Source: a virus (taxonomy: Duplodnaviria > Heunggongvirae > Uroviricota > Caudoviricetes). From it: a DNA stretch of 41,075 nucleotides. Positions within the stretch are counted from its first letter, which is position 1. Every line of letters starts with the position of its first letter. Both the position numbers and the translations under genes were made by a program. The notes beneath the pieces were generated by a model. That model was not told the origin of the DNA, did no database searches, and was given only the letters and a program-made list of their open reading frames with translations. Positions 1 through 41,075 of this stretch are shown here, piece after piece. The stretch lies in IMG/VR virus record IMGVR_UViG_2917393062_000004, one strand, 5' to 3'.

Positions 1-1254
1 ATGCTGGAACAAATGGGCATTGCCGCGAAGCAAGCCTCGTATAAATTAGCGCAACTCTCCAGCCGCGAAAAAAATCGTGTGCTGGAGAAGATTGCCGATG
101 CACTGGAAGCACAAAGCGAAAGCATTCTCAACGCTAACGCGCAGGATGTTGCTGACGCGCGTGCTAATGGCCTTAGCGAAGCGATGCTTGACCGTCTGGC
201 ACTGACGCCCGCACGGCTGAAAGGCATTGCCGATGATGTGCGCCAGGTGTGTAACCTCGCCGATCCGGTGGGGCAGGTGATTGATGGCGGCGTGCTGGAC
301 AGCGGCCTGCGTCTGGAGCGTCGTCGCGTGCCGCTGGGGGTGATTGGCGTGATTTATGAAGCGCGCCCGAACGTGACGGTTGATGTTGCTTCACTGTGCC
401 TGAAAACCGGTAACGCAGTGATTCTACGTGGCGGTAAAGAAACCTGTCGCACTAACGCGGCAACGGTGGCGGTGATTCAGGACGCCCTGAAATCCTGTGG
501 CTTACCGGCGGGTGCCGTGCAGGCGATTGATAATCCGGATCGCGCACTGGTCAGTGAAATGCTGCGTATGGATAAATACATCGACATGCTAATCCCGCGC
601 GGTGGCGCTGGCCTGCACAAGCTGTGCCGCGAACAGTCGACGATTCCGGTGATCACTGGTGGCATTGGCGTCTGCCATATTTACGTTGATGAAAGTGCAG
701 AGATCGCTGAAGCATTGAAAGTGATCGTCAACGCGAAAACCCAGCGTCCGAGCACATGTAATACGGTAGAAACGTTGCTGGTGAATAAAAGCATCGCTGA
801 AAGCTTCCTGCCCGAATTAAGCAAACAAATGGCGGAAAGCGGCGTGACATTACACGCAGATGCTGCCGCGCTGGCGCAGTTGCAGGCAGGTCCCGCGAAG
901 GTGGTGGCAGTTAAAGCCGAAGAGTATGACGATGAATTTCTGTCATTAGATTTGAACGTCAAAATCGTCAGCGATCTTGACGATGCCATCGCCCATATTC
1001 GTGAACACGGCACACAACACTCCGATGCGATCCTGACCCGCGATATGCGCAACGCCCAGCGTTTTGTCAACGAAGTGGATTCGTCCGCTGTTTACGTTAA
1101 CGCCTCTACGCGTTTTACCGACGGCGGCCAGTTTGGTCTGGGGGCGGAAGTCGCGGTAAGCACACAAAAACTTCACGCGCGTGGCCCAATGGGGCTGGAA
1201 GCACTGACCACTTACAAGTGGATCGGCATTGGTGATTACACCATTCGTGCGTAA
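1..1254 (+). CDS. proA: Gamma-glutamyl phosphate reductase (glutamate-5-semialdehyde dehydrogenase)
   Basis: 417-aa ORF starting at window position 1; recognised as enterobacterial ProA by full-length sequence and aldehyde dehydrogenase-type motifs. Chromosomal flank. Confidence 0.95.
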
Positions 1255-1368
1255 ATAAAAACGGGTGATGCAAAAGTAGCCATTTGATTCACAAGGCCAT
1301 TGACGCATCGCCCGGTTAGTTTTAACCTTGTCCACCGTGATTCACGTTCGTGAACATGTCCTTTCAGG

Positions 1369-1444
1369 GCCGATATAGCTCAGTTGGTAGAGCAGCGCAT
1401 TCGTAATGCGAAGGTCGTAGGTTCGACTCCTATTATCGGCACCA
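1369..1444 (+). tRNA. thrW: tRNA-Thr (anticodon CGU)
   Basis: 76-nt cloverleaf GCCGATATAGCTCAGTTGGTAGAGCAGCGCATTCGTAATGCG...GGTTCGACTCCTATTATCGGCACCA with encoded CCA; anticodon loop T-CGT-AA; sits directly after proA as in E. coli. Integrase gene starts 15 nt downstream. Confidence 0.9.
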
Positions 1445-1458
1445 TTAAAATCAATAAG

Positions 1459-2622
1459 TTACACATCATTAGTACCTTCCTTATTTTTTGACTGGGACAA
1501 ATTTGGGACCGATGGGTTCAGGATCGAGTCTATTTGCCGTGCGTGTTCGGTAAGGTGATTAGGTGCAAGGTGAGCATATCGACGAACCATTTCGATAGAC
1601 TCCCAGCCTCCCATTTCCTGTAACACTGACAATGGGACTCCGGCTTGAACCAGCCAACTTGCCCAGGTGTGTCTCAAGTCGTGAAATCTGAAATCATCAA
1701 TACCAGCCCGTCTCAGCGCCGCTTTCCAGGCTGTGTTTGCGTCATACCGCATCTTCCTTACTGTTGGCGCTTTCGTTCCGTCTGGTTTGGTACAGCTTTC
1801 CTTGTACACAAATACCCAACGGTGATGATTCCCGATTTGTTTTTTCAATACGCGACATGCAGTATCATTCAGCGCAACGCCAATTGCGCGGTTTGATTTA
1901 CTCTCTTCCGGGTTTATCCATGCCACCCGGCGCTGCATATCTATTTGTTGCCATTCAAGGTTGATGATGTTCGAGCGTCTTAAGCCTGTTGCCAGTGCAA
2001 ATTCAACAACAGACTTTAATGGCTCCGGACATTCATCAATCAGCCTTTGTGCTTCATGGGGCTCCAGCCAGCGGATCCGTTTATTCTTTGGTTGAGGCAC
2101 TTTAATAATTGGTGCCTTATCCAGCATTTTCCATTCACGCTCTGCGGCTCTTAGTAGGGCCTTTATAAATGAAAGATGCGTAGCCTTCGTTGCAACGGAC
2201 GCTGGTTTTGGCGTGTATTCTGGAACAGGTTTCCCTTTTTTTCTGCATGCTTCTGCCCTGAGTTTCCAGTTTTCCTCATGACGCCGGTTCGTCATTTTCT
2301 GCATTGCTGAATAAATTTTTGATTCAGTAATGTCTCTTAGTTGCATTCCTGCGAAATGTTGAAGCCAGAATCCGATCCGGCTTTTGTCATCGTCCAGTGA
2401 TTTTTTATGTGCTTTCTCTTCAAGCCACCTGACACACGCTTCCTCGAACGTTATATCAGGTATTTCACCAAGTTTGCTGACCCGCCATGCTTCAGCCTTT
2501 AGCTTGTCATGGAGTTCTGTCGCCTGCCTTTTGTCCTTTGTTCCAAGAGACTGTTTAAATCTTTTACCGTTCGGCAATGTGAAACTGGCGTACCATATTT
2601 CACCTCTGCGGAAGAGTGACAT
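1459..2622 (-). CDS. Tyrosine-type site-specific integrase
   Basis: 387-aa ORF with C-terminal catalytic-domain signature ([41 protein letters not shown]); adjacent to tRNA 3' end. Confidence 0.9.
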
Positions 2623-2849
2623 TTTCTTTCCTCTGTTATGCCATCACCCGCGCTCACCTGGACAGTATGCAGCGGAGACTGAAGAGCCGCAATGCAGGCT
2701 TGTCGTGTTGTGAGGTAAGGAGATTTATTCTTAGTGGGATCTTTGCGTGTTGCCTGAAGACGCCCTGTGCGTATCCAGTTAATGGCAGTCGGTCTGGATA
2801 TCTTGAGAAAATGACAGGCCTCATCGAGTGTGAGGCTGTATGGCTCCAT
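2499..2849 (-). CDS. Putative excisionase / small DNA-binding protein (start taken at internal Met [11 protein letters not shown])
   Basis: HTH-like N-terminus ([26 protein letters not shown]) immediately upstream of int; ATG overlaps the stop of the upstream gene; 3' portion overlaps the int start, so true extent is uncertain. Confidence 0.5.
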
Positions 2850-3154
2850 TATTTCACCTCTTGCTGTGACATTGTTGAAAAATGGATACCAGCTCGTTGC
2901 TGCCAGACGATCCAACCGAGAGTCATATCCCATGCCATGTATTCGTTATCGCCGTTTTTTGCTCTCCGACGATCTACTAAGTCACCGAAACGCTTTTCCA
3001 TGAATAATTCATAAGCTTCGCGTTCATCTGGTTCTACTTCCAGAGATAGGAGTGCGATTTCATAAGCACGGCGCTCAATATCGTCTCGCACGTCAAGGCT
3101 GCTGATACGCTCTTTAATTTCTTTAATCAGTTCTTTGTCGGTAAAAGTGGTCAT
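2849..3154 (-). CDS. yfdT: Hypothetical phage protein, YfdT-like (101 aa)
   Basis: ORF with GGAG RBS and TAATG overlap with upstream gene; length and position match CPS-53 yfdT as recalled. Confidence 0.5.
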   Translation of the reverse strand: MTTFTDKELIKEIKERISSLDVRDDIERRAYEIALLSLEVEPDEREAYELFMEKRFGDLVDRRRAKNGDNEYMAWDMTLGWIVWQQRAGIHFSTMSQQEVK

Positions 3155-3516
3155 TATGCTCCAGCCTCCGGTGCTTTTGGCATTACTGCCCAGTGAGTGA
3201 TATTGACGTTTTCAAGGTCCCCGACCTGAAATGTCCACTGCCATTCTCCGGTTTCTTTTTGTCCCCAGGTGTACCAGAGAGAACGCCAGCCAATTAGCCA
3301 GCCTTCTCCGTTAGCATCGAATAACAAAACACTTTCATTTGCTGGTGGCAGTTCAGTTGACACTGGTATTACTTTGTTTTCCTGTGCTGCACATTTAGCT
3401 TCAAGCGCATCGAATTTACGCACCAGGTATTCAGCATCTGTTTCATTTACTTTCAGATCTCGCGGTACACATCTCCCACGAAGAAACCCTTCCATTTCGA
3501 AAACATTCATGCGCAT
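3154..3516 (-). CDS. yfdS: DUF551-like phage protein, YfdS-like (120 aa)
   Basis: 120-aa ORF; Trp-rich C-terminal region typical of DUF551 as recalled; position downstream of yfdR homolog. Confidence 0.5.
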   Translation of the reverse strand: MRMNVFEMEGFLRGRCVPRDLKVNETDAEYLVRKFDALEAKCAAQENKVIPVSTELPPANESVLLFDANGEGWLIGWRSLWYTWGQKETGEWQWTFQVGDLENVNITHWAVMPKAPEAGA

Positions 3517-4043
3517 TTGCGTAACTCCGATAACTCGTTAAAGCGTTCCATAAACATCCCGTAGGCATGGCCCGGTGCCAGTGGAATCACGTTGAACATC
3601 TCTGTTGCCGGGATACCTTCCAGTACAGGCCAGAAAGAGCCATCATCAAGCCCGAGATCGCGGCGTTCGGTTGCCAGCATGATGAGATCGGCATATTTCA
3701 CGGGCGTACTCATAACTGGGGGTAACCCGTATTTCTCACGGATTACGGCGTCTATTTTTTCTTCCATTTGTTTATAGTCAGGAAGAAGGCGTTTCAGTGG
3801 TGCGGGAATGTCCTGGCAATACGCTTCTGTTGCATCATGCATTAACGCTTCAAAAGCAAATTCCTGCGGCACCAGCTGGCTGCAAAGAACCGCATGTTGG
3901 GCGACGCTGTAGAAGTGCGAAAGATGACCGGCAAAGCGACAGATATTTGAAAGGGAAACCGCGATATCGTTAATATCGATGTCGTCTTTATTTATCCTGT
4001 CATAATAAAAATGCTTCCCGGAAAAAGTTTTAATAAATGACAT
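3507..4043 (-). CDS. yfdR: HD-domain phosphohydrolase (5'-deoxynucleotidase YfdR-like); start at MSFIKTF
   Basis: HD motif context (FAGHLSHFYSVAQHA...LMHDATEAY); GGAGAA RBS before the internal ATG; 178 aa matches YfdR as recalled. Confidence 0.75.
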   Translation of the reverse strand: MSFIKTFSGKHFYYDRINKDDIDINDIAVSLSNICRFAGHLSHFYSVAQHAVLCSQLVPQEFAFEALMHDATEAYCQDIPAPLKRLLPDYKQMEEKIDAVIREKYGLPPVMSTPVKYADLIMLATERRDLGLDDGSFWPVLEGIPATEMFNVIPLAPGHAYGMFMERFNELSELRKCA

Positions 4044-4138
4044 TTTGTTCTCCACGTATATGCGCTGCACCGCGCTGAATTCTGGTAAAAAGAATCCCTC
4101 ACCATCCGGCGATTATTGAGTAAATTACGTTTCCATAA

Positions 4139-4156
4139 ATGCCCCCGCAGGGGCAT
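4139..4156 (-). terminator. GC-rich stem-loop between yfdQ-like and yfdR-like genes (possible attenuator)
   Basis: Inverted repeat ATGCCCC-CGCA-GGGGCAT read directly; no clean U-tract, so function uncertain. Confidence 0.25.
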
Positions 4157-4170
4157 TTGCAGTAATGAAA

Positions 4171-4995
4171 TCAGGCGGTGAAAGTACCAATAAAGGTTTC
4201 TACTTTGCTGTCCTTGAATTTCTCAACAAGCAGATCACGAAATTCGTTAGCCATTTCTTCCTGCACCGCCTCCAGCTGAATAATGCGCAGAACCAGTACA
4301 GGACGATCGCCAGTGATAATACTAAGGCGTAATTTAAACGGACGTTCTTTCAGACCTTCAAACGGAACGCATTTAAATTCAAATGCCACTGGCATAATGT
4401 CTTTGGTCTTCGCTTCGACAGACTCCATCAGGGAGCGTTTGCCGCTGAAGTCATTATCTTCAAAATCAGCGGTCTGGTTTGCTTCAATCGTGATTTTACG
4501 GACAGCCGCAGCCGCTTTTGTTGCCTGAATAGCGTCACCATTAGCATCAAAGCCCACAAGATAGTCGGCCCAGTCTTCAATCCATTCTGCCAGTGACTTC
4601 TGGGAGTTACGCTCGCCGTTAACAGACAACAGAGCAGAGAACGGTGCTGTCTTTTTCAGTTTGAGTGTGGCGGTGTTATCTGCGTGACCTGGTTCATCAA
4701 TAGTACCCAGGTTAAGCACACTGACGGCACGCATATTATCAGCATCGATAAAGCAGCGGGTGCCTTCATCTGCAAGATCTTTAGAATAACGGGTAAAGTC
4801 ATCGATGCTGGCAGTGGAAAGCGCACCACGGAAACGGAAGCGATTTAAATTAAATTTTTCCAGATCATGAATGCGGAAATTCTCAGGCAATGCCACAGCA
4901 TCGGCACCAATCTTACTGATAATTTCATTAACACCCTGAGCAGAAATAAGGGCATGGATTTGATTAATTGCGGTTGCGTCTAAGTTCTGAGACAT
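4171..4995 (-). CDS. yfdQ: DUF2303-type phage protein, YfdQ-like (274 aa)
   Basis: 274-aa ORF with GAGGA RBS; length and N-terminus (MSQNLD...) match recalled CPS-53 YfdQ. Confidence 0.65.
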
Positions 4996-5060
4996 AATAA
5001 GTCCTCACTATATAAAGATATTCAGTGATGAGATAAATAATCAGTTAATTAAAAACGATA

Positions 5061-5423
5061 TTAACGACCTGCTGCGCGGAGTTTTCCGTCAGGTTCACCG
5101 GCAAGAGTCAGTAACTGTCCCTGGTCTTCCTGCAGAATAGTCAGGCGACCACCGCGATTGACATACATCGGCGTTTCGGTGGTGTCTTCTTCGGAAATTT
5201 TCCCGCGGTTAGTCGGGCGAACATATGAGAGTTTGTGTTTGATTTTCACACGGTTCTCATCAAATGGTTCGATTTCCAGGTTGAGTGAGACCTTACCTTT
5301 GGTTTTCGTGTTCATCACACCGGAAGCGACTTCACTGAGAACTGCGCCGATTTTGGTTTCAAATACGCCGCCGTCCAGCTCCCCGATAAATGCCTGCACA
5401 TCAGTACTGCGTTCGCTAGCCAT
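5061..5423 (-). CDS. yfdP: Hypothetical phage protein, YfdP-like (120 aa; start at MASERST)
   Basis: Strong RBS GAGGAG 7 nt before the internal ATG; the longer 226-aa ORF upstream extension runs through GC-rich structured DNA and is probably not coding. Confidence 0.6.
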   Translation of the reverse strand: MASERSTDVQAFIGELDGGVFETKIGAVLSEVASGVMNTKTKGKVSLNLEIEPFDENRVKIKHKLSYVRPTNRGKISEEDTTETPMYVNRGGRLTILQEDQGQLLTLAGEPDGKLRAAGR

Positions 5424-5464
5424 TTTGCTGCTCCTCATCATATCGACCCTGCAAGGCCGATTAG

Positions 5465-5660
5465 TTTCTCCACAAAACAGAGAAGAACACCTGCGGTGGC
5501 AGCCGCCCGGATGGATTGGGTTATGAGCCCGTCGTCCGGTGATGCTCTTCTCTGTTTTGTAAAAAGGACGGTACCAGCCGGAAGCAAGGGTACAAGCTGG
5601 TACCGCCAGGACTACACACAGCATAAAGTTGTGGTGCCGGGTGCCTCCCGGTGCCTGGCG
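5465..5660. other. GC-rich structured non-coding block with long inverted repeats (candidate ncRNA or regulatory RNA structure)
   Basis: 15-bp perfect inverted repeat ACAAAACAGAGAAGA / TCTTCTCTGTTTTGT (about 5472-5486 and 5548-5562) plus 4 more pairing bp; second 9-bp stem GGTACCAGC/GCTGGTACC (about 5568-5605); CCGGG-TGCCT-CCCGG hairpin (about 5638-5652). Confidence 0.3.
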
Positions 5661-5860
5661 AAGGTTGCACACCAGGCGGGTGGGTATCCACAGAAGGTCG
5701 ACTGTCAGCCTCAACCTTAACCCGCGTGCGCTGAGCCGCATTCACCACAACGCTAAGGATTCTCTTTGGTTGAAAATACTTAGCTGTTATGTGCCTGTCT
5801 TTTCACCACTTCAGGCTCGGTGGTATCCTTTTAAGCCCGTATACATAAAAGGAAAATCAA

Positions 5861-6106
5861 ATGACTTTTGATGAAAAAGAACTTGATAATGCAATTAATA
5901 AAATCATCGTAACGTCGCTCTTTTCCTGTCTCAGCGACACTCAGCAGAAACAGTTCTACGAATCGGCTTTCAACATGATCGAGCGTTGTTGTTTCTGCGA
6001 TGCCGACGAGTTACCTGAAAAAATCAGGAAACAGTTGGCTGATGCTCTTCGAGTGCGACTTTCTGACCAATTTTCTGAAATGTGCTCTCCGAATTTGGAC
6101 AAATAG
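5861..6106 (+). CDS. Hypothetical small protein (81 aa), immunity-region cargo candidate
   Basis: ORF with AAGGA-type RBS and protein-like codon usage; opposite orientation to the early-left operon; 3' end overlaps the convergent ORF. Confidence 0.35.
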   Translation: MTFDEKELDNAINKIIVTSLFSCLSDTQQKQFYESAFNMIERCCFCDADELPEKIRKQLADALRVRLSDQFSEMCSPNLDK

Positions 6107-6299
6107 AAAAAGGCCATTTCCATTCAGGGTCTGATGGAAATACTTCAGCCTGTTCCAAAGCACGGCGTAAAGAGAACACAACTCCAGCCATAATCTGATG
6201 TTTCCCATTGGTCCAGCTATCGCCGCTCTGATCTACAGGGGCGGCTATGTCGTATGACCAAACGACTTCACAGTTATTGTTTAAAATCTGGACTTTCAT
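6024..6299 (-). CDS. Hypothetical early-left protein (91 aa; start at MKVQIL), first gene downstream of pL/OL
   Basis: AGGTG RBS 6 nt before ATG; occupies the position of N in lambda but lacks an Arg-rich N-terminus. Confidence 0.4.
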   Translation of the reverse strand: MKVQILNNNCEVVWSYDIAAPVDQSGDSWTNGKHQIMAGVVFSLRRALEQAEVFPSDPEWKWPFSICPNSESTFQKIGQKVALEEHQPTVS

Positions 6300-6506
6300 T
6301 TCATACACCTGCTTTAACATGAGTGCCTAGTGGCACAACATGACTCAACGAATCATCCTGGACTTCATATGCCCCAGGCGGCTACTTCGTGGGCGTCCTG
6401 CCTGTTCGTTTTTGACATTTACTGACTGCTTACGACACATGCACCGTGTTGCAACCAGATTTTGTTGTAATCCTGTAGTTGGTCTGGAACAAAAGATAAA
6501 ATTAAA

Positions 6507-6543
6507 TTGCGATATATGCAAGTGGTATTTGCGTGATATGCAA
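6507..6543. promoter_or_regulatory. OL-like operators (two 15-bp palindromes TTGCGATATATGCAA and TTGCGTGATATGCAA) with presumed pL
   Basis: Palindromic TTGC-N7-GCAA sites, centres about 22 bp apart, same motif as the sites next to cro/cI. Confidence 0.55.
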
Positions 6544-6554
6544 ATTGATAGGTA

Positions 6555-6578
6555 ATAAAAAGCCACCTTTCGGTGGCC
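6555..6578 (-). terminator. Intrinsic terminator downstream of cI
   Basis: Minus-strand hairpin GCCACC-GAAA-GGTGGC followed by U-run, about 20 nt after the cI stop. Confidence 0.6.
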
Positions 6579-6596
6579 GATGGAAGGATATTGAGG

Positions 6597-7289
6597 TTAA
6601 TTATGTCTCTTAAGGGTTTGCGACTGACTGATTAAGACCTTTCCAAAGACCATGAATCGGTGTTCGTTTTCGCTAGTAATTCCCCATTCACGGTAAATCT
6701 GGTTATCAGAAATCACCAGCAGTTTGTCAGGAATCATTTGAAGTCTTTTAACGTATATTTTGTCATCAAAACCAAAGACATATATACCATCACCATCAAA
6801 CTGATTGATGCTGACATCAACGAAGATGAGATCTCCTGGCTCAATGGTTGGACACATACTGTCCCCACGAACGTTGATAACTTTGATGTGATTGGCTGGT
6901 CGTCCGCCGAACATTGATACAGCATTATCAGTTCTGTATTCGATGGCATGAATCACATCAATGACATCACCGCCCTGGATAAGGCCATTTCCCGCACTGG
7001 CACTGATATCCAGCATTTCAATACGGAACACATCCTTCACCTGCGCAACATCCTCATCATTACTGTTTTTATATACAGTATTACTTTTGTGGGCAGAGGT
7101 AAAGAGATCAGCAATATCAACACCTAAGCTCTTGGCAATATTACTCAGTGTTTGTTCGGTAAATTGTTTTTGCTTACCCGTTTCTAAGCGCGAGATGTTC
7201 GCCGCATCTACTCCTATTGCTTCAGCGAGATCGGCGATTTTCATGTTCTTCGCTTGGCGAAGTTGTCTGACTCGGTTTCCTATGTTCAT
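6597..7289 (-). CDS. CI-type prophage repressor (N-terminal XRE HTH, C-terminal S24/LexA-like autopeptidase)
   Basis: HTH motif (IADLAEAIGVDAANISRLETG); C-terminal region with GDSM Ser motif and downstream Lys (KRLQ); divergent from cro across an operator region; no SD before ATG (possibly leaderless). Confidence 0.9.
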   Translation of the reverse strand: MNIGNRVRQLRQAKNMKIADLAEAIGVDAANISRLETGKQKQFTEQTLSNIAKSLGVDIADLFTSAHKSNTVYKNSNDEDVAQVKDVFRIEMLDISASAGNGLIQGGDVIDVIHAIEYRTDNAVSMFGGRPANHIKVINVRGDSMCPTIEPGDLIFVDVSINQFDGDGIYVFGFDDKIYVKRLQMIPDKLLVISDNQIYREWGITSENEHRFMVFGKVLISQSQTLKRHN

Positions 7290-7309
7290 GCGTTTATTAC
7301 ATTTCTTTA

Positions 7310-7372
7310 TTGCGTGATAAGCAAATCAACTTGCGCAAAATAATTGCGTGAAATAACATGCATAACGCGCAA
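7310..7372. promoter_or_regulatory. OR-like operator cluster with presumed PRM/PR promoters
   Basis: Three TTGCG/CGCAA-type sites (TTGCGTGATAAGCAA at about 7310-7324, TTGCGCAA at about 7331, ATGCATAACGCGCAA at about 7358-7372) with about 24-bp spacing between the divergent cI and cro starts. Confidence 0.6.
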
Positions 7373-7386
7373 TATTTGGAGGGCGT

Positions 7387-7647
7387 ATGCAATCACCATT
7401 ACGAAATGTGCGTAAGGCGCATGGTTTCACTTTGCAGCATGTTGCTGCAGGTGTTCAAGTCAATCCAGCGACGTTGAGTCGTATTGAGAGGCTGGAGCAG
7501 ATTCCATCTATCGAGCTTGCAGAACGTTTAGCCAATTTTTTTAAGGGTGAAGTCAGCGAAATGCAGATTCTTTATCCGGCACGTTTTCAATCTAGCCAAA
7601 ACCAGAATGGGTTTAAACCACAGGAACAGGAGGTGAACCGTGGGTAA
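7387..7647 (+). CDS. Cro-like HTH regulator (XRE family)
   Basis: 86-aa ORF with GGAGG RBS; HTH motif (LQHVAAGVQVNPATLSRIERLEQIPS); divergent from cI. Confidence 0.8.
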   Translation: MQSPLRNVRKAHGFTLQHVAAGVQVNPATLSRIERLEQIPSIELAERLANFFKGEVSEMQILYPARFQSSQNQNGFKPQEQEVNRG

Positions 7648-8191
7648 GCATCACTGGAAAGTAGAAAAACAGCCTGAGTGGTACGTGAAAGCTGTCAGAA
7701 AAACTATCGCAGCGTTGCCGGGGGGGTACGCTGAAGCTGCTGACTGGCTGGATGTAACAGAGCACGCATTATTTAACCGCCTTCGTGCCGATGGCGATCA
7801 GATTTTCCCGCTGGGATGGGCAATGATTTTGCAACGTGCTGGTGGAACTCACTTCATTGCTGACGCTGTGGCGCAGTCTGCAAATGGCGTCTTTGTGTCT
7901 CTTCCTGATGTCGAGGATGTGGACAACGCCGATATCAACCAACGCCTGCTGGAAGTCATTGAACAGATCGGCAGTTATTCAAAACAGATTCGTTCAGCAA
8001 TTGAAGACGGTGTAGTGGAACCGCATGAGAAGACAGCAATTAACGATGAGCTGTACCTCTCAATTTCGAAGCTGCAGGAGCATGCAGCTCTGGTCTACAA
8101 AATCTTTTGCGTTTCAGAAAGTAGTGACGCCCGCGAGTGTGCAGCTCCGGGCGCCGTGGCGTGTCGTGACTGTGGAGAAACTAACGCATGA
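7640..8191 (+). CDS. Putative CII-position regulatory protein (tentatively CP76/YdaT-like)
   Basis: 183-aa ORF, GTG start with AGGAGG RBS, directly after cro; family assignment from recollection only. Confidence 0.4.
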
Positions 8192-8526
8192 ACAGTTTAA
8201 CAACACACTACCGTCGCTCGCAACTGATTGCGCTTCCTGTACCGGGTGGAAAAGCGAAGGTGGAGTATTGCTATGCAGTAAATGTACCAGGTGACAGGGA
8301 AATTGTAACCCACAGCTTTGCAGAGTGGGCTGTGGGTGATTTCAACCGGCAGAAGGAGACAGTCCTTTGCGACAAGTTAACCGCTGGTTCAAAGATCACT
8401 ACGGAGTGCCCGTCAGAGTCATTCGTTGGGAGCCGGAAACACAACGTGTTATCTACCTCCGCGAAGGCTATGAGCATGAGTGCTTCAGCCCGCTCGAACA
8501 GTTTCGTCGTAAATTCAGGGAAATAG
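8188..8526 (+). CDS. Hypothetical protein (112 aa); C-terminal third is Ser-rich and overlaps a better-supported ORF in another frame
   Basis: GGAGAAA RBS; N-terminal 60 aa protein-like, remainder low complexity. Confidence 0.35.
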
Positions 8527-8546
8527 AGGTCGGTCATGAGCACTAA
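8367..8546 (+). CDS. Small DUF4222-like phage protein (59 aa, TTG start)
   Basis: Strong RBS AAGGAGA 7 nt before TTG; product [46 protein letters not shown] resembles recalled DUF4222 prophage proteins; not in ORF track (non-ATG start). Confidence 0.45.
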
Positions 8547-9477
8547 ATTAACCGGCTATGTATGGGATGGTTGCGCTGCATCAGGCATGAAATTATCCAG
8601 CGTGGCAATTATGGCCCGCCTGGCTGATTTCAGTAATGACGAAGGTGTGTGCTGGCCATCAATTGAAACCATTGCCCGCCAGATTGGCGCGGGAATGAGT
8701 ACCGTCAGAACGGCTATCGCACGGCTGGAAGCAGAAGGCTGGTTAACGCGTAAGGCGCGTCGGCAGGGTAACCGCAATGCGTCGAATGTTTATCAGCTTA
8801 ACGTTGCGAAGCTTCAGGCAGCGGCATTTTCTCAACTGTCAGATTCTGACCCGTCAAAATCTGACGCATCAAAATCTGACCCGTCAAAATTTGATGCGTC
8901 GAAATCTGGCAAAAAAGCGGGTTTTCACCCGTCAGAATCTGGCGGGGATCCGTCAGTAAAATCAAAACATGATCCGTCAGATAAAAAAACTTCTCGTCCG
9001 GACGCTTCGCAACCGGACACGCAGACGGCTGAACAGGAGTTTTTAACTCGCCATCCTGATGCGGTTGTATTCAGCCCTAAAAAGCGCCAGTGGGGAACGC
9101 AGGATGATTTGACCTGCGCACAGTGGCTCTGGAAAAAAATCATCGCCCTGTACGAGCAGGCCGCCGAATGTGACGGCGAGGTGGTTCGTCCCAAAGAACC
9201 GAACTGGACAGCCTGGGCAAACGAAATTCGCCTGATGTGTGTGCAGGATGGTCGTACTCACAAACAAATCTGCGAGATGTACAGCCGCGTCAGCCGCGAT
9301 CCGTTCTGGTGCCGTAACGTGCTCAGCCCGTCGAAGTTGCGGGAAAAATGGGATGAGCTTTCCCTGCGCTTATCGCCGTCCGTCAGCACGTACACCGAAA
9401 AACGTGAAGACCCGTACTTCAAAGCCAGTTACGACAACGTGGACTACAGCCAGATCCCAGCAGGATTCAGGGGGTGA
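8536..9477 (+). CDS. Replication initiation protein (lambda O-like) with internal origin iterons
   Basis: N-terminal wHTH-like domain; central repetitive SK/SD linker encoded by DNA iterons; position after cro/cII. Confidence 0.7.
   Translation: MSTKLTGYVWDGCAASGMKLSSVAIMARLADFSNDEGVCWPSIETIARQIGAGMSTVRTAIARLEAEGWLTRKARRQGNRNASNVYQLNVAKLQAAAFSQLSDSDPSKSDASKSDPSKFDASKSGKKAGFHPSESGGDPSVKSKHDPSDKKTSRPDASQPDTQTAEQEFLTRHPDAVVFSPKKRQWGTQDDLTCAQWLWKKIIALYEQAAECDGEVVRPKEPNWTAWANEIRLMCVQDGRTHKQICEMYSRVSRDPFWCRNVLSPSKLREKWDELSLRLSPSVSTYTEKREDPYFKASYDNVDYSQIPAGFRG
8840..8975. repeat. Origin iterons: about 6-8 direct repeats of a ~15-bp unit (CCGTCAAAATCTGAC-like) inside the O-like gene
   Basis: Direct repeats read in sequence (tcagattctgac, ccgtcaaaatctgac, gcatcaaaatctgac, ccgtcaaaatttgat, gcgtcgaaatctggc, ccgtcagaatctggc...), followed by an A-rich tract. 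Confidence 0.7.
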
Positions 9478-9968
9478 TCATGAGTCTGTTAAATGACGTT
9501 CAGAAATTCATTGAAGCCCATCCGGGGTGTACTTCCGGAGACATTGCGGATGCTTTTGCTGGTTACTCACGGCAGCGCGTTCTGCAGTCAGCAAGCAAGT
9601 TACGTCAGAGTGGGCGTGTGGCTCACCGTTGTGAAGGGGATACACGCAGACATTTCCCGCGCCTGACTGAGAGAGCGCAGGAGCCGGAACCACAACCAGT
9701 TCGTGAAACCAGACCTGTGCGCAATTTCTATGTCGGCACTAACGACCCCCGGGTGATTTTGTGCCTGACCCGCCAGGCTGAAGAACTGGAGTCCAGGGGC
9801 TTATTCCGTCGAGCTGCAACGGTGTGGATGGAGGCATTCCGTGAAAGCCACTCCCAGCCAGAACGAAACAATTTTCTGGCGCATCGAGAGTGGTGCTTAC
9901 GGAAAAGCAGCAAGCGCGCTGCATCGGGTGAAGAGTGGTATCTGTCAGGGAATTACGTGGGGGCTTAA
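9474..9968 (+). CDS. Putative PerC-like transcriptional activator (GTG start at 9474 or ATG at 9480)
   Basis: C-terminal segment AEELESRGLFRRAATVWMEAF...HREWCLR resembles recalled PerC/Pch family signature; N-terminal wHTH-like region. Confidence 0.45.
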   Translation: MIMSLLNDVQKFIEAHPGCTSGDIADAFAGYSRQRVLQSASKLRQSGRVAHRCEGDTRRHFPRLTERAQEPEPQPVRETRPVRNFYVGTNDPRVILCLTRQAEELESRGLFRRAATVWMEAFRESHSQPERNNFLAHREWCLRKSSKRAASGEEWYLSGNYVGA

Positions 9969-10621
9969 TGAGTAATAAATATTGCCAGGCGCTGGTGGAG
10001 CTGCGGAACAAACCAGCCCATGAACTGAAGGAAGTGGGCGATCAGTGGCGCACGCCGGACAACATTTTCTGGGGAATTAACACCCTGTTTGGCCCGTTTG
10101 TTCTGGATCTGTTCACTGATGGTGATAACGCCAAATGTGCCGCTTATTACACTGCGGAAGACAACGCGCTGGCGCATGACTGGTCTGAACGTCTTGCGGA
10201 GCTTAAAGGTGCTGCCTTTGGTAATCCCCCGTACAGCCGCGCCAGTCAGCATGAGGGGCAATACATCACCGGCATGCGTTACATCATGAAACATGCCAGT
10301 GCTATGCGTGATAAAGGCGGGCGCTATGTTTTCCTGATCAAAGCTGCCACCAGCGAAGTTTGGTGGCCGGAAGATGCAGACCATATTGCTTTTATTCGCG
10401 GGCGTATTGGTTTTGAACTGCCAGCCTGGTTTATCCCGAAGGATGAGAAGCAGGTGCCGACAGGAGCTTTCTTCGCTGGTGCTATTGCTGTTTTCGACAA
10501 GACCTGGAAGGGACCGGCAATCAGCTACATCGGGCGCGATGAACTTGAGGCATGTGGTGAGGCCTTTCTGGCGCAGGTTCGCCAGCAGGCAGAAAAACTG
10601 GTCAGGGAGATGGTGGCATGA
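9968..10621 (+). CDS. DNA N6-adenine methyltransferase (phage Dam-like)
   Basis: NPPY catalytic motif (AAFGNPPYSR); TAATG overlap with upstream gene. Confidence 0.8.
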   Translation: MSNKYCQALVELRNKPAHELKEVGDQWRTPDNIFWGINTLFGPFVLDLFTDGDNAKCAAYYTAEDNALAHDWSERLAELKGAAFGNPPYSRASQHEGQYITGMRYIMKHASAMRDKGGRYVFLIKAATSEVWWPEDADHIAFIRGRIGFELPAWFIPKDEKQVPTGAFFAGAIAVFDKTWKGPAISYIGRDELEACGEAFLAQVRQQAEKLVREMVA

Positions 10622-10944
10622 CGACGTTAACTCAATGCCAGCAGCAGGTGCTGGATATGCTGATTTCTTATCAGAAAGAACGTGGCTTCCCGCCAACCAA
10701 TCAGGAGGTGGCAACCATGCTGGGATACCGTTCAGTGAATGCAGCGGTAGAACATCTTCGCGCACTGGAGAAAAAAGGCGTCATCACGATAAAGCGTGGC
10801 GTGGCCCGGGGCATCACGCTTCATACCGCGGTGAAGGACGACGACAGCGAGGCGGTCGGGATTATCCGCTCACTGCTTGTCGGTGAGGAAAACGCCAGGC
10901 TGCGTGCAGCCCACTGGTTACATGAGAGGGGCCTGAAAGTATGA
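10618..10944 (+). CDS. LexA N-terminal DNA-binding domain-like protein
   Basis: 108-aa ORF; LexA-type wHTH resemblance (QQVLDMLISYQKERGFPPTNQEVATMLGYRSVNAAVEHLRALEKKGVI). Confidence 0.6.
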   Translation: MTTLTQCQQQVLDMLISYQKERGFPPTNQEVATMLGYRSVNAAVEHLRALEKKGVITIKRGVARGITLHTAVKDDDSEAVGIIRSLLVGEENARLRAAHWLHERGLKV

Positions 10945-11330
10945 AGCTGATCCTGCCTTTCCCGCCCAGCGTGAACACGTACTGGCGACACCCCAACAAA
11001 GGGGCGTTTGCAGGTAAGAGCCTGATAAGCGCGGCGGGGCGCAAATTCCAGAGCGCGGCGTGTGCAGCAATAGTTGAGCAGTTACGTCGTCTGCCAAAAC
11101 CAACGTCGGCACCTGCTTCAGTGGAGATCGTGTTGTTTCCTCCGGATAACCGGATCCGCGATCTGGACAACTATAACAAGGCGCTGTTTGACGCTCTGAC
11201 CCACGCGGGTGTGTGGGAAGACGACAGTCAGGTGAAAAGAATGCTGGTGGAGTGGGGACCGGTTATCCCGGAAGGGAAGGTCGAGATCACTATAAGTAAG
11301 TACGAGAAAACGGCGGGTGCAGCCGCCTGA
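10941..11330 (+). CDS. rusA: RusA-family Holliday junction resolvase
   Basis: 129-aa ORF with RusA hallmarks (LPFPPSVNTYWR, DLDNYNKALFDAL). Confidence 0.85.
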   Translation: MKLILPFPPSVNTYWRHPNKGAFAGKSLISAAGRKFQSAACAAIVEQLRRLPKPTSAPASVEIVLFPPDNRIRDLDNYNKALFDALTHAGVWEDDSQVKRMLVEWGPVIPEGKVEITISKYEKTAGAAA

Positions 11331-11349
11331 TTAAGAGGAGAAACGAAGT

Positions 11350-12147
11350 ATGAATAATCTGATGGTCATTGATGGTATTGAAGTTCGTCGTGATGCTTAT
11401 GGTCGTTACAGCCTGAACGATCTGCACAGGGCTGCCGGTTCTCTGGATAAGCATAAGCCTGCATTCTGGCTCCGCAATGAGCAAACTGAACGTTTAATAA
11501 GCGAGTTGCAGATTTGCAACTCGGTCAATATAGAGCCAGTTAACGTTATTCGTGGCGGAAATAACCAGGGGACGTATGTCTGCAAAGAACTGGTGTATGC
11601 CTATGCAATGTGGATCAGCCCGTCATTCCATCTGAAGGTGATCCGTACTTTCGACATGGTAACCAGCGCACCTGAAAAATTATCCGGACAGGCTGCTGAC
11701 AAGATGCAGGCTGGCGTGATTCTGCTGGACTTTATGCGCCGGGAATTAAACCTGTCTAACTCATCAGTGCTTGGTGCCTGTCAGAAACTCCAGGAGGCTG
11801 TTGGCTTACCGAATCTGGCACCGCGCTATGCCATTGATGCTCCTGCTGACGCGCCTGATGGCTCAAGTCGCCCCACGCTGTCGCTGAGTGCACTGCTGAA
11901 ACAGTATGGTATCCGCCTGACGGCTAATCAGGCATATCACCAGATGGTGAAGCTGGGGATCGTCGAGCAGCGCGAACGATACAGCCGTACCGCGATTAAC
12001 AACATCAAAAAATTCTGGTCGCTGACAGCGAAAGGCTGCATGTTCGGCAAGAACATCACCAGTCCCGCAAATCCGCGCGAGACGCAGCCGCATTTCTTCG
12101 AATCCCGATTCCCTGAGCTGTTAAAGCTGCTCGATACCGTTCATTGA
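11350..12147 (+). CDS. KilA-N domain protein
   Basis: N-terminal KilA-N signature (YSLNDLHRAAG...WL); AGGAG RBS. Confidence 0.7.
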   Translation: MNNLMVIDGIEVRRDAYGRYSLNDLHRAAGSLDKHKPAFWLRNEQTERLISELQICNSVNIEPVNVIRGGNNQGTYVCKELVYAYAMWISPSFHLKVIRTFDMVTSAPEKLSGQAADKMQAGVILLDFMRRELNLSNSSVLGACQKLQEAVGLPNLAPRYAIDAPADAPDGSSRPTLSLSALLKQYGIRLTANQAYHQMVKLGIVEQRERYSRTAINNIKKFWSLTAKGCMFGKNITSPANPRETQPHFFESRFPELLKLLDTVH

Positions 12148-12148
12148 G

Positions 12149-13144
12149 GTGACCGTGAGAGCACTACTGACTCCTGAAATTGCCCCGCGTATGGGGATCG
12201 TATTGTTCAGGCCAGGTTCAGAGCTGATGCCCCTGTTTATGCAGGGGCGTGTCCTGCTGGAGCCTGAGCCGGAACGTTATTCATCTTTCGCCAGTGGTGC
12301 CGTTCCGGCGGCATCACAACCGCTGGTGGATGATCCTGCCGTTCGGGCCGTGTTCCGCAATGAGGCAGTGATCCGTCGTGCTGGTGGCGTGGAATGTCTT
12401 GAAAGCTGGTTACTTCGTGAAAAGGGCTGTCAGTGGCCTCATTCCGACTGGCACAGCGAGAACATTACCACAATGCGACACGCTCCGGGCGCAATCCGTC
12501 TGTGCTGGCACTGCGATAACCAGCTGCGCGATCAGTTCACGGAACGGCTGGAATCAATGGCAACGGATAACTGTGCCCGCTGGGTGTTGTCTGTTGTGCG
12601 TCGGGATCTCGGTTTTGATGACAGTCACGTTGTGACAATGCCGGAACTGTGCTGGTGGCTGATTCGTAATGATCTGGCGGATGCCTTACCGGAAAGTGCA
12701 GCCCGTAAGGCACTGAGATTACCGAAGCCTGTTGTGCCGTCTGTCACCCGGGAAAGTGACCTTGTGCCTTCGGTTCCTGCCACCAGCATCATCCAGGATA
12801 AGGCGAAAAAGATGCTGGCGCTGAAAGTGGATCCGGAGTCGCCGGAGTCTTTTATGTTACGCCCCAAACGTCGCCGCTGGGTTAATGAAAAGTACACGCG
12901 CTGGGTTAAGACGCAGCCGTGCGCATGTTGTGGAAAGCCTGCTGATGATGCCCACCACCTGATAGGTCACGGTCAGGGTGGAATGGGTACAAAAGCGCAT
13001 GACCTTTTTGTGTTGCCTTTGTGCAGAAAGCATCACGACGAGCTGCATGCGGATACCGTGGTATTTGAAGAGAAGTATGGCTCCCAGTTGGAGCTGATAT
13101 TTCGTTTTATTGATCGTGCGCTGGCAATTGGCGTGCTGGCCTGA
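12149..13144 (+). CDS. DUF968-type phage protein (Cys/His-rich C-terminal domain)
   Basis: C-terminal CACCGKPADDAHHLIGHGQGGMGTKAHDLFVLPLCRKHHDELH typical of DUF968 nin-region proteins as recalled. Confidence 0.6.
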   Translation: MTVRALLTPEIAPRMGIVLFRPGSELMPLFMQGRVLLEPEPERYSSFASGAVPAASQPLVDDPAVRAVFRNEAVIRRAGGVECLESWLLREKGCQWPHSDWHSENITTMRHAPGAIRLCWHCDNQLRDQFTERLESMATDNCARWVLSVVRRDLGFDDSHVVTMPELCWWLIRNDLADALPESAARKALRLPKPVVPSVTRESDLVPSVPATSIIQDKAKKMLALKVDPESPESFMLRPKRRRWVNEKYTRWVKTQPCACCGKPADDAHHLIGHGQGGMGTKAHDLFVLPLCRKHHDELHADTVVFEEKYGSQLELIFRFIDRALAIGVLA

Positions 13145-13158
13145 TTTGGTGGAGAAAG

Positions 13159-13509
13159 TTGATGCGTGATATGTATGAAGTATTGGACCGCTGGGGAGCA
13201 TGGGCTGCAGCAGAAAATAGTGGTGTGGACTGGCAGCCGATAGCGGCTGGTTTCAAGGGACTTTTACCACACGGTAAAAAGTCACGTCTCCAGTGTGATG
13301 ATGATGAAGGCATCATGATAGATAGTTGTGTGGCTAGGTTGCGTAAATATAAGCCGGAAGAGTATGAGCTGATAATTGCTCACTTTGTTATCGGTATCTC
13401 ATTACGCACTATTGCGAAGAAGAGAAAATGCTCTGATGGGACTATAAGAAAAAAGTTGCAAGCTGCATTGGGATTTATTGATGCAGTTATATATATAATA
13501 CATGGGTAA
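13159..13509 (+). CDS. Late-gene antitermination protein Q (QuuD-like family)
   Basis: 116-aa ORF; N-terminal VLDRWGAWAA...WQPIAAGFKGL matches recalled QuuD/Q family; located just before the lysis region. Confidence 0.75.
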   Translation: MMRDMYEVLDRWGAWAAAENSGVDWQPIAAGFKGLLPHGKKSRLQCDDDEGIMIDSCVARLRKYKPEEYELIIAHFVIGISLRTIAKKRKCSDGTIRKKLQAALGFIDAVIYIIHG

Positions 13510-13516
13510 TTTATTA

Positions 13517-13535
13517 GACGGCCATATTGGCCGTC
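13517..13535. terminator. Perfect 8-bp GC-rich hairpin between convergent Q and cargo operon (possible bidirectional terminator/stabiliser)
   Basis: GACGGCCA-TAT-TGGCCGTC flanked by AT-rich sequence; overlaps stop codon of the minus-strand gene; no clean U-tract. Confidence 0.4.
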
Positions 13536-14721
13536 AGCTAAATAAATATGTAATAGCATAAGGCGTAAGTAAAAAGTAGAATCTAAATGTAAGATATAAG
13601 CCACATAAAACTATAATTCCTAATGAGGCAAAAACAACTTTCTGAACAAGCAATCTTGTGGTTAAACTATCAAATGTATCCTTTATATCTTCGTAAATAG
13701 CCTTGAAGTTATATTCTGCTTGTTGTTTTTTATGATTTAACTCATCATTTATTGCTGTTAAAGTTTGCCATTGATTAAATAGAACAAATAGAATCATAAT
13801 AGTGAAGAACAATGCACCCAACACTACAGCTGTGTTTATTAATGCTTGACTATCCCAACCATTAGCCTGCTTCATTTGAGTCGCAACGATAATTGTTGCG
13901 ACGGGGATACCTAATATCTGATTTTGTATGTCACTGAATACTTTATGTATTTTCCCCATCTCTTCTATTTTGGCTACTCGTAACTGATCCAGTATTTTCT
14001 CGTAAGAAAAACCAGAAACGAATACTTTGTATCCTTTTTGATAACTTTCATAAAGTTGTCCTAAATCCCTTAACATGAAGGAAAAAGAGGTTTCTTTAGT
14101 TTTAGATTCACATGATGATTTTATACTACTTGCTAAAATAGTAAGTTTTTGATCTTTATGCGTATCTTCTGCAAAGTTTGCGATCAAATTATGAATCAGA
14201 TCTCCATTAACATTCATAAGATCATCGCTAGAATAATTTACTGGAATTTTTAGTACGTTGGATTCGACGAATACCAATTCAAAATTTGTTTCATCTAAAT
14301 AAGCAGAACAATCTTTGAATAAAGTAATTAAGCTCAAAACATCTCTGTACTTGGATATAATAGCAGGCGACTTTTTATCCCTGTTGTGATAATTAAGTTC
14401 GATTATAAAGAAGTTACTGGCTTCCTTTATCCTATTTTTAGGATTTTTTAAATACTCATTAAAAGAGAAATGTAGCTGCCCCAATCGTAATTTGGGGGGG
14501 GTTATATGTAAGGTTATAGTTTGGCCTAACTTAATGTTGCCAGATTCAAGGGTGATGCCAAAATCATGGGGATTCTCTGTGATATCGTTGATGATGTCAC
14601 AGAGCTCCTCGTTTGAAAGAATGAGTGATGCTTCAGATAGGGTACCTGCAAATGTAGCGGCCTTGTAAATAGTCACTAAGTCTTTGAAGGTTCTCTGATT
14701 GTTACTGCTCATCCTCTTCAC
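13534..14721 (-). CDS. Cargo protein B: 395-aa protein with large N-terminal soluble domain and 2-3 C-terminal transmembrane helices; no recognised domain
   Basis: Hydrophobic segments ALINTAVVLGALFFTIMILFVLF and VVFASLGIIVLCGLYLTFRFYFLL near C-terminus; GTG/ATG start overlaps the stop of the upstream gene (translational coupling); GC content about 35-38 percent versus about 50 percent in flanks. Confidence 0.75.
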   Translation of the reverse strand: MKRMSSNNQRTFKDLVTIYKAATFAGTLSEASLILSNEELCDIINDITENPHDFGITLESGNIKLGQTITLHITPPKLRLGQLHFSFNEYLKNPKNRIKEASNFFIIELNYHNRDKKSPAIISKYRDVLSLITLFKDCSAYLDETNFELVFVESNVLKIPVNYSSDDLMNVNGDLIHNLIANFAEDTHKDQKLTILASSIKSSCESKTKETSFSFMLRDLGQLYESYQKGYKVFVSGFSYEKILDQLRVAKIEEMGKIHKVFSDIQNQILGIPVATIIVATQMKQANGWDSQALINTAVVLGALFFTIMILFVLFNQWQTLTAINDELNHKKQQAEYNFKAIYEDIKDTFDSLTTRLLVQKVVFASLGIIVLCGLYLTFRFYFLLTPYAITYLFS

Positions 14722-15736
14722 CTAATTCTGATAAGATCTCTGATCTTAGCGTATCCGGAATCTCGGTAAGTATCAATTTATCGTTTTCTGAATCATAAAG
14801 AACGCTGCCATCATGCAAGGCCGCACGCTCGAATTTCAGAGACCAATGTTTGGACTTTCCTTTGAAACTAACAAGCCCACGTATAACGTTGCCATCAGGC
14901 ACGAACCCATCAGAGAACTCCAGATCGTCATTGGTTAACTTTTCAACTAACAACTCAGGAGCAGTTGGCCATATCTCGTTTGCAAAAATTTGAGTGTCGA
15001 AAGTTTCACCAGAACGATTTAAATTTTTTAATTTTTCATGAGCCTTATTTAGGAACTCTTCACGTGCCTCTGGTTCAAAACCTCTTTCAGTAGCAAATTC
15101 TAAAAGTGCATTCCGTAATTTTGTTGTTTCTTGTTTGGCAATTAGAATATCGTTGCAACCTAAAAACTTTTTGAAATAACCTGCTACTGAATTTTGCCCC
15201 TTTAGAAAGCTAATATATCTCTCTTTGCCATTCTGGCGCCCAGTTAAGTCAATTCGTCCCGCTACTCGAAGTTTAGCAATGTCTAGATATTCACTTTCTT
15301 GAATTTCAAAATCGTGGACTGAAGAGCCAACTGCTGATGTTAGGATTGCAACCATCAAATAATGATTTCCATTTACCTCATTATGGGCAATTATTACATA
15401 ACCACCAGTAGACATTGATTCATCATCGGCTCTGGCTTTTAAATGATTGATCATTCGGATACTAGTATCATAAAAACTATGTGTTTTATTTACGAAATAA
15501 TCATCAACGATATTACCCATAGGGTAACTATCGCGGTCATCTTCAAATTTCCCATATCCTTTACCTGCTCTCCCAGAGTACCTTTCAGTAAGTGCGTTAG
15601 AGAGGTCTTTTGATGCTTGCTGAACAGGTTTTTCTGAAGGACAAGGAATAATGGTGGCTAACCCCTGTTGTTCCTTGTTCATAATGTGAACAATAAACTT
15701 ATGAGTGATATTAGTGGGGGTCGCTGATGCAGTCAT
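14702..15736 (-). CDS. Cargo protein A: YejK/NdpA-family nucleoid-associated protein homolog (344 aa)
   Basis: Shares recalled YejK motifs in order (GGYVII, YLMVAILTS, YLDI, GRIDLT, RYISFLKG, YFKKFLG, C-terminal LILTEIPDTLR); AAGGA RBS; low GC. Confidence 0.7.
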   Translation of the reverse strand: MTASATPTNITHKFIVHIMNKEQQGLATIIPCPSEKPVQQASKDLSNALTERYSGRAGKGYGKFEDDRDSYPMGNIVDDYFVNKTHSFYDTSIRMINHLKARADDESMSTGGYVIIAHNEVNGNHYLMVAILTSAVGSSVHDFEIQESEYLDIAKLRVAGRIDLTGRQNGKERYISFLKGQNSVAGYFKKFLGCNDILIAKQETTKLRNALLEFATERGFEPEAREEFLNKAHEKLKNLNRSGETFDTQIFANEIWPTAPELLVEKLTNDDLEFSDGFVPDGNVIRGLVSFKGKSKHWSLKFERAALHDGSVLYDSENDKLILTEIPDTLRSEILSELGEEDEQ

Positions 15737-15852
15737 AACAACATCCTTTTAATGGTTTTGAACAATTGGTGTTGATAATACTTCAAAAAATACTAATGCG
15801 TACGCAAAAAATACGGTACTCTGTTAAGAGTGGTTACTTCGCCACACAGCTT

Positions 15853-15880
15853 AAACCCGCCGTCGAGCGGGTTTTGTCGT
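15853..15880 (+). terminator. Intrinsic terminator upstream of holin (tR'-like); candidate late promoter PR' lies about 60-90 nt upstream
   Basis: Hairpin CCCGC-CGTCGA-GCGGG followed by TTTTG; position between Q and S matches the lambda PR'-tR' arrangement; promoter hexamers not confidently assigned. Confidence 0.55.
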
Positions 15881-16026
15881 TTCTGGGCTTTGGTATTCGT
15901 TGGGCTTGGTCTATCTAGCTCTTATCCATTGGCTCGGCTTCTTTTACGTTTCCGCTTCTGATTTGCGGTTCGTGGTACTCCCTCAATTTGCACCTCTTGT
16001 ATCGGCGAGGTGAGAGATAACTACAA

Positions 16027-16353
16027 ATGCCTCATAACCCAAATACTTGGCTGGAGTTGGTCCAGAGCTGGTGGCGTGGAGACACACCGCTGGGCGCAGT
16101 GATTATGTCGATTGTTATGGCTGGTTTGCGCATTGCCTATTTTGGCGGTGGTGGTGGCTGGAAGCGAAAAACACTCGAAATTCTACTCTGTGGCGCTCTG
16201 ACGCTGACTTTTGCATCCGCTCTTGAGTATGTCGGATGGCCTAAATCGCTTTCTGTTGCCATTGGTGGTGGGGTGGGGCTGATCGGTGTCGATGCTATTC
16301 GTGGGGCTGCAATGAGAGTAATCGGTAATAAGTTTGGTGGCTCTAAGGAGTAA
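16027..16353 (+). CDS. S: Holin (lambda S-like, class I)
   Basis: 108-aa ORF with multiple TM segments and charged C-terminus, immediately upstream of lambda R-like endolysin. Confidence 0.8.
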   Translation: MPHNPNTWLELVQSWWRGDTPLGAVIMSIVMAGLRIAYFGGGGGWKRKTLEILLCGALTLTFASALEYVGWPKSLSVAIGGGVGLIGVDAIRGAAMRVIGNKFGGSKE

Positions 16354-16356
16354 TTT

Positions 16357-16833
16357 ATGCAGGTACTAAATTCCCAGCGTAAAGCTTTCCTCGATATGGT
16401 GGCATGGTCAGAAGGAACGGATAACGGGCGACAACCGACACGTAACCACGGTTATGATGTTATTGTTGGTGGCGAACTGTTCACTGATTACTCCGATCAC
16501 CCTCGCAAACTTGTCACGCTAAACCCAAAACTCAAATCAACAGCCGCCGGACGTTACCAGCTTCTTTCCCGTTGGTGGGATGCCTACCGTAAGCAGCTTG
16601 GCCTGAAAGACTTCTCTCCAAAAAGCCAGGACGCTGTGGCATTGCAGCAGATTAAGGAGCGTGGCGCTTTACCGATGATTGATCGCGGTGATATTCGTCA
16701 GGCTATCGACCGTTGCAGCAATATCTGGGCTTCACTGCCGGGCGCTGGTTATGGCCAGTTCGAGCATAAGGCTGACAGCCTGATTGCAAAATTCAAAGAG
16801 GCTGGCGGAACGGTCAGAGAGATTAAGGTATGA
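16357..16833 (+). CDS. R: Endolysin, lytic transglycosylase (near-identical to lambda R)
   Basis: 158-aa product [79 protein letters not shown]... matches lambda R over most of its length as recalled. Confidence 0.95.
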
Positions 16834-17267
16834 GCAGAGTCACCGCGATTATCTCCGCTCTGATTATCTGCATCATCGTCTGCCTGTCATGGGCTGTTAA
16901 TCATTACCGTGATAACGCCATCGCCTACAAAGAGCAGCGCGATAAAGCCACATCCATCATCGCTGACATGCAGAAGCGTCAACGTGATGTAGCAGAACTC
17001 GACGCCAGATATACAAAGGAGCTTGCTGATGCTAACGCGACTATCGAAAGTCTCCGTGCTGATGTTTCTGCTGGGCGTAAGCGCCTGCAAGTCGCCGCCA
17101 CCTGTGCAAAGTCAACGACCGGAGCCAGCAGCATGGGCGATGGAGAAAGCCCAGGACTTACAGCAGATGCTGAACTCAATTATTACCGTCTCCGAAGTGG
17201 AATCGACAGGATAACCGCGCAGGTTAACTACCTGCAGGAATACATCAGGACGCAATGCCTTCGATGA
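16830..17267 (+). CDS. Rz: i-spanin Rz
   Basis: N-terminal TM anchor, coiled-coil periplasmic domain; follows R; embedded Rz1 in +1 frame. Confidence 0.85.
17023..17214 (+). CDS. Rz1: o-spanin Rz1 (lipoprotein, embedded in Rz; true start may be an internal Met)
   Basis: Lipobox LLGVSAC followed by Pro-rich segment; entirely within Rz in a different frame. Confidence 0.7.
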
Positions 17268-17517
17268 TAGCGATAATTTTACTCATCATCCTTCACATCT
17301 GGCTCTGTAGACAGGGTGGTGCTTACTTCTGGAGCGAATCCAGATTAAACATCTCATTGCTGATGCTTGATATTGAGCATCTGGCGCGCGGTAAGGGCTG
17401 TGTTGAGATAAGTGCCAGTTCATTACAAAGCTATATCTAATGGAACCTGAAATAATTTGTCATTGTCATGACAAGAAAATTCATTAATGATGAGCTCTCA
17501 TTATACGGGAGGTAGAT

Positions 17518-17766
17518 ATGGCATTTCGTTATTTTGAACTTACCGAAAATATTCCTTTTGAGGATGCAAGAGAGCTTCACGTACAGTTCAAACACCACTT
17601 AGAATATGTTGTAAAGGCGTTATTTATGCCAGGAACACATGAAAAGCATTTAATTGTTGAAGGCCGGGATGACGAATCGATAACACAGATATTTGGTGGG
17701 CATGATGAAAAGTTTATGCATCTTTATCATATCGATGAATATGAAAAACGTGAAGACTTAATCTAA
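17518..17766 (+). CDS. Hypothetical small protein (82 aa), AT-rich moron
   Basis: ORF with GGGAGG RBS in AT-rich DNA after the lysis cassette; palindromes upstream. Confidence 0.45.
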   Translation: MAFRYFELTENIPFEDARELHVQFKHHLEYVVKALFMPGTHEKHLIVEGRDDESITQIFGGHDEKFMHLYHIDEYEKREDLI

Positions 17767-17881
17767 CCTCCTACGACTGTTTTTATTGCCATCATAAAAG
17801 CCATTCCTTGCAGAGTGGCTTTGATAATGGATATCCCAACAAGCGGATAAGACAATAAATATACCCACCAGGGGATAAACA

Positions 17882-18127
17882 ATGTCTAAAATCACGGTTA
17901 CACCTGCATAGCAGATCCGCTTAAACCTGCTGGCGAAACTGAACTATGACACCGCCGCTGCAGCAGACGCGATTAAGTTTGTTGGTGAGGATCCGTTGAA
18001 GTATCAAATCTTTGTGAACCAGTTAAGCTGGGTAACATCTGAAAGCGGGCTGGTAGCCAGAACGACGAAAGCTATCAAAGAGTCGGAAGACACACTACTG
18101 TGGTTTGAAGCTGAATCTGGTTCATAA
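17882..18127 (+). pseudogene. Small ORF interrupted by in-frame TAG at codon 10 (17909-17911); 72 further in-frame codons lacking any Met
   Basis: RBS AGGGGA 6 nt before ATG; MSKITVTPA-TAG-QIRLNLLAKLNYDTAAAADAIKFVGEDPLKYQIF... read directly from sequence. Confidence 0.5.
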
Positions 18128-18175
18128 GTGAATGAATGTGGTAATTTAATCCTCCGCAAAAAAAAGGGGATAAAA

Positions 18176-18397
18176 ATGCCAAAGAATGTCATAGCTATTT
18201 TACCGGGTGACGCGTTTGATCATGTTGTTGTCCAGGACGACCTGGAGATTGTTACCTTCAGGGGTGACAAGGGCGGCGTGCTTACTATGCCTATCGAGGA
18301 GTACGAACTAGACGGGATAAGTTATAACGTCGCACGTTGTGACGGTATGGTCACTGACGAAAAAGTTGAGAAGGCTATCAGACACTTCACCAAGTAA
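18176..18397 (+). CDS. Hypothetical small protein (73 aa; start at MPKNVIAIL)
   Basis: AAAGGGGA RBS; followed by an intrinsic terminator. Confidence 0.5.
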   Translation: MPKNVIAILPGDAFDHVVVQDDLEIVTFRGDKGGVLTMPIEEYELDGISYNVARCDGMVTDEKVEKAIRHFTK

Positions 18398-18414
18398 TAA
18401 TCAGCTTCCGAACC

Positions 18415-18440
18415 AAGCCTCGCAATAGCGAGGCTTTTTA
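18415..18440 (+). terminator. Intrinsic terminator
   Basis: AAGCCTCGC-AATA-GCGAGGCTT followed by TTTTT. Confidence 0.75.
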
Positions 18441-18451
18441 ACGACAGAGGT

Positions 18452-18646
18452 ATGACAGTGGTTCTTACAGCTAAGCAGTTTGAAGACCTTGCATCCTTCG
18501 CGAAGGAAGATAGCCAGCCTCAATACACCATCGCAACCGGAATAATCCCAGAATTCGAAGATGATTGTGAGTTTATCCCCGTTTATGCCGGGCTCATCGC
18601 TTATTTAGAGTTACTGAATCACGGTGTATTGCAACTCGACCACTAG
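18452..18646 (+). CDS. Hypothetical small acidic protein (64 aa)
   Basis: ORF with AGAGG RBS; no recognised domain. Confidence 0.4.
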   Translation: MTVVLTAKQFEDLASFAKEDSQPQYTIATGIIPEFEDDCEFIPVYAGLIAYLELLNHGVLQLDH

Positions 18647-18720
18647 CGACATTACGCCAAGTATTCATCAAGTGCCTAGTTTAATGTTAAATTATTCCCT
18701 CATTCATAAAAGGGAATGTT

Positions 18721-19122
18721 ATGAAAATAGATCACGAGTATTTGAAAGGTCTTTTGGAAGCTTTCGAGGCGTCTGAAGAGCCGCATACTGATATAAAGCA
18801 GCTGCAGCTGGCTGGGTATGACTACAGCACCGATGAATTTTTATTCCATATGCGTTTATTGGCTGATCGTCAACTAATTGCTAGAACAGACGGCAAGTAT
18901 GGGTTTGGTTTCTCTGAGGCTGCTGATGGAGGATCATGGTTCGTTATACCGTTACGATTAACTTCAAGCGGTCATGACTTCCTTGAAGCTCTCAGGAATA
19001 AAGAGGTTTGGAATTCTCTCAAGACCGGCTTTAAAGATGCAAGCATTGGAACATTAGTTGACGTTTCAAGGCGTTTGCTGGATGGTTATATTCAGAAAAA
19101 AATTGACGACTTAATTGGCTAA
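18721..19122 (+). CDS. Hypothetical protein, DUF2513-like (133 aa)
   Basis: N-terminal MKIDHEYLKGLLEAFE resembles recalled DUF2513 proteins; AT-rich; own terminator downstream. Confidence 0.5.
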   Translation: MKIDHEYLKGLLEAFEASEEPHTDIKQLQLAGYDYSTDEFLFHMRLLADRQLIARTDGKYGFGFSEAADGGSWFVIPLRLTSSGHDFLEALRNKEVWNSLKTGFKDASIGTLVDVSRRLLDGYIQKKIDDLIG

Positions 19123-19138
19123 TATTTTATATAACCAT

Positions 19139-19167
19139 CAGCCCCGCAATCGCGGGGCTTTTTTTAT
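19139..19167 (+). terminator. Intrinsic terminator
   Basis: AGCCCCGC-AAT-CGCGGGGCT followed by TTTTTTT. Confidence 0.8.
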
Positions 19168-19257
19168 TGCCATTATGATGGCAGATACATTGCTATGGCG
19201 TAACAGGATTTCAACTATGAACCCAACAGAAGCAGCTACATCACCGAAGGACGGATA

Positions 19258-19608
19258 ATGCCACCACGCACACCAAAAGCCTGCAGTGTTCGCGGGTGCC
19301 GCCATACCACCACTGACCCGTCAGGTTATTGCGAAAGCCACAAAAGCGAAGGCTGGAAGCAATACAAGCCAGGACAATCCCGTCATCAGCGCGGCTACGG
19401 TTCGAAGTGGGATGTTATCCGCGCGCGTGTGCTGAAGCGTGACAAAGGTTTATGTCAGTTATGTCTGCGTGCCGGTGTGGTGCGTGAGGCGAAAACCGTT
19501 GACCACATCATCCCTAAAGCGCATGGCGGCACTGATGCCGACAGCAATCTGCAGAGCCTGTGCTGGCCGTGTCATAAGGCGAAGACGGCCCGTGAACGGT
19601 TGAAGTAA
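19258..19608 (+). CDS. HNH endonuclease (terminase-associated)
   Basis: Cys-rich zinc-finger plus HNH motif (DHIIPKAHGGTDADSNLQSLCWPCHKAK); immediately upstream of terminase small subunit as in HK97-like phages. Confidence 0.85.
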   Translation: MPPRTPKACSVRGCRHTTTDPSGYCESHKSEGWKQYKPGQSRHQRGYGSKWDVIRARVLKRDKGLCQLCLRAGVVREAKTVDHIIPKAHGGTDADSNLQSLCWPCHKAKTARERLK

Positions 19609-19634
19609 GAACCAGTTCCCACTGCCAGAGGGGA

Positions 19635-19694
19635 GGGGCGGGTCAAATCCCTGCGGCCTGACGTCTTCCGGACTGCCCGCCCCATCGTTTTTTT
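19635..19694 (+). other. Long GC-rich hairpin with T7 run between HNH and terminase genes (terminator-like; possible cos-region element)
   Basis: GGGGCGGG ... CCCGCCCC inverted repeat with about 33-nt loop followed by TTTTTTT. Confidence 0.35.
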
Positions 19695-19733
19695 ATACCC
19701 GCGAAAAATGAAATTTAACCAGGAGTGCCGCAT

Positions 19734-20228
19734 ATGGCTGGAACGGCGGGGCGTTCCGGGCGTCGCCCCAAGCCAACGGCGCGCAAGGCGCTGGCCGGAA
19801 ACCCCGGCAAGCGAGCCCTGAATAAAGATGAACCTGTTTTTACGCCCATCAAAGGTGTTGAGCCACCGGAGTGGTTCGCTGAAGAAGATCTCCCTCTCGC
19901 CACGATCATGTGGCAACTGACAACTAAAGAACTCTGCGGTCAGGGCCTGCTGTGCGTGACTGACCTCGCGGTGCTTGAGCGGTGGTGCGTGGCCTATGAG
20001 TTCTGGCGACGTGCCGTGAAAAATATTGCCATACAGGGCAACACCATCACCGGTGCAATGGGCGGCAGGGTCAAAAATCCGGAGCTGACCGCCAAAAAAG
20101 AACAGGAGTCCGAGATGAGCAGCACGGGGGCAATGCTCGGACTCGACCCCAGCAGCCGCCAGCGTCTGATTGGCCTGGCGGGGCAGAAGAAAGCCACTAA
20201 CCCGTTTCTGAAAATCATCGAGTCATGA
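19734..20228 (+). CDS. Terminase small subunit (P27 family)
   Basis: AGGAG RBS; N-terminal basic region [14 protein letters not shown]...GNPGKR typical of P27-type small terminases. Confidence 0.8.
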
Positions 20229-21958
20229 GCCGGAAATCTTACCCCAACGTAAATGCTGCCAATCAGTATGCCCGGGATGTCGTGCGCGGAAAGATTGTGG
20301 CCTGCCAGTTTGTGATTCAGGCCTGCCAGCGCCATCTTGATGACCTGATGGCGGAAAAAAGTAAGTCGTTTCGTTACCGCTTCGACAAGGACCTGGCTGA
20401 ACGGGCCGCCAAATTTATTCAGCTGTTGCCGCACACCAAGGGTGAGTGGGCATTTAAGAGGATGCCCATCACGCTGGAGCCGTGGCAGCTCTTTGTGATC
20501 TGCTGCGCGTTTGGCTGGGTCAATAAAGGCTCCCGGCTGCGCCGCTTCCGTGAGGTGTATACCGAAATCCCCCGTAAGAACGGCAAATCGGCAATCTCTG
20601 CCGGTGTCGCCCTGTATTGTTTTGCCTGTGATAACGAGTTCGGCGCGGAAGTGTATTCCGGTGCCACGACGGAGAAACAGGCATGGGAAGTCTTTCGTCC
20701 GGCAAGACTGATGTGTAAACGCACACCCATGCTGACGGAAGCGTTCGGGATTGAGGTTAACGCCTCAAACATGAACCGTCCGGAGGATGGTGCGCGTTTT
20801 GAACCGCTGATCGGTAACCCCGGTGATGGTTCATCACCCCACTGTGCGGTGGTGGATGAATATCACGAGCACGCCACAGATGCGCTTTACACCACGATGC
20901 TTACCGGGATGGGGGCGCGACGTCAGCCACTGATGTGGGCTATCACTACCGCCGGGTACAACATTGAGGGGCCGTGCTACGACAAACGGCGGGAAGTCAT
21001 CGAGATGCTCAACGGCTCGGTGCCTAACGATGAACTGTTCGGGATCATCTATACCGTTGATGAAGGTGACGACTGGACCGACCCGCAGGTGCTGGAAAAA
21101 GCCAATCCAAATATTGGCGTGTCGGTTTATCGCGAATTTTTGTTAAGTCAGCAGCAGCGTGCGAAAAATAACGCCCGTCTGGCAAACGTCTTTAAAACAA
21201 AACACCTCAATATCTGGGTGTCGGCGCGTTCGGCGTATTTCAACCTGGTAAGCTGGCAGAGCTGCGAGGATAAATCACTGACCCTTGAGCAGTTCGAGGG
21301 GCAGCCGTGCATTCTGGCCTTTGACCTGGCGCGTAAGCTGGATATGAACAGCATGGCGCGACTTTATACCCGCGAGATTGACGGTAAAACGCATTACTAC
21401 AGTGTGGCCCCGCGTTTCTGGGTACCGTATGACACGGTGTACAGCGTCGAGAAAAATGAAGATCGACGGACAGCCGAACGCTTTCAGAAATGGGTGGAAA
21501 TGGGCGTCCTGACCGTTACCGATGGTGCAGAGGTGGATTATCGCTACCTCCTCGAGGAGGCCAAAGCGGCGAACAAAATCAGCCCGGTCAGTGAGTCACC
21601 CATCGACCCCTTCGGGGCGACCGGGTTGTCACATGACCTTGCTGATGAAGACCTGAACCCCATCACTATCATTCAGAACTACACCAACATGTCCGACCCG
21701 ATGAAAGAGCTGGAAGCGGCAATTGAATCGGGGCGCTTTCATCATGACGGCAATCCCATCATGACCTGGTGTATCGGCAACGTGGTCGGCAAAACCATTC
21801 CGGGTAACGATGATGTGGTGAAACCCGTCAAAGAGCAGGCGGAAAACAAAATCGATGGTGCAGTTGCGCTGATTATGGCGGTTGGCAGAGCCATGCTGTA
21901 CGAGAAAGAAGACACGCTGTCTGACCACATTGAGTCCTATGGGATCCGCTCGCTTTAA
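20225..21958 (+). CDS. Terminase large subunit
   Basis: 577-aa ORF overlapping small subunit stop; ATPase and nuclease regions typical of HK97-type TerL. Confidence 0.9.
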
Positions 21959-21969
21959 CTGAGGTAATT

Positions 21970-22152
21970 ATGATCATGCTGATTCTCGCGCCTCTGGTGG
22001 GCGTGCTGGGGGCGCTTTTGCTGGCGTATGGTGCCTGGCTGATTTATCCCCCGGCGGGGTTTGTTGTTGCCGGGGCGTTGTGTCTGTTCTGGTCGTGGCT
22101 GGTGGCGCGATATCTCGACCGTACACAGTCGTCTGTCGGCGGAGGTAAATAG
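21970..22152 (+). CDS. Small hydrophobic protein (60 aa, two predicted TM segments)
   Basis: GAGGTAA RBS; [46 protein letters not shown]; between terminase and portal. Confidence 0.45.
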
Positions 22153-23393
22153 TGTTCTTTTCGGGATTATTTCAACGAAAAAGTGACGCACCGGTGACCA
22201 CGCCAGCAGAGCTGGCGGATGCTATCGGGTTGTCCTACGACACCTATACCGGAAAGCAGATCAGCAGCCAGCGGGCCATGCGACTGACGGCGGTTTTTTC
22301 CTGTGTCAGGGTGCTGGCGGAGTCGGTCGGGATGTTGCCCTGCAACCTGTATCACCTGAACGGCAGCCTGAAGCAGAGAGCCACTGGCGAACGTCTGCAT
22401 AAGCTGATCTCCACGCATCCCAATGGCTATATGACGCCGCAGGAGTTCTGGGAGCTGGTGGTCACCTGTCTGTGCCTGCGGGGAAACTTTTACGCCTACA
22501 AAGTGAAAGCATTTGGCGAAGTGGCTGAACTGCTGCCCGTCGATCCCGGCTGTGTGGTACCGAAGCTTAACAGTAGCTGGGAGCCGGTCTATCAGGTCAC
22601 ATTCCCGGATGGCTCCACGGATGTACTGAGCCAGGAGGATATCTGGCATGTGCGCACGCTGACGCTGGACGGACTGGTGGGGCTGAATCCCATCGCCTAT
22701 GCCCGCGAGGCAATATCGCTGGCGGCAGCGACCGAAGAGCACGGGGCCAGACTGTTCAGCAATGGCGCGGTGACGTCGGGTGTGTTGCGTACAGAGCAGA
22801 CGCTGTCAGATCAGGCTTATGAGCGCCTGAAGAAAGATTTTGAGGAGCGTCACACCGGGCTTGGCAATGCTCACCGCCCGATGATCCTTGAGATGGGGCT
22901 GGACTGGAAGTCGATGGCGCTGAACGCCGAGGACAGCCAGTTCCTGGAAACCCGCAAGTTTCAGCTTGAAGAAATCTGTCGTCTGTTCCGGGTGCCGTTG
23001 CACATGGTGCAGAACACCGATCGCGCCACCTTCAACAATATCGAAGAGCTGGGGCTGGGATTTATCAACTATTCACTGGTGCCGTATCTGACCCGCATCG
23101 AACAGCGGATCAACACCGGACTGGTACGAAAAAGTAAGCAGGGCGTTTATTACGCCAAATTTAACGCCGGGGCGTTACTGCGCGGGGATATGAAGTCCCG
23201 TTTTGAAGCCTACGCCACCGGGATCAACTGGGGAATTTACTCTCCCAATGACTGCCGCGACCTGGAAGATATGAATCCACGTCCCGGTGGTGATGTCTAT
23301 CTCACACCGATGAACATGACCACGAAACCCTCCGATGGCAGTAAAGCCGGTAAGCAGAAGGATAACGCCAATGCAGACGAAACAACGTCTTGA
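22152..23393 (+). CDS. Portal protein (HK97 family)
   Basis: 413-aa ORF, GTG start with GGAGG RBS; position after TerL and before prohead protease. Confidence 0.85.
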   Translation: MFFSGLFQRKSDAPVTTPAELADAIGLSYDTYTGKQISSQRAMRLTAVFSCVRVLAESVGMLPCNLYHLNGSLKQRATGERLHKLISTHPNGYMTPQEFWELVVTCLCLRGNFYAYKVKAFGEVAELLPVDPGCVVPKLNSSWEPVYQVTFPDGSTDVLSQEDIWHVRTLTLDGLVGLNPIAYAREAISLAAATEEHGARLFSNGAVTSGVLRTEQTLSDQAYERLKKDFEERHTGLGNAHRPMILEMGLDWKSMALNAEDSQFLETRKFQLEEICRLFRVPLHMVQNTDRATFNNIEELGLGFINYSLVPYLTRIEQRINTGLVRKSKQGVYYAKFNAGALLRGDMKSRFEAYATGINWGIYSPNDCRDLEDMNPRPGGDVYLTPMNMTTKPSDGSKAGKQKDNANADETTS

Positions 23394-24021
23394 TGTACCG
23401 CTGAGTCTGAAATCTGTCAGTGACTCCGGTGAGTTTGAAGGGTATGGCTCCGTCTTTGGTGTAAAGGACAGCCACGATGATGTGGTGATGTCCGGGGCAT
23501 TTGCTGCTTCCCTGCGGGTGTGGAGTGACAGAAAAGCGTTACCTGCGCTGCTCTGGCAGCACCGCATGGATGAGCCCATCGGTGTTTACACCGAAATGAA
23601 GGAAGACGATGTCGGGCTTTACGTCAGGGGGCGGTTGCTCATTGATGATGATCCCCTGGCAAAACGCGCACATGCACACATGAAGGCCGGTTCGTTAACC
23701 GGCCTTTCTATTGGGTACGTCCTAAAGGACTGGGAATACGACCGGACGAAAGAAGCCTTTCTGCTGAAAGAAATCGACCTCTGGGAAGTCAGTCTGGTGA
23801 CATTCCCGTCTAACGACGAGGCGCGGATCAGCGACGTCAAGAACGCACTGGCCCGCGGGGAAATCCCCGAACAGAAAAAAATCGAAAGAGTCCTGCGTGA
23901 TGTCGGACTCTCCCGTACCCAGGCCAAAGCATTCATGGCCGGGGGCTATGGCGCACTGTCCCTGCGCGAGGCTGAGGATGTGGGCTCTGCACTGAATGCA
24001 CTGAAAAATCTGAACTTCTAA
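23371..24021 (+). CDS. Prohead maturation protease (HK97 family)
   Basis: Start at MQTKQRL overlapping portal stop; position between portal and capsid. Confidence 0.8.
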   Translation: MQTKQRLDVPLSLKSVSDSGEFEGYGSVFGVKDSHDDVVMSGAFAASLRVWSDRKALPALLWQHRMDEPIGVYTEMKEDDVGLYVRGRLLIDDDPLAKRAHAHMKAGSLTGLSIGYVLKDWEYDRTKEAFLLKEIDLWEVSLVTFPSNDEARISDVKNALARGEIPEQKKIERVLRDVGLSRTQAKAFMAGGYGALSLREAEDVGSALNALKNLNF

Positions 24022-24035
24022 TCAGGAGAAATACG

Positions 24036-25241
24036 ATGGCGGTTGATATTAAAGATGTCGAACAGGTCGCGCAGGAGCTGCAGCAGAAGTTTGACGACTT
24101 CAAAGCAAAGAACGACAAGCGCGTTGAGGCGATTGAGCAGGAAAAAGGCAAACTTGCCGGGCAGGTGGAAACCCTGAACGGAAAACTCAGCGAGCTGGAA
24201 AATCTCAAAAGCGACCTTGAAAAAGAGCTGCTTGAGCTGAAACGTCCGGCAGGTGGTGCGCAAAATAAACTGGCCACCGAGCATAAAGAAGCGTTTGTGG
24301 GCTTCCTGCGTAAAGGCCGTGAAGATGGTCTGCGCGATCTGGAGCGCAAGGCATTACAGGTGGGCACCGATGAAGACGGTGGCTATGCCGTGCCGGAAGC
24401 GCTGGATCGCAACATTCTGACCTTGCTGAAAGATGAAGTGGTGATGCGTCAGGAAGCCACGGTGATCACCGTTGGTGGTTCCGACTACAAAAAACTGGTG
24501 AATCTGGGCAGCACGGATTCCGGATGGGTTGGCGAGACTGACGCGCGCTCCCAGACTGCCACCTCAAAACTGGGGCTGATTGAACCTTTCATGGGGGAAA
24601 TCTACGGTAACCCGCAGGCCACCCAGAAAATGCTGGATGATGCCTTTTTCAACGTGGAGGCCTGGATCAACAGCGAGCTGGCAACCGAATTTGCCGAACA
24701 GGAAGAAATTGCCTTTACCACCGGCGATGGTACCAAGAAGCCGAAAGGGTTCCTGGCGTATGAATCCACGGATGAAACCGATAAGGTCCGGGCGTTCGGC
24801 AAACTTCAGCATATTGTATCCGGCGACGCGACTGCGGTGACCGCAGACGCCATTATCAAACTGATTTACACGCTGCGAAAGGCACACCGCACTGGCGCGA
24901 AGTTCATGATGAACAACAACAGCCTGTTTGCCATCCGTCTGCTGAAAGACACCGAGGGTAACTATCTGTGGCGTCCGGGGCTGGAACTGGGGCAGCCGTC
25001 CTCTCTGGCGGGTTACGGTATCGCTGAAAACGAACAGATGCCGGATATCGCCGCTGATGCGAAAGCCATTGCATTTGGTAACTTCAAACGGGGTTACACC
25101 ATCGTTGACCGTATCGGCACCCGCATTCTGCGTGATCCGTACACCAATAAACCGTTTGTCGGTTTTTATACCACCAAGCGCACCGGCGGGATGTTGGTCG
25201 ATTCGCAGGCCATCAAACTGCTGAAGATTGCAGCGGCGTAA
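24036..25241 (+). CDS. Major capsid protein (HK97 fold, N-terminal coiled-coil delta domain)
   Basis: 401-aa ORF with AGGAGA RBS; coiled-coil N-terminus then capsid core; followed by GC hairpin. Confidence 0.9.
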   Translation: MAVDIKDVEQVAQELQQKFDDFKAKNDKRVEAIEQEKGKLAGQVETLNGKLSELENLKSDLEKELLELKRPAGGAQNKLATEHKEAFVGFLRKGREDGLRDLERKALQVGTDEDGGYAVPEALDRNILTLLKDEVVMRQEATVITVGGSDYKKLVNLGSTDSGWVGETDARSQTATSKLGLIEPFMGEIYGNPQATQKMLDDAFFNVEAWINSELATEFAEQEEIAFTTGDGTKKPKGFLAYESTDETDKVRAFGKLQHIVSGDATAVTADAIIKLIYTLRKAHRTGAKFMMNNNSLFAIRLLKDTEGNYLWRPGLELGQPSSLAGYGIAENEQMPDIAADAKAIAFGNFKRGYTIVDRIGTRILRDPYTNKPFVGFYTTKRTGGMLVDSQAIKLLKIAAA

Positions 25242-25248
25242 TCATTCA

Positions 25249-25268
25249 GGGGCGCGGAACCGCGCCCC
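25249..25268 (+). terminator. GC-rich hairpin after major capsid gene (attenuator/terminator-like)
   Basis: GGGGCGCGG-AAC-CGCGCCCC followed by CTGTTCTG (weak U-tract). Confidence 0.4.
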
Positions 25269-25290
25269 CTGTTCTGACGGGTGAAGAATC

Positions 25291-25491
25291 ATGATCCTGA
25301 AACAAGATCTGAAATGGTCACCGGACGGTATGCGTGTTGAGGTCATTCGGGCCGGTGAGTATGACGACGGGGCGCTTCCTGCCCGGGTGCAGGAGATTGC
25401 ACTTCAGGCCGGGTTAGCTGAGCGCGGAACCAGTGCAAAAAGCAGTAAAGCGGCAAAAGAGAAAAAAGCCACGACCAGTAAAGAGAGCTGA
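25291..25491 (+). CDS. Hypothetical small head-module protein (66 aa)
   Basis: ORF between capsid and connector genes; Lys/Ser-rich C-terminus. Confidence 0.45.
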   Translation: MILKQDLKWSPDGMRVEVIRAGEYDDGALPARVQEIALQAGLAERGTSAKSSKAAKEKKATTSKES

Positions 25492-25493
25492 GT

Positions 25494-25817
25494 ATGCTTC
25501 TGACAATGGAAGAGATTAAAGCCCAACTCCGGCTGGATGAGGATTTCGATGCTGATGACCGCCATCTGCAACTGCTGGCCTGTGCGGCGCAAAAGCGGAC
25601 GGAAACGTATCTGAACCGGAAGCTCTATGCACCGGATGAATCCATTCCGGACAGCGATCCGGACGGGCTGCACCTGCCGGATGATATTCGTCTGGGGATG
25701 CTGATGCTTATCAGCCATTTTTACGAAAACCGCTCGTCGGTTACGGAAGTGGAGAAACTCGACATGCCGCAGAGTTTTGGCTGGCTTGTCGGCCCGTACA
25801 GGTACTTTCCGCAATGA
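25494..25817 (+). CDS. Head-tail connector (gp6-like)
   Basis: 107-aa ORF, conserved position; N-terminal MEEIKAQLRLD typical of gp6-like adaptors as recalled. Confidence 0.7.
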   Translation: MLLTMEEIKAQLRLDEDFDADDRHLQLLACAAQKRTETYLNRKLYAPDESIPDSDPDGLHLPDDIRLGMLMLISHFYENRSSVTEVEKLDMPQSFGWLVGPYRYFPQ

Positions 25818-26224
25818 AAATTCGTCAGGCGCAGACCAGCGCAACCTACATTCTGCCGGACCCCGGTGAACTGAATAAACGCGTCCTGATCCGCCTGCGG
25901 GTGGATATGCCCGCGGATAACTTTGGCGTGGAGTCTCAATACCCGGTTACGTTTCGGACATGGGCGAAGGTTATCCAGACCAGTGCCACCACCTGGCAGG
26001 AAACCGCGCAGACCGGGGACGCCATCACCCATTACATCACCATTCGTTACCGCCGGGGGATCACCGCTGATTATGAGGTGGTCTGCGGTGACAGTGTGTA
26101 CCGGGTGAAACGTCAGCGCGATCTGAACGGGGCGCGGCGCTTTCTGCTGCTGGAGTGTACGGAGCTGGGCGAATGTAGGCAGAGTCACGGAGGCAACAAT
26201 GACGACTTCCTTTTTGCACGTTGA
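25814..26224 (+). CDS. Head-tail joining / head closure protein
   Basis: 136-aa ORF overlapping neighbours; conserved position. Confidence 0.6.
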   Translation: MKIRQAQTSATYILPDPGELNKRVLIRLRVDMPADNFGVESQYPVTFRTWAKVIQTSATTWQETAQTGDAITHYITIRYRRGITADYEVVCGDSVYRVKRQRDLNGARRFLLLECTELGECRQSHGGNNDDFLFAR

Positions 26225-26705
26225 TTTTCAGCAGCCCGCGGAGATGCGCTTTAACCGCGCCCGTGTCCGGCGGGCGTTTGTCACGATTGGTCAGCGTCAT
26301 ATGCGTGATGCCCGTCGGCTGGTGATGCGCCGTGCGCGGTCGGCACCGGGTGAAAACCCCGGTTATCAGACCGGACGCCTGGCTCGTTCAATTGGTTACA
26401 TGGTACCCAGAGCCAGTAAACATCGCCCTGGTTTTATGGCACGTATAGCCCCTAACCAGCGTAATGGAGAGGGAAACCGCCGTATCACCGGTGATTTTTA
26501 TCCGGCTTTTTTGTTCTATGGCGTGAGGCGAGGGGCAAAGCGTCGTCGCAGCCATCATCGTGGTGCATCCGGTGGCAGCGGCTGGCGACTGGCTCCACGT
26601 AATAACTTCATGGTGGAAACTCTTGAAAAGAACCGCAGCTGGACACGCTATTTTCTGGCGCGGGAATTGCGTAAATCACTGAAGCCGGAGCGACGACACA
26701 GATGA
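26199..26705 (+). CDS. HK97 gp10-like tail-component protein
   Basis: 168-aa basic ORF with GGAGG RBS at conserved position. Confidence 0.55.
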   Translation: MTTSFLHVDFQQPAEMRFNRARVRRAFVTIGQRHMRDARRLVMRRARSAPGENPGYQTGRLARSIGYMVPRASKHRPGFMARIAPNQRNGEGNRRITGDFYPAFLFYGVRRGAKRRRSHHRGASGGSGWRLAPRNNFMVETLEKNRSWTRYFLARELRKSLKPERRHR

Positions 26706-27262
26706 AACTGACGCCTGTTATTGCTGCACTGCGTGCCCGCTGTCCATATTTTGAAAACCGGGTTGCAGGCGCGGCCCAGTTCAAAAATCTGCCGGAGGTC
26801 GGAAAGCTGAAACTCCCGGCGGCATATGTTGTACCGGGTGATGATTCTCCGGGAGAAAACAAAAGCCAGACCGACTACTGGCAGGAGCTGAAAGAGGGTT
26901 TCTCCGTGGTTGTCATACTGAGTAACGGGCATGATGAGCGCGGTCAGTTTGCCTCGTATGATGTGGTGGACGATGTCCGGCAGATGCTCTTTAAGGCTCT
27001 GCTGGGCTGGAACCCGGAGGCGTGCGGTAACCCGATTACCTATGACGGCGGCACGCTGCTGGATCTGAATCGTCATGAGCTGATTTATCAGTTCGATTTT
27101 TCGGTCATCAGCGAGCTGACTGAAGACGATACCCGCCAGCAGGATGATCTGAACAGTCTGGATGAACTGCAAACGCTGGCGATTGATGTTGATTATCTCG
27201 AGCCCGGTAACGGGCCTGACGGCGATATCGAACATCACACCGAAATAACCCTTCCTTCCTGA
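26702..27262 (+). CDS. Putative tail completion / tail terminator protein
   Basis: 186-aa acidic ORF immediately upstream of the sheath cluster. Confidence 0.5.
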   Translation: MKLTPVIAALRARCPYFENRVAGAAQFKNLPEVGKLKLPAAYVVPGDDSPGENKSQTDYWQELKEGFSVVVILSNGHDERGQFASYDVVDDVRQMLFKALLGWNPEACGNPITYDGGTLLDLNRHELIYQFDFSVISELTEDDTRQQDDLNSLDELQTLAIDVDYLEPGNGPDGDIEHHTEITLPS

Positions 27263-27270
27263 GGAGCCTC

Positions 27271-27441
27271 ATGTTTGTCAAACCTGTTAAAGGGCGGTCA
27301 GTTCCTGACCCTGCCCGCGGCGACCTTTTGCCCGCCGAAGGGCGAAATGTTGACGAGAACAACTACTGGCTGCGCCGTGAAGCAGCGGGTGATATCCGGC
27401 GCGTGAATAAAAAGGTGAATACCGATGACGATAAGCTTTAA
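27271..27441 (+). CDS. DUF2635-like small protein preceding tail sheath (56 aa)
   Basis: GAGGAG RBS 4 nt before ATG; MFVKPVKGRSVPDP...NNYWLRR resembles recalled DUF2635 proteins found before Mu-type sheath genes; below ORF-track length cutoff. Confidence 0.6.
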   Translation: MFVKPVKGRSVPDPARGDLLPAEGRNVDENNYWLRREAAGDIRRVNKKVNTDDDKL

Positions 27442-28921
27442 CACCATTCCGTCGAATACGCTGGTTCCGTTGTTTTATGCGGAAATGGATAACCAGGCGG
27501 CGAATACTGCACAGGACAGCGGAGCATCGCTGCTGATTGGTCATGCCAATAACGGTGCAGAGATTGTTGCCAACAGTCTGGTACTGATGCCGTCGGCAGA
27601 CTATGCACGCCTGATTTGTGGTGCGGGAAGTCAGCTGGCGCGTATGGTCGAGGCTTATCGCCAGACTGACCCGTTTGGCGAGCTGTATGTGATTGCCGTT
27701 CCTGAATCCACAGGCGCGGCGGCAACGGTTACGCTGACGGTGACCGGGGCGGCAACCGAAACCGGCACGGTGAATGTGTATGTGGGACGTACCCGCGTGC
27801 AGGCACCGGTGACCAATGGCGATAACGTCACGACGATTGCCAGCAGTATCCAGGATGCCATCAATGCCGTTCCGACCCTGCCGTTTACGGCCTCATCTTC
27901 GGCAGGCGTGGTCACACTGACCGCGCGTCATAAGGGGCTTTGCGGGAATGAAATTCCTGTCAGCCTCAATTACTACGGCTTTGGTGGGGGCGAAGTGCTG
28001 CCAGCGGGCGTACAGATTGCTGTGGCGACGGGTACCGCCGGAACGGGCGCTCCTGTTCTCACCGGTGCGGTGGCTGCAATGGCGGATGAGCCGTTTGATT
28101 ATATCGGTCTGCCGTTCAACGACACGGCCTCCGTTAACACGCTGGTGACCGAGATGAACGATACCAGCGGTCGCTGGAGCTATGCGCGTCAGCTGTATGG
28201 TCATGTGTATACGGCAAAGACCGGCACGCTGTCAGAACTGGTGACCGCAGGTGACCAGTTTAACCAGCAGCACATTACCCTGGCGGGGTACGAAAAAGAA
28301 ACCCAGACACCTGCCGACGAGCTGGCGGCAAGCCGTACCGCCCGCGCAGCGGTGTTTATCCGCAACGATCCGGCACGTCCCACGCAGACCGGTGAGCTGG
28401 TGGGTATGCTGCCTGCGCCGAAGGGGAAACGGTTCACGATGACAGAACAACAGACCCTGCTGTCTCATGGCGTGGCAACGGCGTATGTCGAAAGTGGGGT
28501 ACTGCGCATTCAGCGTGATGTCACCACGTACAGGAAAAACGCTTACGGGGTTGCGGATAACAGCTACCTCGACAGCGAGACGCTGCATACCAGTGCGTAT
28601 GTACTGCGCAAACTGAAATCCGTCATTACCAGTAAGTACGGGCGTCACAAGCTTGCCAGCGACGGTACCCGCTTTGGTCCCGGTCAGGCGATTGTCACCC
28701 CGGCGGTGATCAAAGGGGAACTGCTGGCAACCTACCGTCAGCTCGAGCGTGCGGGCATCGTGGAAAACTACGAACTCTTTAAGCAGTACCTGGTTGTGGA
28801 GCGTGATGCCAGCGATCCAAATCGCCTGAACACGCTGTTCCCACCTGACTATGTTAACCAGCTGCGTGTCTTTGCCGTGGTTAACCAGTTCCGTCTTCAG
28901 TATTCAGAGGAGTCCGCATAA
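27425..28921 (+). CDS. Tail sheath protein (Mu gpL-like)
   Basis: 498-aa ORF followed by tube, chaperone with frameshift, and tape measure. Confidence 0.8.
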   Translation: MTISFNTIPSNTLVPLFYAEMDNQAANTAQDSGASLLIGHANNGAEIVANSLVLMPSADYARLICGAGSQLARMVEAYRQTDPFGELYVIAVPESTGAAATVTLTVTGAATETGTVNVYVGRTRVQAPVTNGDNVTTIASSIQDAINAVPTLPFTASSSAGVVTLTARHKGLCGNEIPVSLNYYGFGGGEVLPAGVQIAVATGTAGTGAPVLTGAVAAMADEPFDYIGLPFNDTASVNTLVTEMNDTSGRWSYARQLYGHVYTAKTGTLSELVTAGDQFNQQHITLAGYEKETQTPADELAASRTARAAVFIRNDPARPTQTGELVGMLPAPKGKRFTMTEQQTLLSHGVATAYVESGVLRIQRDVTTYRKNAYGVADNSYLDSETLHTSAYVLRKLKSVITSKYGRHKLASDGTRFGPGQAIVTPAVIKGELLATYRQLERAGIVENYELFKQYLVVERDASDPNRLNTLFPPDYVNQLRVFAVVNQFRLQYSEESA

Positions 28922-29277
28922 TGGCCCGTATCGGGGGAACCTGTTATTTCAAAATTGACGGTCAGCAGCTATCGCTGACCGGCGGCATTGAGGTGCCCAT
29001 GAACAAAACGGTTAATGATGACATCATCGGTCTGGACGGTTCAGTGGACCGCAAGGAAACTCACCGTGCACCTTATGTCAAAGGGACCTTCAAGGTACCG
29101 AAGAATTTTCCGGTGAGCAAAATCACCTCGTCTGATGAGATGACCATCACTGCCGAGCTGGCGAACGGTCAGGTCTATGTATTGTCGTCCGCCTGGCTGC
29201 ACGGCGAAGCGAACCATAATGCCGAAGAAGGCACGGTTGATCTTGAGTTCCACGGTGAAGAAGGGGATTACCAGTAA
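28921..29277 (+). CDS. Tail tube protein (Mu gpM-like)
   Basis: 118-aa ORF directly after sheath. Confidence 0.75.
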   Translation: MARIGGTCYFKIDGQQLSLTGGIEVPMNKTVNDDIIGLDGSVDRKETHRAPYVKGTFKVPKNFPVSKITSSDEMTITAELANGQVYVLSSAWLHGEANHNAEEGTVDLEFHGEEGDYQ

Positions 29278-29546
29278 TGAAAGAGCTTGAGTTAAAGAAA
29301 CCGATTATCGCTCATGGTGAGACACTCTCCGTACTGGAGTTTGATGAACCCACCGGGAAGGATGTCCGCGAGCTGGGGTATCCCTACCAGATGAATCAGG
29401 ATGAGTCCGTCAGACTTCTGGCGCATGTGGTGTCGAAATACATTGTGCGGCTGGCGAAAGTGCCGCAAAGCTCTGTCGACCAGATGTCTCCGGCAGACCT
29501 GAATGCAGCGGCGTGGCTTGTGGCTGGTTTTTTCCTCCAGGCCTGA
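29277..29546 (+). CDS. Tail assembly chaperone (short form); long form by -1 frameshift extends to 29695
   Basis: 89-aa ORF followed by an overlapping -1 frame ORF (29513-29695) and slippery heptamer T_TTT_TTC. Confidence 0.75.
   Translation: MKELELKKPIIAHGETLSVLEFDEPTGKDVRELGYPYQMNQDESVRLLAHVVSKYIVRLAKVPQSSVDQMSPADLNAAAWLVAGFFLQA
29528..29534 (+). promoter_or_regulatory. Programmed -1 ribosomal frameshift slippery site (T_TTT_TTC)
   Basis: Heptamer in correct register in the chaperone 0 frame; downstream -1 frame open to 29695, ending just after the tape measure start. Confidence 0.7.
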
Positions 29547-29687
29547 CGGCTGAATACCTCACTGATCGCTTCTTTGACTGCGCCAGCTACTGGCGCATTA
29601 ATCCCTTCGAATTGCTGAATATGCCGATCAGTGAAATTCCCTTGCTGGTCAGTCAGGCAAACAGGATAGAGCAGGAGAAACGCACAC

Positions 29688-31520
29688 ATGGCTGAATTTG
29701 AGCTTAAGGCGTTGATCACCGGTGTCGACAGGCTTTCACCCGCGCTGTCGAAAATGCAAAAGAAAATCCGGGGATTTAAACGCCAGGCGGAAGAAGCGTC
29801 ACAGGGTGGGCTGGCGCTTGGTGGAGGACTGGCAGCGGGGCTGACGCTTTCCCTGAAATCTTATGCCGATCAGGAAAACGCCGCCACCGGGCTGAAAGTC
29901 GCCATGATGGATGCGAATGGCGAGGTTGGAAAGAGCTTTCAGGACATCAATAAACTGGCTATTGGCCTGGGTAACCAGCTTCCCGGTACAACGGCTGATT
30001 TCCAGAACATGATGCAGATGCTGGTGCGTCAGGGGATCCCGGCAGAAAACATTCTGGGTGGTGTGGGTAAAGCGACAGCTTATCTTGCGGTACAACTGAA
30101 AAAAACACCGGAAGCGGCTGCTGAGTTTGCTGCAAAGATGCAGGATGCTACCGGAACGGCGTCAGAAGACATGATGGGGCTGTTCGACACTATCCAGAAG
30201 GCGTTTTATCTGGGCGTTGACGATACCAACATGTTGTCCTTCTTCACTAAAACCAGCTCTGTTCTGAAGATGGTGAATAAGGACGGTCTTCAGGCTGCAC
30301 AGAGTCTTGCCCCCATCAGTGTCATGATGGATCAGATGGGGATGAACGGGGAGTCGGCAGGTAATGCCCTGCGAAAAGTTATCCAGTCCGGATTAAGCGT
30401 TAAGAAAATCAGGGACGTCAATAAAATCATGGCCCGCCAGAAACTCGGGGTACAGCTCGATTTTACTGATGGCAAAGGGAGTTTTGGCGGTCTTGATAAC
30501 ATGTTTAAGCAACTGGCAAAGCTGCGAAAACTGACCGACGTTAAGCGAACAGGTGTACTTAAGGCAATATTTGGTGATGATGCCGAAACCCTTCAGGTGG
30601 TCAATGCTCTGATCGATAAAGGAAAGGATGGTTACGATCAGATCCAGCAGAAGATGAATAAACAGGCCAGCCTGAATAAACGTGTTCAGGCACAGCTTGG
30701 TACGCTGTCCAACCTGTGGGAGGCAATGACGGGGACCGCAACTAACGGTCTTGCAGCTATTGGCGGCGCATTTTCTGGTGACGCTAAAAATATCACGCAA
30801 TGGCTGGGGGAGTTGGGGGAAAAATTCACGAAGTTTGCGGATGAAAATCCCCGGGTTATTCGCGGCGTCGTCGGGCTTGCTGCCGGTCTTGCGATTCTGA
30901 AACTGGGATGGATGGGCGTGGGCAGTGCCATCAGTATTGTCAGCAGGATCATGTCGATGACGCCGATTGGCATGATTGCGACGGCGATTGCTCTGGCTGC
31001 GGGATTAATTATCACTAACTGGGATGTTGTCGGACCTTATTTCAAGAAGCTCTGGGAAACCATTGGTCCTTATTTTGAGGCTGGCCGGGAACTTCTGAAG
31101 AAGGTTTTTGCCTGGTCGCCGCTGGGGATGGTGATCAATAACTGGGGACCGGTTGTTAAGTGGTTTCAGGATATGTGGGATAAGCTGAAGCCGATTATTG
31201 AATGGTTTACCGACAGTTCCGGTGACACGGACGATACCATTAACTCGGCGCAGTGGGGCGCGGGTGCTTATGATGCTTATGGGACGGGAATACCGGCACG
31301 GGGATACACTCCTTATCCGGCGGTGGATCCGGCTCAGGCAAACAACGCCTCCGATGCCACAGGCTCGAATCCCTTCATGATTAATAAAGCTACCGCGCCA
31401 AAAGTTGATGGTGAGATCAAGGTATCATTTATAAATATGCCACCAGGTATGCGGGTTACGGAAACACGCTCCAGTGGCATTGATATAAATCACGATGTTG
31501 GCTATACCCGATTTTGGTAG
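29688..31520 (+). CDS. Tail tape measure protein
   Basis: 610-aa ORF with Gly/Ala-rich hydrophobic segments; position after chaperone. Confidence 0.85.
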   Translation: MAEFELKALITGVDRLSPALSKMQKKIRGFKRQAEEASQGGLALGGGLAAGLTLSLKSYADQENAATGLKVAMMDANGEVGKSFQDINKLAIGLGNQLPGTTADFQNMMQMLVRQGIPAENILGGVGKATAYLAVQLKKTPEAAAEFAAKMQDATGTASEDMMGLFDTIQKAFYLGVDDTNMLSFFTKTSSVLKMVNKDGLQAAQSLAPISVMMDQMGMNGESAGNALRKVIQSGLSVKKIRDVNKIMARQKLGVQLDFTDGKGSFGGLDNMFKQLAKLRKLTDVKRTGVLKAIFGDDAETLQVVNALIDKGKDGYDQIQQKMNKQASLNKRVQAQLGTLSNLWEAMTGTATNGLAAIGGAFSGDAKNITQWLGELGEKFTKFADENPRVIRGVVGLAAGLAILKLGWMGVGSAISIVSRIMSMTPIGMIATAIALAAGLIITNWDVVGPYFKKLWETIGPYFEAGRELLKKVFAWSPLGMVINNWGPVVKWFQDMWDKLKPIIEWFTDSSGDTDDTINSAQWGAGAYDAYGTGIPARGYTPYPAVDPAQANNASDATGSNPFMINKATAPKVDGEIKVSFINMPPGMRVTETRSSGIDINHDVGYTRFW

Positions 31521-31548
31521 GCAGGATTCCCCTCACATGTATTGCTGG

Positions 31549-31576
31549 TTGTAAGTCATAAATAGAGTGATAGAAT
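31549..31576 (+). promoter_or_regulatory. Candidate sigma70 promoter with extended -10 for the tail-module moron
   Basis: -35 TTGTAA, 16-bp spacer, TGaTAGAAT extended -10 about 35 nt before the ATG. Confidence 0.4.
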
Positions 31577-31611
31577 TAATGCACATTTAGAAAAATGTTA
31601 ATAGGCGAAAA

Positions 31612-32142
31612 ATGAAAGGCTATATCACAGCAAGTGTAATTCTTGGAGCAGCGGCTATTTTTTCATCTCTCATAATCTCTGGCAACATCTCCTTTAAAGA
31701 TGAACATATTATTCAGTTATCTGGAGGAGCCATAAAACTTGGTGATGTTTATAAAGAAAATAAATTGATAAGTGCAAAGATTATTTTTCCAGATAATCAG
31801 GGTGAACAGATTCTTGTTGTCGACGGCAATCCTGAAAACTTTAAGGAGGATTTTCAGGAGAAATTAAATAAAGTAATAAAAACTTTAAATGCGTCAAAGA
31901 AAAAAGATGAAGAGAAAGTTAGCCTGGATAATTTAAGTGTTATTGAAGAGTCTAAACTAGAGCTCGTTTCTGCGGTGCGTTACTCTGCTCAGTATGTTCC
32001 TATGTTTACTCTGACGCTGGACAAAAAAGAAATTACCATGCCTAAAAATACGGTAATATTTCCATTTGCCAGCGATGAAACAGCTAAGTATTTAAATGAA
32101 CAACAGCAAAAGTATAAAGATTCGTTGTTTCTGACTCGCTAA
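31612..32142 (+). CDS. AT-rich moron: exported/membrane-anchored hypothetical protein (176 aa)
   Basis: N-terminal signal/TM segment (ITASVILGAAAIFSSLIISG); GC about 30 percent; own promoter and strong terminator; between tape measure and baseplate genes. Confidence 0.65.
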   Translation: MKGYITASVILGAAAIFSSLIISGNISFKDEHIIQLSGGAIKLGDVYKENKLISAKIIFPDNQGEQILVVDGNPENFKEDFQEKLNKVIKTLNASKKKDEEKVSLDNLSVIEESKLELVSAVRYSAQYVPMFTLTLDKKEITMPKNTVIFPFASDETAKYLNEQQQKYKDSLFLTR

Positions 32143-32159
32143 TTAATAAAATTCATTAC

Positions 32160-32190
32160 AAGGCCACCTTCTAATAGGTGGCTTTTTTAT
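32160..32190 (+). terminator. Intrinsic terminator of the moron
   Basis: AAGGCCACC-TTCTAATA-GGTGGCTT followed by TTTTTT. Confidence 0.8.
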
Positions 32191-32203
32191 TTTCGGAGTG
32201 TAT

Positions 32204-33532
32204 ATGACGTGGAAAGACAGGCTTCAGGATGCGTCATTTCGAGGTGTGCCGTTTAAGGTTGAAGAAGAAAGTGCGGGAACCGGTCGCCGTGTGGAAACAC
32301 ATGAATACCCGAACCGCGACAAGCCCTATACCGAAGATCTGGGAAAAGTCACTTTCCGCCCGTCCATCACAGCTTATGTGGTGGGAGATGACTGCTTTGA
32401 CCAGCGCGATCGCCTGATTGAAGCGCTGAATAAACCAGGTCCCGGCACGCTTGTCCACCCGACATATGGTGAGCTGAAAGTCTGTGTTGACGGGGAAGTT
32501 CGGGTCAGCACATCGAAAAGTGAAGGGCGTATTGTCCGCTTTGACCTGAAGTTTGTCGAAGCGGGAGAACTCTCTTACCCCACATCAGGCGTGGCGACGG
32601 CGCAGACGCTGATGTCATCCTGTTCTGCACTGGATGACTGCATCAGTGACAGCTTCAGCGGTTTCAGTATCGATGGCGTGGCGGATTTTGTGCAGAACGA
32701 CGTTATCGGTAATGCCAGCACAATGCTTGGGTATGTTTCTGATGCGATGAAAGTGGTGGATTCTGCTGTATCGGATGCCGCCAGGCTGTTGCAGGGGGAT
32801 ATCTCGGTACTTATGCCGCCGCCATCGTCAGGAAAAAATTTCGTTGAGCAGGTGCAGAAAATGTGGCGTACCGGGAAACGCCTTTATGGTAACGCCAGCG
32901 ACCTGGTCACCATGATCAAAACGCTTTCTGGTGTCAGCCTCGGCAGCGATTTGCAACCGCGCGGCGTCTGGAAAACGGACAGTAAAACCACCGCCACAGC
33001 GACGCAGCAGCGTAACATGGTTGCCAGCACCCTTCGTACGACTGCAATCAGCGAAGCGGCGTATGCCGTTACCCGATTGCCTGCGCCAACAACTTCTGCG
33101 GTGATGCAGAATGCCGCAGTGGGGCAGTCAACAACACCCGCGCAGAGCTCCGGCTGGCCTGCCGTCACGCATCCGGTGCTGAACAATGCACCGGCGGTGA
33201 AAAACACGGTTGACCTGCCAACGTGGGAAGAACTGACCGACATTCGCGACACACTGAATACGGCAATTGATAAGGAGTTGTCCCGTACAACCAGTGATGC
33301 GCTGTTTCTGGCGCTGCGCCGGGTGAAAGCAGATCTGAATGCGGATATCAACACGCGCCTTGAACAGTCTGCTCGGATCATTCAGCGCACGCCGGATGAG
33401 GTTTTACCCGCGCTGGTGCTGGCGGCGACTTGGTTTGATAACGCGGCGCGTGACGCGGACATTATCCGGCGTAATGCCATTACGCATCCCGGCTTTGTGC
33501 CGGTGATCCCTCTGAAGGTGCCAGTGCAATGA
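32204..33532 (+). CDS. DNA circulation protein (Mu gpN-like)
   Basis: N-terminal MTWKDRLQDASFRGVPF recalled as Mu N family signature; GGAG RBS before ATG at 32204. Confidence 0.75.
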   Translation: MTWKDRLQDASFRGVPFKVEEESAGTGRRVETHEYPNRDKPYTEDLGKVTFRPSITAYVVGDDCFDQRDRLIEALNKPGPGTLVHPTYGELKVCVDGEVRVSTSKSEGRIVRFDLKFVEAGELSYPTSGVATAQTLMSSCSALDDCISDSFSGFSIDGVADFVQNDVIGNASTMLGYVSDAMKVVDSAVSDAARLLQGDISVLMPPPSSGKNFVEQVQKMWRTGKRLYGNASDLVTMIKTLSGVSLGSDLQPRGVWKTDSKTTATATQQRNMVASTLRTTAISEAAYAVTRLPAPTTSAVMQNAAVGQSTTPAQSSGWPAVTHPVLNNAPAVKNTVDLPTWEELTDIRDTLNTAIDKELSRTTSDALFLALRRVKADLNADINTRLEQSARIIQRTPDEVLPALVLAATWFDNAARDADIIRRNAITHPGFVPVIPLKVPVQ

Positions 33533-34608
33533 ACGACAATGTCACGCTACGGGTAAATGGCCGGGAGTGGAATGGCTGGACATCGGTGCGCATCGGTGCC
33601 GGTATTGAACGGCTGGCGCGGGATTTCAGTGTGGAGATCACCCGCCAGTGGCCGGGAGATGAGGGTATCACCACGCTTCAGCCGCGCATTAAAAACGGTT
33701 CAAAAGTGGAAGTGCTGATTGGTGATGAGCTGGTGATCACCGGCTGGGTGGAGGCGACTCCCGTTCGTTACGATGCCCGTTCGGTCAGCACCGGTATTGC
33801 CGGACGTAGTCTGACCGCTGACCTGATTGACTGTGCAGCCGAACCGACACAGTTTAACGGACGATCGCTGGTACAGATTGCGCAGGCGCTTGCTGCGCCT
33901 TTCGGCATTGAGGTGGTGAACAACGGTGCGCCGTCGGGCGTTATTCCTGATGTCCAGCCTGATCACGGCGAAACGGTGATTGAGGTGATCAACAAAATAC
34001 TCGGTCAGCAGCAGGCACTGGCTTACGACGACCCGCACGGCAGGCTGGTGATTGGCGGTATTGGCTCAACGCGGGCACATACCGCGCTGGTACTCGGGGA
34101 AAACATCCTTTCCTGCGATACGGAGAAGAGTATCCGGGAGCGGTTTTCTGTTTACCAGGTGGCGGGGCAGCGTGCCGGAAACGACGATGATTTCGGTGAG
34201 GCCACCACCACCGCGCTGCGGGCCCGCACAGAGGACGCATTTATTTCCCGTTACCGTCCGATGTATATCAGGCAGACAGGGCAGGCCACGGGGGCAGGCT
34301 GTATTGCCCGTGCTGACTTTGAAGCCCGACAACGGGCGGCGCGGACGGATGAAACCACCTATGTGGTGCAGGGCTGGCGACAGGGTAACGGTACGCTGTG
34401 GCAGCCCAACCAGCGGGTGATTGTCTTCGATCCGGTCTGTGGTTTCGACAATACCGAACTGCTTGTCTCGGAAGTCACGTTTACTCAGGACCAGAACGGC
34501 ACCCTGACGGAAATCCGTGTCGGCCCACCTGATGCTTATCTGCCTGAACCCGAAGCCCCCGGCGCGCGGAAAAAGAAAAAAGCCAGAGTACAGGAGGACC
34601 CGTTCTGA
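33529..34608 (+). CDS. Baseplate hub protein (Mu gpP-like)
   Basis: 359-aa ORF at the conserved position after N. Confidence 0.7.
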   Translation: MNDNVTLRVNGREWNGWTSVRIGAGIERLARDFSVEITRQWPGDEGITTLQPRIKNGSKVEVLIGDELVITGWVEATPVRYDARSVSTGIAGRSLTADLIDCAAEPTQFNGRSLVQIAQALAAPFGIEVVNNGAPSGVIPDVQPDHGETVIEVINKILGQQQALAYDDPHGRLVIGGIGSTRAHTALVLGENILSCDTEKSIRERFSVYQVAGQRAGNDDDFGEATTTALRARTEDAFISRYRPMYIRQTGQATGAGCIARADFEARQRAARTDETTYVVQGWRQGNGTLWQPNQRVIVFDPVCGFDNTELLVSEVTFTQDQNGTLTEIRVGPPDAYLPEPEAPGARKKKKARVQEDPF

Positions 34609-35156
34609 TGAGTACGATTGAAGCCATGCAGCGACAACTCCTCGGCCTGATTGGGCGGGCCGTGGTGAAAAGCATCAGTGCCGCCACGAAATGTCAGACC
34701 GTGGATGTGTCCCTGATTGCCGGTGAACCCAAAGCCGGGGTTGAACATCTTGAACCCTACGGTTTTACCGCAAGGGCAAACAGCGGTGCGGAAGCGGTGG
34801 TGTTGTTTCCGGATGGCGACCGTTCTCATGCGGTGGTTGTTACGGTGTCGGACCGGCGCTACCGCCTGAAAGGGCTGCAGACGGGTGAGGTGGCTGTCTA
34901 TGACGATCAGGGGCAGTCCGTGACGCTGACCCGGGAGGGGATCGTGGTGGACGGTGCAGGTAAAACGATCACGTTTTGCAATTCACCTAAAGCACGTTTT
35001 GAAATGGACCTTGAAGTGACCGGACAGGTGAAAGACCTGTGCGACTCCGGCGGCACCACCATGTCAGCGATGCGGCTTGCCTATAACGGGCATCGTCACA
35101 GAGAGAACGGTCAGGGCAGTAACACCGACAAACCTGATAAAGCGATGGAGGCATGA
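34608..35156 (+). CDS. Baseplate spike/assembly protein (Mu gp45 / V-like)
   Basis: 182-aa ORF; conserved order. Confidence 0.65.
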   Translation: MSTIEAMQRQLLGLIGRAVVKSISAATKCQTVDVSLIAGEPKAGVEHLEPYGFTARANSGAEAVVLFPDGDRSHAVVVTVSDRRYRLKGLQTGEVAVYDDQGQSVTLTREGIVVDGAGKTITFCNSPKARFEMDLEVTGQVKDLCDSGGTTMSAMRLAYNGHRHRENGQGSNTDKPDKAMEA

Positions 35157-35582
35157 TGGAACTGTGGCTGACGGTGAACGGTAAACGCACCTGCGCCAGC
35201 GCACCGCTGGATCCGCTGACCCGCGCCGTGGTGATTTCCCTGTTTACCTGGCGGCGGGCGGAGCCTGATGACAATGCCGACGTCCCGATGGGATGGTGGG
35301 GGGATACCTGGCCTGCGGTGACAGAATGACCGTTACGGCTCCCGACTGTGGCTGCTTCAGCGCAGCAAACTGACCAATCAACTGGTGCAGACGGTAAGGG
35401 GGTATATCCGCGAATGCCTGCAATGGATGATTGATGACGGCGTGGTGTCCCGTATTGATCTGGATATCCGCCGCACCGGGATTAATGAACTGGGTAACAG
35501 TATCACTCTCTGGCGTCGTGACGGACCGGTAATGATTTCTTTTGATTATCTGTGGAGTGCGATAACGCATGGCGGACAGTGA
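35156..35582 (+). pseudogene. Baseplate gp46-like gene split by a frameshift (N-part 35156-35329, C-part in another frame to 35582)
   Basis: N-part carries SLFTWRRAE...GWWGD, C-part carries GSRLWLL...[10 protein letters not shown]...FDYLWSA; frames can only be joined within about 35322-35326. Confidence 0.6.
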
Positions 35583-36627
35583 ATTTCAGCGCCCGACGCT
35601 GGCAGAAAATATCAGTATGCTCCGTAACGATTTATTCGCCAGGCTGGACGTCAGCGACACGCTCCGGCGCATGGATGAAGACGTGCGGGCAAAGGTGTAT
35701 GCGGCGGCGCTGCATACGGTTTACGGGTACATCGATTATCTGGCAATGAACATGCTGCCTGACCTGTGCGATGAGTCCTGGCTGGCGCGACATGCTGCGA
35801 TGAAACGGTGTCCGCGCAAGGGGGCCACGGCTGCCAGCGGGTATATGCGCTGGGAAGGTGTCAGCGATGGCCTGAAGGTGACCGCCGGAAGTGTTATTCA
35901 GCGCGATGACCTGGTTCAGTACACGGCAACTGCCGATGCAACCAGCACCGGTGGTGTCCTGCGCGTGCCGATCGCCTGCTCAAGTGCAGGCGCGGTCGGT
36001 AACGCTGACGACGGTACGTCATTAATCCTGGTCACGCCGGTTAATGGTCTGCCGTCTTCCGGCGAGGCAGATACCCTGACAGGTGGATTTGATACTGAAG
36101 AGCTGGAAACGTGGCGCGCCCGCGTCATTGAGCGGTATTACTGGACGCCTCAGGGCGGGGCTGACGGGGACTATGTCGTCTGGGCTAAAGAAGTGCCCGG
36201 CATTACCCGCGCATGGACATACCGACACTGGATGGGAACGGGGACTGTCGGTGTGATGATTGCCAGCAGTGACCTGATTAACCCCATTCCGGAAGAATCA
36301 ACGGAAACGGCGGCAAGACAACATATCGAGCCACTGGCCCCGGTGGCAGGCTCTGATTTGTATGTATTCAGGCCGGTGGCGCACAAAGTGGATTTTCATA
36401 TCCGCGTGACGCCGGACACACCGGAAATACGGGCTGCCATCACCGCGGAGTTGCGTTCATTCCTGCTGCGTGATGGTTATCCGCAGGGAGAGCTTAAGGT
36501 ATCGCGTATCAGTGAAGCGATTTCCGGTGCGAACGGGGAATACAGCCATCAGTTGCTTGCTCCGGCGGACAATATCTCCATTGCAAAAAATGAACTGGCG
36601 GTACTGGGGACGATTTCATGGACGTGA
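35569..36627 (+). CDS. Baseplate J-like protein (Mu gp47-like)
   Basis: 352-aa ORF; conserved order. Confidence 0.75.
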
Positions 36628-37208
36628 CAAACGATGATTACATCCGCCTGTTATCGGCACTGTTGCCGCCCGGTCCGGCGTGGTCAGCCAGCGATCCGGC
36701 GATTGCCGGTGCGGCACCGTCATTAACCCGTGTTCATCAGCGTGCGGATGCCCTGATGCGGGAGCTGGATCCGCGCACCACCACTGAACTGATAAACCGC
36801 TGGGAGCGTCTGTGCGGTCTGCCGGATGAATGTATTCCGGCGGGAACGCAGACCCTTCGCCAGCGTCAGCAACGGCTGGATGCGAAGGTTAACCTGGCGG
36901 GCGGCATCAACGAGGATTTTTATCTTGCACAGCTTGCTGCCCTGGGCAGACCAGATGCCACCATCACGCGATACGACAAAAGCACGTTCACCTGCTCATC
37001 GGCCTGTACTGACGCGGTGAATGCGCCGGAATGGCGGTATTACTGGCAGGTCAACATGCCAACCACCACCAACACCAACACCACCTGGATGACATGTGGC
37101 GATCCCTGTGATTCCGCACTGCGTATCTGGGGTGACACCGTTGTCGAGTGTGTGCTTAACAAACTCTGCCCGTCGCATACCTACGTAATTTTTAAATATC
37201 CGGAGTAA
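36618..37208 (+). CDS. Tail protein gp48-like (DUF2313 / YmfQ-like)
   Basis: 196-aa ORF directly preceding the tail fibre gene. Confidence 0.65.
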
Positions 37209-37211
37209 TCC

Positions 37212-37955
37212 ATGCATCGTATAGACACGAAAACCGCGCAGAAGGATAAGTTCGGCGCGGGTAAGAACGGTTTTACCCGTGGTAACCCCCAGACTGGCAC
37301 GCCTGCCACCGATCTGGATGATGACTACTTTGATATGTTGCAGGAAGAACTCTGCAGCGTGGTGGAGGCATCCGGTGCCAGCCTGGAGAAGGCGCGGCAC
37401 GACCAGTTGCTTACCGCGCTTCGTGCGCTGCTGTTAAGCCGCAAGAATCCGTTTGGCGATATCAAATCGGATGGCACGGTGAAAACGGCTCTCGAAAACC
37501 TTGGTTTGGGAGAAGCGGCAAAACGGAATGTGGGCAACGGGGAAAACCAAATCCCTGATATGTCTTTCTGGACGGTTACTGGTGGCAATGGAAATTTTGT
37601 GATTCGTCAACCTGACGGGCTAATCACTCAGATGGTTACTGTAAGTATAAGCGGTCCAGTGGCGATGAATGGAATGACTGATAATGCTTATGCCATTACA
37701 GGTTCTAATAAGTCTTATATTGCCACAGCCACATTGCCCTTTGTATTTCCTAATAAGGTGCTGGGCGTTATCCCTCTGGTATCAACAACAACCTATGGTG
37801 GTGTATCCAGTAATATTACAGGTTCATACGCGACGGCGGTTTGTTCTTTTGCCGCTGTCCGGGGGAATAATACGATTGTATTCAAAGTCGACAAACCACT
37901 GAATGCAGCCTTTCCTTCAGATACCAGCGTCTCAGCGTTAATCATTGGACGGTAA
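37212..37955 (+). CDS. Tail fibre protein: constant N-terminal part plus currently expressed variable C-terminal part
   Basis: N-terminus MHRID...[21 protein letters not shown] typical of Mu S/P2 H-type fibres; crossover site inside the gene at about 37490-37515. Confidence 0.8.
37490..37515. repeat. Left crossover site of invertible segment (gix/pix/hix-like)
   Basis: ctctcgaaaaccttggtttgggagaa; 21/26 identical to the reverse complement of the right site, including a perfect GGTTTGGGAGAA core. Confidence 0.7.
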
Positions 37956-37957
37956 TA

Positions 37958-38401
37958 ATGAACTCAGTATTCTTTTCACCCGGAAGTAAAAGTTTTTATC
38001 TACAAGAATTGTTTCCAGAATATGAGGATGCGGGAACGCTTCCAGATGATGTTATTGAAATTACCCGAGAAACATATGAGCAATTTCTTGGGCTGCATCC
38101 AGAAGGGAAAGAAATTGGCGCTGACAGTTCAGGACGGCCAATATGGATTAATTCCCCACCGCCTTCAAAAGAGGATGAGGTGTTGATGGCTGAAATGAAA
38201 AAAATATCTTTGGTTTCAGAAGCCAATACCTACATCAACACCCATCAGTGGCCTGGCAAAGCTGCTATTGGTCGTCTGAAAGGTAACGAGCTGGAGCAAT
38301 ATAATTTATGGCTGGATTATCTAGACGCACTGGAACTGGTTGATCCCTCCAGTGCTCCAGATATTGAATGGCCTACGCCTCCGGCAGTTCAGGCCAGATG
38401 A
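37958..38401 (+). CDS. Tail fibre assembly protein (Tfa, U-like)
   Basis: 147-aa ORF after the fibre gene; convergent 3' overlap with alternative Tfa. Confidence 0.75.
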   Translation: MNSVFFSPGSKSFYLQELFPEYEDAGTLPDDVIEITRETYEQFLGLHPEGKEIGADSSGRPIWINSPPPSKEDEVLMAEMKKISLVSEANTYINTHQWPGKAAIGRLKGNELEQYNLWLDYLDALELVDPSSAPDIEWPTPPAVQAR

Positions 38402-38975
38402 CATTCGGCGCGGTGCTGGTATCTGTTGCCGTCACCGCGTCAATGTAATCCAGCACAGCGTTAAGCCGGGTTGTTTCTGCCTGCGTCAGTTTCCGTCCGG
38501 CCTGTAATTTCAGCTGAATCAGACTAATGGAAGCCATTGCAGCATCAATCAGTGACTGGCGCTGTGCTTCTGCCGCGTCTACTGCGGCGCTATGCTGTGC
38601 CTCAGTATCGGTCACCCATTTCTCACCATCCCATTTATCGTATGGCGTTAATGGGGCGATAGTGGTTGTATTTTCAGGGTAATCACCCGGAGCTGTGATT
38701 TCTTTTGATTCTCCTGTTTCAGTGCTATAGACCGTTTCACCGCGATGGTCTGGCACATATTCCCATGAGTTAAAATCTGCAGAACGGCAAATTGCATAAC
38801 CAGCTTTATATGAGCCAGGAGCATCTAAACAGGAACTTGCCGGGATACCGACGCCGACAGCGATATATTCATTTGATGTGGAAATATATTCCCGTGTTTC
38901 GCCATCATAGTTATAGACGGTAATATTCCCCGCCTTCGTGGCAATAAGCTCGATATTTAATACGGCTTTATTCAT
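38373..38975 (-). CDS. Alternative tail fibre assembly protein (U'-like)
   Basis: 200-aa ORF inside the invertible segment; C-terminal region similar to the plus-strand Tfa (TAPNVIWPELPEA vs SAPDIEWPTPPAV). Confidence 0.7.
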   Translation of the reverse strand: MNKAVLNIELIATKAGNITVYNYDGETREYISTSNEYIAVGVGIPASSCLDAPGSYKAGYAICRSADFNSWEYVPDHRGETVYSTETGESKEITAPGDYPENTTTIAPLTPYDKWDGEKWVTDTEAQHSAAVDAAEAQRQSLIDAAMASISLIQLKLQAGRKLTQAETTRLNAVLDYIDAVTATDTSTAPNVIWPELPEA

Positions 38976-39421
38976 CAGGCTGCCCTCACGATATAGTTAA
39001 ATGCAATATTCCGTGGGCGAGTATCGGCAGGAACGACATACATTTCACCAATTGCCCGCTCATTAGAGTTGTTCAGCAATAGGCTTGAGCCATTACTGTC
39101 ATGACCCGTAATTAAGATATCATTGGACAAAATAAGTGAGCCTGTACCTGCAGGAATACCATAAATTCCCATATCAAATTTAATATAACCAACACGCGCG
39201 CTCTGTGCAGACATAACGCTGCGACCAGTATCTACTGAACGACCGTCATCCCAGCCACGAATAAACTCACCGCGTAAATCAGGCAATTTATTTGTCGGGT
39301 AAGCCTTTGCCAGTTCTGGGTATTCTTCAGCGGAAAAAGCCGCACCATTGCATTTCAGCCAGCCTGTTGGCGGAGTGGCTGAAGGCCACGGAACAGGGAC
39401 ACCAACAGGTAATGCAGAGCC
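38975..39421 (-). CDS. Alternative tail fibre variable C-terminal domain (S'v-like), expressed only after inversion
   Basis: Tail-collar-like motif (LPVGVPVPWPSATPPTGWLKCNGAAF); no independent N-terminus; reads through the right crossover site; shares GLGE junction with the constant part. Confidence 0.65.
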   Translation of the reverse strand, partial: GSALPVGVPVPWPSATPPTGWLKCNGAAFSAEEYPELAKAYPTNKLPDLRGEFIRGWDDGRSVDTGRSVMSAQSARVGYIKFDMGIYGIPAGTGSLILSNDILITGHDSNGSSLLLNNSNERAIGEMYVVPADTRPRNIAFNYIVRAA

Positions 39422-39447
39422 TTCTCCCAAACCAACGTTTATGAAAA
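39422..39447. repeat. Right crossover site of invertible segment
   Basis: ttctcccaaaccaacgtttatgaaaa; resembles recalled hixL (TTCTTGAAAACCAAGGTTTTTGATAA); inverted copy of the left site. Confidence 0.7.
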
Positions 39448-39501
39448 TGCAGAAATAACGAGCAAATGGCATCATTCCTGCTTTTGTCAGGGAGATCCAC
39501 C

Positions 39502-40056
39502 ATGCTTATTGGCTATGTACGCGTATCAACAAATGACCAGAACACCGATCTACAACGTAATGCGTTGAACTGTGTAGGATGTGAACTGATTTTTGAAGAC
39601 AAGATAAGCGGTACGAAGTCCGAAAGGCCCGGACTGAAAAAACTGCTCAGGACATTATCGGCAGGTGACACTCTGGTTGTCTGGAAGCTGGACAGGTTGG
39701 GGCGCAGTATGCGGCATCTTGTTACGCTGATAGAAGAGTTGCGCCAGCGTGGCGTGAATTTCCGAAGCCTGACTGACAGTATTGATACCAGTACCCCAAT
39801 GGGCCGTTTCTTTTTTCATGTCATGGGAGCCCTGGCTGAAATGGAACGAGAACTGATTGTTGAACGAACAAAAGCTGGACTGGAAGCTGCTCGCGCACAG
39901 GGACGAATTGGTGGACGTCGTCCCAAACTTACACCAGAACAATGGGCGCAGGCCGGGCGATTAATTGCATCAGGCGTTCCTCGCCAGAAGGTGGCGATCA
40001 TCTATGATGTTGGTGTATCGACACTGTATAAGATGTTTCCGGTCGGAGATAAATGA
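39502..40056 (+). CDS. Serine DNA invertase (Pin/Gin/Hin/Cin family)
   Basis: N-terminal MLIGYVRVSTNDQNTDLQ with catalytic Ser; resolvase domain and C-terminal HTH; next to inverted crossover sites. Confidence 0.92.
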   Translation: MLIGYVRVSTNDQNTDLQRNALNCVGCELIFEDKISGTKSERPGLKKLLRTLSAGDTLVVWKLDRLGRSMRHLVTLIEELRQRGVNFRSLTDSIDTSTPMGRFFFHVMGALAEMERELIVERTKAGLEAARAQGRIGGRRPKLTPEQWAQAGRLIASGVPRQKVAIIYDVGVSTLYKMFPVGDK

Positions 40057-40395
40057 AACCGCAGGCTCGTCGTATGCAAGAACGTGCTGCGGCTGGCTGG
40101 TGAACTTCCGATAGTGCGAGTATTGAATGATTTACAGCCGTTATTGATTTTACATATTTTTTGTATGAAAGGATTAGCGCTTCCTCCCACCGATCCTCCA
40201 TGACTTTACGCCACTGTCTCTAGGACTGCTATGTGCCAGTAGCAGACTAGTGATCGCTAGGCTTGAATTCATTCGTATTAGCGCCAAGTGGATAATAAAT
40301 GGTGAAATCCATTAGTCATTACTTTATCATAAGCTCGTTATATAAAGATTTTAGTATTCGTAATTCTTTTCTTTGTTTAAGATGATGAAAATTAT

Positions 40396-40420
40396 ATGAT
40401 ATGATATGATATGATATGAT
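40396..40420. repeat. Pentanucleotide tandem repeat (ATGAT)x5 in the upstream region of the terminal cargo gene
   Basis: Five perfect tandem units about 28 nt before the ATG at 40449; units contain -10-like TATGAT hexamers. Confidence 0.85.
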
Positions 40421-40448
40421 GTGAAGAAGTATAGAGGGATTAATCATC

Positions 40449-41075
40449 ATGAAAAAAATAATATATACTTTTTCTTTGGCTGTGGCTTTATTATTGGCGT
40501 TAAGATGTATCGCCTATATTGATTTTTCTGAAAAAGACATGATCAAGTCAATCATTCCTGCTTGGATTCAAGCCATTGGTAGCATTTTAGCAATTATTAT
40601 TGCCGGTATGATCTCGGCCAATCAAATTAAACATGAGAAACAGCTTGAAAAGAGAAAGGTAGCAGAGTCAGATTTGTCTAAAATGCATATAGTAAGAGCG
40701 CTGATAATACGTTCGTTAACTTTAATGAATGAGGTTCGTCAGGCAATTGAGCGTGGCGAAGAAAGCGACTTTCAGCAAGTGTCTCCTTGGACTATGCGTA
40801 ATACAAAACGTGCAATTGATAATTTAAATTTATTTGAAATACCAGAGGGGATGTTAGCTCTAGATCTGTTGGCTATAGGTCCATCTCTCGAGGAAATAGC
40901 AACCTTATGGGAGCGGTGTATGGAGGAGTCACTACATACTGAAAATAACAAGCCAACTATTGATTCTTACAATGAGCTTGATCAAGGCTCTCAAGAGGTT
41001 TTGAAAATATGTGAAGCCGCTTTTAAATTGGCTACACAAGAGGTTAATCGGCTTGCAGCTATCGTTAAAGAGTAA
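40449..41075 (+). CDS. AT-rich cargo gene: membrane protein with two N-terminal TM helices and helical cytoplasmic domain (208 aa)
   Basis: AGAGGGA RBS; TM segments FSLAVALLLALRCIAYI and AIGSILAIIIAGMISA; low GC; stop at last base of window. Confidence 0.65.
   Translation: MKKIIYTFSLAVALLLALRCIAYIDFSEKDMIKSIIPAWIQAIGSILAIIIAGMISANQIKHEKQLEKRKVAESDLSKMHIVRALIIRSLTLMNEVRQAIERGEESDFQQVSPWTMRNTKRAIDNLNLFEIPEGMLALDLLAIGPSLEEIATLWERCMEESLHTENNKPTIDSYNELDQGSQEVLKICEAAFKLATQEVNRLAAIVKE

Follow-up and report, generated by a model that had tools for sequence, protein, structure and literature searches.

The window, a stretch of caudovirus DNA of 41,075 nucleotides, comes from an SfV-like prophage integrated at tRNA-Thr, in which the minus strand is the early-left direction. 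Between the cI/OL immunity region and the genes yfdP-yfdQ-yfdR-yfdS, where the initial annotation had located it, lies a block (5424-5860) that the positions of the OL operators (6507-6545) and of the cI terminator (6561-6578) place inside the leftward operon. The block had been described as lacking any convincing open reading frame (ORF), and this description holds: none of the 4 ORF translations matched a Pfam family, and the frames shift among homologues.

The strand, which the initial annotation had left unassigned, is minus, and all modules read on this strand. When both strands of 5424-5860 were folded, the minus strand reached -181.7 kcal/mol (shuffles, -142.3 +/- 5.8; z = -6.75) and the plus strand -159.5 kcal/mol (z = -3.44), and module-by-module folding favored the minus strand in every case. 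The three stems proposed initially were all recovered, as the inverted repeats I1 and I7 and a GC hairpin at 5637-5651. The 15-bp perfect repeat is the core of I1 (ACAAAACAGAGAAGA/TCTTCTCTGTTTTGT, 5472-5486/5546-5560), and the second stem is I7 (CGGTACCAGC/GCTGGTACCG, 5569-5578/5596-5605), with 10 perfect pairs, or 12 on the minus strand counting one G-U pair. The structure is thus as reported, but what had been treated as one unit is a series of separable modules (Table 1).

Table 1. Modules and other features of the block, with positions in the window
Feature	Position	Strand	Description
AU-rich hairpin	5826-5853	-	UCCUUUUA...UAAAAGGA; inverted repeat I11; putative terminator in the SfV record
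Module A	5793-5823	-	CCACC-GA-GCCUG-AA-GUGG-UGAAAAGA-CAGGC; seen in alignment
Outer helix P0	5746-5791	-	CAUAAC-A-GCUAAG with CUUAGC-GUUGUG; sequence and MFE fold
Predicted small RNA	5562-5751	-	About 190 nt; module B, linker and module C
Module B	5628-5751	-	Five-helix junction homologous to the STnc100 core
Linker	5608-5627	-	UUUAUGCUGUGUGUAGUCCU; conserved, single-stranded
Module C	5559-5607	-	DicF-like intrinsic terminator: 12-bp stem GGCGGUACCAGC/GCUGGUACCGUC, 17-nt loop, then CUUUUUAC
Module D	5472-5560	-	Long hairpin; 20-bp stem opening into a three-way junction
Initiator-tRNA-like stem-loop	5518-5530	-	GGG-CUCAUAA-CCC; within one arm of D
GGAGAAAC	5464-5471	-	Almost invariant, immediately 3' of D; alignment
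Module E	5444-5459	-	CGGCC-UUGCAG-GGUCG; small hairpin just upstream of the yfdP ribosome-binding site
Shine-Dalgarno sequence	5431-5436	-	GAGGAG; ORF list and RefSeq/SfV annotation
yfdP start codon	5421-5423	-	ORF list and RefSeq/SfV annotation

The AU-rich hairpin at the upstream edge adjoins the start of a plus-strand ORF (5861-6106). Module A, which could form two interleaved helices of 4-5 bp and possibly a pseudoknot, occurs in some 40 sequence variants of the loci retrieved; the linkers vary while CCAC/GUGG and GCCUG/CAGGC are invariant, and because both stems are invariant, covariation neither backs nor refutes this fold. The outer helix P0 is kept in homologues that have other sequences (for example, GAUGAGAGCA/UGCUCUCAUC and GAUAAGAG/CUCUUAUC), and its 3' arm overlaps the 5' arm of the closing helix of module B, so that the two pairings compete. 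P0 encloses a weak promoter-like site (AAGACA, 17 nt, TATTTT; 8/12 matches) that is absent from the output of a sigma-70 promoter scan, which listed no good site upstream of the predicted small RNA.

An Rfam scan of the whole window reported only tRNA-Thr at gathering thresholds; in a relaxed scan, STnc100 (RF02076) matched 5558-5773 on the minus strand over its entire length (model positions 1-206/206) with 41.4 bits (E = 3.1e-7), below the gathering cut-off of 47 bits. The scores of this model in relatives (ST64B, sal3, phiES15 and Qin of K-12) were 34-41 bits. A covariance model built from the window-type core, R1, scored 151 bits on the window and, in the reciprocal comparison, matched the true STnc100 of phage 933W (22803-22927) over its full length with 39.7 bits (E = 2.3e-8), inside an Rfam STnc100 match of 207.7 bits. 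Module B is therefore homologous to the STnc100 core, as checked in both directions. Its closing helix (GUUGUGGUG/CACCACAAC) is accompanied by a D-arm-like hairpin (UGCG-GCUCAG-CGCA), a long-range helix (CGGG/CCCG) and two further hairpins, CCUGGUG...CGCCAGG and CCGGG-AGGCA-CCCGG, the latter being the GC hairpin noted above. Alignment of the divergent cores with MAFFT and RNAalifold was poor in the center and was replaced by a covariance-model alignment. In module B, 96% of the cells are paired, both sides are changed in 19/29 pairs, and none of 500 shuffles equaled the observed value on all five measures.

Downstream of module B, the linker motif UGCUGUGUG(U/A)AGUC(U/C)U is kept in loci from E. 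coli, Salmonella, Klebsiella, Cronobacter and Mixta, and even in some loci where module B is different or absent (L079 and L142). The linker is a candidate seed region of a short, DicF-sized RNA; a target search within the window returned the linker itself as the sole match and no complementary site. Module C (folding z = -4.5) resembles DicF (UGGCGGUAUCAGUUU), and all 49 of the 49 upstream variants have a hairpin followed by U5-7, with compensating stems. The Rfam DicF model (RF00039) gave an insignificant 15.9 bits at 5566-5620 (E = 2.3; cut-off, 48 bits; true DicF, 76.7 bits), and a consensus terminator scan, which accepts only loops of 3-8 nt, did not list module C with its 17-nt loop. Given this long loop and the presence of only five U residues, the termination efficiency of module C is uncertain.

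The predicted small RNA corresponds in position to sRNA-17 of E. coli K1 RS218, a 193-nt RNA mapped by RACE and Northern blot (PMC7719688). When sRNA-17 was mapped on phage mEp460, the interval from GTTGTGGTG... to ...CCGCTCTTTT measured exactly 193 nt, and the same landmarks in the window enclose 190 nt. Both RNAs occupy the same genomic slot upstream of D and yfdP and end at the GGCGGUACCAG... terminator; their first 13 nt are identical (GUUGUGGUGAAUG), and the terminator hairpin, D and the yfdP start are 96-97% identical between the window and mEp460. In contrast, the core interiors belong to different cassettes (R1 scored only 24.4 bits on mEp460), BLAST identity to mEp460 ends at window position 5608, and the linkers differ (CAGCCACUGCUUUGG versus UGCUGUGUGUAGUCCUGG). 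The 5' end of the small RNA may lie further upstream, near 5767-5773, the Rfam STnc100 alignment starting at 5773. sRNA-17 was reported to influence survival of E. coli K1 in blood, its authors found no Rfam homologue, and its replacement raised yfdP about 95-fold (PMC7719688). Because the sRNA-17 gene was exchanged for a resistance cassette in that study (PMC7719688), the rise of yfdP possibly reflects read-through from the cassette; it may mean this or loss of the terminator, and not action in trans.

With STnc100, the window RNA shares the order of a multi-helix core with a long closing helix, a linker and an intrinsic terminator, as well as the motifs UGGUGAAU and CACCGGGAGGCACCCGGCACCA, and both are prophage-borne. 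The second hairpin and the central domain differ, and so does the location: STnc100 and PasD belong to the late region, where they follow Q and stx2 in the vicinity of lysis genes (the 933W copy of STnc100 lies 75 nt after stxB2), whereas the window copy belongs to the early-left operon. STnc100 copies are transcribed in EHEC lysogens according to RNA-seq, one of them confirmed by Northern blot (PMC5331693); PasD1 and PasD2 have been reported as STnc100 relatives, and association with Hfq was seen in other copies (PasD, RIL-seq). PasB, which sits in structural-gene operons, is another RNA.

The third relative, DicF, is likewise a small RNA inside a lambdoid early operon, with a terminator hairpin beginning UGGCGGUA.CAG. 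In the Qin prophage of K-12, dicF is flanked by STnc100-like cassettes and followed directly by a long helix; the Qin order ydfABC-[cassette]-dicF-[STnc100-like cassette]-dicB is the same arrangement of parts as in the window. DicF is made by termination and by RNase E and RNase III processing (PMC9438474), and its 72-nt RNase III end would fall inside the 17-bp closing helix that comes after the dicF terminator, in the position that D holds in the window. Unlike the window, Qin has no module D; its long helix downstream of dicF serves to close a cassette. Targeting of ftsZ cannot be assumed for the window RNA because its single-stranded 5' part differs from that of DicF. STnc100 and PasD of the late region, sRNA-17 of K1 and the cell division regulator DicF, which had been reported independently of one another, prove to share the same interchangeable parts.

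Module D corresponds to the full extent of I1, the arms of which (5472-5496/5536-5560; 25 nt, 84% complementary) are spaced by 39 nt. Folding gave z = -8.1 for its minus strand and z = -5.4 for its plus strand. Among 36 distinct sequences, 95.4% of the cells are paired, compared with at most 51% when the pairing was slid, and both sides are changed in 9 pairs; the G-U and U-G pairs (for example, UG in 34/36 sequences at one pair) are valid on the minus strand only. One arm of the junction carries the initiator-tRNA-like stem-loop, and the other (5493-5506) is hypervariable in length. D was found in at least 120 viral contigs and 15 enterobacterial species, ranging from Escherichia to Erwinia and Mixta; no description of it was found in Rfam 15 or in a limited literature search, so it is apparently undescribed. 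The almost invariant GGAGAAAC that follows D pairs with the terminator U run in the MFE fold, and hairpins with (U)UGCAG loops, such as module E, precede the downstream gene in most variants. Two other functions were considered for this part of the leader and rejected. As a second intrinsic terminator, D would depend on the U-rich end of its 3' arm, UGUUUUGU; this end is not preserved as a U tract, since variants of the Klebsiella and Enterobacter types have UGUGUUGUGU instead. The other was a leader peptide that would begin downstream of D at (A/G)UG-GAG-AAA, where the Klebsiella type reads ACG; such peptides are not conserved.

With compensatory base-pair changes in two independent parts, modules B and D, among related phages, with the homology to STnc100 and with the detection of its positional counterpart in mEp460-type prophages, sRNA-17, by RACE and Northern blot, the block is a real, conserved non-coding RNA region preceding yfdP, which bears out the initial annotation of a structured regulatory RNA. 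Of the four roles that had been offered for it, a small RNA is supported and a processing structure is plausible by analogy with DicF. We consider it probable that the block is the leader of yfdP-yfdQ-yfdR-yfdS, consisting of a small RNA, a terminator that doubles as an insulator and, in the role that we infer for D, a processing hairpin. In the lysogen, transcription begun upstream of the terminator would stop there, releasing the small RNA and insulating yfdP and the following genes; the linker and the terminator could then act as a base-pairing RNA, like DicF or STnc100. During early-left expression, read-through would allow RNase III, a nuclease specific for double strands, to cut the long perfect stem of D, which would part the small RNA from the downstream mRNA and set the 5' end of the latter. 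Expression of this copy, termination efficiency, cleavage of D by RNase III and the small-RNA targets are all inferred in this scheme.

RNase III processing hairpins are familiar from phage early transcripts, including the T7 early mRNAs, the lambda N leader and sib. D resembles them in that an extended, almost perfect stem of 20-25 bp separates two functional units of an early transcript. The conserved three-way junction and the invariant loop of D set it apart from such sites, where neither is needed; because RNase III cleavage, itself presumed here, requires no invariant initiator-tRNA-like loop, part of the function of D is left unexplained. D poses the question of why a copy of the initiator-tRNA anticodon loop heads the delayed-early genes of a phage.

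An answer that we regard as unlikely is that D acts through this arm, either as a decoy or competitor toward a factor that recognizes the anticodon stem-loop of tRNA-fMet (candidates are VapC-like anticodon nucleases, methionyl-tRNA synthetase and the 30S P site together with IF3), or by pairing in cis with a start codon, which would control translation of the following gene. The stem-loop contains an exact 14-nt match (CGGGCTCATAACCC) to positions 29-42 of E. coli K-12 metZ (16/17 overall) that spans three G-C pairs and the entire 7-nt loop, and in a search whose pattern did not constrain the loop, 17/17 real elements from Escherichia to Erwinia retained CUCAU while the stems vary. In some phages (L075), no other element intervenes between the early promoter and D. 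Against this, only 3 base pairs and the loop are common to the tRNA, the rest of the arm having internal loops; loop positions 6-7 are U or C in some variants; and a 14-mer tRNA match in 41 kb is not very rare (estimate, ~0.02 for this one tRNA). Pairing in cis was rejected as a general explanation: AUGAG, the complement of CUCAU, occurs at the start, or close to it, in just two yfdP families, and downstream genes of the rdgC and ST64B types lack it. A precedent for an mRNA operator that mimics a tRNA anticodon arm is that of E. coli thrS, likewise a 5'-leader hairpin in which the loop and the upper stem copy the tRNA. D differs from it in copying an initiator tRNA and in preceding genes that vary and do not encode a synthetase, and binding to D is only conjectural.

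A broader version, to which we give the same low credence, holds that the early-left leaders of many enterobacterial lambdoid phages are arrays of tRNA-mimicking RNA modules. D could then present an initiator anticodon arm as a nuclease decoy or as a ligand of the P site, IF3 or MetRS, alongside exchangeable cassettes, among them the cores of STnc100 and sRNA-17, with a class II tRNA order of helices. If so, STnc100, PasD, sRNA-17 and related RNAs would descend from tRNAs, and tRNA mimicry would be a device of the phage early in infection. ARAGORN detected only the tRNA-Thr at 1369-1444 in the window and no tRNAs in 20 related loci, there was no Rfam tRNA match within 5000-6400, and a single cassette variant (L104) came close to the tRNA cut-off (28.7 bits versus 29). 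In the cassettes, the acceptor-like closing helix is followed by a D-like hairpin, a central arm, a long extra arm and, directly adjoining the closing helix, a T-like hairpin.

Transcription control in cis, by a put- or nut-like antiterminator or by an attenuator that switches pairings, is less probable still. The block does precede the delayed-early genes in the early-left operon, the helices of module A are invariant and possibly pseudoknotted, P0 and the closing helix of B vie for the same GUUGU bases, and an N-like protein is not evident, the first ORF after PL having no arginine-rich motif. The antitermination role suggested in the initial annotation nonetheless finds no support: the block lies ~750 nt downstream of PL and starts ~650 nt from it, beyond orf33, D sits after the terminator and not before it, and a much better candidate exists right after PL (~6338-6402). 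The put RNAs of HK022 are about 70 nt long and consist of two stem-loops; putL follows closely on PL, and putR lies ~270 nt beyond the PR start (PMC9378689). The resemblance is that of a structured early-operon RNA in a lambdoid phage with no evident N protein; sequence, size and position relative to promoter and terminator all differ, and BLAST with 7-nt words, motif searches and local alignments revealed no similarity between the HK022 genome, put included, and either the block or the PL leader element.

We attach very little probability to the possibility that the hairpins act as DNA, promoting the exchange of modules among lambdoid phages as hot spots of recombination. Homology between phages does break at module borders (many share only 5400-5608), the same GUUGUGG/CCACAAC arms enclose differing interiors, and D precedes at least 5 different gene families; the recombination site initially envisaged holds true only in the loose sense of mosaic junctions at module borders. 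However, the G-U pairs make the helices strand-specific, pointing to RNA, and conserved functional RNA segments are expected to serve as mosaic joints, so that no dedicated site is needed.

That the region is a decayed protein-coding gene, as labeled in RefSeq (a PGAP pseudogene call, frameshifted hypothetical protein, 5438-5748, minus strand) and as the long open stretches in several frames might suggest, is barely credible given that no frame matches a Pfam family, the open frames vary between homologues with 1-nt indels tolerated, arm lengths vary by non-multiples of three, and the helices show compensatory substitutions; with a reading frame conserved nowhere, the call is an artefact. The block carries no RNA annotation. 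CPS-53 of K-12 was rejected as a carrier, its homology starting only ~20 nt before the yfdP start codon, with the element absent. The block is common in E. coli genomes yet unannotated as RNA: of 5426 complete genomes, 2865 contain DNA that matches 5400-5880, and 1654 have at least 80% of this interval.

The block at 5424-5860 holds no gene; it carries conserved RNA structures on the minus strand, with homology to the prophage small RNA STnc100 and with the position and ends of another such RNA, sRNA-17. All three stems listed in the initial annotation were found in the sequence. The 437 nt of the minus strand fold at -181.7 kcal/mol (z -6.75) compared with -159.5 kcal/mol (z -3.44) for the plus strand. 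When sub-regions were folded singly, the minus strand was better each time, with the most extreme value (z -8.1) for the long hairpin denoted module D.

The window represents a prophage of the SfV type (99.6% identity to phage SfV itself over 5400-5880) whose integration site adjoins tRNA-Thr (1369-1444). The placement of the cI-type repressor, its terminator and the operators indicates that early-left transcription runs on the minus strand, where orf33 (6024-6320), downstream of the early promoter PL, is followed leftward by the block, yfdP, yfdQ, yfdR and yfdS. OL and OR of this immunity region are marked by a 17-bp operator-like sequence present in three copies (TTGCGTGATATGCAAAT and variants). 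On the plus strand, the protein sequence of an 81-aa ORF (5861-6106) is conserved (59% identity in the related locus L079 despite diverged DNA), but the ORF is annotated neither by PGAP nor in the SfV record. It converges with orf33, which is likewise conserved, and the two overlap at their 3' ends.

Features of the immunity region and parts of the structured block (window positions)
Feature	Position	Strand	Remark
cI-type repressor	6597-7289	minus	
cI-type repressor terminator	6561-6578	minus	
Operators (OL)	6507-6545		two copies, matching one copy at OR
Operator (OR)	7310-7326		one copy
AU-rich hairpin	5826-5853	minus	5'-most part
Module A	5793-5823	minus	two interleaved invariant helices
Outer helix P0	5779-5791 with 5746-5757	minus	
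Module B	5628-5751	minus	five-helix domain
Linker	5608-5627	minus	conserved
Module C	5559-5607	minus	hairpin and U run
Module D	5472-5560	minus	long hairpin
Box GGAGAAAC	5464-5471	minus	near-invariant
Module E	5444-5459	minus	small hairpin
yfdP ribosome-binding site		minus	last part, 3' of module E

Alignment with ST64B, 118970_sal3, F1055, phiES15, Kp4866-6 and mEp460, together with 120 viral contigs, showed that the block is modular, the combination of parts differing among phages. The interior of module B is exchanged between constant closing arms (GUUGUGG/CCACAAC), the whole module is missing from some phages, and module D can come directly after the early promoter in others. The MFE fold allows pairing between the GGAGAAAC box and the U run of the terminator. 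Small hairpins whose loops read (U)UGCAG or GUGCAG appear repeatedly in the window (5444-5459 and 5493-5506) and in the fetched loci L019, L031 and L075; they sit in the variable arm of module D, before the downstream ribosome-binding site and, in some phages, in extra copies farther downstream, and could be a protein-binding motif.

In a relaxed scan, the Rfam STnc100 model matched 5558-5773 (minus strand) over its full length with 41.4 bits (E 3.1e-7), below the gathering score of 47 that sets family membership. Comparable sub-threshold matches were found in ST64B, sal3 and phiES15, as well as in the interval separating dicF from dicB in the Qin prophage of K-12. A covariance model, R1, built from five window-type module B sequences with the structure taken from independent MFE folds, recovered full-length relatives in 26 loci and scored 39.7 bits (E 2.3e-8) on the true STnc100 of phage 933W, at the place to which Rfam gives 207.7 bits. 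Of the cells in the alignment fitted to the model, 96% pair, compared with at most 51% when partners are slid, and 19 of the 29 pairs show two-sided changes. On each of the five measures, every shuffle fell short of the observed covariation; the alignment is biased towards the model, but the two pair-count and pair-type measures, which are rarely false-positive, are extreme too. Thus, module B is a true structured domain of RNA that forms a divergent branch within the STnc100 family, located in the early-left operon, whereas STnc100 lies in the late region of the phage genome.

In position and ends, modules B and C correspond to sRNA-17, which has been published. This 193-nt RNA from an mEp460-like prophage of E. 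coli K1 RS218 was mapped by 5'/3' RACE and detected by Northern blot, and in the supplementary alignment it begins with GTTGTGGTGAATGCGCAGGC and ends with GGCTGGTACCGCTCTTTT (PMC7719688). In mEp460, the span between these landmarks is exactly 193 nt and comprises the mEp460-type cassette, the linker and module C; in the window, it runs from 5751 to 5562 (190 nt). When a resistance cassette was put in place of sRNA-17, yfdP rose about 95-fold and yfdR increased as well (PMC7719688). The yfdP increase fits a terminator function of module C by which yfdP is insulated; an alternative explanation is transcription reading through from the resistance cassette.

Each of the 49 sequence variants upstream of module D forms a stable hairpin with a run of five to seven U behind it, and the stem sequences compensate. 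We liken module C to DicF without assigning membership because the Rfam DicF score is not significant (15.9 bits); the DicF hairpin starts with UGGCGGUAUCAGUUU and that of module C with UGGCGGUACCAGCUU. DicF arises by early termination and RNase E trimming, or as a 72-nt form by RNase III cleavage of read-through RNA (PMC9438474). By our own mapping, the end of the 72-nt form lies in the 17-bp extended closing helix of the post-dicF cassette, if its 5' end is that of the 53-nt form; at this position, the window has the long stem of module D instead. The locus as a whole is similar to the dicBF operon, whose order in K-12 Qin is ydfC, cassette, dicF, STnc100-like cassette, dicB. The two structured cassettes flanking dicF (L131, 2740-2870 and 2953-3084) belong to this super-family and are both unannotated in K-12: the upstream one is of a type shared with F1055 and common in E. 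coli prophages ("type-2", absent from Rfam), and the downstream one is STnc100-like (Rfam, 34.4 bits; R1, 65 bits).

Module D was found in at least 120 viral contigs and, in a scan of one genome per species, in 15 Enterobacterales species from 11 genera, among them Escherichia, Shigella, Citrobacter, Kosakonia, Enterobacter, Klebsiella, Buttiauxella, Pseudescherichia, Mixta and Erwinia. Typical enterobacterial D elements and B cores also occur in two assemblies with non-enterobacterial labels, Chryseobacterium sp. (L138) and Geobacteraceae MAG (L146), likely through contamination or mis-binning. In the fold, a 20-bp stem leads to a three-way junction with two arms, one conserved and the other highly variable in length. 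Across 36 distinct sequences, 95.4% of cells pair (at most 51% when slid), and nine pairs show two-sided change (58 cells), which none of 500 shuffles equaled; the strand is settled by the many G-U and U-G pairs. Different genes lie downstream (those of two yfdP families, one like rdgC, yfdR and yfdS, among others), so module D belongs to the leader and not to yfdP. Rfam yielded no match to it, and no description was found in Rfam 15 or in a limited literature search.

The tip of the conserved arm, GGG-CUCAUAA-CCC, shares 14 identical nucleotides (16 of 17 overall) with the anticodon stem-loop of the E. coli metZ initiator tRNA, and CUCAU was present in 17 of 17 real D elements in the species scan even though seven loop positions had been left free. 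Mimicry of a tRNA by module D nevertheless remains a minority reading, which we consider doubtful, because the match, though striking, is short, the likeness of the arm to the tRNA stem is limited to three G-C pairs, and a 14-mer of this one tRNA is expected in a window of such size with an estimated chance of ~0.02. Other tRNA-like elements were seen in related loci. The cassette variant between the GUUGUGG/CCACAAC arms of L104 (~3220-3344) contains D and T arms like those of a tRNA (Rfam tRNA, 28.7 bits; cut-off 29), and T-arm-like hairpins (CUGGUUCGAUUCCAG, GUCCGUUCAAUUCGGAC) lie between modules A and B in L004, L005, L008, L012, L016 and L017; ARAGORN predicted no tRNA in any of these seven loci.

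We propose as the most probable mechanism that, in the lysogen, a small RNA of ~190 nt is freed at module C, possibly trimmed to a DicF-sized ~60-70 nt species comprising linker and hairpin, and that module C also holds yfdP and the genes beyond silent. Upon read-through from PL, RNase III would cut the long stem of module D and part the small RNA from the mRNA. This model does not account for the invariant D loop, the GGAGAAAC box or the recurrent UGCAG-loop hairpins. The small-RNA part represents a novel variant, so far without annotation, of prophage small RNAs already known and joins STnc100/PasD, sRNA-17 and DicF into a single modular system.

The initial annotation had also suggested an antitermination structure. 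Such a role of the block, or one in attenuation, is unlikely, given the lack of similarity to the put antitermination RNAs of HK022 and the wrong position. Directly downstream of OL/PL (~6338-6402, minus strand) lies a separate conserved RNA-like element, ACGAACAGGCAGGACGCCCACGAAGUAGCCGCC-(CCUGG...CCAGG hairpin)-AUGAUUCG, present in 55 fetched loci, where the operator/promoter sequences ahead of it are of at least eight kinds, with compensatory changes in the inner hairpin (CCUGG/CCAGG, CCGGU/ACCGG, CCCGG/CCGGG). The element lies where HK022 has putL, shows no sequence similarity to HK022 and is a candidate antitermination leader of a phage lacking an evident N protein. In many related loci (for example, L010, L027, L032 and L132), this element is followed by the hairpin GCGCCCUACAGGACGC and then AGCUCUUUAAAAAUC, a sequence similar to the boxA consensus known from rrn and nut sites; both are missing from the window's version.

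A DNA-level recombination site, also raised initially, is very improbable, since G-U pairs favor RNA. A decayed gene is less credible still: the original judgment that the block has no convincing ORF was borne out by the absence of any coding-like frame. A PGAP pseudogene, "frameshifted hypothetical protein" (RefSeq NZ_CP011915, ACJ74_RS26195; 5438-5748, minus strand), spans the structured RNA; it is in all likelihood an artefact of annotation, propagated to many E. coli genomes. Of 5426 complete E. coli genomes, 2865 contain DNA that matches the block.

Follow-up and report, generated by a model that had tools for sequence, protein, structure and literature searches.

Organization of the cassette

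Between the genes for the Q antiterminator and the holin, the window (the whole 41,075-nt stretch of caudoviral DNA analyzed here) carries a cassette of two overlapping minus-strand genes: geneA (14702-15736), encoding a 344-aa nucleoid-associated-type protein of the NA37 (YejK/NdpA) family, and geneB (13534-14712), encoding a 392-aa membrane-anchored partner. The left border is the plus-strand Q gene (13159-13509; Phage_antitermQ, PF06530, E = 1.2e-44). On the right side lie a conserved lambdoid backbone block (15790-16026, plus strand), a lambda-family holin gene (16027-16353) and, beyond it, genes for lysozyme and then Rz. The open reading frames, their overlap and the Pfam matches of the flanks bear out an earlier sequence-only reading, which had described two coupled minus-strand genes placed after Q and before the holin.

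Opened at a GTG, the geneB frame spans 13534-14721 (minus strand) and encodes 395 aa. Since nearly all GeneB homologues are about 392 aa long, the ATG at 14712 (MSSNNQ...) is the likelier start codon. The two genes then overlap by 11 nt on the minus strand (14702-14712), as read from the sequence, with the geneA stop codon TAA lying over the geneB ATG; the overlap grows to 20 nt if translation starts at GTG 14721. This overlap suggests that the two genes are translationally coupled.

The GC content is 33.0% for geneB, 38.6% for geneA and 35.5% for the whole cassette (13510-15789), compared with 52.2 and 50.7% in the left and right flanks, respectively, close to the values of about 35-38 and 50% estimated in the earlier reading. 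No other 2.28-kb stretch of the window (mean GC content 50.5%, sd 5.3%) is as poor in GC, and the GC3 of both genes is 0.30, versus 0.56 for the neighboring DUF968 gene. The low GC and low GC3 values point to horizontally acquired cargo. Random codons at 35% GC include about 7% stops, which by our own arithmetic gives P ~1e-11 for a 344-codon frame that is open by chance; the existence of hundreds of homologues of both gene products also counts against chance open reading frames.

Characterization of GeneA and GeneB

Residues 15-330 of GeneA align with positions 1-324 of the 325-position Pfam NA37 model (PF04245; 232.9 bits, E = 8.3e-69), and the gathering threshold of 24.6 bits is passed across the full domain. 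The YejK/NdpA identity proposed for this product from its motifs is thus confirmed by a full-length match. The protein is also related to phrog_3767 (E = 4e-80) and to the housekeeping YejK of Escherichia coli (PDB 9be2; E = 1.7e-19), with which it appears, judged from sequence, to share the same two-domain fold. It belongs to the same Pfam family as YejK but is not YejK proper: its score against the NCBIfam YejK equivalog (NF001557) is 164.8 bits, below the cut-off of 341, and it is prophage-encoded and has an obligate membrane partner.

DNA binding by YejK needs the pore residues R173/R176/K177 and R276/R280/K284 (PMC11229321). The residues of GeneA at these positions are Q181/N182/S183 and G282/R286/S290. 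Five of the six pore residues (R173/R176/K177 and R276/K284) are non-basic in GeneA and in most of its family, and the equivalent of R280 is the sole pore position kept basic (93% K/R among 43 distinct family members). Fifteen other basic positions are conserved in the family; among the conserved basic residues of GeneA are R157, R161, K179, K189, R286 and K294. Because the pore residues are replaced, the DNA binding of GeneA may differ from that of YejK.

GeneB, predicted from hydropathy and an AF2 model to be membrane-anchored, is composed of an alpha/beta N-terminal domain (residues 1-216), a long conserved helix (217-277) and hydrophobic helices at about 288-318 and 350-384. The hydropathy scan and the model gave two strongly hydrophobic C-terminal helices and a weaker one near 268-280, and the two to three transmembrane helices originally predicted therefore seem a fair description. 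The pLDDT of the AF2 models was 78 for the full-length protein and 91.6 for the N-terminal domain (pTM 0.86). Five polar residues of the predicted membrane helices (N293, N313, Q314, R353 and Q357) are invariant, and an invariant motif also spans residues 227-281 of the helical part. GeneB had no match in Pfam and neither protein had one in PADLOC v2; GeneB does match phrog_5023 (E = 7e-80), and its homologues number 1,113 cluster representatives (50% identity) at E <= 1e-3. A structure search of the N-terminal domain gave no informative structural relative, the best Foldseek match against BFVD being no lower than E = 0.06. In Cupriavidus, orphan pieces of geneB without an NA37 gene were observed, all of them truncated.

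The pair is obligately co-inherited. Genes of the geneA and geneB types are adjacent in 54 of 57 related loci of Gamma-, Beta- and Alphaproteobacteria, the three other loci being gene fragments or contig ends. Both genes are on the same strand at these 54 loci, and the distance from the end of the NA37 gene to the start of the geneB-type gene is 0-20 nt. Across the loci, identity to the GeneA and identity to the GeneB of the window co-vary (r = 0.97). The pair thus does co-occur elsewhere, the point for which the sequence-only reading had proposed a neighborhood survey.

Borders of the cassette and regulatory elements

The backbone block at the right border is near-identical in six prophages carrying five different cargos, and about 2,500 of 5,426 E. 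coli genomes contain part of it. The block directly adjoins the Q stop codon in PhiR5_1, a phage without cargo; this arrangement suggests that the late promoter and leader preceding the holin gene are situated within 15790-16026, although no position in the block could be assigned to the phage late promoter. A terminator scan detected a strong intrinsic-terminator-like hairpin (15853-15874) with a T-run in the same block. At the left border, alignment showed that the Q alleles differ towards their 3' ends, where the cargo starts, and a synthetic query joining this Q allele to the right flank retrieved no E. coli genome with the allele but without cargo.

A perfect 7-bp hairpin (GACGGCC-ATATT-GGCCGTC; 13517-13535), identified by reading the sequence, is placed between the convergent Q and geneB genes and extends over the geneB stop codon. 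It is a candidate bidirectional terminator, which was not called by the terminator scan because it is without a T-run. At the opposite end, the 5' region of the operon (15737-15805, minus strand) proved to be invariant or nearly so in an alignment of 10 loci, although the encoded A and B proteins share only 57-88% identity with those of the window. This region includes a Shine-Dalgarno sequence (AAGGA; plus-strand positions 15744-15748), a minus-strand TATTAT resembling a -10 box (plus-strand positions 15775-15780), from which a transcript would start near 15768, a T-rich tract and an 8-bp palindrome, GCGTACGC (15798-15805), located exactly at the cargo/backbone border. It is considered a putative promoter. 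A sigma-70 consensus scan returned no promoter upstream of geneA, and overall fewer sites than in shuffled sequences; no canonical -35 was found upstream of geneA, also by hand placement. An Rfam search of 13000-16400 gave no credible match.

In syntenic E. coli prophages, the slot between Q and the holin gene is occupied, on the same strand, by (i) DS-1, (ii) Kiwa, (iii) PDC-S20 (E = 1e-176) or (iv) a Clp-fold protease. DS-1 itself is present in the slot at two of the inspected loci (L060 and L063), and another (L058) carries a complete Kiwa, with matches to both KwaA (E = 2e-83) and KwaB (E = 2e-150). The Q gene adjoins DS-1 in all 106 E. coli genomes that carry DS-1. The junction of Q and the late block is a slot in which defense cargo is swapped within one lambdoid prophage lineage. 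Two of the inspected strains have a frameshifted or split DS-1A gene, which shows that such cargo can decay. A search of the literature on a Q-holin defense hotspot returned nothing specific.

The cassette had been placed at the very site where lambdoid phages carry Shiga toxin genes. An accessory slot beside Q indeed exists, and the cassette lies between the Q stop codon and the conserved block. In Stx phages, stx is located downstream of the late promoter; the slot of the cassette therefore adjoins the stx site and is not identical to it.

Relationship to known systems

DS-1 (DS-1A, WP_000355468.1; DS-1B, WP_000150292.1) is a validated anti-phage pair of E. coli from the DefensePredictor study (DeWeirdt et al., Science 2026; PMC13092281). 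With its native promoter in MG1655, it acts against Bas1 (7.6 logs), Bas26 (2.7 logs), Bas3 and T3 (1.7 logs each), T5 (1.0 log) and T7 (0.9 log) (PMC13092281, Table S7). The window pair has the same gene order, with an NA37 gene followed by a gene for a partner of about 400 aa with a hydrophobic C-terminus, and DS-1 takes up the slot of the cassette, in the same orientation, in related E. coli prophages. Both proteins are also detectably homologous to their DS-1 counterparts. GeneA matches the DS-1 equivalog NF053868 (DS1_1_antiphage) with 56.2 bits (E = 2.8e-15) and shares 25% identity with DS-1A over 197 aa (BLASTP, E = 3e-10). GeneB matches NF053869 (DS1_2_antiphage) with 70.2 bits (E = 1.7e-19; residues 69-333) and DS-1B in BLASTP (E = 4e-7), and its family aligns with DS-1B over 278 columns in hhalign (probability 92%, E = 6e-7). 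From these comparisons, we regard the homology of GeneB and DS-1B as real, although the DS1_2 cut-off was missed. The pairs of two further loci (L056 and L057) bridge the window family and the DS-1 family for both proteins.

The distance between the two systems is nevertheless considerable. The identity of the DS-1 proteins to those of the window is 25-28%, over parts only, and both window proteins score far under the equivalog cut-offs (330 bits for DS1_1 and 315 bits for DS1_2). A CxxC...CxxC zinc finger is present at the N-terminus of DS-1A (PMC13092281, Fig. 3C), whereas GeneA, which begins with MTASATPTNITHKF..., is without a cysteine pair, enters the NA37 match at residue 15 and does not have an N-terminal zinc finger. 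The hydrophobic segments of DS-1B were weaker than those of GeneB in the same scan, with one at threshold 1.5, and a 2-nt gap lies between the DS-1 genes, whereas those of the window overlap. The activity of DS-1 has been measured, whereas that of the window pair is predicted from sequence.

The second relevant system is type II PANGU, consisting of the YejK-like Pag2A and of Pag2B, whose N-terminal domain is soluble and whose C-terminal part is transmembrane (Li et al., bioRxiv 2026; doi 10.64898/2026.04.06.716658). Both genes are needed for defense and neither is toxic alone; the system acts against T4 by 3-4 logs with an abortive-infection phenotype. Pag2A leaves the nucleoid upon infection, and its KD for the Pag2B domain is 19 nM (doi 10.64898/2026.04.06.716658). 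The window pair was compared with this system by its described architecture. Its first component is a YejK-like nucleoid-associated protein (NAP; IPR007358/NA37), and it is a tight bicistronic operon (less than 40 bp between the genes in PANGU, an 11-nt overlap here, with a similarly close arrangement at 54 of 57 loci). The predicted helices 288-318 and 350-384 of GeneB would constitute the C-terminal transmembrane domain of the effector. The N-terminal domain of the PANGU effector is acidic and DNA-mimicking (DMK), whereas residues 1-280 of GeneB are mildly acidic by composition only (net charge -4, pI 6.0), from which a DNA-mimic property is not evident; for the same soluble part, the family has a median charge of -9 and a median pI of 5.16 (range 4.7-8.2). 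The location of geneB is a prophage slot and not a classical defense island. The phage spectra of DS-1 and PANGU^Ecu differ, and phage specificity is therefore not transferable to the window pair.

The sequence-only reading knew of this gene pairing in no named system, a claim that DS-1 (PMC13092281) and type II PANGU (doi 10.64898/2026.04.06.716658) overturn. It had also held that a match to an already catalogued system would count against it. Through DS-1 and PANGU, such a match was found, but only in part, because the subfamily is distant, fails the DS-1 equivalog cut-offs and is missing from PADLOC v2.

Two further candidates were considered and rejected. Kiwa is another occupant of the same prophage slot and likewise combines a membrane protein with a DNA-binding protein, but its gene order is opposite, and the small KwaA (173 aa) passes the membrane several times, whereas GeneB has 392 aa and a large cytoplasmic domain. 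Identity with Kiwa was dismissed, as GeneA gave E = 0.36 against KwaB (DUF4868) in BLASTP and neither protein matched the KwaA or KwaB models of PADLOC. The comparison with lambda RexA/RexB, made in the earlier reading, holds as an analogy of logic (a cytoplasmic sensor with a membrane effector, expressed in the lysogen of a lambdoid prophage) and fails as a sequence relationship (GeneB vs RexB, hhalign probability 1.2%; GeneA vs RexA, BLASTP E ~1); the rexAB genes are moreover found at another genomic position, in the immunity region.

Proposed function and alternative explanations

The two genes of the cassette probably constitute an anti-phage system carried by the prophage, of the DS-1 superfamily and of type II PANGU design, with GeneA as the proposed sensor (PagA/DS-1A-like) and GeneB as the proposed effector (PagB/DS-1B-like), and the pair is most likely a divergent member of a defense class first described in 2025-2026. 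Homology to DS-1, strict pairing and a slot filled with defense systems make defense by far the best supported reading of this accessory cassette, as had been suspected, and the basic idea of the pair as a defense system is no longer surprising. The NA37 identity, the overlapping gene structure and the hydrophobic helices were likewise seen directly. It is extrapolated from DS-1, PANGU or the anatomy of the proteins that the lysogen expresses the operon, that GeneA binds DNA, relocates and binds GeneB, and that the membrane is affected and the infection aborted.

Type II PANGU offers the only mechanistic model available for the window pair: the NAP leaves the damaged nucleoid and binds the effector, and the infection is aborted. 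By analogy, the operon would be transcribed in the lysogen from its own conserved upstream element, apart from the phage late operon, and its two overlapping genes would be translated together. GeneA would sit on the host chromosome as a YejK-like dimeric DNA clamp, and GeneB would be held in the inner membrane by its two C-terminal hydrophobic helices, with the 280-residue N-terminal part in the cytoplasm. Damage or degradation of the chromosome by an infecting phage would set GeneA free to bind the cytoplasmic domain of GeneB and so switch on the membrane module, in which N293, N313, Q314, R353 and Q357 would be suited to line an oligomeric pore; the cell would be de-energised and the infection would abort. 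The resident lambdoid phage, which is not expected to degrade host DNA, would not be a trigger of the system.

The loss of the YejK pore residues also fits another course of events, in which GeneA need not bind the bulk chromosome. In such a Kiwa-like or superinfection-exclusion system, GeneB would detect at the membrane that a phage attaches or that DNA enters, and GeneA, released or recruited, would clamp the incoming DNA and block its replication or transcription, so that the cell survives. A true Kiwa resides in the same slot and is formally alike in architecture, and the 7.6-log block of Bas1 by DS-1 is of a size common with direct immunity. GeneA and KwaB are, however, unrelated in sequence, the Kiwa models match neither protein and the gene order is reversed, while the NAP of type II PANGU starts on the nucleoid and disperses upon infection, with growth arrest of the abortive type. 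We consider this explanation unlikely.

It is quite improbable that the cassette has no role in defense and is a nucleoid-organizing or regulatory module of the prophage, in which a NAP tethered or regulated by its membrane partner would, for example, tune the expression of host or prophage genes or the induction of the prophage. YejK is a housekeeping NAP (PMC11229321), NA37 homologues on mobile elements can act in regulation, NdpA2 being reported to control the transfer of ICE PAPI-1 (PMC8565334), and NAP genes are described as common on such elements (PMC6606824). GeneA, however, falls below the YejK equivalog cut-off, both genes are homologous to a pair with experimental phage protection, and the strict pairing with a membrane partner and the defense systems that otherwise fill the slot also speak against a purely regulatory role. 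A toxin-antitoxin module, with GeneB as a membrane toxin checked by GeneA to stabilize the prophage, is very improbable: the overlapping operon with a membrane protein would suit it and many prophage accessory genes are toxin-antitoxin systems, but the PANGU genes are singly non-toxic, the NAP is an activator and not an antitoxin, geneB orphans exist (though truncated) and the Pfam, PADLOC, phrog and NCBIfam searches gave no similarity to known toxin-antitoxin families.

Within the favored reading of the cassette as a sensor-effector defense system, the family could also have a sensing or effector chemistry unlike that of DS-1 and type II PANGU. Without the YejK pore residues, GeneA may respond to a signal unrelated to the integrity of the bulk chromosome, for example the ends of phage DNA, a protein of the phage or the state of its membrane partner, and GeneB may form an oligomeric channel, lined by the five invariant polar residues and gated by the NAP, next to a cytoplasmic domain whose fold has no solved relative. 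Taken jointly, these proposals are rather unlikely, but if true they would provide a tractable model for studying the activation of a membrane effector by a nucleoid protein. NAP-based immunity dates from descriptions of 2025-2026, and the authors of the type II PANGU study explicitly leave open how Pag2A activates Pag2B (doi 10.64898/2026.04.06.716658). Comparative work on the mechanism could gain a second, diverged system in this family, with the polar membrane-helix residues, the modelled cytoplasmic domain and the altered NAP pore residues as targets for mutation.

The pair family is large and uniform, is annotated as 'hypothetical protein | nucleoid-associated protein' and could widen the defense catalogue. 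As a further, rather unlikely proposal, the junction of Q and the late block would be a general plug-in defense slot of lambdoid prophages; the slot is in any case an inexpensive site at which to search for further systems. The variant present in the window was found in 16 of 5,426 E. coli genomes, and DS-1 in 106 of the same set.

Organization and conservation of the gene pair

Two overlapping minus-strand genes form a GC-poor cassette (13510-15789) between the Q antiterminator gene and the holin gene, an arrangement proposed by the sequence-only reading and confirmed by ORFs, composition and neighbouring genes. The upstream gene, geneA (14702-15736), encodes a 344-aa nucleoid-associated-type protein and is followed by geneB, encoding a predicted membrane-anchored partner. 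The geneB ORF spans 13534-14721 from a GTG start (395 aa); since nearly all homologues are about 392 aa long, the ATG at 14712, which in the sequence overlaps the TAA stop of geneA by 11 nt, is the likelier start. The GC content of the cassette is 35.5% (geneB 33.0%, geneA 38.6%; GC3 0.30 for each gene), against 52.2 and 50.7% in the left and right flanks, respectively, and no other 2.28-kb stretch of the window is as GC-poor. The cassette is preceded by the plus-strand genes for RusA, KilA-N, DUF968 and Q (13159-13509; PF06530, E=1e-44), and followed by those for a lambda-family holin (from 16027), lysozyme and Rz. Between the convergent Q and geneB lies a perfect 7-bp hairpin (13517-13535).

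That this pairing recurs was established from 57 loci with geneB relatives (18 species genomes and 39 viral contigs), 54 of which carry a same-strand NA37 gene ending 0-20 nt ahead of the geneB start; the other three are two Cupriavidus C-terminal fragments and one contig end. The hosts include Enterobacterales, Shewanella, Acinetobacter, several Betaproteobacteria and Mesorhizobium, and the identities of the A and B proteins to the window pair are correlated (r=0.97). In other genera the pair neighbours antiterminators, DUF968, holins and lysozymes, and sometimes DNA methylases or a SIR2 gene. A search of 1.84 billion representatives with the geneB profile returned 1,113 clusters at E<=1e-3 (310 at E<=1e-30), almost all of them 380-430 aa long and matched over their full length. 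Shortened forms were also seen: a 267-aa truncated geneB of E. coli (P0020; 100% identical, 30 member sequences) and, in Cupriavidus (L016 and L017), orphan C-terminal halves of geneB without an NA37 gene, one of them on a plasmid contig.

Predicted proteins

The assignment of the upstream product to the YejK/NdpA family held over its full length (PF04245, E=8e-69; phrog_3767; YejK structure PDB 9be2, E=2e-19). YejK proper was ruled out (164.8 bits vs. an equivalog cut-off of 341). DNA binding by YejK requires six basic pore residues (PMC11229321). GeneA, like most of the 43 distinct family members compared, has lost five of these and keeps only the equivalent of R280; 15 other basic positions are conserved in the family.

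GeneB falls in phrog_5023 (function unknown) and has no match in Pfam or PADLOC. The layout suggested earlier, a large soluble N-terminal domain and hydrophobic C-terminal helices with no recognised domain, agrees with the AlphaFold2 model and the hydropathy scan. The model comprises an alpha/beta domain (residues 1-216; pLDDT 91.6 and pTM 0.86 when modelled by itself), a long helix (217-277) bearing the most conserved motif of the family, and further helices, two of them predicted to be strongly hydrophobic (about 288-318 and 350-384) and containing the invariant polar residues N293, N313, Q314, R353 and Q357. No informative structural relative of the N-terminal domain was found in the PDB or among viral models, and whole-chain matches were generic helical bundles. 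The soluble part is mildly acidic (net charge -4; family median -9).

A swap slot at the junction of Q and the late genes

The exact cassette was found in 16 of 5,426 complete E. coli genomes, annotated as "hypothetical protein | nucleoid-associated protein"; an empty site with the window's Q allele was found in none of the E. coli genomes searched. Prophages syntenic with the window (gene order KilA-N, DUF968, Q, cargo on the minus strand, holin, lysozyme) differ in what this one position holds: (i) a complete Kiwa system (L058; KwaA E=2e-83, KwaB E=2e-150), (ii) a KAP NTPase corresponding to PADLOC candidate PDC-S20 (L059; E=1e-176), (iii) an "SDH family Clp fold serine proteinase" (L061 and L062), which has no PADLOC match and is a defence candidate by association, and (iv) the anti-phage pair DS-1 itself (L060 and L063; WP_000150292.1 and an NA37 gene). 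By alignment, the right border falls at about 15790; from there on, six prophages are near-identical through the palindrome GCGTACGC, a strong terminator-like hairpin (15853-15874) and the holin. In the cargo-free phage PhiR5_1 the conserved right block starts at the Q stop codon, and thus the slot is the junction of Q and the late-gene block. Within one lineage of lambdoid prophages, minus-strand cargo is swapped at this junction; a literature search found no published description of the slot.

The sequence-only reading had placed the cassette at the Shiga toxin site. In Stx phages the late promoter precedes the stx genes; given that layout and the inferred location of the late promoter here, the slot is not the stx position.

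A 77-bp stretch (15799-15875) enclosing the terminator hairpin is about 91% identical to sequences of lambda, 434 and related phages at about 46.7-47 kb. On the lambda map these positions lie beyond the lysis genes and not beside Q, so that lambdoid genomes seem to use this small element at more than one place.

A non-coding element of about 35 nt lies 5' of geneA (minus strand, within 15737-15805). It contains a -10-like TATTAT (plus-strand 15775-15780), a T-tract and the Shine-Dalgarno sequence AAGGA, reads TGCGTACGC-ATTAG-N-TTTTTTGAAGTATTATC, and is nearly invariant even where the relatives' proteins are 57-88% identical to those of the window. No canonical -35 was present upstream of geneA, and a consensus scan found no promoter. 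The 8-bp palindrome GCGTACGC (15798-15805) sits exactly at the border of cargo and backbone; it is common to the DS-1 and Kiwa cargos, and the KAP and SDH loci carry GCGGTCCGC. Element and palindrome may together form a promoter with its operator, perhaps arranged back-to-back with the late promoter of the phage, and we infer that the cassette is expressed independently in the lysogen.

Relationship to DS-1 and type II PANGU

DS-1 (DefensePredictor system 1) consists of WP_000355468.1 (DS-1A; zinc finger and NA37, 391 aa) followed by WP_000150292.1 (DS-1B; 404 aa), and was validated in MG1655 with its native promoter against a panel of 24 phages (DeWeirdt et al., Science 2026, PMC13092281). 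Its -log EOP values were 7.6 for Bas1, 2.7 for Bas26, 1.7 for Bas3 and T3, 1.0 for T5 and 0.9 for T7 (PMC13092281, Table S7). DS-1 was found in 106 genomes, in every one beside a Q gene, and the newest RefSeq annotations label it "anti-phage".

Sequence comparisons confirm that geneA and geneB are remotely homologous to DS-1A (E=3e-10, 25% identity across 197 aa) and DS-1B (E=4e-7, 28% identity across 104 aa), respectively. DS-1B matches the geneB family profile with 92% probability (E=6e-7, 278 columns), and in two viral-contig pairs (L056 and L057) both proteins match both families, which joins these into one superfamily. The scores against the NCBIfam equivalogs DS1_1 ("nucleoid-associated anti-phage protein"; geneA, 56 bits) and DS1_2 ("anti-phage protein"; geneB, 70 bits over residues 69-333) are far under the cut-offs of 330 and 315, and geneA lacks the zinc finger of DS-1A. 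A match to a catalogued system, which the sequence-only reading had considered, is thus seen as remote homology to DS-1, but with sub-threshold scores, no zinc finger and no PADLOC match. On these grounds the cassette is a divergent candidate member of a kind of defence system published in 2025-2026. A defence role is well supported; the earlier statement that the pairing occurs in no named system is now outdated by DS-1 and type II PANGU.

DS-1A is damaged in two DS-1-carrying E. coli strains with intact DS-1B (L060:2267-3444 and L063:2450-3444), being cut to 287 aa by a frameshift in LWY24 and split into two ORFs in UTAK-10; slot cargo of this kind sometimes decays.

Type II PANGU pairs a YejK-like protein, Pag2A, with a transmembrane effector, Pag2B, whose N-terminal domain is soluble and "DNA-mimicking" (Li et al., bioRxiv April 2026, doi 10.64898/2026.04.06.716658). 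It protects against T4 by 3-4 logs with an abortive-infection phenotype; upon infection Pag2A departs the nucleoid, and it binds the Pag2B domain with a KD of 19 nM (doi 10.64898/2026.04.06.716658). The window pair resembles it in architecture, the level at which the two were compared. A simple transfer of the PANGU model is weakened by the lost YejK pore residues, the only mildly acidic soluble part of geneB and the differing sets of phages against which DS-1 and the PANGU example PANGU^Ecu protect.

Proposed mode of action

The cassette is probably a defence system of the nucleoid-protein plus membrane-effector class, the individual steps being less certain. As a YejK-like clamp, geneA would hold on to the chromosome until phage damage to the genome frees it; it might then bind the cytoplasmic domain of geneB, whose membrane helices would form or open a pore and de-energise the infected cell. 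A direct block, as by Kiwa, is rather unlikely: Kiwa is carried in the same slot, but has only its logic in common with the window pair, without any sequence relationship. The same applies to RexAB, so that the earlier comparison with RexA/RexB stands for shared logic but not for sequence. The family membership of geneA would also suit a non-defence nucleoid-associated or regulatory role, which is improbable for a pair homologous to DS-1. A toxin-antitoxin pair, conceivable for two overlapping genes, is the most improbable reading; type II PANGU needs both genes, each non-toxic alone (doi 10.64898/2026.04.06.716658).

The cassette would extend a very new defence class and give handles on the effector-activation step, stated as unsolved for type II PANGU (doi 10.64898/2026.04.06.716658); the survey of its surroundings brings to light a site in lambdoid prophages where defence cargo is plugged in.

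Prophage context and further accessory regions

The left end of the window holds a host aldehyde-dehydrogenase-family gene (1-1254) and tRNA-Thr(CGT) (1369-1444), directly followed by a minus-strand tyrosine integrase gene (1459-2622); the window thus appears to be a prophage integrated next to this tRNA gene. A serine recombinase/invertase gene (Resolvase and HTH_7; 39466-40056) adjoins opposite-strand tail-fibre assembly and tail-collar genes (38373-39475), the layout of invertible tail-fibre segments that switch host range. Two low-GC patches may represent further accessory cargo: 17300-19200 after Rz (GC 0.35-0.44), with small ORFs lacking Pfam matches and a DUF2513 protein gene (18721-19122), and 40000-41075 at the right end (GC 0.38), with an ORF lacking a Pfam match (40449-41075) that runs off the window.

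Follow-up and report, generated by a model that had tools for sequence, protein, structure and literature searches.

An AT-rich cargo cassette in the tail gene cluster of an SfV-like prophage, located between its tape-measure and DNA-circulation genes, encodes a predicted membrane-anchored periplasmic protein

The stretch of DNA analyzed in the current work (41,075 nt, from here on referred to as the window) represents an SfV-like Escherichia coli prophage integrated at the tRNA-Thr gene thrW, in which an HK97-type head is combined with a contractile tail of the Mu type. Its tail gene cluster includes a 176-aa ORF (31612-32142, plus strand; named the cargo gene), which starts 92 nt past the stop of the tail tape-measure gene (29688-31520, plus strand; 610 aa) and is the sole ORF of at least 40 aa, on either strand, between that stop at position 31520 and the start of the DNA-circulation gene (32204-33532, plus strand), a baseplate-hub gene similar to that for Mu gp43. 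The start of the latter gene is taken to be the ATG at 32204, as in RefSeq, the program-made ORF list having placed it at a GTG at 32198. A 176-aa ORF between tape-measure and DNA-circulation genes had been proposed by an earlier reading of the DNA (the sequence-only reading), and the identity of both flanks is now provided by profile matches, being PF10145 (PhageMin_Tail, E = 1.5e-26) together with PHROG tape-measure families for the left border of the slot, and PF07157 (DNA_circ_N, E = 4.3e-34) together with PHROG 184 for the right border. A tape-measure annotation is shared by the counterparts in E. coli S51 and phage SKA5 (named Mup42 in the latter); the related prophage of S51 additionally carries a Bor-like iss gene. 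Further upstream, the prophage in the window encodes a Q-type late antiterminator (13159-13509, plus strand; PF06530, E = 1.2e-44).

The cargo gene is distinguished from its neighbors by base composition, since the entire 677-bp inter-gene segment has a GC content of 34.0%, as compared to 51.1% for the tape-measure gene and 55.4% for the DNA-circulation gene. The ORF itself has a GC content of 34.3% with a GC3 value of 30%, the corresponding GC3 of the flanks being 55-59%. The AT-rich character reported by the sequence-only reading is thus evident, while its figure of about 30 percent corresponds to GC3 and not to total GC, which is 34%.

The region ahead of the ORF contains a candidate sigma-70 promoter of the extended -10 type (31549-31576, plus strand), which can be written as TTGTAA-16-TGaTAGAAT, with TTGTAA at 31549-31554, a 16-nt spacer, TG at 31568-31569, a single a, and TAGAAT at 31571-31576. 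Transcription from this sequence is predicted to start at ≈31583-31585, which would generate a leader of ≈28 nt. Plain promoter matches of 9/12 are not rare (3 observed in the region vs 2.5 expected). When the TG of the extended -10 is required as well, just three such sites remain on the plus strand of the 41-kb window, and dinucleotide shuffling of the 91-nt spacer yields such a site in 1.4% of cases. Judged from its sequence, the candidate promoter is better than chance, and the motif reported by the sequence-only reading is both present and rare in the window. In the homologues L094 (11/12), L009 and L008, promoter-like sites scoring at least 9/12 lie 19-38 nt ahead of the ATG; the candidate itself scores just 9/12, and its -10 element is poorly conserved in the Leclercia copies. 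A weak Shine-Dalgarno-like AGGCGA (31603-31608, plus strand), as read from the sequence, ends 3 nt before the ATG with its AGG core positioned 6 nt upstream.

At the opposite end of the segment an intrinsic terminator (32160-32195, plus strand) directly precedes the ribosome-binding site of the DNA-circulation gene, and is composed of a hairpin with a 10-bp stem and a 6-nt loop (32160-32185), followed by UUUUUUAUUUU, which includes the U-run. Its free energy of -15.6 kcal/mol (z = -3.9 versus shuffles) agrees with its earlier description as a strong terminator, and the span 31549-32190 singled out at that stage indeed corresponds to a unit running from promoter to terminator. Terminators with differing stems occupy the same position in SfII, in SKA5, in two of the alternative cassettes described below (those encoding a PH-domain protein and a lipoprotein) and in the Leclercia homologues; because the empty slot also possesses a terminator, this element is not specific to the cassette. 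A search of Rfam returned sub-threshold, terminator-like matches to leader families and nothing else.

The tape-measure and DNA-circulation genes directly adjoin each other in most E. coli relatives. In SfV, SfII and SfI the slot is empty save for a terminator (the annotated terminator alone separating the two genes in SfII), and the corresponding span measures 1081 bp, as compared to 1701 bp in the window, while the SKA5 annotation, numbered Mup42 and then Mup43, leaves no intervening gene in Mu. A census of 5426 complete E. coli genomes retrieved the slot flanks in 1093, or about a fifth, the slot sites numbering 1238 in all. The 176-aa ORF occupies the slot in 179 of the 5426 genomes, and four other cassettes were recovered at the same position, encoding the signal-peptide protein of the SKA5 type (85 genomes), a TM-anchored OB-fold protein on the opposite strand (79 genomes), a lipoprotein with the motif LLGGC (55 genomes) and a cytoplasmic PH-domain protein (28 genomes). 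The alternative cassettes are AT-rich, and, counting the 176-aa ORF, targeting to the envelope applies to four of five cargo types. No distant homology was detected between the alternative cargos and the 176-aa family (hhalign probability ≤1.1%), and the antisense orientation of the OB-fold cassette indicates that independent transcription units reside in the slot.

The cargo gene is absent from ≈60% of related E. coli prophages, is interrupted by IS5 in one strain, and is present as part of two cassette copies in strain PD7. A tblastn search of 50,697 deposited phage genomes retrieved no copy of the cassette, which is consequently known from prophages and metagenomic viral contigs only. Insertion by a transposon was rejected; direct or inverted repeats suggestive of transposition were not found around the cassette. 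Among the 60 top-ranking cassette records, seven have two or more tail-module sites, as compared to ≈12% overall, so that this admittedly crude comparison of cassette-bearing with other genomes reveals no depletion of co-resident kin prophages; together with the two copies in PD7, this argues weakly against strong exclusion of kin phages.

Homologues with 30-60% identity, all AT-rich, occupy the same slot in prophages of Leclercia, Edwardsiella and Mangrovibacter, a scan of genome contigs with a profile of the close alignment having retrieved one Edwardsiella locus. Same-slot homologues are found in at least eight lineages, in each of which the cargo gene has a GC content of 31-42%, as compared to 46-56% for the bordering tail genes, and further homologues are located in a cargo cluster within a different contractile-tail module. 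The divergence of the cargo family is approximately in step with that of the tail genes, with identities of 75/60/80, 79/56/69, 48/41/70 and 25/31/47% for the tape-measure, cargo and DNA-circulation proteins, respectively, when compared with those of the window. The sequence-only reading had described the cassette as inserted within the tail cluster; its status as cargo holds, whereas a recent insertion does not, since the family has long resided in this slot across several genera.

In Lelliottia the cargo gene lies beside icd, accompanied by ≈125 nt of the 3' end of the tape-measure gene and by no other phage gene, a retention which points to a benefit that is independent of virion production, and distant family members adjoin ordinary chromosomal genes, such as those for gluconate dehydrogenase and thioredoxin. 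The cargo gene is real and under strong purifying selection, with dN/dS values of 0.078 (L004 versus L009) and 0.039 (L004 versus the stand-alone Lelliottia copy).

The encoded protein is identical to WP_000679479.1, and an identical protein is encoded by the laboratory strain ETEC H10407 (ETEC_RS01640, NC_017633.1 325809-326339); no paper mentioning WP_000679479 or ETEC_RS01640 was found in the literature. It matches the PHROG 5485 profile across residues 1-176 of 176 (E = 3.8e-108), as do 63 of the 63 members of the family alignment (A2), yet PHROG 5485 and PHROG 34391 are without functional annotation, so that membership provides a name and no explanation. In agreement with the earlier statement that no domain could be recognized, searches of Pfam, NCBIfam and PADLOC-DB v2 returned no match for the cargo protein. 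PADLOC-DB v2 likewise returned no defense-model match for the four alternative slot cargos, the comparison of the 63 family members with Pfam yielded just scattered chance matches of single members, and a profile search of PDB sequences produced nothing below E = 0.47. The family consists of 77 representatives (clustered at 50%), each of ≈170-195 aa and with the same N-terminal helix, and its full-length homologues reach down to ≈20% identity.

The N-terminal signal or TM segment noted previously is recovered by two approaches, since the top 19-residue Kyte-Doolittle window (2.1) spans residues 5-23, and the AlphaFold model places a helix at residues 2-22 (31615-31677, plus strand). This predicted TM helix is rich in Gly, Ala and Ser, with small residues conserved among the 63 family members at positions 7, 8, 12, 14, 18, 19 and 23; within the segment I5-G24, 11 of 20 residues are Gly, Ala, Ser or Thr in a conserved pattern, a composition which we take to resemble that of signal-anchor-release (SAR) domains. 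In SAR proteins such as T4 RI and the SAR endolysins, the N-terminal helix has many Gly, Ala and Ser residues, is weakly hydrophobic and is able to exit the membrane, but the mean hydropathy of the present helix is 2.1. From the positive-inside rule, the predicted topology is one with the N terminus inside and the C-terminal domain in the periplasm. The most conserved motif of the family, as determined from the column statistics of alignment A2, comprises residues 32-49 (31705-31758, plus strand), reads [NH]-[IV]-[IL]-x-[LT]-x-x-G-x-V-x-L-G-x-V-Y-x-E, and is modelled as a beta-hairpin right after the membrane anchor (strands 33-36, 39-42 and 46-58). Beyond the helix, the AlphaFold model (pLDDT 90.9) is a compact two-layer alpha/beta domain comprising residues ≈25-176, motif included. 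A single significant fold neighbor, and not an informative one, was retrieved for this model by Foldseek (E = 1.1e-6): BFVD entry A0A2H4P829, annotated as a 'lipoprotein' and encoded by Pseudomonas phage ventosus, with a TM-score of 0.56/0.66 over 157 columns. It resembles the cargo protein in being phage-encoded and, by annotation, envelope-anchored, but shares 16% identity with it, and as an annotated lipoprotein it would have a lipid anchor in place of a TM helix. The modelled similarity points to the same fold on another envelope anchor.

According to the definition of a moron adopted here (Juhala 2000 and PMC3594210), such an element is extra DNA located between genes that are adjacent in related phages, which differs in composition from its surroundings, possesses its own promoter and terminator, and is transcribed while the prophage is repressed. 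The cassette is extra in this sense with respect to SfV, SfII and SfI, its GC content departs from that of both neighbors, a terminator follows the gene (as it does in the empty slot), and a candidate promoter of 9/12 that is partly conserved in homologues precedes it, from which the gene would be expressed in lysogens. The proposal that this segment is a self-contained AT-rich moron is supported by the empty slots, by the unrelated alternative cassettes and by the envelope-directed product. The finding that would have spoken against that proposal, namely conservation of the gene as a structural tail component, was not obtained, as plaque-forming relatives lack the gene, other cassettes can take its place, one strain has an IS5-disrupted copy, and Lelliottia retains it alone after loss of the prophage. 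We consider it very probable that the locus is an autonomous cargo cassette and that its product, as modelled, is a membrane-anchored periplasmic accessory protein, most likely one that protects the host.

The closest known counterpart in arrangement is gp15 of HK97, a tail-operon moron adjoining the tape-measure gene (Juhala 2000; Cumby 2012; reviewed in PMC3594210). It is expressed by the prophage and stops genome entry without masking the receptor, its specificity being set by the tail and tape measure of the incoming phage. Like the cargo gene, the gp15 gene is a single-gene tail-operon cassette located beside the tape-measure gene, followed by a terminator and encoding one N-terminal TM helix; the trait of an inner-membrane protein encoded next to the tape measure thus holds, by prediction, for the cargo protein (TM helix 2-22). 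The two proteins are without sequence relationship (hhalign probability of 0.2% against the family profile), and they differ in that gp15 is a 62-aa protein with a short soluble tail, whereas the 176-aa cargo protein has a folded periplasmic domain of ≈150 aa. Moreover, the gp15 gene is positioned upstream of the tape measure of a non-contractile tail, while the cargo gene is positioned downstream of that of a contractile, Mu-type tail.

SieA of P22, which is specific for the ejection apparatus of related phages (PMC10883804), acts at the periplasm/inner-membrane delivery step in the manner that is proposed, by analogy, for the cargo protein; it is encoded at another genomic location, in a podovirus, and no family match links the two. 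Ltp of TP-J34, which along with related lipoprotein exclusion factors is cited in PMC3952083 and PMC10883804, is an envelope-tethered soluble domain whose target is the tape-measure protein, and its soluble domain, facing the incoming phage, may be likened to that of the cargo protein. It differs in its Gram-positive host, its lipid anchor and its helical repeat fold, and no structural match to the cargo protein was found. Finally, Bor (or Iss) and Lom of lambda are lysogenic-conversion morons that are expressed in lysogens and specify envelope proteins (PMC3594210), and their genes, like the present cassette, are AT-rich prophage cargo; they function at the outer membrane or cell surface in serum resistance or adhesion, whereas the cargo protein is predicted to reside in the inner membrane and is unrelated in sequence.

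In the repressed prophage, sigma-70 RNA polymerase would initiate at the candidate promoter and generate a monocistronic mRNA of ≈0.6 kb ending at the hairpin 32160-32185. In lambdoid phages, the Q-modified polymerase reads through terminators. By analogy, such a polymerase is expected to pass the cassette terminator during lytic growth, when the cargo gene would also be transcribed through Q-antiterminated read-through of the late operon. The 176-aa product is predicted to be an inner-membrane protein whose N terminus faces the cytoplasm and whose residues ≈25-176 are held at the periplasmic face, which would place the most conserved motif at the membrane surface. Its most likely activity would then be post-adsorption superinfection exclusion, exerted at the periplasm/inner-membrane step of genome delivery through binding of the incoming tail-tip or tape-measure apparatus, or of an inner-membrane host factor needed by that apparatus. 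We propose this function, a block of phage genome entry like that caused by HK97 gp15, tentatively and by analogy.

Two of the other explanations would make the ORF something different from cargo. A chance ORF in an AT-rich spacer might account for the absence of Pfam, NCBIfam and PADLOC matches, but is refuted by the conservation data: dN/dS values of 0.04-0.08, full-length homologues down to ≈20% identity, PHROG 5485 matches in every member of the alignment and a pLDDT of 90.9 leave it with a negligible probability. That the protein is a structural or assembly part of the Mu-type tail, being AT-rich by chance, is suggested by its position between the tape-measure and hub genes, held in several genera, but is highly improbable and was rejected, since the gene is not present in all phages building such a tail: SfV, SfII and SfI form virions without it, SKA5 has an unrelated gene in its place, and the Mup42/Mup43 numbering leaves no room for a Mu equivalent. 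An N-terminal membrane anchor, an IS5-disrupted copy and a gene kept alone in Lelliottia likewise argue against a tail part. A non-essential late gene serving the phage's own lytic cycle, expressed mainly via Q-dependent read-through, is rather unlikely, though less so than either of these, and might be a periplasmic lysis-timing regulator with an SAR-type N terminus like that of T4 RI, or a guard of infected cells and progeny against futile injection. Its co-orientation with the late tail genes of a Q-encoding prophage, the conserved Gly/Ala/Ser/Thr pattern of its helix (11 of 20 residues, I5-G24) and the weak conservation of the promoter in some homologues are consistent with such a role, and its constant position and co-divergence with the neighboring tail genes would fit it as well. 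Against it, the gene is absent from SfV, SfII, SfI and ≈60% of E. coli relatives and is replaceable even by an antisense gene, it retains a low GC content in every same-slot lineage, unlike core late genes, its stand-alone Lelliottia copy is under purifying selection without a phage, and its promoter candidate has an extended -10.

A lysogenic-conversion envelope factor that is not directed against phages, acting instead on the physiology of the envelope, on tolerance of stress, on resistance to colicins or other toxins that target the envelope, or on host colonization, appears somewhat less improbable than a late gene, while still being an unlikely explanation. It would account for the predicted export or membrane anchoring of the product, for the Lelliottia cassette that is intact and under purifying selection while the rest of the prophage is gone, for the distant relatives next to gluconate dehydrogenase and thioredoxin genes, and for the lack of depletion of co-resident kin prophages; the iss gene in the related prophage of S51 is in line with it. 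It leaves unexplained the repeated association of the family with contractile-tail clusters of two tail types; in addition, the predicted inner-membrane tether would hold the protein at a distance from the cell surface, the site of action of Bor, Iss and Lom, and no similarity to known envelope enzymes or inhibitors is found.

Superinfection exclusion, if it is indeed the function of the cargo protein, might extend to the family as a whole. PHROG 5485 could then represent a superinfection-exclusion (or tailocin-immunity) family, the first to be specialized for contractile-tailed temperate phages, whose evolution across Enterobacterales would have been coupled to that of the Mu-type tape-measure/hub module, although we regard this as a speculative and rather doubtful extension. 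If it were correct, the tethered periplasmic domain of PHROG 5485 would block penetration by the incoming tail tip or channel formation, and the tape-measure/hub junction would be a general defense hotspot, at which the signal-peptide, lipoprotein and OB-fold cargos would serve as alternatives that likewise block phages at the envelope.

Tail-operon morons are a known class, with HK97 gp15 as the textbook case, of which few products have been given a function, and envelope-level exclusion factors are known mainly from siphoviruses, podoviruses and T-even phages. The kind of element described here is therefore already known, but the PHROG 5485 protein family is itself uncharacterized. What is defined in the current work is a compact, well-modelled and constrained family without a Pfam entry, having an anchor and a membrane-proximal motif, and a slot with at least five interchangeable cassettes. 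If the exclusion function is true, these would constitute a new exclusion family and a hotspot for envelope-level defenses; if it is false, the findings would suggest that a very common type of prophage carries an envelope fitness factor.

The sequence-only reading had described a cassette made up of a 176-aa ORF of about 30% GC with an N-terminal transmembrane segment, an extended -10 promoter candidate and a strong intrinsic terminator, located between the tape measure and DNA circulation genes, and this observation was confirmed with a single correction. The ORF (31612-32142, + strand), flanked by the tape-measure gene (29688-31520; PF10145) on one side and the DNA-circulation gene (PF07157) on the other, is the sole ORF of at least 40 aa on either strand of this inter-gene segment. 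AT-richness was upheld while the figure was not, the measured GC content being 34% (34.0% for the 677-bp inter-gene segment; ORF GC3 of 30%), with 51.1% in the tape-measure and 55.4% in the DNA-circulation gene. The promoter candidate (TTGTAA-16-TGaTAGAAT, 31549-31576) is no rarer than chance expectation if judged by its hexamers alone; when the extended -10 TG is included, just three sites of this kind, the candidate among them, exist on the + strand of the 41-kb window, and one occurs in only 1.4% of dinucleotide-shuffled versions of the 91-nt spacer. It is nonetheless imperfect and conserved in homologues only in part. The terminator (32160-32185) combines a 10-bp stem with a downstream U-run (-15.6 kcal/mol, z = -3.9). 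Judged at the sequence level, three of the four hallmarks of a moron are present and the fourth, the promoter, is a candidate, an anatomy that reads as that of a textbook moron. Within the ORF, an antisense promoter-like site with an extended -10 (TTGCCA-17-AAAAAT, 31657-31685, - strand) is aimed at the tape-measure gene and is probably a by-product of AT-rich composition.

The cassette is carried by a complete lambdoid-type prophage in an E. coli chromosome, arranged in the order proA, tRNA-Thr(CGT) (1369-1444), integrase (1459-2622) and prophage, the latter encoding a Q antiterminator (13159-13509; PF06530, E 1.2e-44) and a holin as well as a head module of the HK97 type and a contractile tail of the Mu type. 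Its nearest deposited relatives are the SfV/SfII/SfI group and Escherichia phage SKA5, and E. coli S51 is annotated with the same gene arrangement. In S51 (NZ_CP015995.1, ~3799988; locus L101, 13989-14001), the thrW-integrated prophage has as neighbours mcr-1.1 and a gene for PAP2, both located a few kb past proBA; this neighbourhood is unconnected with the cargo cassette. The most AT-rich part of the window (GC ~0.29) is an antisense island (13534-15736, - strand) that separates the Q antiterminator from the holin. Its two genes encode an NA37/YejK-like nucleoid-associated protein of 343 aa (PF04245, E 8e-69) and a 394-aa protein without Pfam or PADLOC match, and the island has the look of a further cargo unit that may be a defence pair. 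At the prophage's right end (40377-41075), another AT-rich ORF (GC ~0.28, + strand) begins at 40449, immediately after a Pin-type invertase, and continues past the window end (41075). It has hydrophobic N-terminal segments and no Pfam match, is preceded at 40377 by another of the window's three extended -10 promoter-like sites, and corresponds in position to the O-antigen modification genes of SfV-type phages.

In the isolated phages SfV, SfII and SfI the same two flanking genes are ~50 bp apart with only a terminator between them, so that the slot has a terminator even without cargo, while in SKA5 it holds an unrelated AT-rich gene (31% GC) for a 166-aa protein that bears a classical signal peptide. 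Of 5426 complete E. coli genomes, 1093 have the flanks (1238 sites), the majority of sites being empty with a span of 1081 bp. The cassette of the window is present in 179 of the 5426 genomes (179 of 181 matching records being at least 99% identical), and four alternative cargos occupy the same junction: the SKA5-type signal-peptide protein (85 genomes; L001, 2115-2615), an OB-fold protein with an N-terminal TM helix, encoded on the opposite strand with its own terminator (PF12869; 79 genomes; L011, 654-1100, - strand), a 225-aa lipoprotein with an LLGGC lipobox (55 genomes; L012, 712-1389) and a cytoplasmic 125-aa bacterial PH-domain (bPH_1) protein (28 genomes; L010, 677-1054). Slot cassettes are uniformly AT-rich (31-42% GC); none of the four alternatives is a remote homologue of the cargo family or has a PADLOC match. 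The left homology breakpoint is the tape-measure stop codon and the right one is the end of the terminator U-run, just upstream of the ribosome-binding site of the next gene. These breakpoints, together with the absence of flanking repeats at the cassette ends, fit cassette exchange via conserved flanks and argue against transposition. The junction appears to be a hotspot for cargo that has not been described before; the morons reported in the SfII, SfIV and SfI genome papers are located elsewhere in those phages. In one strain, E. coli EC21Z-014 (L014), a frameshifted IS5 splits the cassette. MS 69-1 (NZ_CP146678.1) has two copies, one chromosomal and one on a plasmid-typed record of 64 kb that may represent an assembly artefact or else a prophage in excised or episomal form. 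In Leclercia-type relatives (L004, 10013-11808; also L005-L007 and L009), two additional genes without Pfam match, of 503-520 aa and 94 aa, separate the DNA-circulation gene from the gpP-like baseplate gene, a site which may be a second variable slot of the same tail module.

Beyond E. coli, copies in the same slot (tape measure, cargo gene, DNA_circ_N) share with the window protein 53% identity in a Leclercia prophage, 56-60% in Enterobacterales contigs, 41% in an Edwardsiella anguillarum prophage, 38% in a Mangrovibacter prophage and 30-33% in two metagenomic contigs, and are without exception of 31-42% GC versus 46-56% in flanking tail genes. Identities to the window for tape measure, cargo and DNA circulation (75/60/80, 79/56/69, 48/41/70 and 25/31/47%) indicate that the cargo diverged roughly in step with its neighbours and that the family is therefore a long-standing resident of the slot rather than a recent arrival. 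A 29%-identical member lies in a different contractile-tail module (PhiTE-type tube, Pam3/E217-type baseplate), where it shares a cargo cluster with genes for DUF551 and KilA-N. Selection on the cargo gene is strongly purifying (dN/dS 0.078 for the sole pair with unsaturated dS; ~0.04 between the Leclercia and Lelliottia copies). In Lelliottia amnigena (L008, 7800-8560) the intact ORF stands alone directly downstream of icd, with homology to the Leclercia prophage from ~125 nt inside the tape-measure 3' end through the cassette to the terminator and with no other phage genes left at the locus. This ORF is under purifying selection, and the cassette, as read from this arrangement, has outlived its prophage. 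Two distant family members, on short contigs, adjoin ordinary chromosomal genes.

As the sequence-only reading had stated, the protein has no recognisable domain (searches of Pfam, NCBIfam, PADLOC and PDB sequences gave no match); along its entire length it matches PHROG 5485, which has no assigned function (E 3.8e-108). When 1.8 billion cluster representatives were searched exhaustively by profile, 77 family proteins were retrieved, nearly all of 170-195 aa, with named sources being E. coli, Leclercia, Lelliottia, Edwardsiella, Mangrovibacter and Pseudomonas chengduensis; all 63 aligned full-length members match PHROG 5485 and none shows a consistent Pfam match. The AlphaFold model built with this 63-sequence alignment (mean pLDDT 90.9, pTM 0.76) agrees with the proposed N-terminal TM segment (Kyte-Doolittle 2.1; helix at residues 2-22) and continues through a short linker and a beta-hairpin (33-42) into a two-layer sandwich of two beta-beta-alpha units (strands 46-58, 65-72, 114-126 and 132-143; helices 74-93 and 149-171). 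The protein lacks cysteine and is therefore not a lipoprotein, and Lys2 before the helix with an acidic stretch after it would, by the positive-inside rule, imply an N-in, C-out topology. Small residues are kept family-wide in the helix (positions 7, 8, 12, 14, 18, 19 and 23), while the highest conservation falls in the post-helix hairpin motif ([NH]32, G39, L43, G44, Y47, E49), plus N93 and Y124. The product is thus constrained and, as modelled, membrane-anchored with a folded extracytoplasmic domain.

The element is an autonomous-looking, compositionally foreign single-gene unit at a site that is empty or otherwise filled in sister phages, and is very probably a moron whose product is an accessory protein of the periplasm, anchored in the membrane. 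In the lysogen, the gene would be transcribed from its own candidate promoter, and Q-modified polymerase would also read through it late in infection; the product would sit in the inner membrane facing the periplasm, its most likely role being superinfection exclusion at the genome-delivery step. This role is proposed tentatively, by analogy with HK97 gp15 and P22 SieA (PMC10883804), and is suggested further by four of the five slot cargo types being envelope-targeted and by the family's persistent linkage to contractile-tail modules. Against it count the imperfect, partly conserved promoter candidate, the terminator in the empty slot, the two cassette copies in strain PD7 (NZ_CP074047.1), the lack of homology to known exclusion proteins, and the finding that a second kin tail module is not depleted alongside the cassette (7 of the best 60 cassette records vs ~12% overall).

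The Lelliottia remnant and the chromosomal relatives would also suit an envelope fitness factor unconnected with phages, although the linkage to tail modules and the predicted inner-membrane tether count against this less likely reading. Slightly less likely again is that the gene serves the phage itself late in its cycle without being essential, for instance by protecting infected cells or by regulating lysis timing through a protein with a SAR-like anchor: gene orientation, conserved position and a helix rich in Gly/Ala/Ser speak for it, but the gene is often absent or replaced and a stand-alone copy exists. A structural tail protein is effectively excluded, and a chance ORF even more firmly so.

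For superinfection exclusion, the closest parallel to the proposed working of the cargo protein would be HK97 gp15, an inner-membrane protein expressed from the prophage by a tail-operon moron beside the tape-measure gene, whose entry block depends on the incoming phage's tail and tape measure (PMC3594210); the cargo protein is, however, outside the gp15 family and likewise outside any characterised family. This type of moron is already known and the element itself will not surprise specialists, its interest being moderate, whereas its protein family is uncharacterised. Since ETEC H10407 encodes an identical protein, the cassette is a clean, widespread candidate open to immediate testing, and it could represent an envelope-level defence against contractile-tailed temperate phages.

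Follow-up and report, generated by a model that had tools for sequence, protein, structure and literature searches.

Organization of the gp46 locus

The window (the whole stretch of 41,075 nucleotides analysed here) begins with proA (1-1254), the tRNA-Thr gene thrW and an integrase gene on the minus strand (1459-2622), and then continues into a temperate phage. The element is of the SfV/SfII/SfI type, has a Mu-like contractile tail and is integrated at thrW. Its baseplate genes follow the gp45-gp46-gp47 order of the Mu-like tail module, which is the same in SfI, SfV, SfII and E. coli (Table 1). The start of gp46 overlaps the stop of gp45, as it does in SfI, SfV and the E. coli relatives, and the ATG of gp47 overlaps the gp46 stop in turn. 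The gene family, its function and this type of prophage are already known. As deposited, the gp46 gene of the window is not a single uninterrupted frame of ~141 aa; it is split at position 35320.

Table 1 Features of the gp46 locus in the window.
Feature	Position	Strand	Details
gp45-type baseplate spike, upstream	34608..35156	+	182 aa, intact; PF06890 on identical protein
gp46 N-terminal fragment, baseplate wedge gene	35156..35329	+	57 aa ending WPAVTE; stop TGA 35327-35329
Inserted G, cause of the frameshift	35320	+	Alignment: GCGGT[G]ACAG vs GCGGTACAG in relatives
Only possible join, both frames open	35322..35326	+	5 nt; flanking TGA stops
gp46 C-terminal part, +1 frame	35322..35582	+	86 codons; stop TGA 35580-35582
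gp47/J-type baseplate wedge, downstream	35569..36627	+	352 aa, intact; ORF list

The first-pass annotation, made from the letters alone, had described a gp46-family gene lying in two different frames, and profile searches confirmed this. The N-terminal fragment matches PF07409 (GP46) at profile positions 1-36 (E 7e-9, 36 bits) and the C-terminal fragment at positions 37-100 (E 1e-19, 70.8 bits), while the repaired 141-aa protein covers positions 1-100 with 113.3 bits; both fragments and the repaired protein exceed the curated cut-off of 28.6 bits. Since the two fragments abut exactly in the profile, at 36/37, they represent one gene that has been split and not a chance resemblance. The gene also matched PHROG 180, ‘baseplate wedge subunit’ (E 2e-54), and the solved Mu gp46 chain 9ki1_A, ‘Baseplate protein gp46’ (E 8e-15, query residues 19-125). 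At the nucleotide level it is 98-99% identical to the genes of SfI, SfII and SfV. PF07409, PHROG 180 and the position between gp45 and gp47 are common to the window gene, Mu gp46 (PDB 9ki1 chain A), SfV orf18, SfI gp20 and SfII_20.

The first of the two frames runs from the ATG at 35156, or from an ATG at 35153 that would give 58 aa, and the second is closed by a TGA at 35319-35321. This TGA and the stop of the first frame bear out the earlier claim that the frames can be joined only within 5 nt, and no slippery heptamer is present there, again as claimed. We aligned the gene with those of SfI, SfV, SfII, phage vB_EcoM-689R6 and E. coli prophages, and this comparison with intact homologs, which had been proposed as a check, traced the frameshift to a single inserted G. 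The window gene differs from intact alleles by this one extra G alone, hence the two frames. The G lies outside any homopolymer, and a run of six G residues 17 nt upstream was called correctly. Inspection by eye revealed no convincing quasi-palindrome or direct repeat that could have templated it. As a product of its own, the C-terminal fragment would be 65 aa long from the first possible start, a GTG at 35385, which has no Shine-Dalgarno sequence; a protein look-up found no record of this product anywhere.

A single frame is the normal arrangement of gp46

Among 269 complete copies of gp46 that we fetched from relatives, 266 encode a protein of 140-142 aa in one frame. The other three (L181, L191 and L242; ~1%) are disrupted at other sites, in each case upstream of the equivalent of 35320. 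The same arrangement was seen from the neighbouring genes: the listed places that hold proteins identical to the gp45, gp47, gp48, tail-fibre and 176-aa moron proteins of the window carry a 141- or 142-aa gp46, except for two that are the source contig of the window. The public collection has 3,380 blocks with the exact gp47 protein, and a 141-aa gp46 adjoins it in 10 of the 10 matches listed. The first-pass annotation had named homologs that normally have two separate genes as a finding that would refute it. We found no point in support of two small genes as the norm in this phage group, and the single frame in the relatives, the gp46 length beside the identical neighbours and the cut midway through the PF07409 profile rule it out.

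The nearest relatives, the prophages in L037, L040 and L041, are 99.94% identical to the window over 4.9 kb, and within gp46 the extra G is the only difference from them. They also share the Tyr codon allele at 35547. We had considered this D-to-Y change as a sign of relaxed selection and dropped it, as it is common to the intact genes in L037, L038, L040 and L041. Intact gp46 with the Tyr allele of the window was found in 47 contigs, and the common allele in at least 1,000.

The extra G itself is extremely rare. It was present in 0 of 1,102 complete E. coli records with this region, and pattern scans of metagenome contigs, IMG/VR contigs and GTDB species representatives yielded no copy of the +G version, whereas the wild-type 23-mer was found in both metagenome and IMG/VR contigs, at least 120 of each. 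One 20-mer match among the GTDB species representatives, in a Cellulophaga MAG, was disregarded, as about one is expected by chance in 596 Gb. For ten other common variants of the gp46 N terminus, the corresponding frameshifted ending had no record.

Other breaks in gp46 came up in these searches. In several E. coli assemblies (P0007, P0010, P0013 and P0014), the N-terminal fragment is normal up to WWGD, at about window position 35306 and just after the G6 run, and continues into unrelated residues such as IRSNPCIV, which suggests that gp46 has undergone insertions or rearrangements in other strains. Separately, dozens of draft contigs (P0003, P0004, P0008 and others) end at gp46 residues 57-59, corresponding to window positions 35326-35332 and thus lying nearly on the frameshift. 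We considered these endings as a hot spot and set this aside; they are most likely assembly-graph breaks, which we infer to arise ~55 nt past a common SNP at gene nucleotide 120 in genomes with several SfV-like prophages.

The remainder of the prophage is undecayed

We then compared the gp46 break with the condition of the rest of the element. An E. coli prophage aligns colinearly with 18.3 kb of the window (19258-37566), and in this alignment the G at 35320 is the sole indel whose length is not a multiple of three. In a comparison of the structural module with that of SfII, it was again the sole frame-breaking indel. The source annotation shows an unbroken run of genes from 1459 to 11254, from the integrase to a RusA-type resolvase, and the remaining prophage genes have full-length candidates in the ORF list. 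The several disrupted or deleted phage genes (for head, packaging, lysis or integration) expected of a decaying or cryptic prophage or of a tailocin precursor were not found in the window, and with no other frame-breaking indel in the 18.3 kb the element gives no indication of decay or of a tailocin-like state.

The prophage and its surroundings differ in how closely they match E. coli. In complete E. coli genomes, positions 1-1500 (proA, thrW and the end of the integrase gene) have a best whole-length match of 96.4% identity, while the baseplate module (32617-37515) is 99.94% identical to the prophages in L037, L040 and L041 in spite of a clade II Escherichia host, and identical tail proteins are found in complete E. 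coli genomes. These sequence comparisons point to a recent movement of the prophage across the species boundary.

Three further observations concern variable parts of the element. First, a 176-aa ORF without a Pfam match lies at 31612-32142, between the tape-measure and DNA-circularisation genes. SfI, SfII and SfV have nothing at this position, in other relatives the junction is occupied by a 148-aa tRNA_anti-like ORF on the opposite strand, and the public collection has 14,059 blocks with the exact 176-aa protein; the junction is apparently a hot spot for the insertion of additional genes. Second, an invertible tail-fibre segment at 37212-40056 comprises a fibre gene, two convergent tail-fibre assembly genes and an alternative fibre C-terminus, together with a Pin-type invertase (39466-40056). 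The part from 37496 to 39020 aligns in the opposite orientation in L037, a near-identical prophage, and the segment therefore appears to flip. Third, 15 nt at 40406-40420 (ATGATATGATATGAT) are missing from L037 and L038, which are otherwise 98-99% identical here; they look like a short tandem-repeat expansion in the intergenic region upstream of a 208-aa ORF at 40449.

Both carriers of the extra G come from Ion Torrent-only assemblies

The window is 100% identical to PDHZ01000026.1, a contig of the Escherichia cryptic clade II strain E4930, which was isolated from sediment in Hong Kong. The source record annotates no protein between gp45 and gp47. The proA-thrW junction has an exact match in Logan contig L029 from SRR6148342. 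The E4930 assembly PDHZ00000000 was built with MIRA and SPAdes from Ion Torrent single-end reads only, at 100x coverage, and consists of 78 contigs (PMC6639607). The strain was later sequenced on a PacBio RSII, and a Canu assembly of 10 contigs was obtained (PMC7716201). A contig numbered 26 cannot come from an assembly of 10 contigs, and PDHZ01000026.1 is thus not from the PacBio assembly.

In a collection of 15 billion proteins, the 57-aa product ending in AVTE was found in one contig only, LEKZ01000190.1 of E. coli D92/09, a strain from a Brazilian patient. This was the only other carrier of the extra G that we found, and no carrier from another platform was found. D92/09 was also sequenced on Ion Torrent only, with a PGM at 16.5x coverage, and its assembly lists 5,893 coding sequences in 5.08 Mb (PMC4588619), a count that we read as inflated by frameshifts. 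The baseplate module of D92/09 differs from that of the window at 151 of 5,336 sites (~3%), eight of them within gp46. With this divergence, the G common to the two carriers was not inherited with the prophage. Ion Torrent-only assemblies make up a small minority of Escherichia assemblies.

A real insertion would disable the tail

If the G were real, it would be a very recent insertion in E4930 that truncates gp46 at 57 aa. In Mu, gp46 is a required structural part of the baseplate, where six copies sit on top, pair with the arms of the first sheath ring and start the assembly of the sheath (PMC11915804). Given this role, a 57-aa stub would block tail assembly: the wedge would lack baseplate wedge protein 1, polymerisation of the sheath would not start, and induction would yield DNA-filled heads without working contractile tails, from a prophage that is newly defective and otherwise undecayed. 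The lost translational coupling might lower the expression of gp47 as well.

We consider a real insertion unlikely. The G does stand in the deposited consensus at 100x, and the absence of an annotated protein between gp45 and gp47 fits a pseudogene call. The ~1% of relatives that are disrupted elsewhere in the gene also indicate that inactivation of gp46 occurs, or is at least reported. However, a real insertion requires the coincidence that the identical G is present in an unrelated prophage known from Ion Torrent data only, and nowhere else. It would also have come without accompanying substitutions, in an allele otherwise identical to intact genes and in a prophage that is otherwise undamaged.

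A systematic sequencing error as the most probable source of the extra G

The first-pass annotation had offered two readings of the split gene: a sequencing error, or an inactivating indel in a tail-defective prophage evolving towards a tailocin or a cryptic state. The first is favoured and the second disfavoured by three results taken together, namely that both carriers come from Ion Torrent-only assemblies, that the other relatives are intact and that the rest of the prophage is undecayed. An identical non-homopolymer insertion in two unrelated prophages, both of them sequenced by Ion Torrent only, is best accounted for by a systematic error specific to the platform. From the assembled consensus sequences, we infer that the G at 35320 is a platform-specific high-frequency indel error, with a probability of about 80%. 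According to this explanation, a spurious G would have been called in the Ion Torrent-only draft of E4930, the real DNA would encode gp46, which is baseplate wedge protein 1 or the sheath initiator, at its normal length of 141 aa, and the tail module of the prophage would be functional.

High-frequency indels (HFI) have been described for Ion Torrent as single-base errors that affect a high proportion of the reads at set positions of the reference (PMC3623719). Only 29% of them lie in homopolymers, and they result in frameshifts in assemblies (PMC3623719). The G in the window resembles them in that it is a single base outside a homopolymer, adjoins the 2-mer GG, has entered the consensus, shifts the frame and is found in independent Ion Torrent data sets. 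It differs from them in its base and in its recurrence, because published HFI insertions are more often A or T and most HFI sites are run-specific, even though HFI errors recur between runs above chance (PMC3623719). Recurrence of one site in two laboratories, as seen here, is therefore not the usual case.

We also simulated the flows at this site. With an assumed PGM flow order, which makes the result a plausibility argument only, an empty G flow falls between T and A, right after GG, in 360 of 360 forward reads, and a matching exposure occurs in 31 of 360 reverse reads. A base caller could take out-of-phase signal in such a flow for an additional G. Several points speak against the error. 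Mainly one strand is exposed in the simulation, which alone would not win the consensus; at 100x coverage, most reads must carry the G; and the site lies outside a homopolymer while the G6 run upstream was called correctly.

The presence of the same G in two diverged prophages could alternatively mark a hot spot of recurrent mutation, or a site of leaky +1 recoding (GGUGA-CA-GAA-UGA-C). The G would then have arisen independently in clade II Escherichia from sediment in Hong Kong and in E. coli from a Brazilian patient, and the production of the sheath initiator would be lowered or switched on and off in SfV-type prophages, with some full-length gp46 still made. We regard this as highly improbable, although some features speak for recoding. 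The stop is UGA-C, a context in which termination is weak, as at prfB; the insertion creates a GGUGA, complementary to the 3' end of 16S rRNA, just upstream; and a virion needs only six copies of gp46. The prfB gene (RF2) combines a +1 shift and an in-frame UGA-C stop with an upstream SD-like element and a slippery CUU-U-type codon. The window resembles it in the +1 shift that is needed, the in-frame UGA-C and the SD-like element just upstream, but it lacks a slippery codon of this type as well as conservation, and its SD-like element, 2 nt upstream of GAA, was made by the insertion itself.

At the join, none of the three codons that could occupy the P site (GUG, ACA and GAA) re-pairs in the +1 frame, the downstream RNA folds no better than shuffled sequences (z -0.9), and a search of Rfam gave no match. 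The frameshifted arrangement is not conserved, being absent from all relatives checked except one Ion Torrent draft. In addition, the site has no repeat tract that would permit reversible slippage.

Implications

Most probably, gp46 is not truly interrupted in the DNA. If the G were real after all, an unremarkable and very recent knockout would have removed an essential baseplate protein from a single strain, which is of local interest only. If it is an artefact, a prophage ‘pseudogene’ in a draft assembled from Ion Torrent data alone is no evidence of domestication, and an identical false frameshift can recur in unrelated genomes and thereby mimic convergent evolution.

Follow-up and report, generated by a model that had tools for sequence, protein, structure and literature searches.

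Our results revealed that the last genes of the tail operon in this prophage very probably form a DNA inversion switch of the Pin type (the Hin/Gin/Cin/Pin family), orthologous, as judged from sequence comparison, to the P segment of the e14 element of Escherichia coli K-12 and housed in a complete-looking prophage. The orthology is indicated by the position after a ymfQ-like gene, by the gene order, and by crossover sites identical to those of e14. Specifically, within the window, by which we mean the whole stretch of 41,075 nucleotides that was analyzed, two inverted 26-bp sites bracket a 1933-bp segment that carries two alternative tail-fibre C-termini and two assembly chaperone genes, and an intact gene for a serine invertase lies just outside.

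The switch belongs to an e14/SfV-like prophage that is integrated beside tRNA-Thr and proA (Table 1). Beyond the integrase, the prophage comprises lambdoid early genes, an HK97-type head, and a Mu-like contractile tail, and it is colinear with e14/SfV-like prophages that occupy the same site in E. coli GF3-3 and 2023CK-01509. With its full set of morphogenesis genes, the prophage is apparently complete, and it is apparently able to produce particles, as judged from the complete-looking gene set alone. On the 3' side of pin, a cargo gene of the window encodes a 208-aa protein of unknown function, whereas K-12 carries mcrA after its pin gene; PADLOC returned no match for the cargo genes nearby.

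Table 1. Coordinates of the inversion switch and of its prophage setting within the window.
Feature	Position	Strand	Remarks
proA	1-1254		window opens within proA; E. coli-type chromosome
tRNA-Thr(CGT)	1369-1444		follows proA
Tyrosine integrase	1459-2622	-	
Baseplate J/gp47-like gene	35569-36627		near the end of the tail operon
YmfQ/Mu gp48-like baseplate gene	36618-37208		last before the fibre gene; switch directly downstream
Tail-fibre gene, expressed	37212-37955	+	247 aa
Constant fibre N-terminus (Sc), aa 1-97	37212-37501	+	outside the segment, directly after the YmfQ/Mu gp48-like gene
Left 26-bp crossover site	37489-37514		CTCTCGAAAACC TT GGTTTGGGAGAA; core dinucleotide 37501-37502
Variable fibre C-terminus in expressed position (Sv), ~150 aa	37502-37955	+	phrog_12714
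Tail-fibre assembly chaperone paired with expressed Sv, 147 aa	37958-38401	+	Caudo_TAP
TfaE-type chaperone of the silent cassette, 200 aa	38373-38975	-	Pfam Caudo_TAP, E 1.5e-32
Silent fibre C-terminus (Sv', StfE-type, tail-collar domain)	38975-39434	-	Pfam Collar, E 1e-15
Right 26-bp crossover site	39422-39447		TTCTCCCAAACC AA CGTTTATGAAAA; core dinucleotide 39434-39435
Pin-type serine DNA invertase, 184 aa, catalytic Ser9	39502-40056	+	starts 55 bp outside the right site
Candidate Fis-dependent recombinational enhancer	39524-39586	+	putative; inside invertase codons 8-29

A sequence-only reading of this DNA had proposed inverted 26-bp sites resembling hix and gix at the two ends of the segment. 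Both parts of that proposal are borne out, and the extent that it gave (37490 to 39447) agrees with the outer edges of the sites to within 1 nt. The two sites are identical at 21 of 26 positions: the inner 14 nt, made up of the inner half-sites (12 of 12 identical) and the AA/TT core, match perfectly, and the outer half-sites differ. This is the design of an invertase switch, in which imperfect 12-bp half-sites flank an identical asymmetric 2-bp core, and it is the asymmetric AA/TT core that sets the orientation. A repeat finder recovered arms at 37496-37515 and 39421-39440 that are complementary at 19 of 20 positions, and a 19-nt site pattern, with up to three mismatches allowed, occurred nowhere in the 41-kb window but at these two places, which lie on opposite strands (expectation from shuffled sequence, 0.01). 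Since no further crossover sites, such as those of Min- or shufflon-type multiple inversion, appeared within three mismatches in the 41-kb window, the locus is a simple two-state switch. Both sites are identical over all 26 bp to those of the e14 P segment in E. coli K-12. They share 17 of 26 positions with gixR of phage Mu and 20 of 26 with what we take to be the sequence of hixL, which presumably has the AA core as well.

The same reading placed two alternative fibre C-termini and two opposed assembly genes between the sites, with GLGE encoded at both junctions and with variable domains unrelated to each other, a picture that is upheld throughout. GLGE is encoded across both sites, the right junction reading ...NVGLGEGSAL. 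In the expressed fibre, residues 1-102 match tail-fibre PHROGs (phrog_1396, E 6e-59), and the constant N-terminus is almost the same as that encoded by the 5' part of ycfK/stfP in K-12. Residues 102-247, the variable part now in expressed position, match phrog_12714, a family of unknown function (E 4e-47), along with a weak match to Pfam Gp53-like_C that falls below the curated cut-off. When this variable domain was compared by tblastn with 50,697 phage records, no close match was found (the best had ~37% identity over 69% of the query); the matches were distant only, to P2-like phages at 34-40% identity, so a receptor assignment is not possible. Among complete E. coli genomes, at least 44 carry the domain. 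The two variable domains share no significant similarity (best BLASTP E 0.19), and their two chaperones are alike over the C-terminal 80 aa only, at 31% identity. Of these chaperones, the 147-aa protein matches Pfam Caudo_TAP (E 3.6e-27) and phrog_188 (E 1e-53), and the 200-aa protein is identical to K-12 TfaE at 186 of 200 residues; their genes are convergent and overlap by 29 nt. The silent StfE-type C-terminus has no start codon of its own within the segment and is promoterless. A consensus scan for promoters and terminators, uninformative in itself, found no terminator within the segment, and neither a gap nor a terminator separates the ymfQ-like gene from the fibre gene; we infer that the fibre cassette is transcribed from the late tail operon.

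As to the recombinase, the sequence-only reading had placed a Pin/Gin-family invertase just outside the segment, an identification that domain, structure, and sequence comparisons now substantiate. The protein matches Pfam Resolvase (E 2.6e-52) and HTH_7 (E 1.6e-13), as well as the Gin structures 3uj3 and 4m6f (E 1.6e-92), and its identity is 94.6% with K-12 PinE, an active enzyme from which it differs by 10 substitutions, and 75.5% with Mu Gin. Its ORF is intact and has the makeup of a small serine recombinase, namely an N-terminal catalytic domain, Ser9, and a C-terminal HTH; the VRVST motif that contains Ser9 aligns to Gin, where structure 3uj3 has Ala at that position. For the residues that follow, the invertase was placed on Hin numbering through the Gin alignment and through what we take to be the Hin sequence. 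Enhancer-dependent invertases differ from resolvases at Hin Q151, R154, and L155, in helix 1 of the DNA-binding domain, and at basic residues at Hin 47, 48, and 51 (PMC3798978). In the Gin alignment, the invertase of the window keeps the Q, R, and L in ..EQWAQAGRLI.. and has K46, K47, and R50 in helix B (..PGLKKLLRTL..).

The 5' end of the invertase gene also holds a candidate enhancer. Its basis is a pair of GNNYRNNWNNYRNNC-like sites that score 6/7 and 7/7 and have their centres at 39531 and 39579. The two are 48 bp apart and lie ~97 bp from the right core, a distance in keeping with the ~100-bp geometry described for Hin (PMC3798978). A Fis-like pair occurs at the homologous positions in K-12 pinE and in Mu gin as well, and the stretch is conserved with Mu. 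The GNNYRNNWNNYRNNC consensus is degenerate: the window contains 846 sites that reach at least 6/7, among which 20 pairs show the 48-bp spacing, so that the pair is not significant by itself and the argument for an enhancer is solely one of position and of conservation with Mu and K-12.

Taken together, these components suggest the following mechanism. Pin dimers would bind both 26-bp sites, with activation probably supplied by a Fis-bound enhancer that lies within the 5' end of pin; cutting at the AA/TT core and strand exchange would then invert the 1933 bp between the cores. In the orientation found, the 97-aa N-terminus is joined at GLGE to a C-terminus of 150 aa and uncharacterized specificity, and the 147-aa chaperone comes next; in the flipped orientation the same N-terminus would carry the StfE-type tail-collar C-terminus, followed by the TfaE chaperone. 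The fusion is in frame in both states, and each variable domain is then followed by its own chaperone gene. A population of lysogens would thereby release particles with either of two fibre tips, and the two cassettes may recognize two different receptors, with an effect on host range.

Both predicted states can be recognized in sequence. When the flip was modelled by exchanging the segment at the core dinucleotides, the fibre ORF stayed open and gave a 249-aa product, composed of the constant N-terminus and the collar-type C-terminus, with tail-fibre PHROG matches along its whole length (phrog_1858, E 3e-71). The earlier expectation that inversion would join the N-terminus in frame to the alternative C-terminus is thus borne out in silico, and also in nature: two E. 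coli genomes, GF3-3 and YZ3E2001, carry the flipped form (99.7% identity, with 100% of a 3.1-kb query covered), and the 249-aa tail protein annotated in these genomes, GF3-3 included, agrees with the modelled product at 100% identity. In the alignment to GF3-3, positions 37496-39440 alone change strand; 2 of their 1945 nt are mismatched (99.9% identity). A 20-bp repeat is common to both ends, which places the breakpoints within 37496-37515 and 39421-39440, and in the junction alignment the switch point falls inside TTGGTTTGGGAGAAG.

A census of both forms of the 3.1-kb query in 5,426 complete E. coli genomes, with matches counted at a coverage of at least 80%, extended this result. The orientation found here was present in 14 genomes (best match, 97% identity) and the flipped orientation in 30. 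For the allele itself, inversion of the segment is documented by the two genomes that carry the flipped form. Further, two isolates from one study, 23CRST027 and 23CRST031, whose locus is homologous and 94% identical to the window, are 99.98% identical to each other over 33 kb and differ by inversion of the 1.9-kb segment only, which indicates switching on very short time scales. These observations parallel those made for the e14 segment in K-12, in which both orientations coexist in clonal cultures, as determined by PCR and sequencing (PMC4272514), the inverted fraction amounts to 26-30% in the wild type and 49% when PinE is overproduced, and pinE and pinE pinQ mutants are locked in a single orientation (PMC12529663).

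One potential alternative concerns what the switch is for. Inversion could serve mainly to defend the lysogen, by placing the other variable domain behind an outward-facing start and thereby producing a small chimera that blocks phage adsorption. There is a precedent for this in e14, where inversion by PinQ, and less so by PinE, generates StfE2, a product whose start lies outside the segment and which inhibits adsorption of T2 (PMC12529663). The corresponding leftward start (ATG at 39475/39472, MMPFARYFCIFINVGLGE) is conserved in the window, and after the flip it opens an ORF of 164 aa; the GF3-3 annotation has a hypothetical protein for this ORF, 163 aa long and starting at the second ATG. 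However, the prophage looks complete, and the classical virion function is therefore available to it; further, the variable domain of the chimera is unrelated to K-12 StfP, and a consensus scan found no leftward promoter near 39476-39520. We thus regard defence as an unlikely main function, and it is compatible with the inversion mechanism in any event, differing in the selected function only. A more elaborate proposal combines such a host-serving role as a second function, with the leftward ORF from 39475 capturing a fibre domain to yield a free receptor-masking protein against superinfection, with recognition by the 150-aa domain of a receptor so far unassigned to any fibre family; we consider this combination distinctly improbable.

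The remaining alternatives question whether the invertase turns the segment over at all. The layout could be a frozen relic, inherited with a switch that idles in the source strain, for example because pin is silent or the prophage is defective, which would leave the segment stuck in its present orientation. A single assembled sequence shows one orientation, no sigma-70-like promoter for pin turned up in 39448-39501 in the consensus scan, and e14-type prophages are often defective, as in K-12, all of which would fit. Nevertheless, the invertase retains Ser9 and the enhancer-dependent residues (PMC3798978) unchanged, near-identical alleles occur in both orientations, near-clonal isolates included, and other Pin paralogues can act in trans (PMC12529663), which makes a relic very unlikely. 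Given that the sites are identical to active ones, that the invertase is intact, and that both orientations occur in nature, the Pin-type switch is probably active, as far as can be read from sequence. Finally, it is extremely improbable that the orientation differences stem from RecA-dependent recombination at short repeats or from assembly error, since, even though the breakpoints are resolvable only to the common 20 bp and do not by themselves identify the enzyme, a repeat of 14-20 bp is far under the length for efficient RecA recombination, the K-12 invertase mutants are locked (PMC12529663), and both orientations recur in many independent complete genomes with breakpoints always in the repeat, on which grounds an assembly artefact was rejected.

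The inversion switch set out above is already known. It has been described since 1983-85 as the P segment, which the sequence-only reading did not name, nor did it name e14 or PinE, and the same allele in the opposite orientation is already present in public genomes. Only one element lacks a described counterpart and is mildly new, namely the receptor-binding domain of 150 aa now in expressed position, for which deposited phages offer no close match; this uncharacterized cassette is a candidate for receptor testing. What the locus offers otherwise is a textbook phase-variable tail-fibre switch in a prophage, whose lysates may hold two particle types, together with natural evidence, through the genome comparison, that the allele flips over short evolutionary times. 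In annotations, the minus-strand ORF of 166 aa should be read as a silent cassette, neither a pseudogene nor an independent gene. The arrangement is also relevant to the engineering of host range or of tailocins.

Several known systems invite comparison. Shigella flexneri phage SfIV, other SfV-type serotype-converting phages, and E. coli thrW prophages are of the same phage type as the prophage in the window. SfIV has the same tail-fibre constant region and chaperones (93.9% identity over parts of the query), but its match stops at query position 1888 of 3101, ~500 bases before the invertase gene, and no invertase match was found there. Hin with its hix sites, which governs flagellar phase variation in Salmonella, and Cin with the C segment of phage P1 belong to the same recombinase subfamily and use the same 26-bp site design; unlike Hin, which inverts a promoter, the switch in the window inverts coding cassettes.

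The G segment of phage Mu and its invertase Gin (S/U and S'/U') share more of the architecture. As in the window, the constant N-terminus lies outside the segment, two opposed cassettes, each of a variable domain plus a chaperone, lie inside it, the invertase gene lies immediately beyond it and is oriented like the tail operon, and gp47/gp48-like baseplate genes precede the fibre gene. The 5' coding stretch in which the candidate enhancer lies is conserved between gin and the window. The two systems differ in the core dinucleotide, which is AA in the window and GA in Mu (the gix sequence having been confirmed from the Mu record), in the length of the constant fibre part (97 versus ~170 aa), and in the length of the segment (1.9 versus 3 kb), and they have no variable domains in common.

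The closest counterpart is the e14 P segment with PinE (Plasterk & van de Putte 1985; Mehta et al. 2004; both as cited in PMC4272514). The gene order is the same, ymfQ, ycfK/stfP, tfaP, tfaE (reverse), stfE (reverse), and pinE, and RefSeq uses the names ymfQ, tfaE, and pinE for the homologous genes of relatives. The differences lie in the surroundings and in the variable parts. First, e14 is a 15-kb cryptic remnant, whereas the prophage in the window looks complete. Second, the segment measures 1933 bp in the window and 1797 bp in e14 (PMC12529663). Third, neither the expressed variable domain of the window nor the 5' half of its chaperone gene is related to K-12 StfP and TfaP, such that the full-length fibre shares 134 identical residues with StfP, mostly in the constant part, and the StfE-type domain has had its central part (~75 residues in the window) replaced relative to K-12. 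Against these stand the features held in common: the two 26-bp sites agree completely, the constant part of the fibre is almost identical, and even the 29-nt convergent overlap of the chaperone genes is shared between K-12 and the window.

Inversion of the homologous segment was seen between two E. coli isolates obtained from human faeces in a single study in Ecuador. Along a 33-kb stretch that includes the corresponding end of the prophage, the genomes of 23CRST027 and 23CRST031 are 99.98% identical, and within this region a 1.9-kb segment (positions 15491-17411 of the 23CRST027 locus, L007) lies in the opposite orientation in the 23CRST031 locus, L009. At the centre of the segment in the window, the convergent chaperone genes share a 29-nt overlap (38373-38401), exactly as do tfaP and tfaE in K-12. 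The inverted repeat found here (83% complementary) mirrors a conserved C-terminal motif (LWLDYLDAL / LNAVLDYIDAV) that the two genes encode on opposite strands. This conserved chaperone-gene centre, with variable cassettes on either side, is likely a site of cassette exchange.

Variation was also evident within the silent StfE-type fibre domain. Its collar part and last ~15 residues are conserved, whereas the mid-portion (39020-39243) finds no match in K-12 stfE or in the closest relative of the same orientation, where the blastn alignment has a gap; this stretch has the appearance of a hypervariable insert inside the receptor-binding tip. Further, the reading frame of the silent cassette is lengthened by a start codon lying outside the invertible segment (39472-39475, minus strand; MMPFARYFCIFINVGLGE...), with AGGA immediately 5' of the first ATG of this putative outward ORF. 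Its counterpart in K-12 is the frame of stfE / "StfE2", which is treated in PMC12529663.

Beyond the invertible segment, comparisons with related E. coli prophages revealed differences in gene content. The 176-aa ORF of the tail region is placed between the tape-measure gene and a Mu gpN-like DNA circularisation gene. Strain 2023CK-01509 has nothing equivalent in its prophage, and the alignment to it leaves a gap at window positions 31521-32177. Similarly, the prophage of GF3-3, colinear elsewhere, lacks the minus-strand cassette, which encodes a 344-aa homologue of the NA37 nucleoid-associated protein (PF04245, E 8e-69) and, in an overlapping gene, a 395-aa protein of unknown function (phrog_5023); PADLOC gave no match for this cassette.

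Features of the window discussed here, with their positions
Feature	Coordinates	Strand	Location	Database match
Two-gene cassette	13534-15736	minus	between late-regulation region and lysis genes	
176-aa ORF, unknown function	31612-32142		tail region	phrog_5485, E 4e-108
Inverted repeat, 18 nt	38311-38328 / 38437-38454		chaperone genes	
(TATGA)x5 pentanucleotide repeat	40395-40419		30 nt 5' of cargo ORF start codon (40449)	
Cargo ORF, 208 aa	40449-41075		directly 3' of pin	

The cargo ORF that follows the invertase gene pin stands out by its low GC content (36.5%, vs 50% for the window), and its product, which has a hydrophobic N-terminus, found no match in Pfam, PHROG or PADLOC. Among 5,426 E. 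coli genomes, 30 carry this ORF. A promoter scan of the window placed the pentanucleotide repeat between -35-like TTAAGA (40377) and -10-like TATGAT hexamers. The number of TATGA units differs among prophages with otherwise identical flanks (five in the window, four in YZ3E2001 and two in GF3-3), and match lengths imply two units in 27 of the 28 remaining genomes with the cargo gene; such differences could reflect slipped-strand changes of promoter spacing. Seen across genomes, the slot after pin itself resembles a hotspot for variable cargo or defence genes: 23CRST027 carries there a LEM-3-like GIY-YIG nuclease gene and then a retron Ec67 gene, and in the e14 element of K-12 the position is occupied by mcrA.

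Follow-up and report, generated by a model that had tools for sequence, protein, structure and literature searches.

The window, by which we mean the whole stretch of 41,075 nucleotides analysed here, starts with proA, tRNA-Thr(CGU) (1369-1444) and a putative integrase ORF on the minus strand (1459-2622). It continues with prophage genes that include a Mu-type baseplate, an invertible tail-fibre segment and then the invertase gene pin, and it ends at the stop codon of an ORF on the plus strand that encodes a protein of 208 amino acids (40449-41075). Upstream of this ORF, five perfect ATGAT units in tandem can be read from the window sequence (40396-40420), separated from the ATG at 40449 by a gap of 28 nt (40421-40448), as an earlier sequence-only reading of this DNA had described.

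The distal end of the prophage

The 3' part of tRNA-Thr(CGU) contains the attL core (1399-1454, plus strand), and a 56-nt block identical to it, representing attR, is found in near-identical E. coli loci about 2.4 kb past the position where the window ends. No copy of the att sequence is present between pin and the 208-aa gene and, since attR lies beyond that gene, the gene is located inside the integrated element. This agrees with the earlier placement of the gene at the distal end of a prophage, the element being integrated at tRNA-Thr. A transposable Mu-like prophage ending just after the invertase was also considered, and was rejected in view of the putative tyrosine integrase beside tRNA-Thr and of the 56-nt att repeats. 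In the early region, a 15-nt unit (TCTGACCCGTCAAAA) is repeated 4.3 times (8845-8908) inside an ORF of 313 amino acids (8536-9477), and these repeats look like replication-origin iterons within an initiator gene.

The Pin-type serine invertase gene (39502-40056, plus strand), named pinE in near-identical loci, encodes Resolvase and HTH_7 domains. Inverted repeats of 20 nt (37496-37515 and 39421-39440) delimit the tail-fibre segment (37496-39440), and three loci that are otherwise 99.9% identical (L001, L002 and L005) have it the other way round, the Pin-invertible host-range switch being caught in both of its states across genomes. Downstream of the invertase lies a conserved non-coding segment of about 190 nt (40060-40253, plus strand), which is present in around 1300 of 5426 complete E. 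coli genomes, with counterparts at 2995-3196 in L022 and at 2501-2687 in L157. Other prophages carry different ORFans after this segment, with neither Pfam nor PADLOC matches, and such an exchange of cargo genes behind the same segment defines a variable cargo slot. In IPCEC31, the segment is present without an adjacent pin.

Prophage morons, or lysogenic-conversion genes, are known from prophage ends, and include mom after gin in Mu, bor and lom in lambda, and old, tin and fun in P2. Like them, the 208-aa gene is a single AT-rich gene with a promoter-like region at the distal end, within the att boundaries; it lies after the tail-fibre/invertase module, outside the core phage modules, has an atypical GC content, and is replaced by other genes in related prophages. 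Its description as the AT-rich membrane-protein cargo gene of the element is thereby upheld. However, its product belongs to none of the families of mom, bor/lom or old/tin/fun, and matches none of the family or defence models searched.

Between the 208-aa gene and attR, related loci carry a 34-aa ORF and a DUF4365 gene. The former reads RVIQLLLGH by eye, which may be the remnant of a tyrosine-recombinase box II. The latter is convergent to the 208-aa gene and lies about 0.8 kb past the window end, inside attR (L001 7826-8821, minus strand); its product of 331 amino acids is recognised by Pfam (E=4e-11) and, in PADLOC, weakly matches PDC-M02A, which is a candidate defence family (E=7.7e-7). 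This arrangement suggests that the distal end of the element is mosaic, possibly defence-related.

The 208-aa protein and its cassette

Kyte-Doolittle analysis finds two hydrophobic segments in the protein, at about residues 4-24 and 34-58, and these match the helices of the AlphaFold2 model (pLDDT 82.9; residues 2-23 and 29-102), bearing out the two N-terminal transmembrane helices that had been proposed from the sequence. In the model, the second transmembrane helix runs on into a long helix that packs into a C-terminal four-helix bundle. This bundle is probably cytoplasmic, and the charge distribution weakly favours a cytoplasmic location of both termini. A lipoprotein reading of the N-terminus, prompted by a weak LPAM_1 match, was rejected, as ALRC is not a lipobox and the cysteine is not conserved.

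Against the Pectobacterium and Trabulsiella orthologues, dN/dS is 0.08-0.13 at a dS of 0.53-0.64, and a ratio of about 0.1 indicates a real, constrained protein under strong purifying selection. Invariant or near-invariant residues are concentrated in the second transmembrane helix (W39, Q41, A42, G44, A48 and I49), which bears the family signature W39-x-Q41-A-x-G44, and also include P127 and P132.

The searches for a known function gave little. PADLOC returned no match, the best Pfam, PHROG and NCBIfam E-values were 0.017 or weaker and fell below the cut-offs, and a Pfam scan of 40 family members gave no match at all (0/40). A PDB sequence-profile search yielded nothing below E=0.1, and fold searches retrieved only generic four-helix bundles or helical bundles. 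Thus, neither PADLOC, PHROG, Pfam and NCBIfam nor the solved structures place the protein in a known defence or superinfection-exclusion family, and the earlier proposal of an exclusion or defence factor was pure inference that these results do nothing to strengthen. Judged from location alone, a superinfection-exclusion or defence role is plausible; we would propose, with low confidence, a role that benefits the lysogen, e.g., superinfection exclusion or some other membrane-level function.

A word-indexed search of 5.8 billion proteins returned only 10 clusters, all from Enterobacterales, and an exhaustive profile search found 146 representatives at an E-value of 1e-3 or better, nearly all of them of about 200 amino acids. 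Genomic and viral scans add relatives in Xanthomonadales, Burkholderiales, Pseudomonas and others, with 72 IMG/VR contigs among the carriers; among the weaker family matches, which rest mostly on the motif in transmembrane helix 2, there may be false positives. Of 54 long viral contigs, 20 carry the gene no farther from an end than 10% of their length, vs. 20% expected (p=0.003), and the clustering of neighbours at 36 loci reveals no conserved neighbour gene. The protein represents an uncharacterised proteobacterial family of membrane-anchored four-helix-bundle proteins, whose genes are found alone and often near prophage ends or integrases.

Together with about 200 nt of conserved upstream DNA, the gene makes up what may be described as a cassette (40233-41075, plus strand), which in relatives extends about 370 nt beyond the stop codon. 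Its start coincides with the junction motif GTGCCAGTAGCAGAC (40233 in the window), with which the 208-aa cassette also begins in unrelated contexts. At 99% identity, the cassette is found in a 'STEC island' of 28 complete genomes, mostly of Shiga-toxin E. coli. In this island (L003 1-5870), the right end of the cassette is cut by an IS66-family element, and the neighbours include patatin-like phospholipase, RdcB-family, dynamin-family and GTPase genes, together with a 195-aa ORFan, a neighbourhood that resembles a defence island. A diverged cassette, with about 87% coding-sequence identity, is present in Trabulsiella and in Pectobacterium, where it follows a RelE/HTH pair and has a fragment of an integrase gene nearby. 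A homologue of 47% identity lies directly after a prophage integrase. From these comparisons, the cassette is a portable single-gene unit with at least four genomic contexts.

The pentanucleotide tract and its promoter

In its context, the tract reads AAAATTAT(ATGAT)5GTGAAGAAGTATAGAGGGATTAATCATC-ATG. Once partial units are added, the period-5 run occupies 40394-40424, the interval that Tandem Repeats Finder reports in the ATATG register with 6.2 copies and 96% matches. The longest period-5 run measures 27 nt, in comparison to a mean of 12.4 and a maximum of 16 in 300 shuffles of the whole window, and to a maximum of 16 in 2000 shuffles of the local AT-rich kilobase; at any other period, no run longer than 17 nt is found in the whole window. 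A run of this length far exceeds what chance would give, and the repeat is genuine. Two further elements of the sequence-only reading are also recovered here: the DNA downstream of the invertase is AT-rich (local GC of 37.6%, vs. 50.3% for the window), and the repeat contains -10-like TATGAT hexamers, as each unit junction forms TATGAT after a TG (TGaTATGAT, an extended -10).

Consensus scans, in themselves weak evidence, point to a candidate promoter region of the cargo gene at 40373-40405 (plus strand). The best candidate sigma-70 promoter pairs TTAAGA (40377-82) with TGaTATGAT over a spacer of 17 (-10 at 40400-05), and the second pairs TTGTTT (40373-78) with TATGAT (40395-40400) over a spacer of 16; the -10 position of this second site aligns with TATAAT in the STEC-island allele and with CATAAT in Pectobacterium. 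Promoter-like sites are frequent in this part of the window, with 13 in 39900-41075 vs. 3.9 expected. The 200 nt upstream of the gene are 66-78% identical between genera, somewhat above the expectation from dS, which suggests regulatory constraint. At the other end of the gene, a strong hairpin can be read in relatives about 200 nt past the stop codon.

The sequence-only reading had further suggested that a change in the number of units could shift the geometry of the promoter and switch expression. We rebuilt alleles with one to seven units and scanned both strands for consensus promoters. The top sense promoter is identical for all copy numbers of at least two, and the second sense site is also fixed regardless of the repeat number. 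This spacing is unchanged because the repeat sits at and downstream of the first -10, and not between the hexamers. With each extra unit, the leader grows by 5 nt and a further overlapping extended -10 appears, for which there is no matching -35; the distance from the -10 to the ATG is 28+5(n-2) nt, where n is the number of units. The geometry of the best predicted sense promoter thus stays constant from two units on and only the leader lengthens, so that the suggestion is not supported.

A Shine-Dalgarno sequence, GAGGGA (40434-40439, plus strand), is read 9 nt before the ATG. In folded leader RNAs beginning at the proximal or the distal start, the unpaired probability is about 0.91 for the Shine-Dalgarno sequence and 0.56 for the AUG, the same for two to eight units, and the values at zero to one unit are only trivially different; no effect of copy number on the predicted accessibility of either element is found between 0 and 8 units from either start. 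An Rfam search returned nothing above threshold. With this blank result and with leader folds that are insensitive to copy number, a mechanism at the RNA level was dropped. An 11-nt inverted repeat (40423-40433 and 40464-40474; GAAGAAGTATA and TATACTTTTTC) brackets the Shine-Dalgarno sequence and the start codon of the 208-aa gene, and forms a stem in every leader fold, with the initiation region in the loop.

Unchanged sense spacing and unchanged predicted accessibility mean that the anatomy of the locus argues against an on/off switch by spacer length. Copy number would have at most a quantitative effect on expression, and possible routes for it are the competing tandem -10 elements, the length of the leader, or an antisense promoter that depends on n. 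On the minus strand, the repeat does separate two hexamers anchored in the flanks, TTCACA and TATAAT (40396-91), by a spacer of 8+5(n-2) nt, which amounts to 18 only at four units. From five units on, a constant TTCACA-18-TATCAT is available within the tract (40425-20 and 40401-40396 in the window), a promoter-like site by consensus match only. No conserved gene is found downstream on the minus strand. An ORF of 43 amino acids on this antisense strand (40319-40450) spans the repeat, and its frame would depend on copy number; it was rejected as spurious because it is not conserved in the upstream regions of Pectobacterium and Trabulsiella.

Copy-number alleles and their interpretation

The repeat interval is bounded by GATGATGAAAAT and GTGAAGAAG; the exact protein is present in 274 collection blocks, and 24 contigs were read. 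Among the sequences sampled, five units are found in the window only, and four units in a single genome, that of strain YZ3E2001, in which the gene is truncated by IS3. Two perfect units are the state of about 16 prophage-type sequences, among them GF3-3, eight further distinct NCBI assemblies (L004, L006-L012), two metagenome contigs, and two contigs encoding the 99% protein variant P0001; the PLSDB record NZ_OL790696.1, which is chromosome-sized, has the two-unit length and was assigned by length only. An imperfect pair, ATAAT-ATGAT, is carried by 29 island-type sequences, one of them a metagenome contig and the others the 28 complete genomes. Hence 45 of the 47 sampled E. coli-type sequences have a pair of units, perfect or imperfect, and 29 of the 30 complete E. 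coli genomes have the two-unit length. The orthologous promoters of Pectobacterium (CATAATGTGAT) and Trabulsiella (GCGTGATTTGAT) lack the repeat, and so do those of Providencia and of the 47%-identical homologue.

Further searches added no longer allele: a pattern search of GTDB representative genomes and IMG/VR gave 0 matches, INPHARED phages had no match to the cassette, a metagenome scan gave 3 matches, all of the two-unit length, and the one record retrieved from PLSDB is really a chromosome with that same length.

When aligned to 39421-41075 of the window, the two-unit loci show zero substitutions and one gap of 15 nt, and the four-unit locus shows zero substitutions and one gap of 5 nt, the flanks compared measuring 1.5-1.65 kb. 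Since the flanks of the two-, four- and five-unit alleles are identical, slippage is the only difference between them, and the tract is the fastest-changing site in the segment. The check for variable copy number across isolates, which the sequence-only reading had put forward, is in this way answered positively (2, 4 and 5 units on otherwise identical DNA), and slippage at this site is real. Two expanded alleles among only about 18 prophage-type sequences, with zero flanking substitutions, show the site to be unusually mutable once expanded. The long tract, however, is not maintained across strains or orthologues and, as almost all relatives have two copies, it speaks for a rare and recent expansion rather than for an evolved on/off switch. 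Compared with the other alleles, the long form is derived and rare, the usual state of the site being a proto-repeat of two units.

Simple sequence repeats (SSRs) are known to drive phase variation from promoters, as in hifA/hifB of H. influenzae, with (TA)n between the -35 and the -10, nadA of N. meningitidis, with (TAAA)n upstream of the promoter, and the homopolymers of opc and porA. The ATGAT tract shares with these systems a short tandem repeat in or next to a promoter, prone to slippage and with a copy number that varies between isolates. However, their tracts lie between the -35 and the -10 or at a regulator site, where unit changes alter spacing, and are long and kept across strains, whereas the ATGAT tract begins at the -10 and extends downstream, leaving the spacing of the best promoter unchanged, its usual allele has two units, and orthologous promoters lack it.

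A general framework for SSR phase variation is available (PMC6321876), in which the PhasomeIt cut-off for phase-variable pentanucleotide tracts is at least five units. With exactly five, the tract of the window is just at this cut-off, one relative has four, and all other sampled sequences have two or none. Coding-region pentanucleotide repeats include CTCTT in the opa genes of Neisseria and CACAG in a type III R-M gene of Pasteurella (Mannheimia) haemolytica (cited in PMC6321876). These have in common with the ATGAT tract a unit of five and the mechanism of slippage, but they are intragenic and act by frameshifting translation, whereas the ATGAT tract lies 28 nt upstream of the start codon. 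On phage DNA, the contingency loci of T2/T4 are also hypermutable repeats, although those are frameshift-prone coding tracts of lytic phages with demonstrated effects (bioRxiv 10.1101/2025.10.21.683753), and here we deal with a promoter/leader microsatellite of a prophage cargo gene, known from its sequence alone.

In our view, to which we would give a probability of roughly 0.6, the tract is a young microsatellite, near-neutral or weakly modulatory, on the promoter of a prophage cargo gene. This verdict follows from the two-unit state of 45 of the 47 sequences, the lack of the repeat in orthologous promoters, the unchanged sense-promoter spacing and predicted RBS accessibility, and the location of the other expanded allele on a disrupted gene. 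Replication slippage would have built the tract from the promoter's -10 region in a horizontally mobile single-gene cassette. Comparison of the alleles shows that the -10 region was ancestrally ...CATAAT.TGAT..., the form of other genera, and that the island copy of E. coli has TATAAT-ATGAT; a change from A to G produced the two perfect ATGAT units of the prophage copy, which rare lineages then expanded to four units and, in the window, to five. Each added unit would bring one overlapping extended -10 (TGaTATGAT) and 5 nt of leader and, with intact sense spacing and an accessible predicted ribosome-binding site (RBS), the expansion is most likely neutral or a quantitative modifier, and not a phase switch. 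The series from ATAAT-ATGAT to two perfect units, and on to four and five on identical flanks, mainly offers a clean natural example of the birth of a microsatellite from a -10 proto-repeat. The kind of feature is ordinary (a promoter-proximal SSR polymorphism on a prophage moron), found in a new place and with an uncharacterised protein family. Two resources also deserve to be flagged, namely that Pfam-less family of membrane proteins near prophage ends, and the variable cargo slot behind Pin, which about one in four complete E. coli genomes has.

The same variation could be read as that of a contingency locus, in which slipped-strand changes of the ATGAT tract switch or tune the transcription of the membrane-protein gene and generate heterogeneous populations of lysogens. 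Such a locus would account for a tract that overlaps the -10 region, varies between 2, 4 and 5 copies on identical flanks, and reaches the five units usually taken as the prediction cut-off (PMC6321876); moreover, the TTCACA-18-TATAAT arrangement that forms on the minus strand only at four units could give antisense interference. We nevertheless consider it unlikely, because the sense -35/-10 spacing is independent of copy number, no change of RBS accessibility is predicted, and the two units of 45 of the 47 E. coli-type sequences are too short for high-frequency slippage. This two-unit norm, together with the orthologous promoters of other genera that lack the repeat, indicates that the locus has no conserved or selected mutability, and the only other expanded allele belongs to a gene disrupted by IS3. 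The fuller version of this idea, a contingency promoter in which each unit is an extended -10, and the number of tandem promoters, the leader and the antisense register all vary to give stochastic expression of exclusion or defence proteins from a new family of membrane-anchored four-helix bundles, strikes us as quite improbable. If it were a functional switch, its design would be unusual, as the repeat unit itself would be the -10 element and, to our knowledge, E. coli and its prophages rarely use switches driven by SSRs.

That the repeats are iterated binding sites of a regulator, i.e., an operator array whose copy number sets the strength of repression, would fit the island allele ATCATATAATATGAT, a perfect 7+1+7 palindrome that overlaps the -10 in an operator-like manner, and an upstream region more conserved (66-78%) than expected from a dS of 0.53-0.64. 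We find this very improbable, since the palindrome is not conserved in Pectobacterium or Trabulsiella, the 5-bp register would set successive sites on opposite faces of the helix, and the cassette has no linked candidate regulator. That only one sequence has five units might also reflect an artefact of assembly or sequencing, but this is hardly credible when the alleles differ in length by exact multiples of 5 nt, four units are seen in an independent assembly, and 25-nt pentamer arrays are not a typical error mode of current platforms.

Apart from the tract, in several of the two-unit assemblies (L004, L008, L009 and L012) the prophage has largely been replaced upstream of pin or of the cassette. 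The replacement genes are of class 1 integron type, with Multi_Drug_Res and Pterin_bind domains and a DHFR or an aminoglycoside nucleotidyltransferase, and are accompanied by a transposase gene (rve/DDE_Tnp_IS240) whose size is that of an IS6-family insertion sequence. With integron-type genes in place of the prophage, the remnant at tRNA-Thr is now an insertion site for antibiotic resistance.
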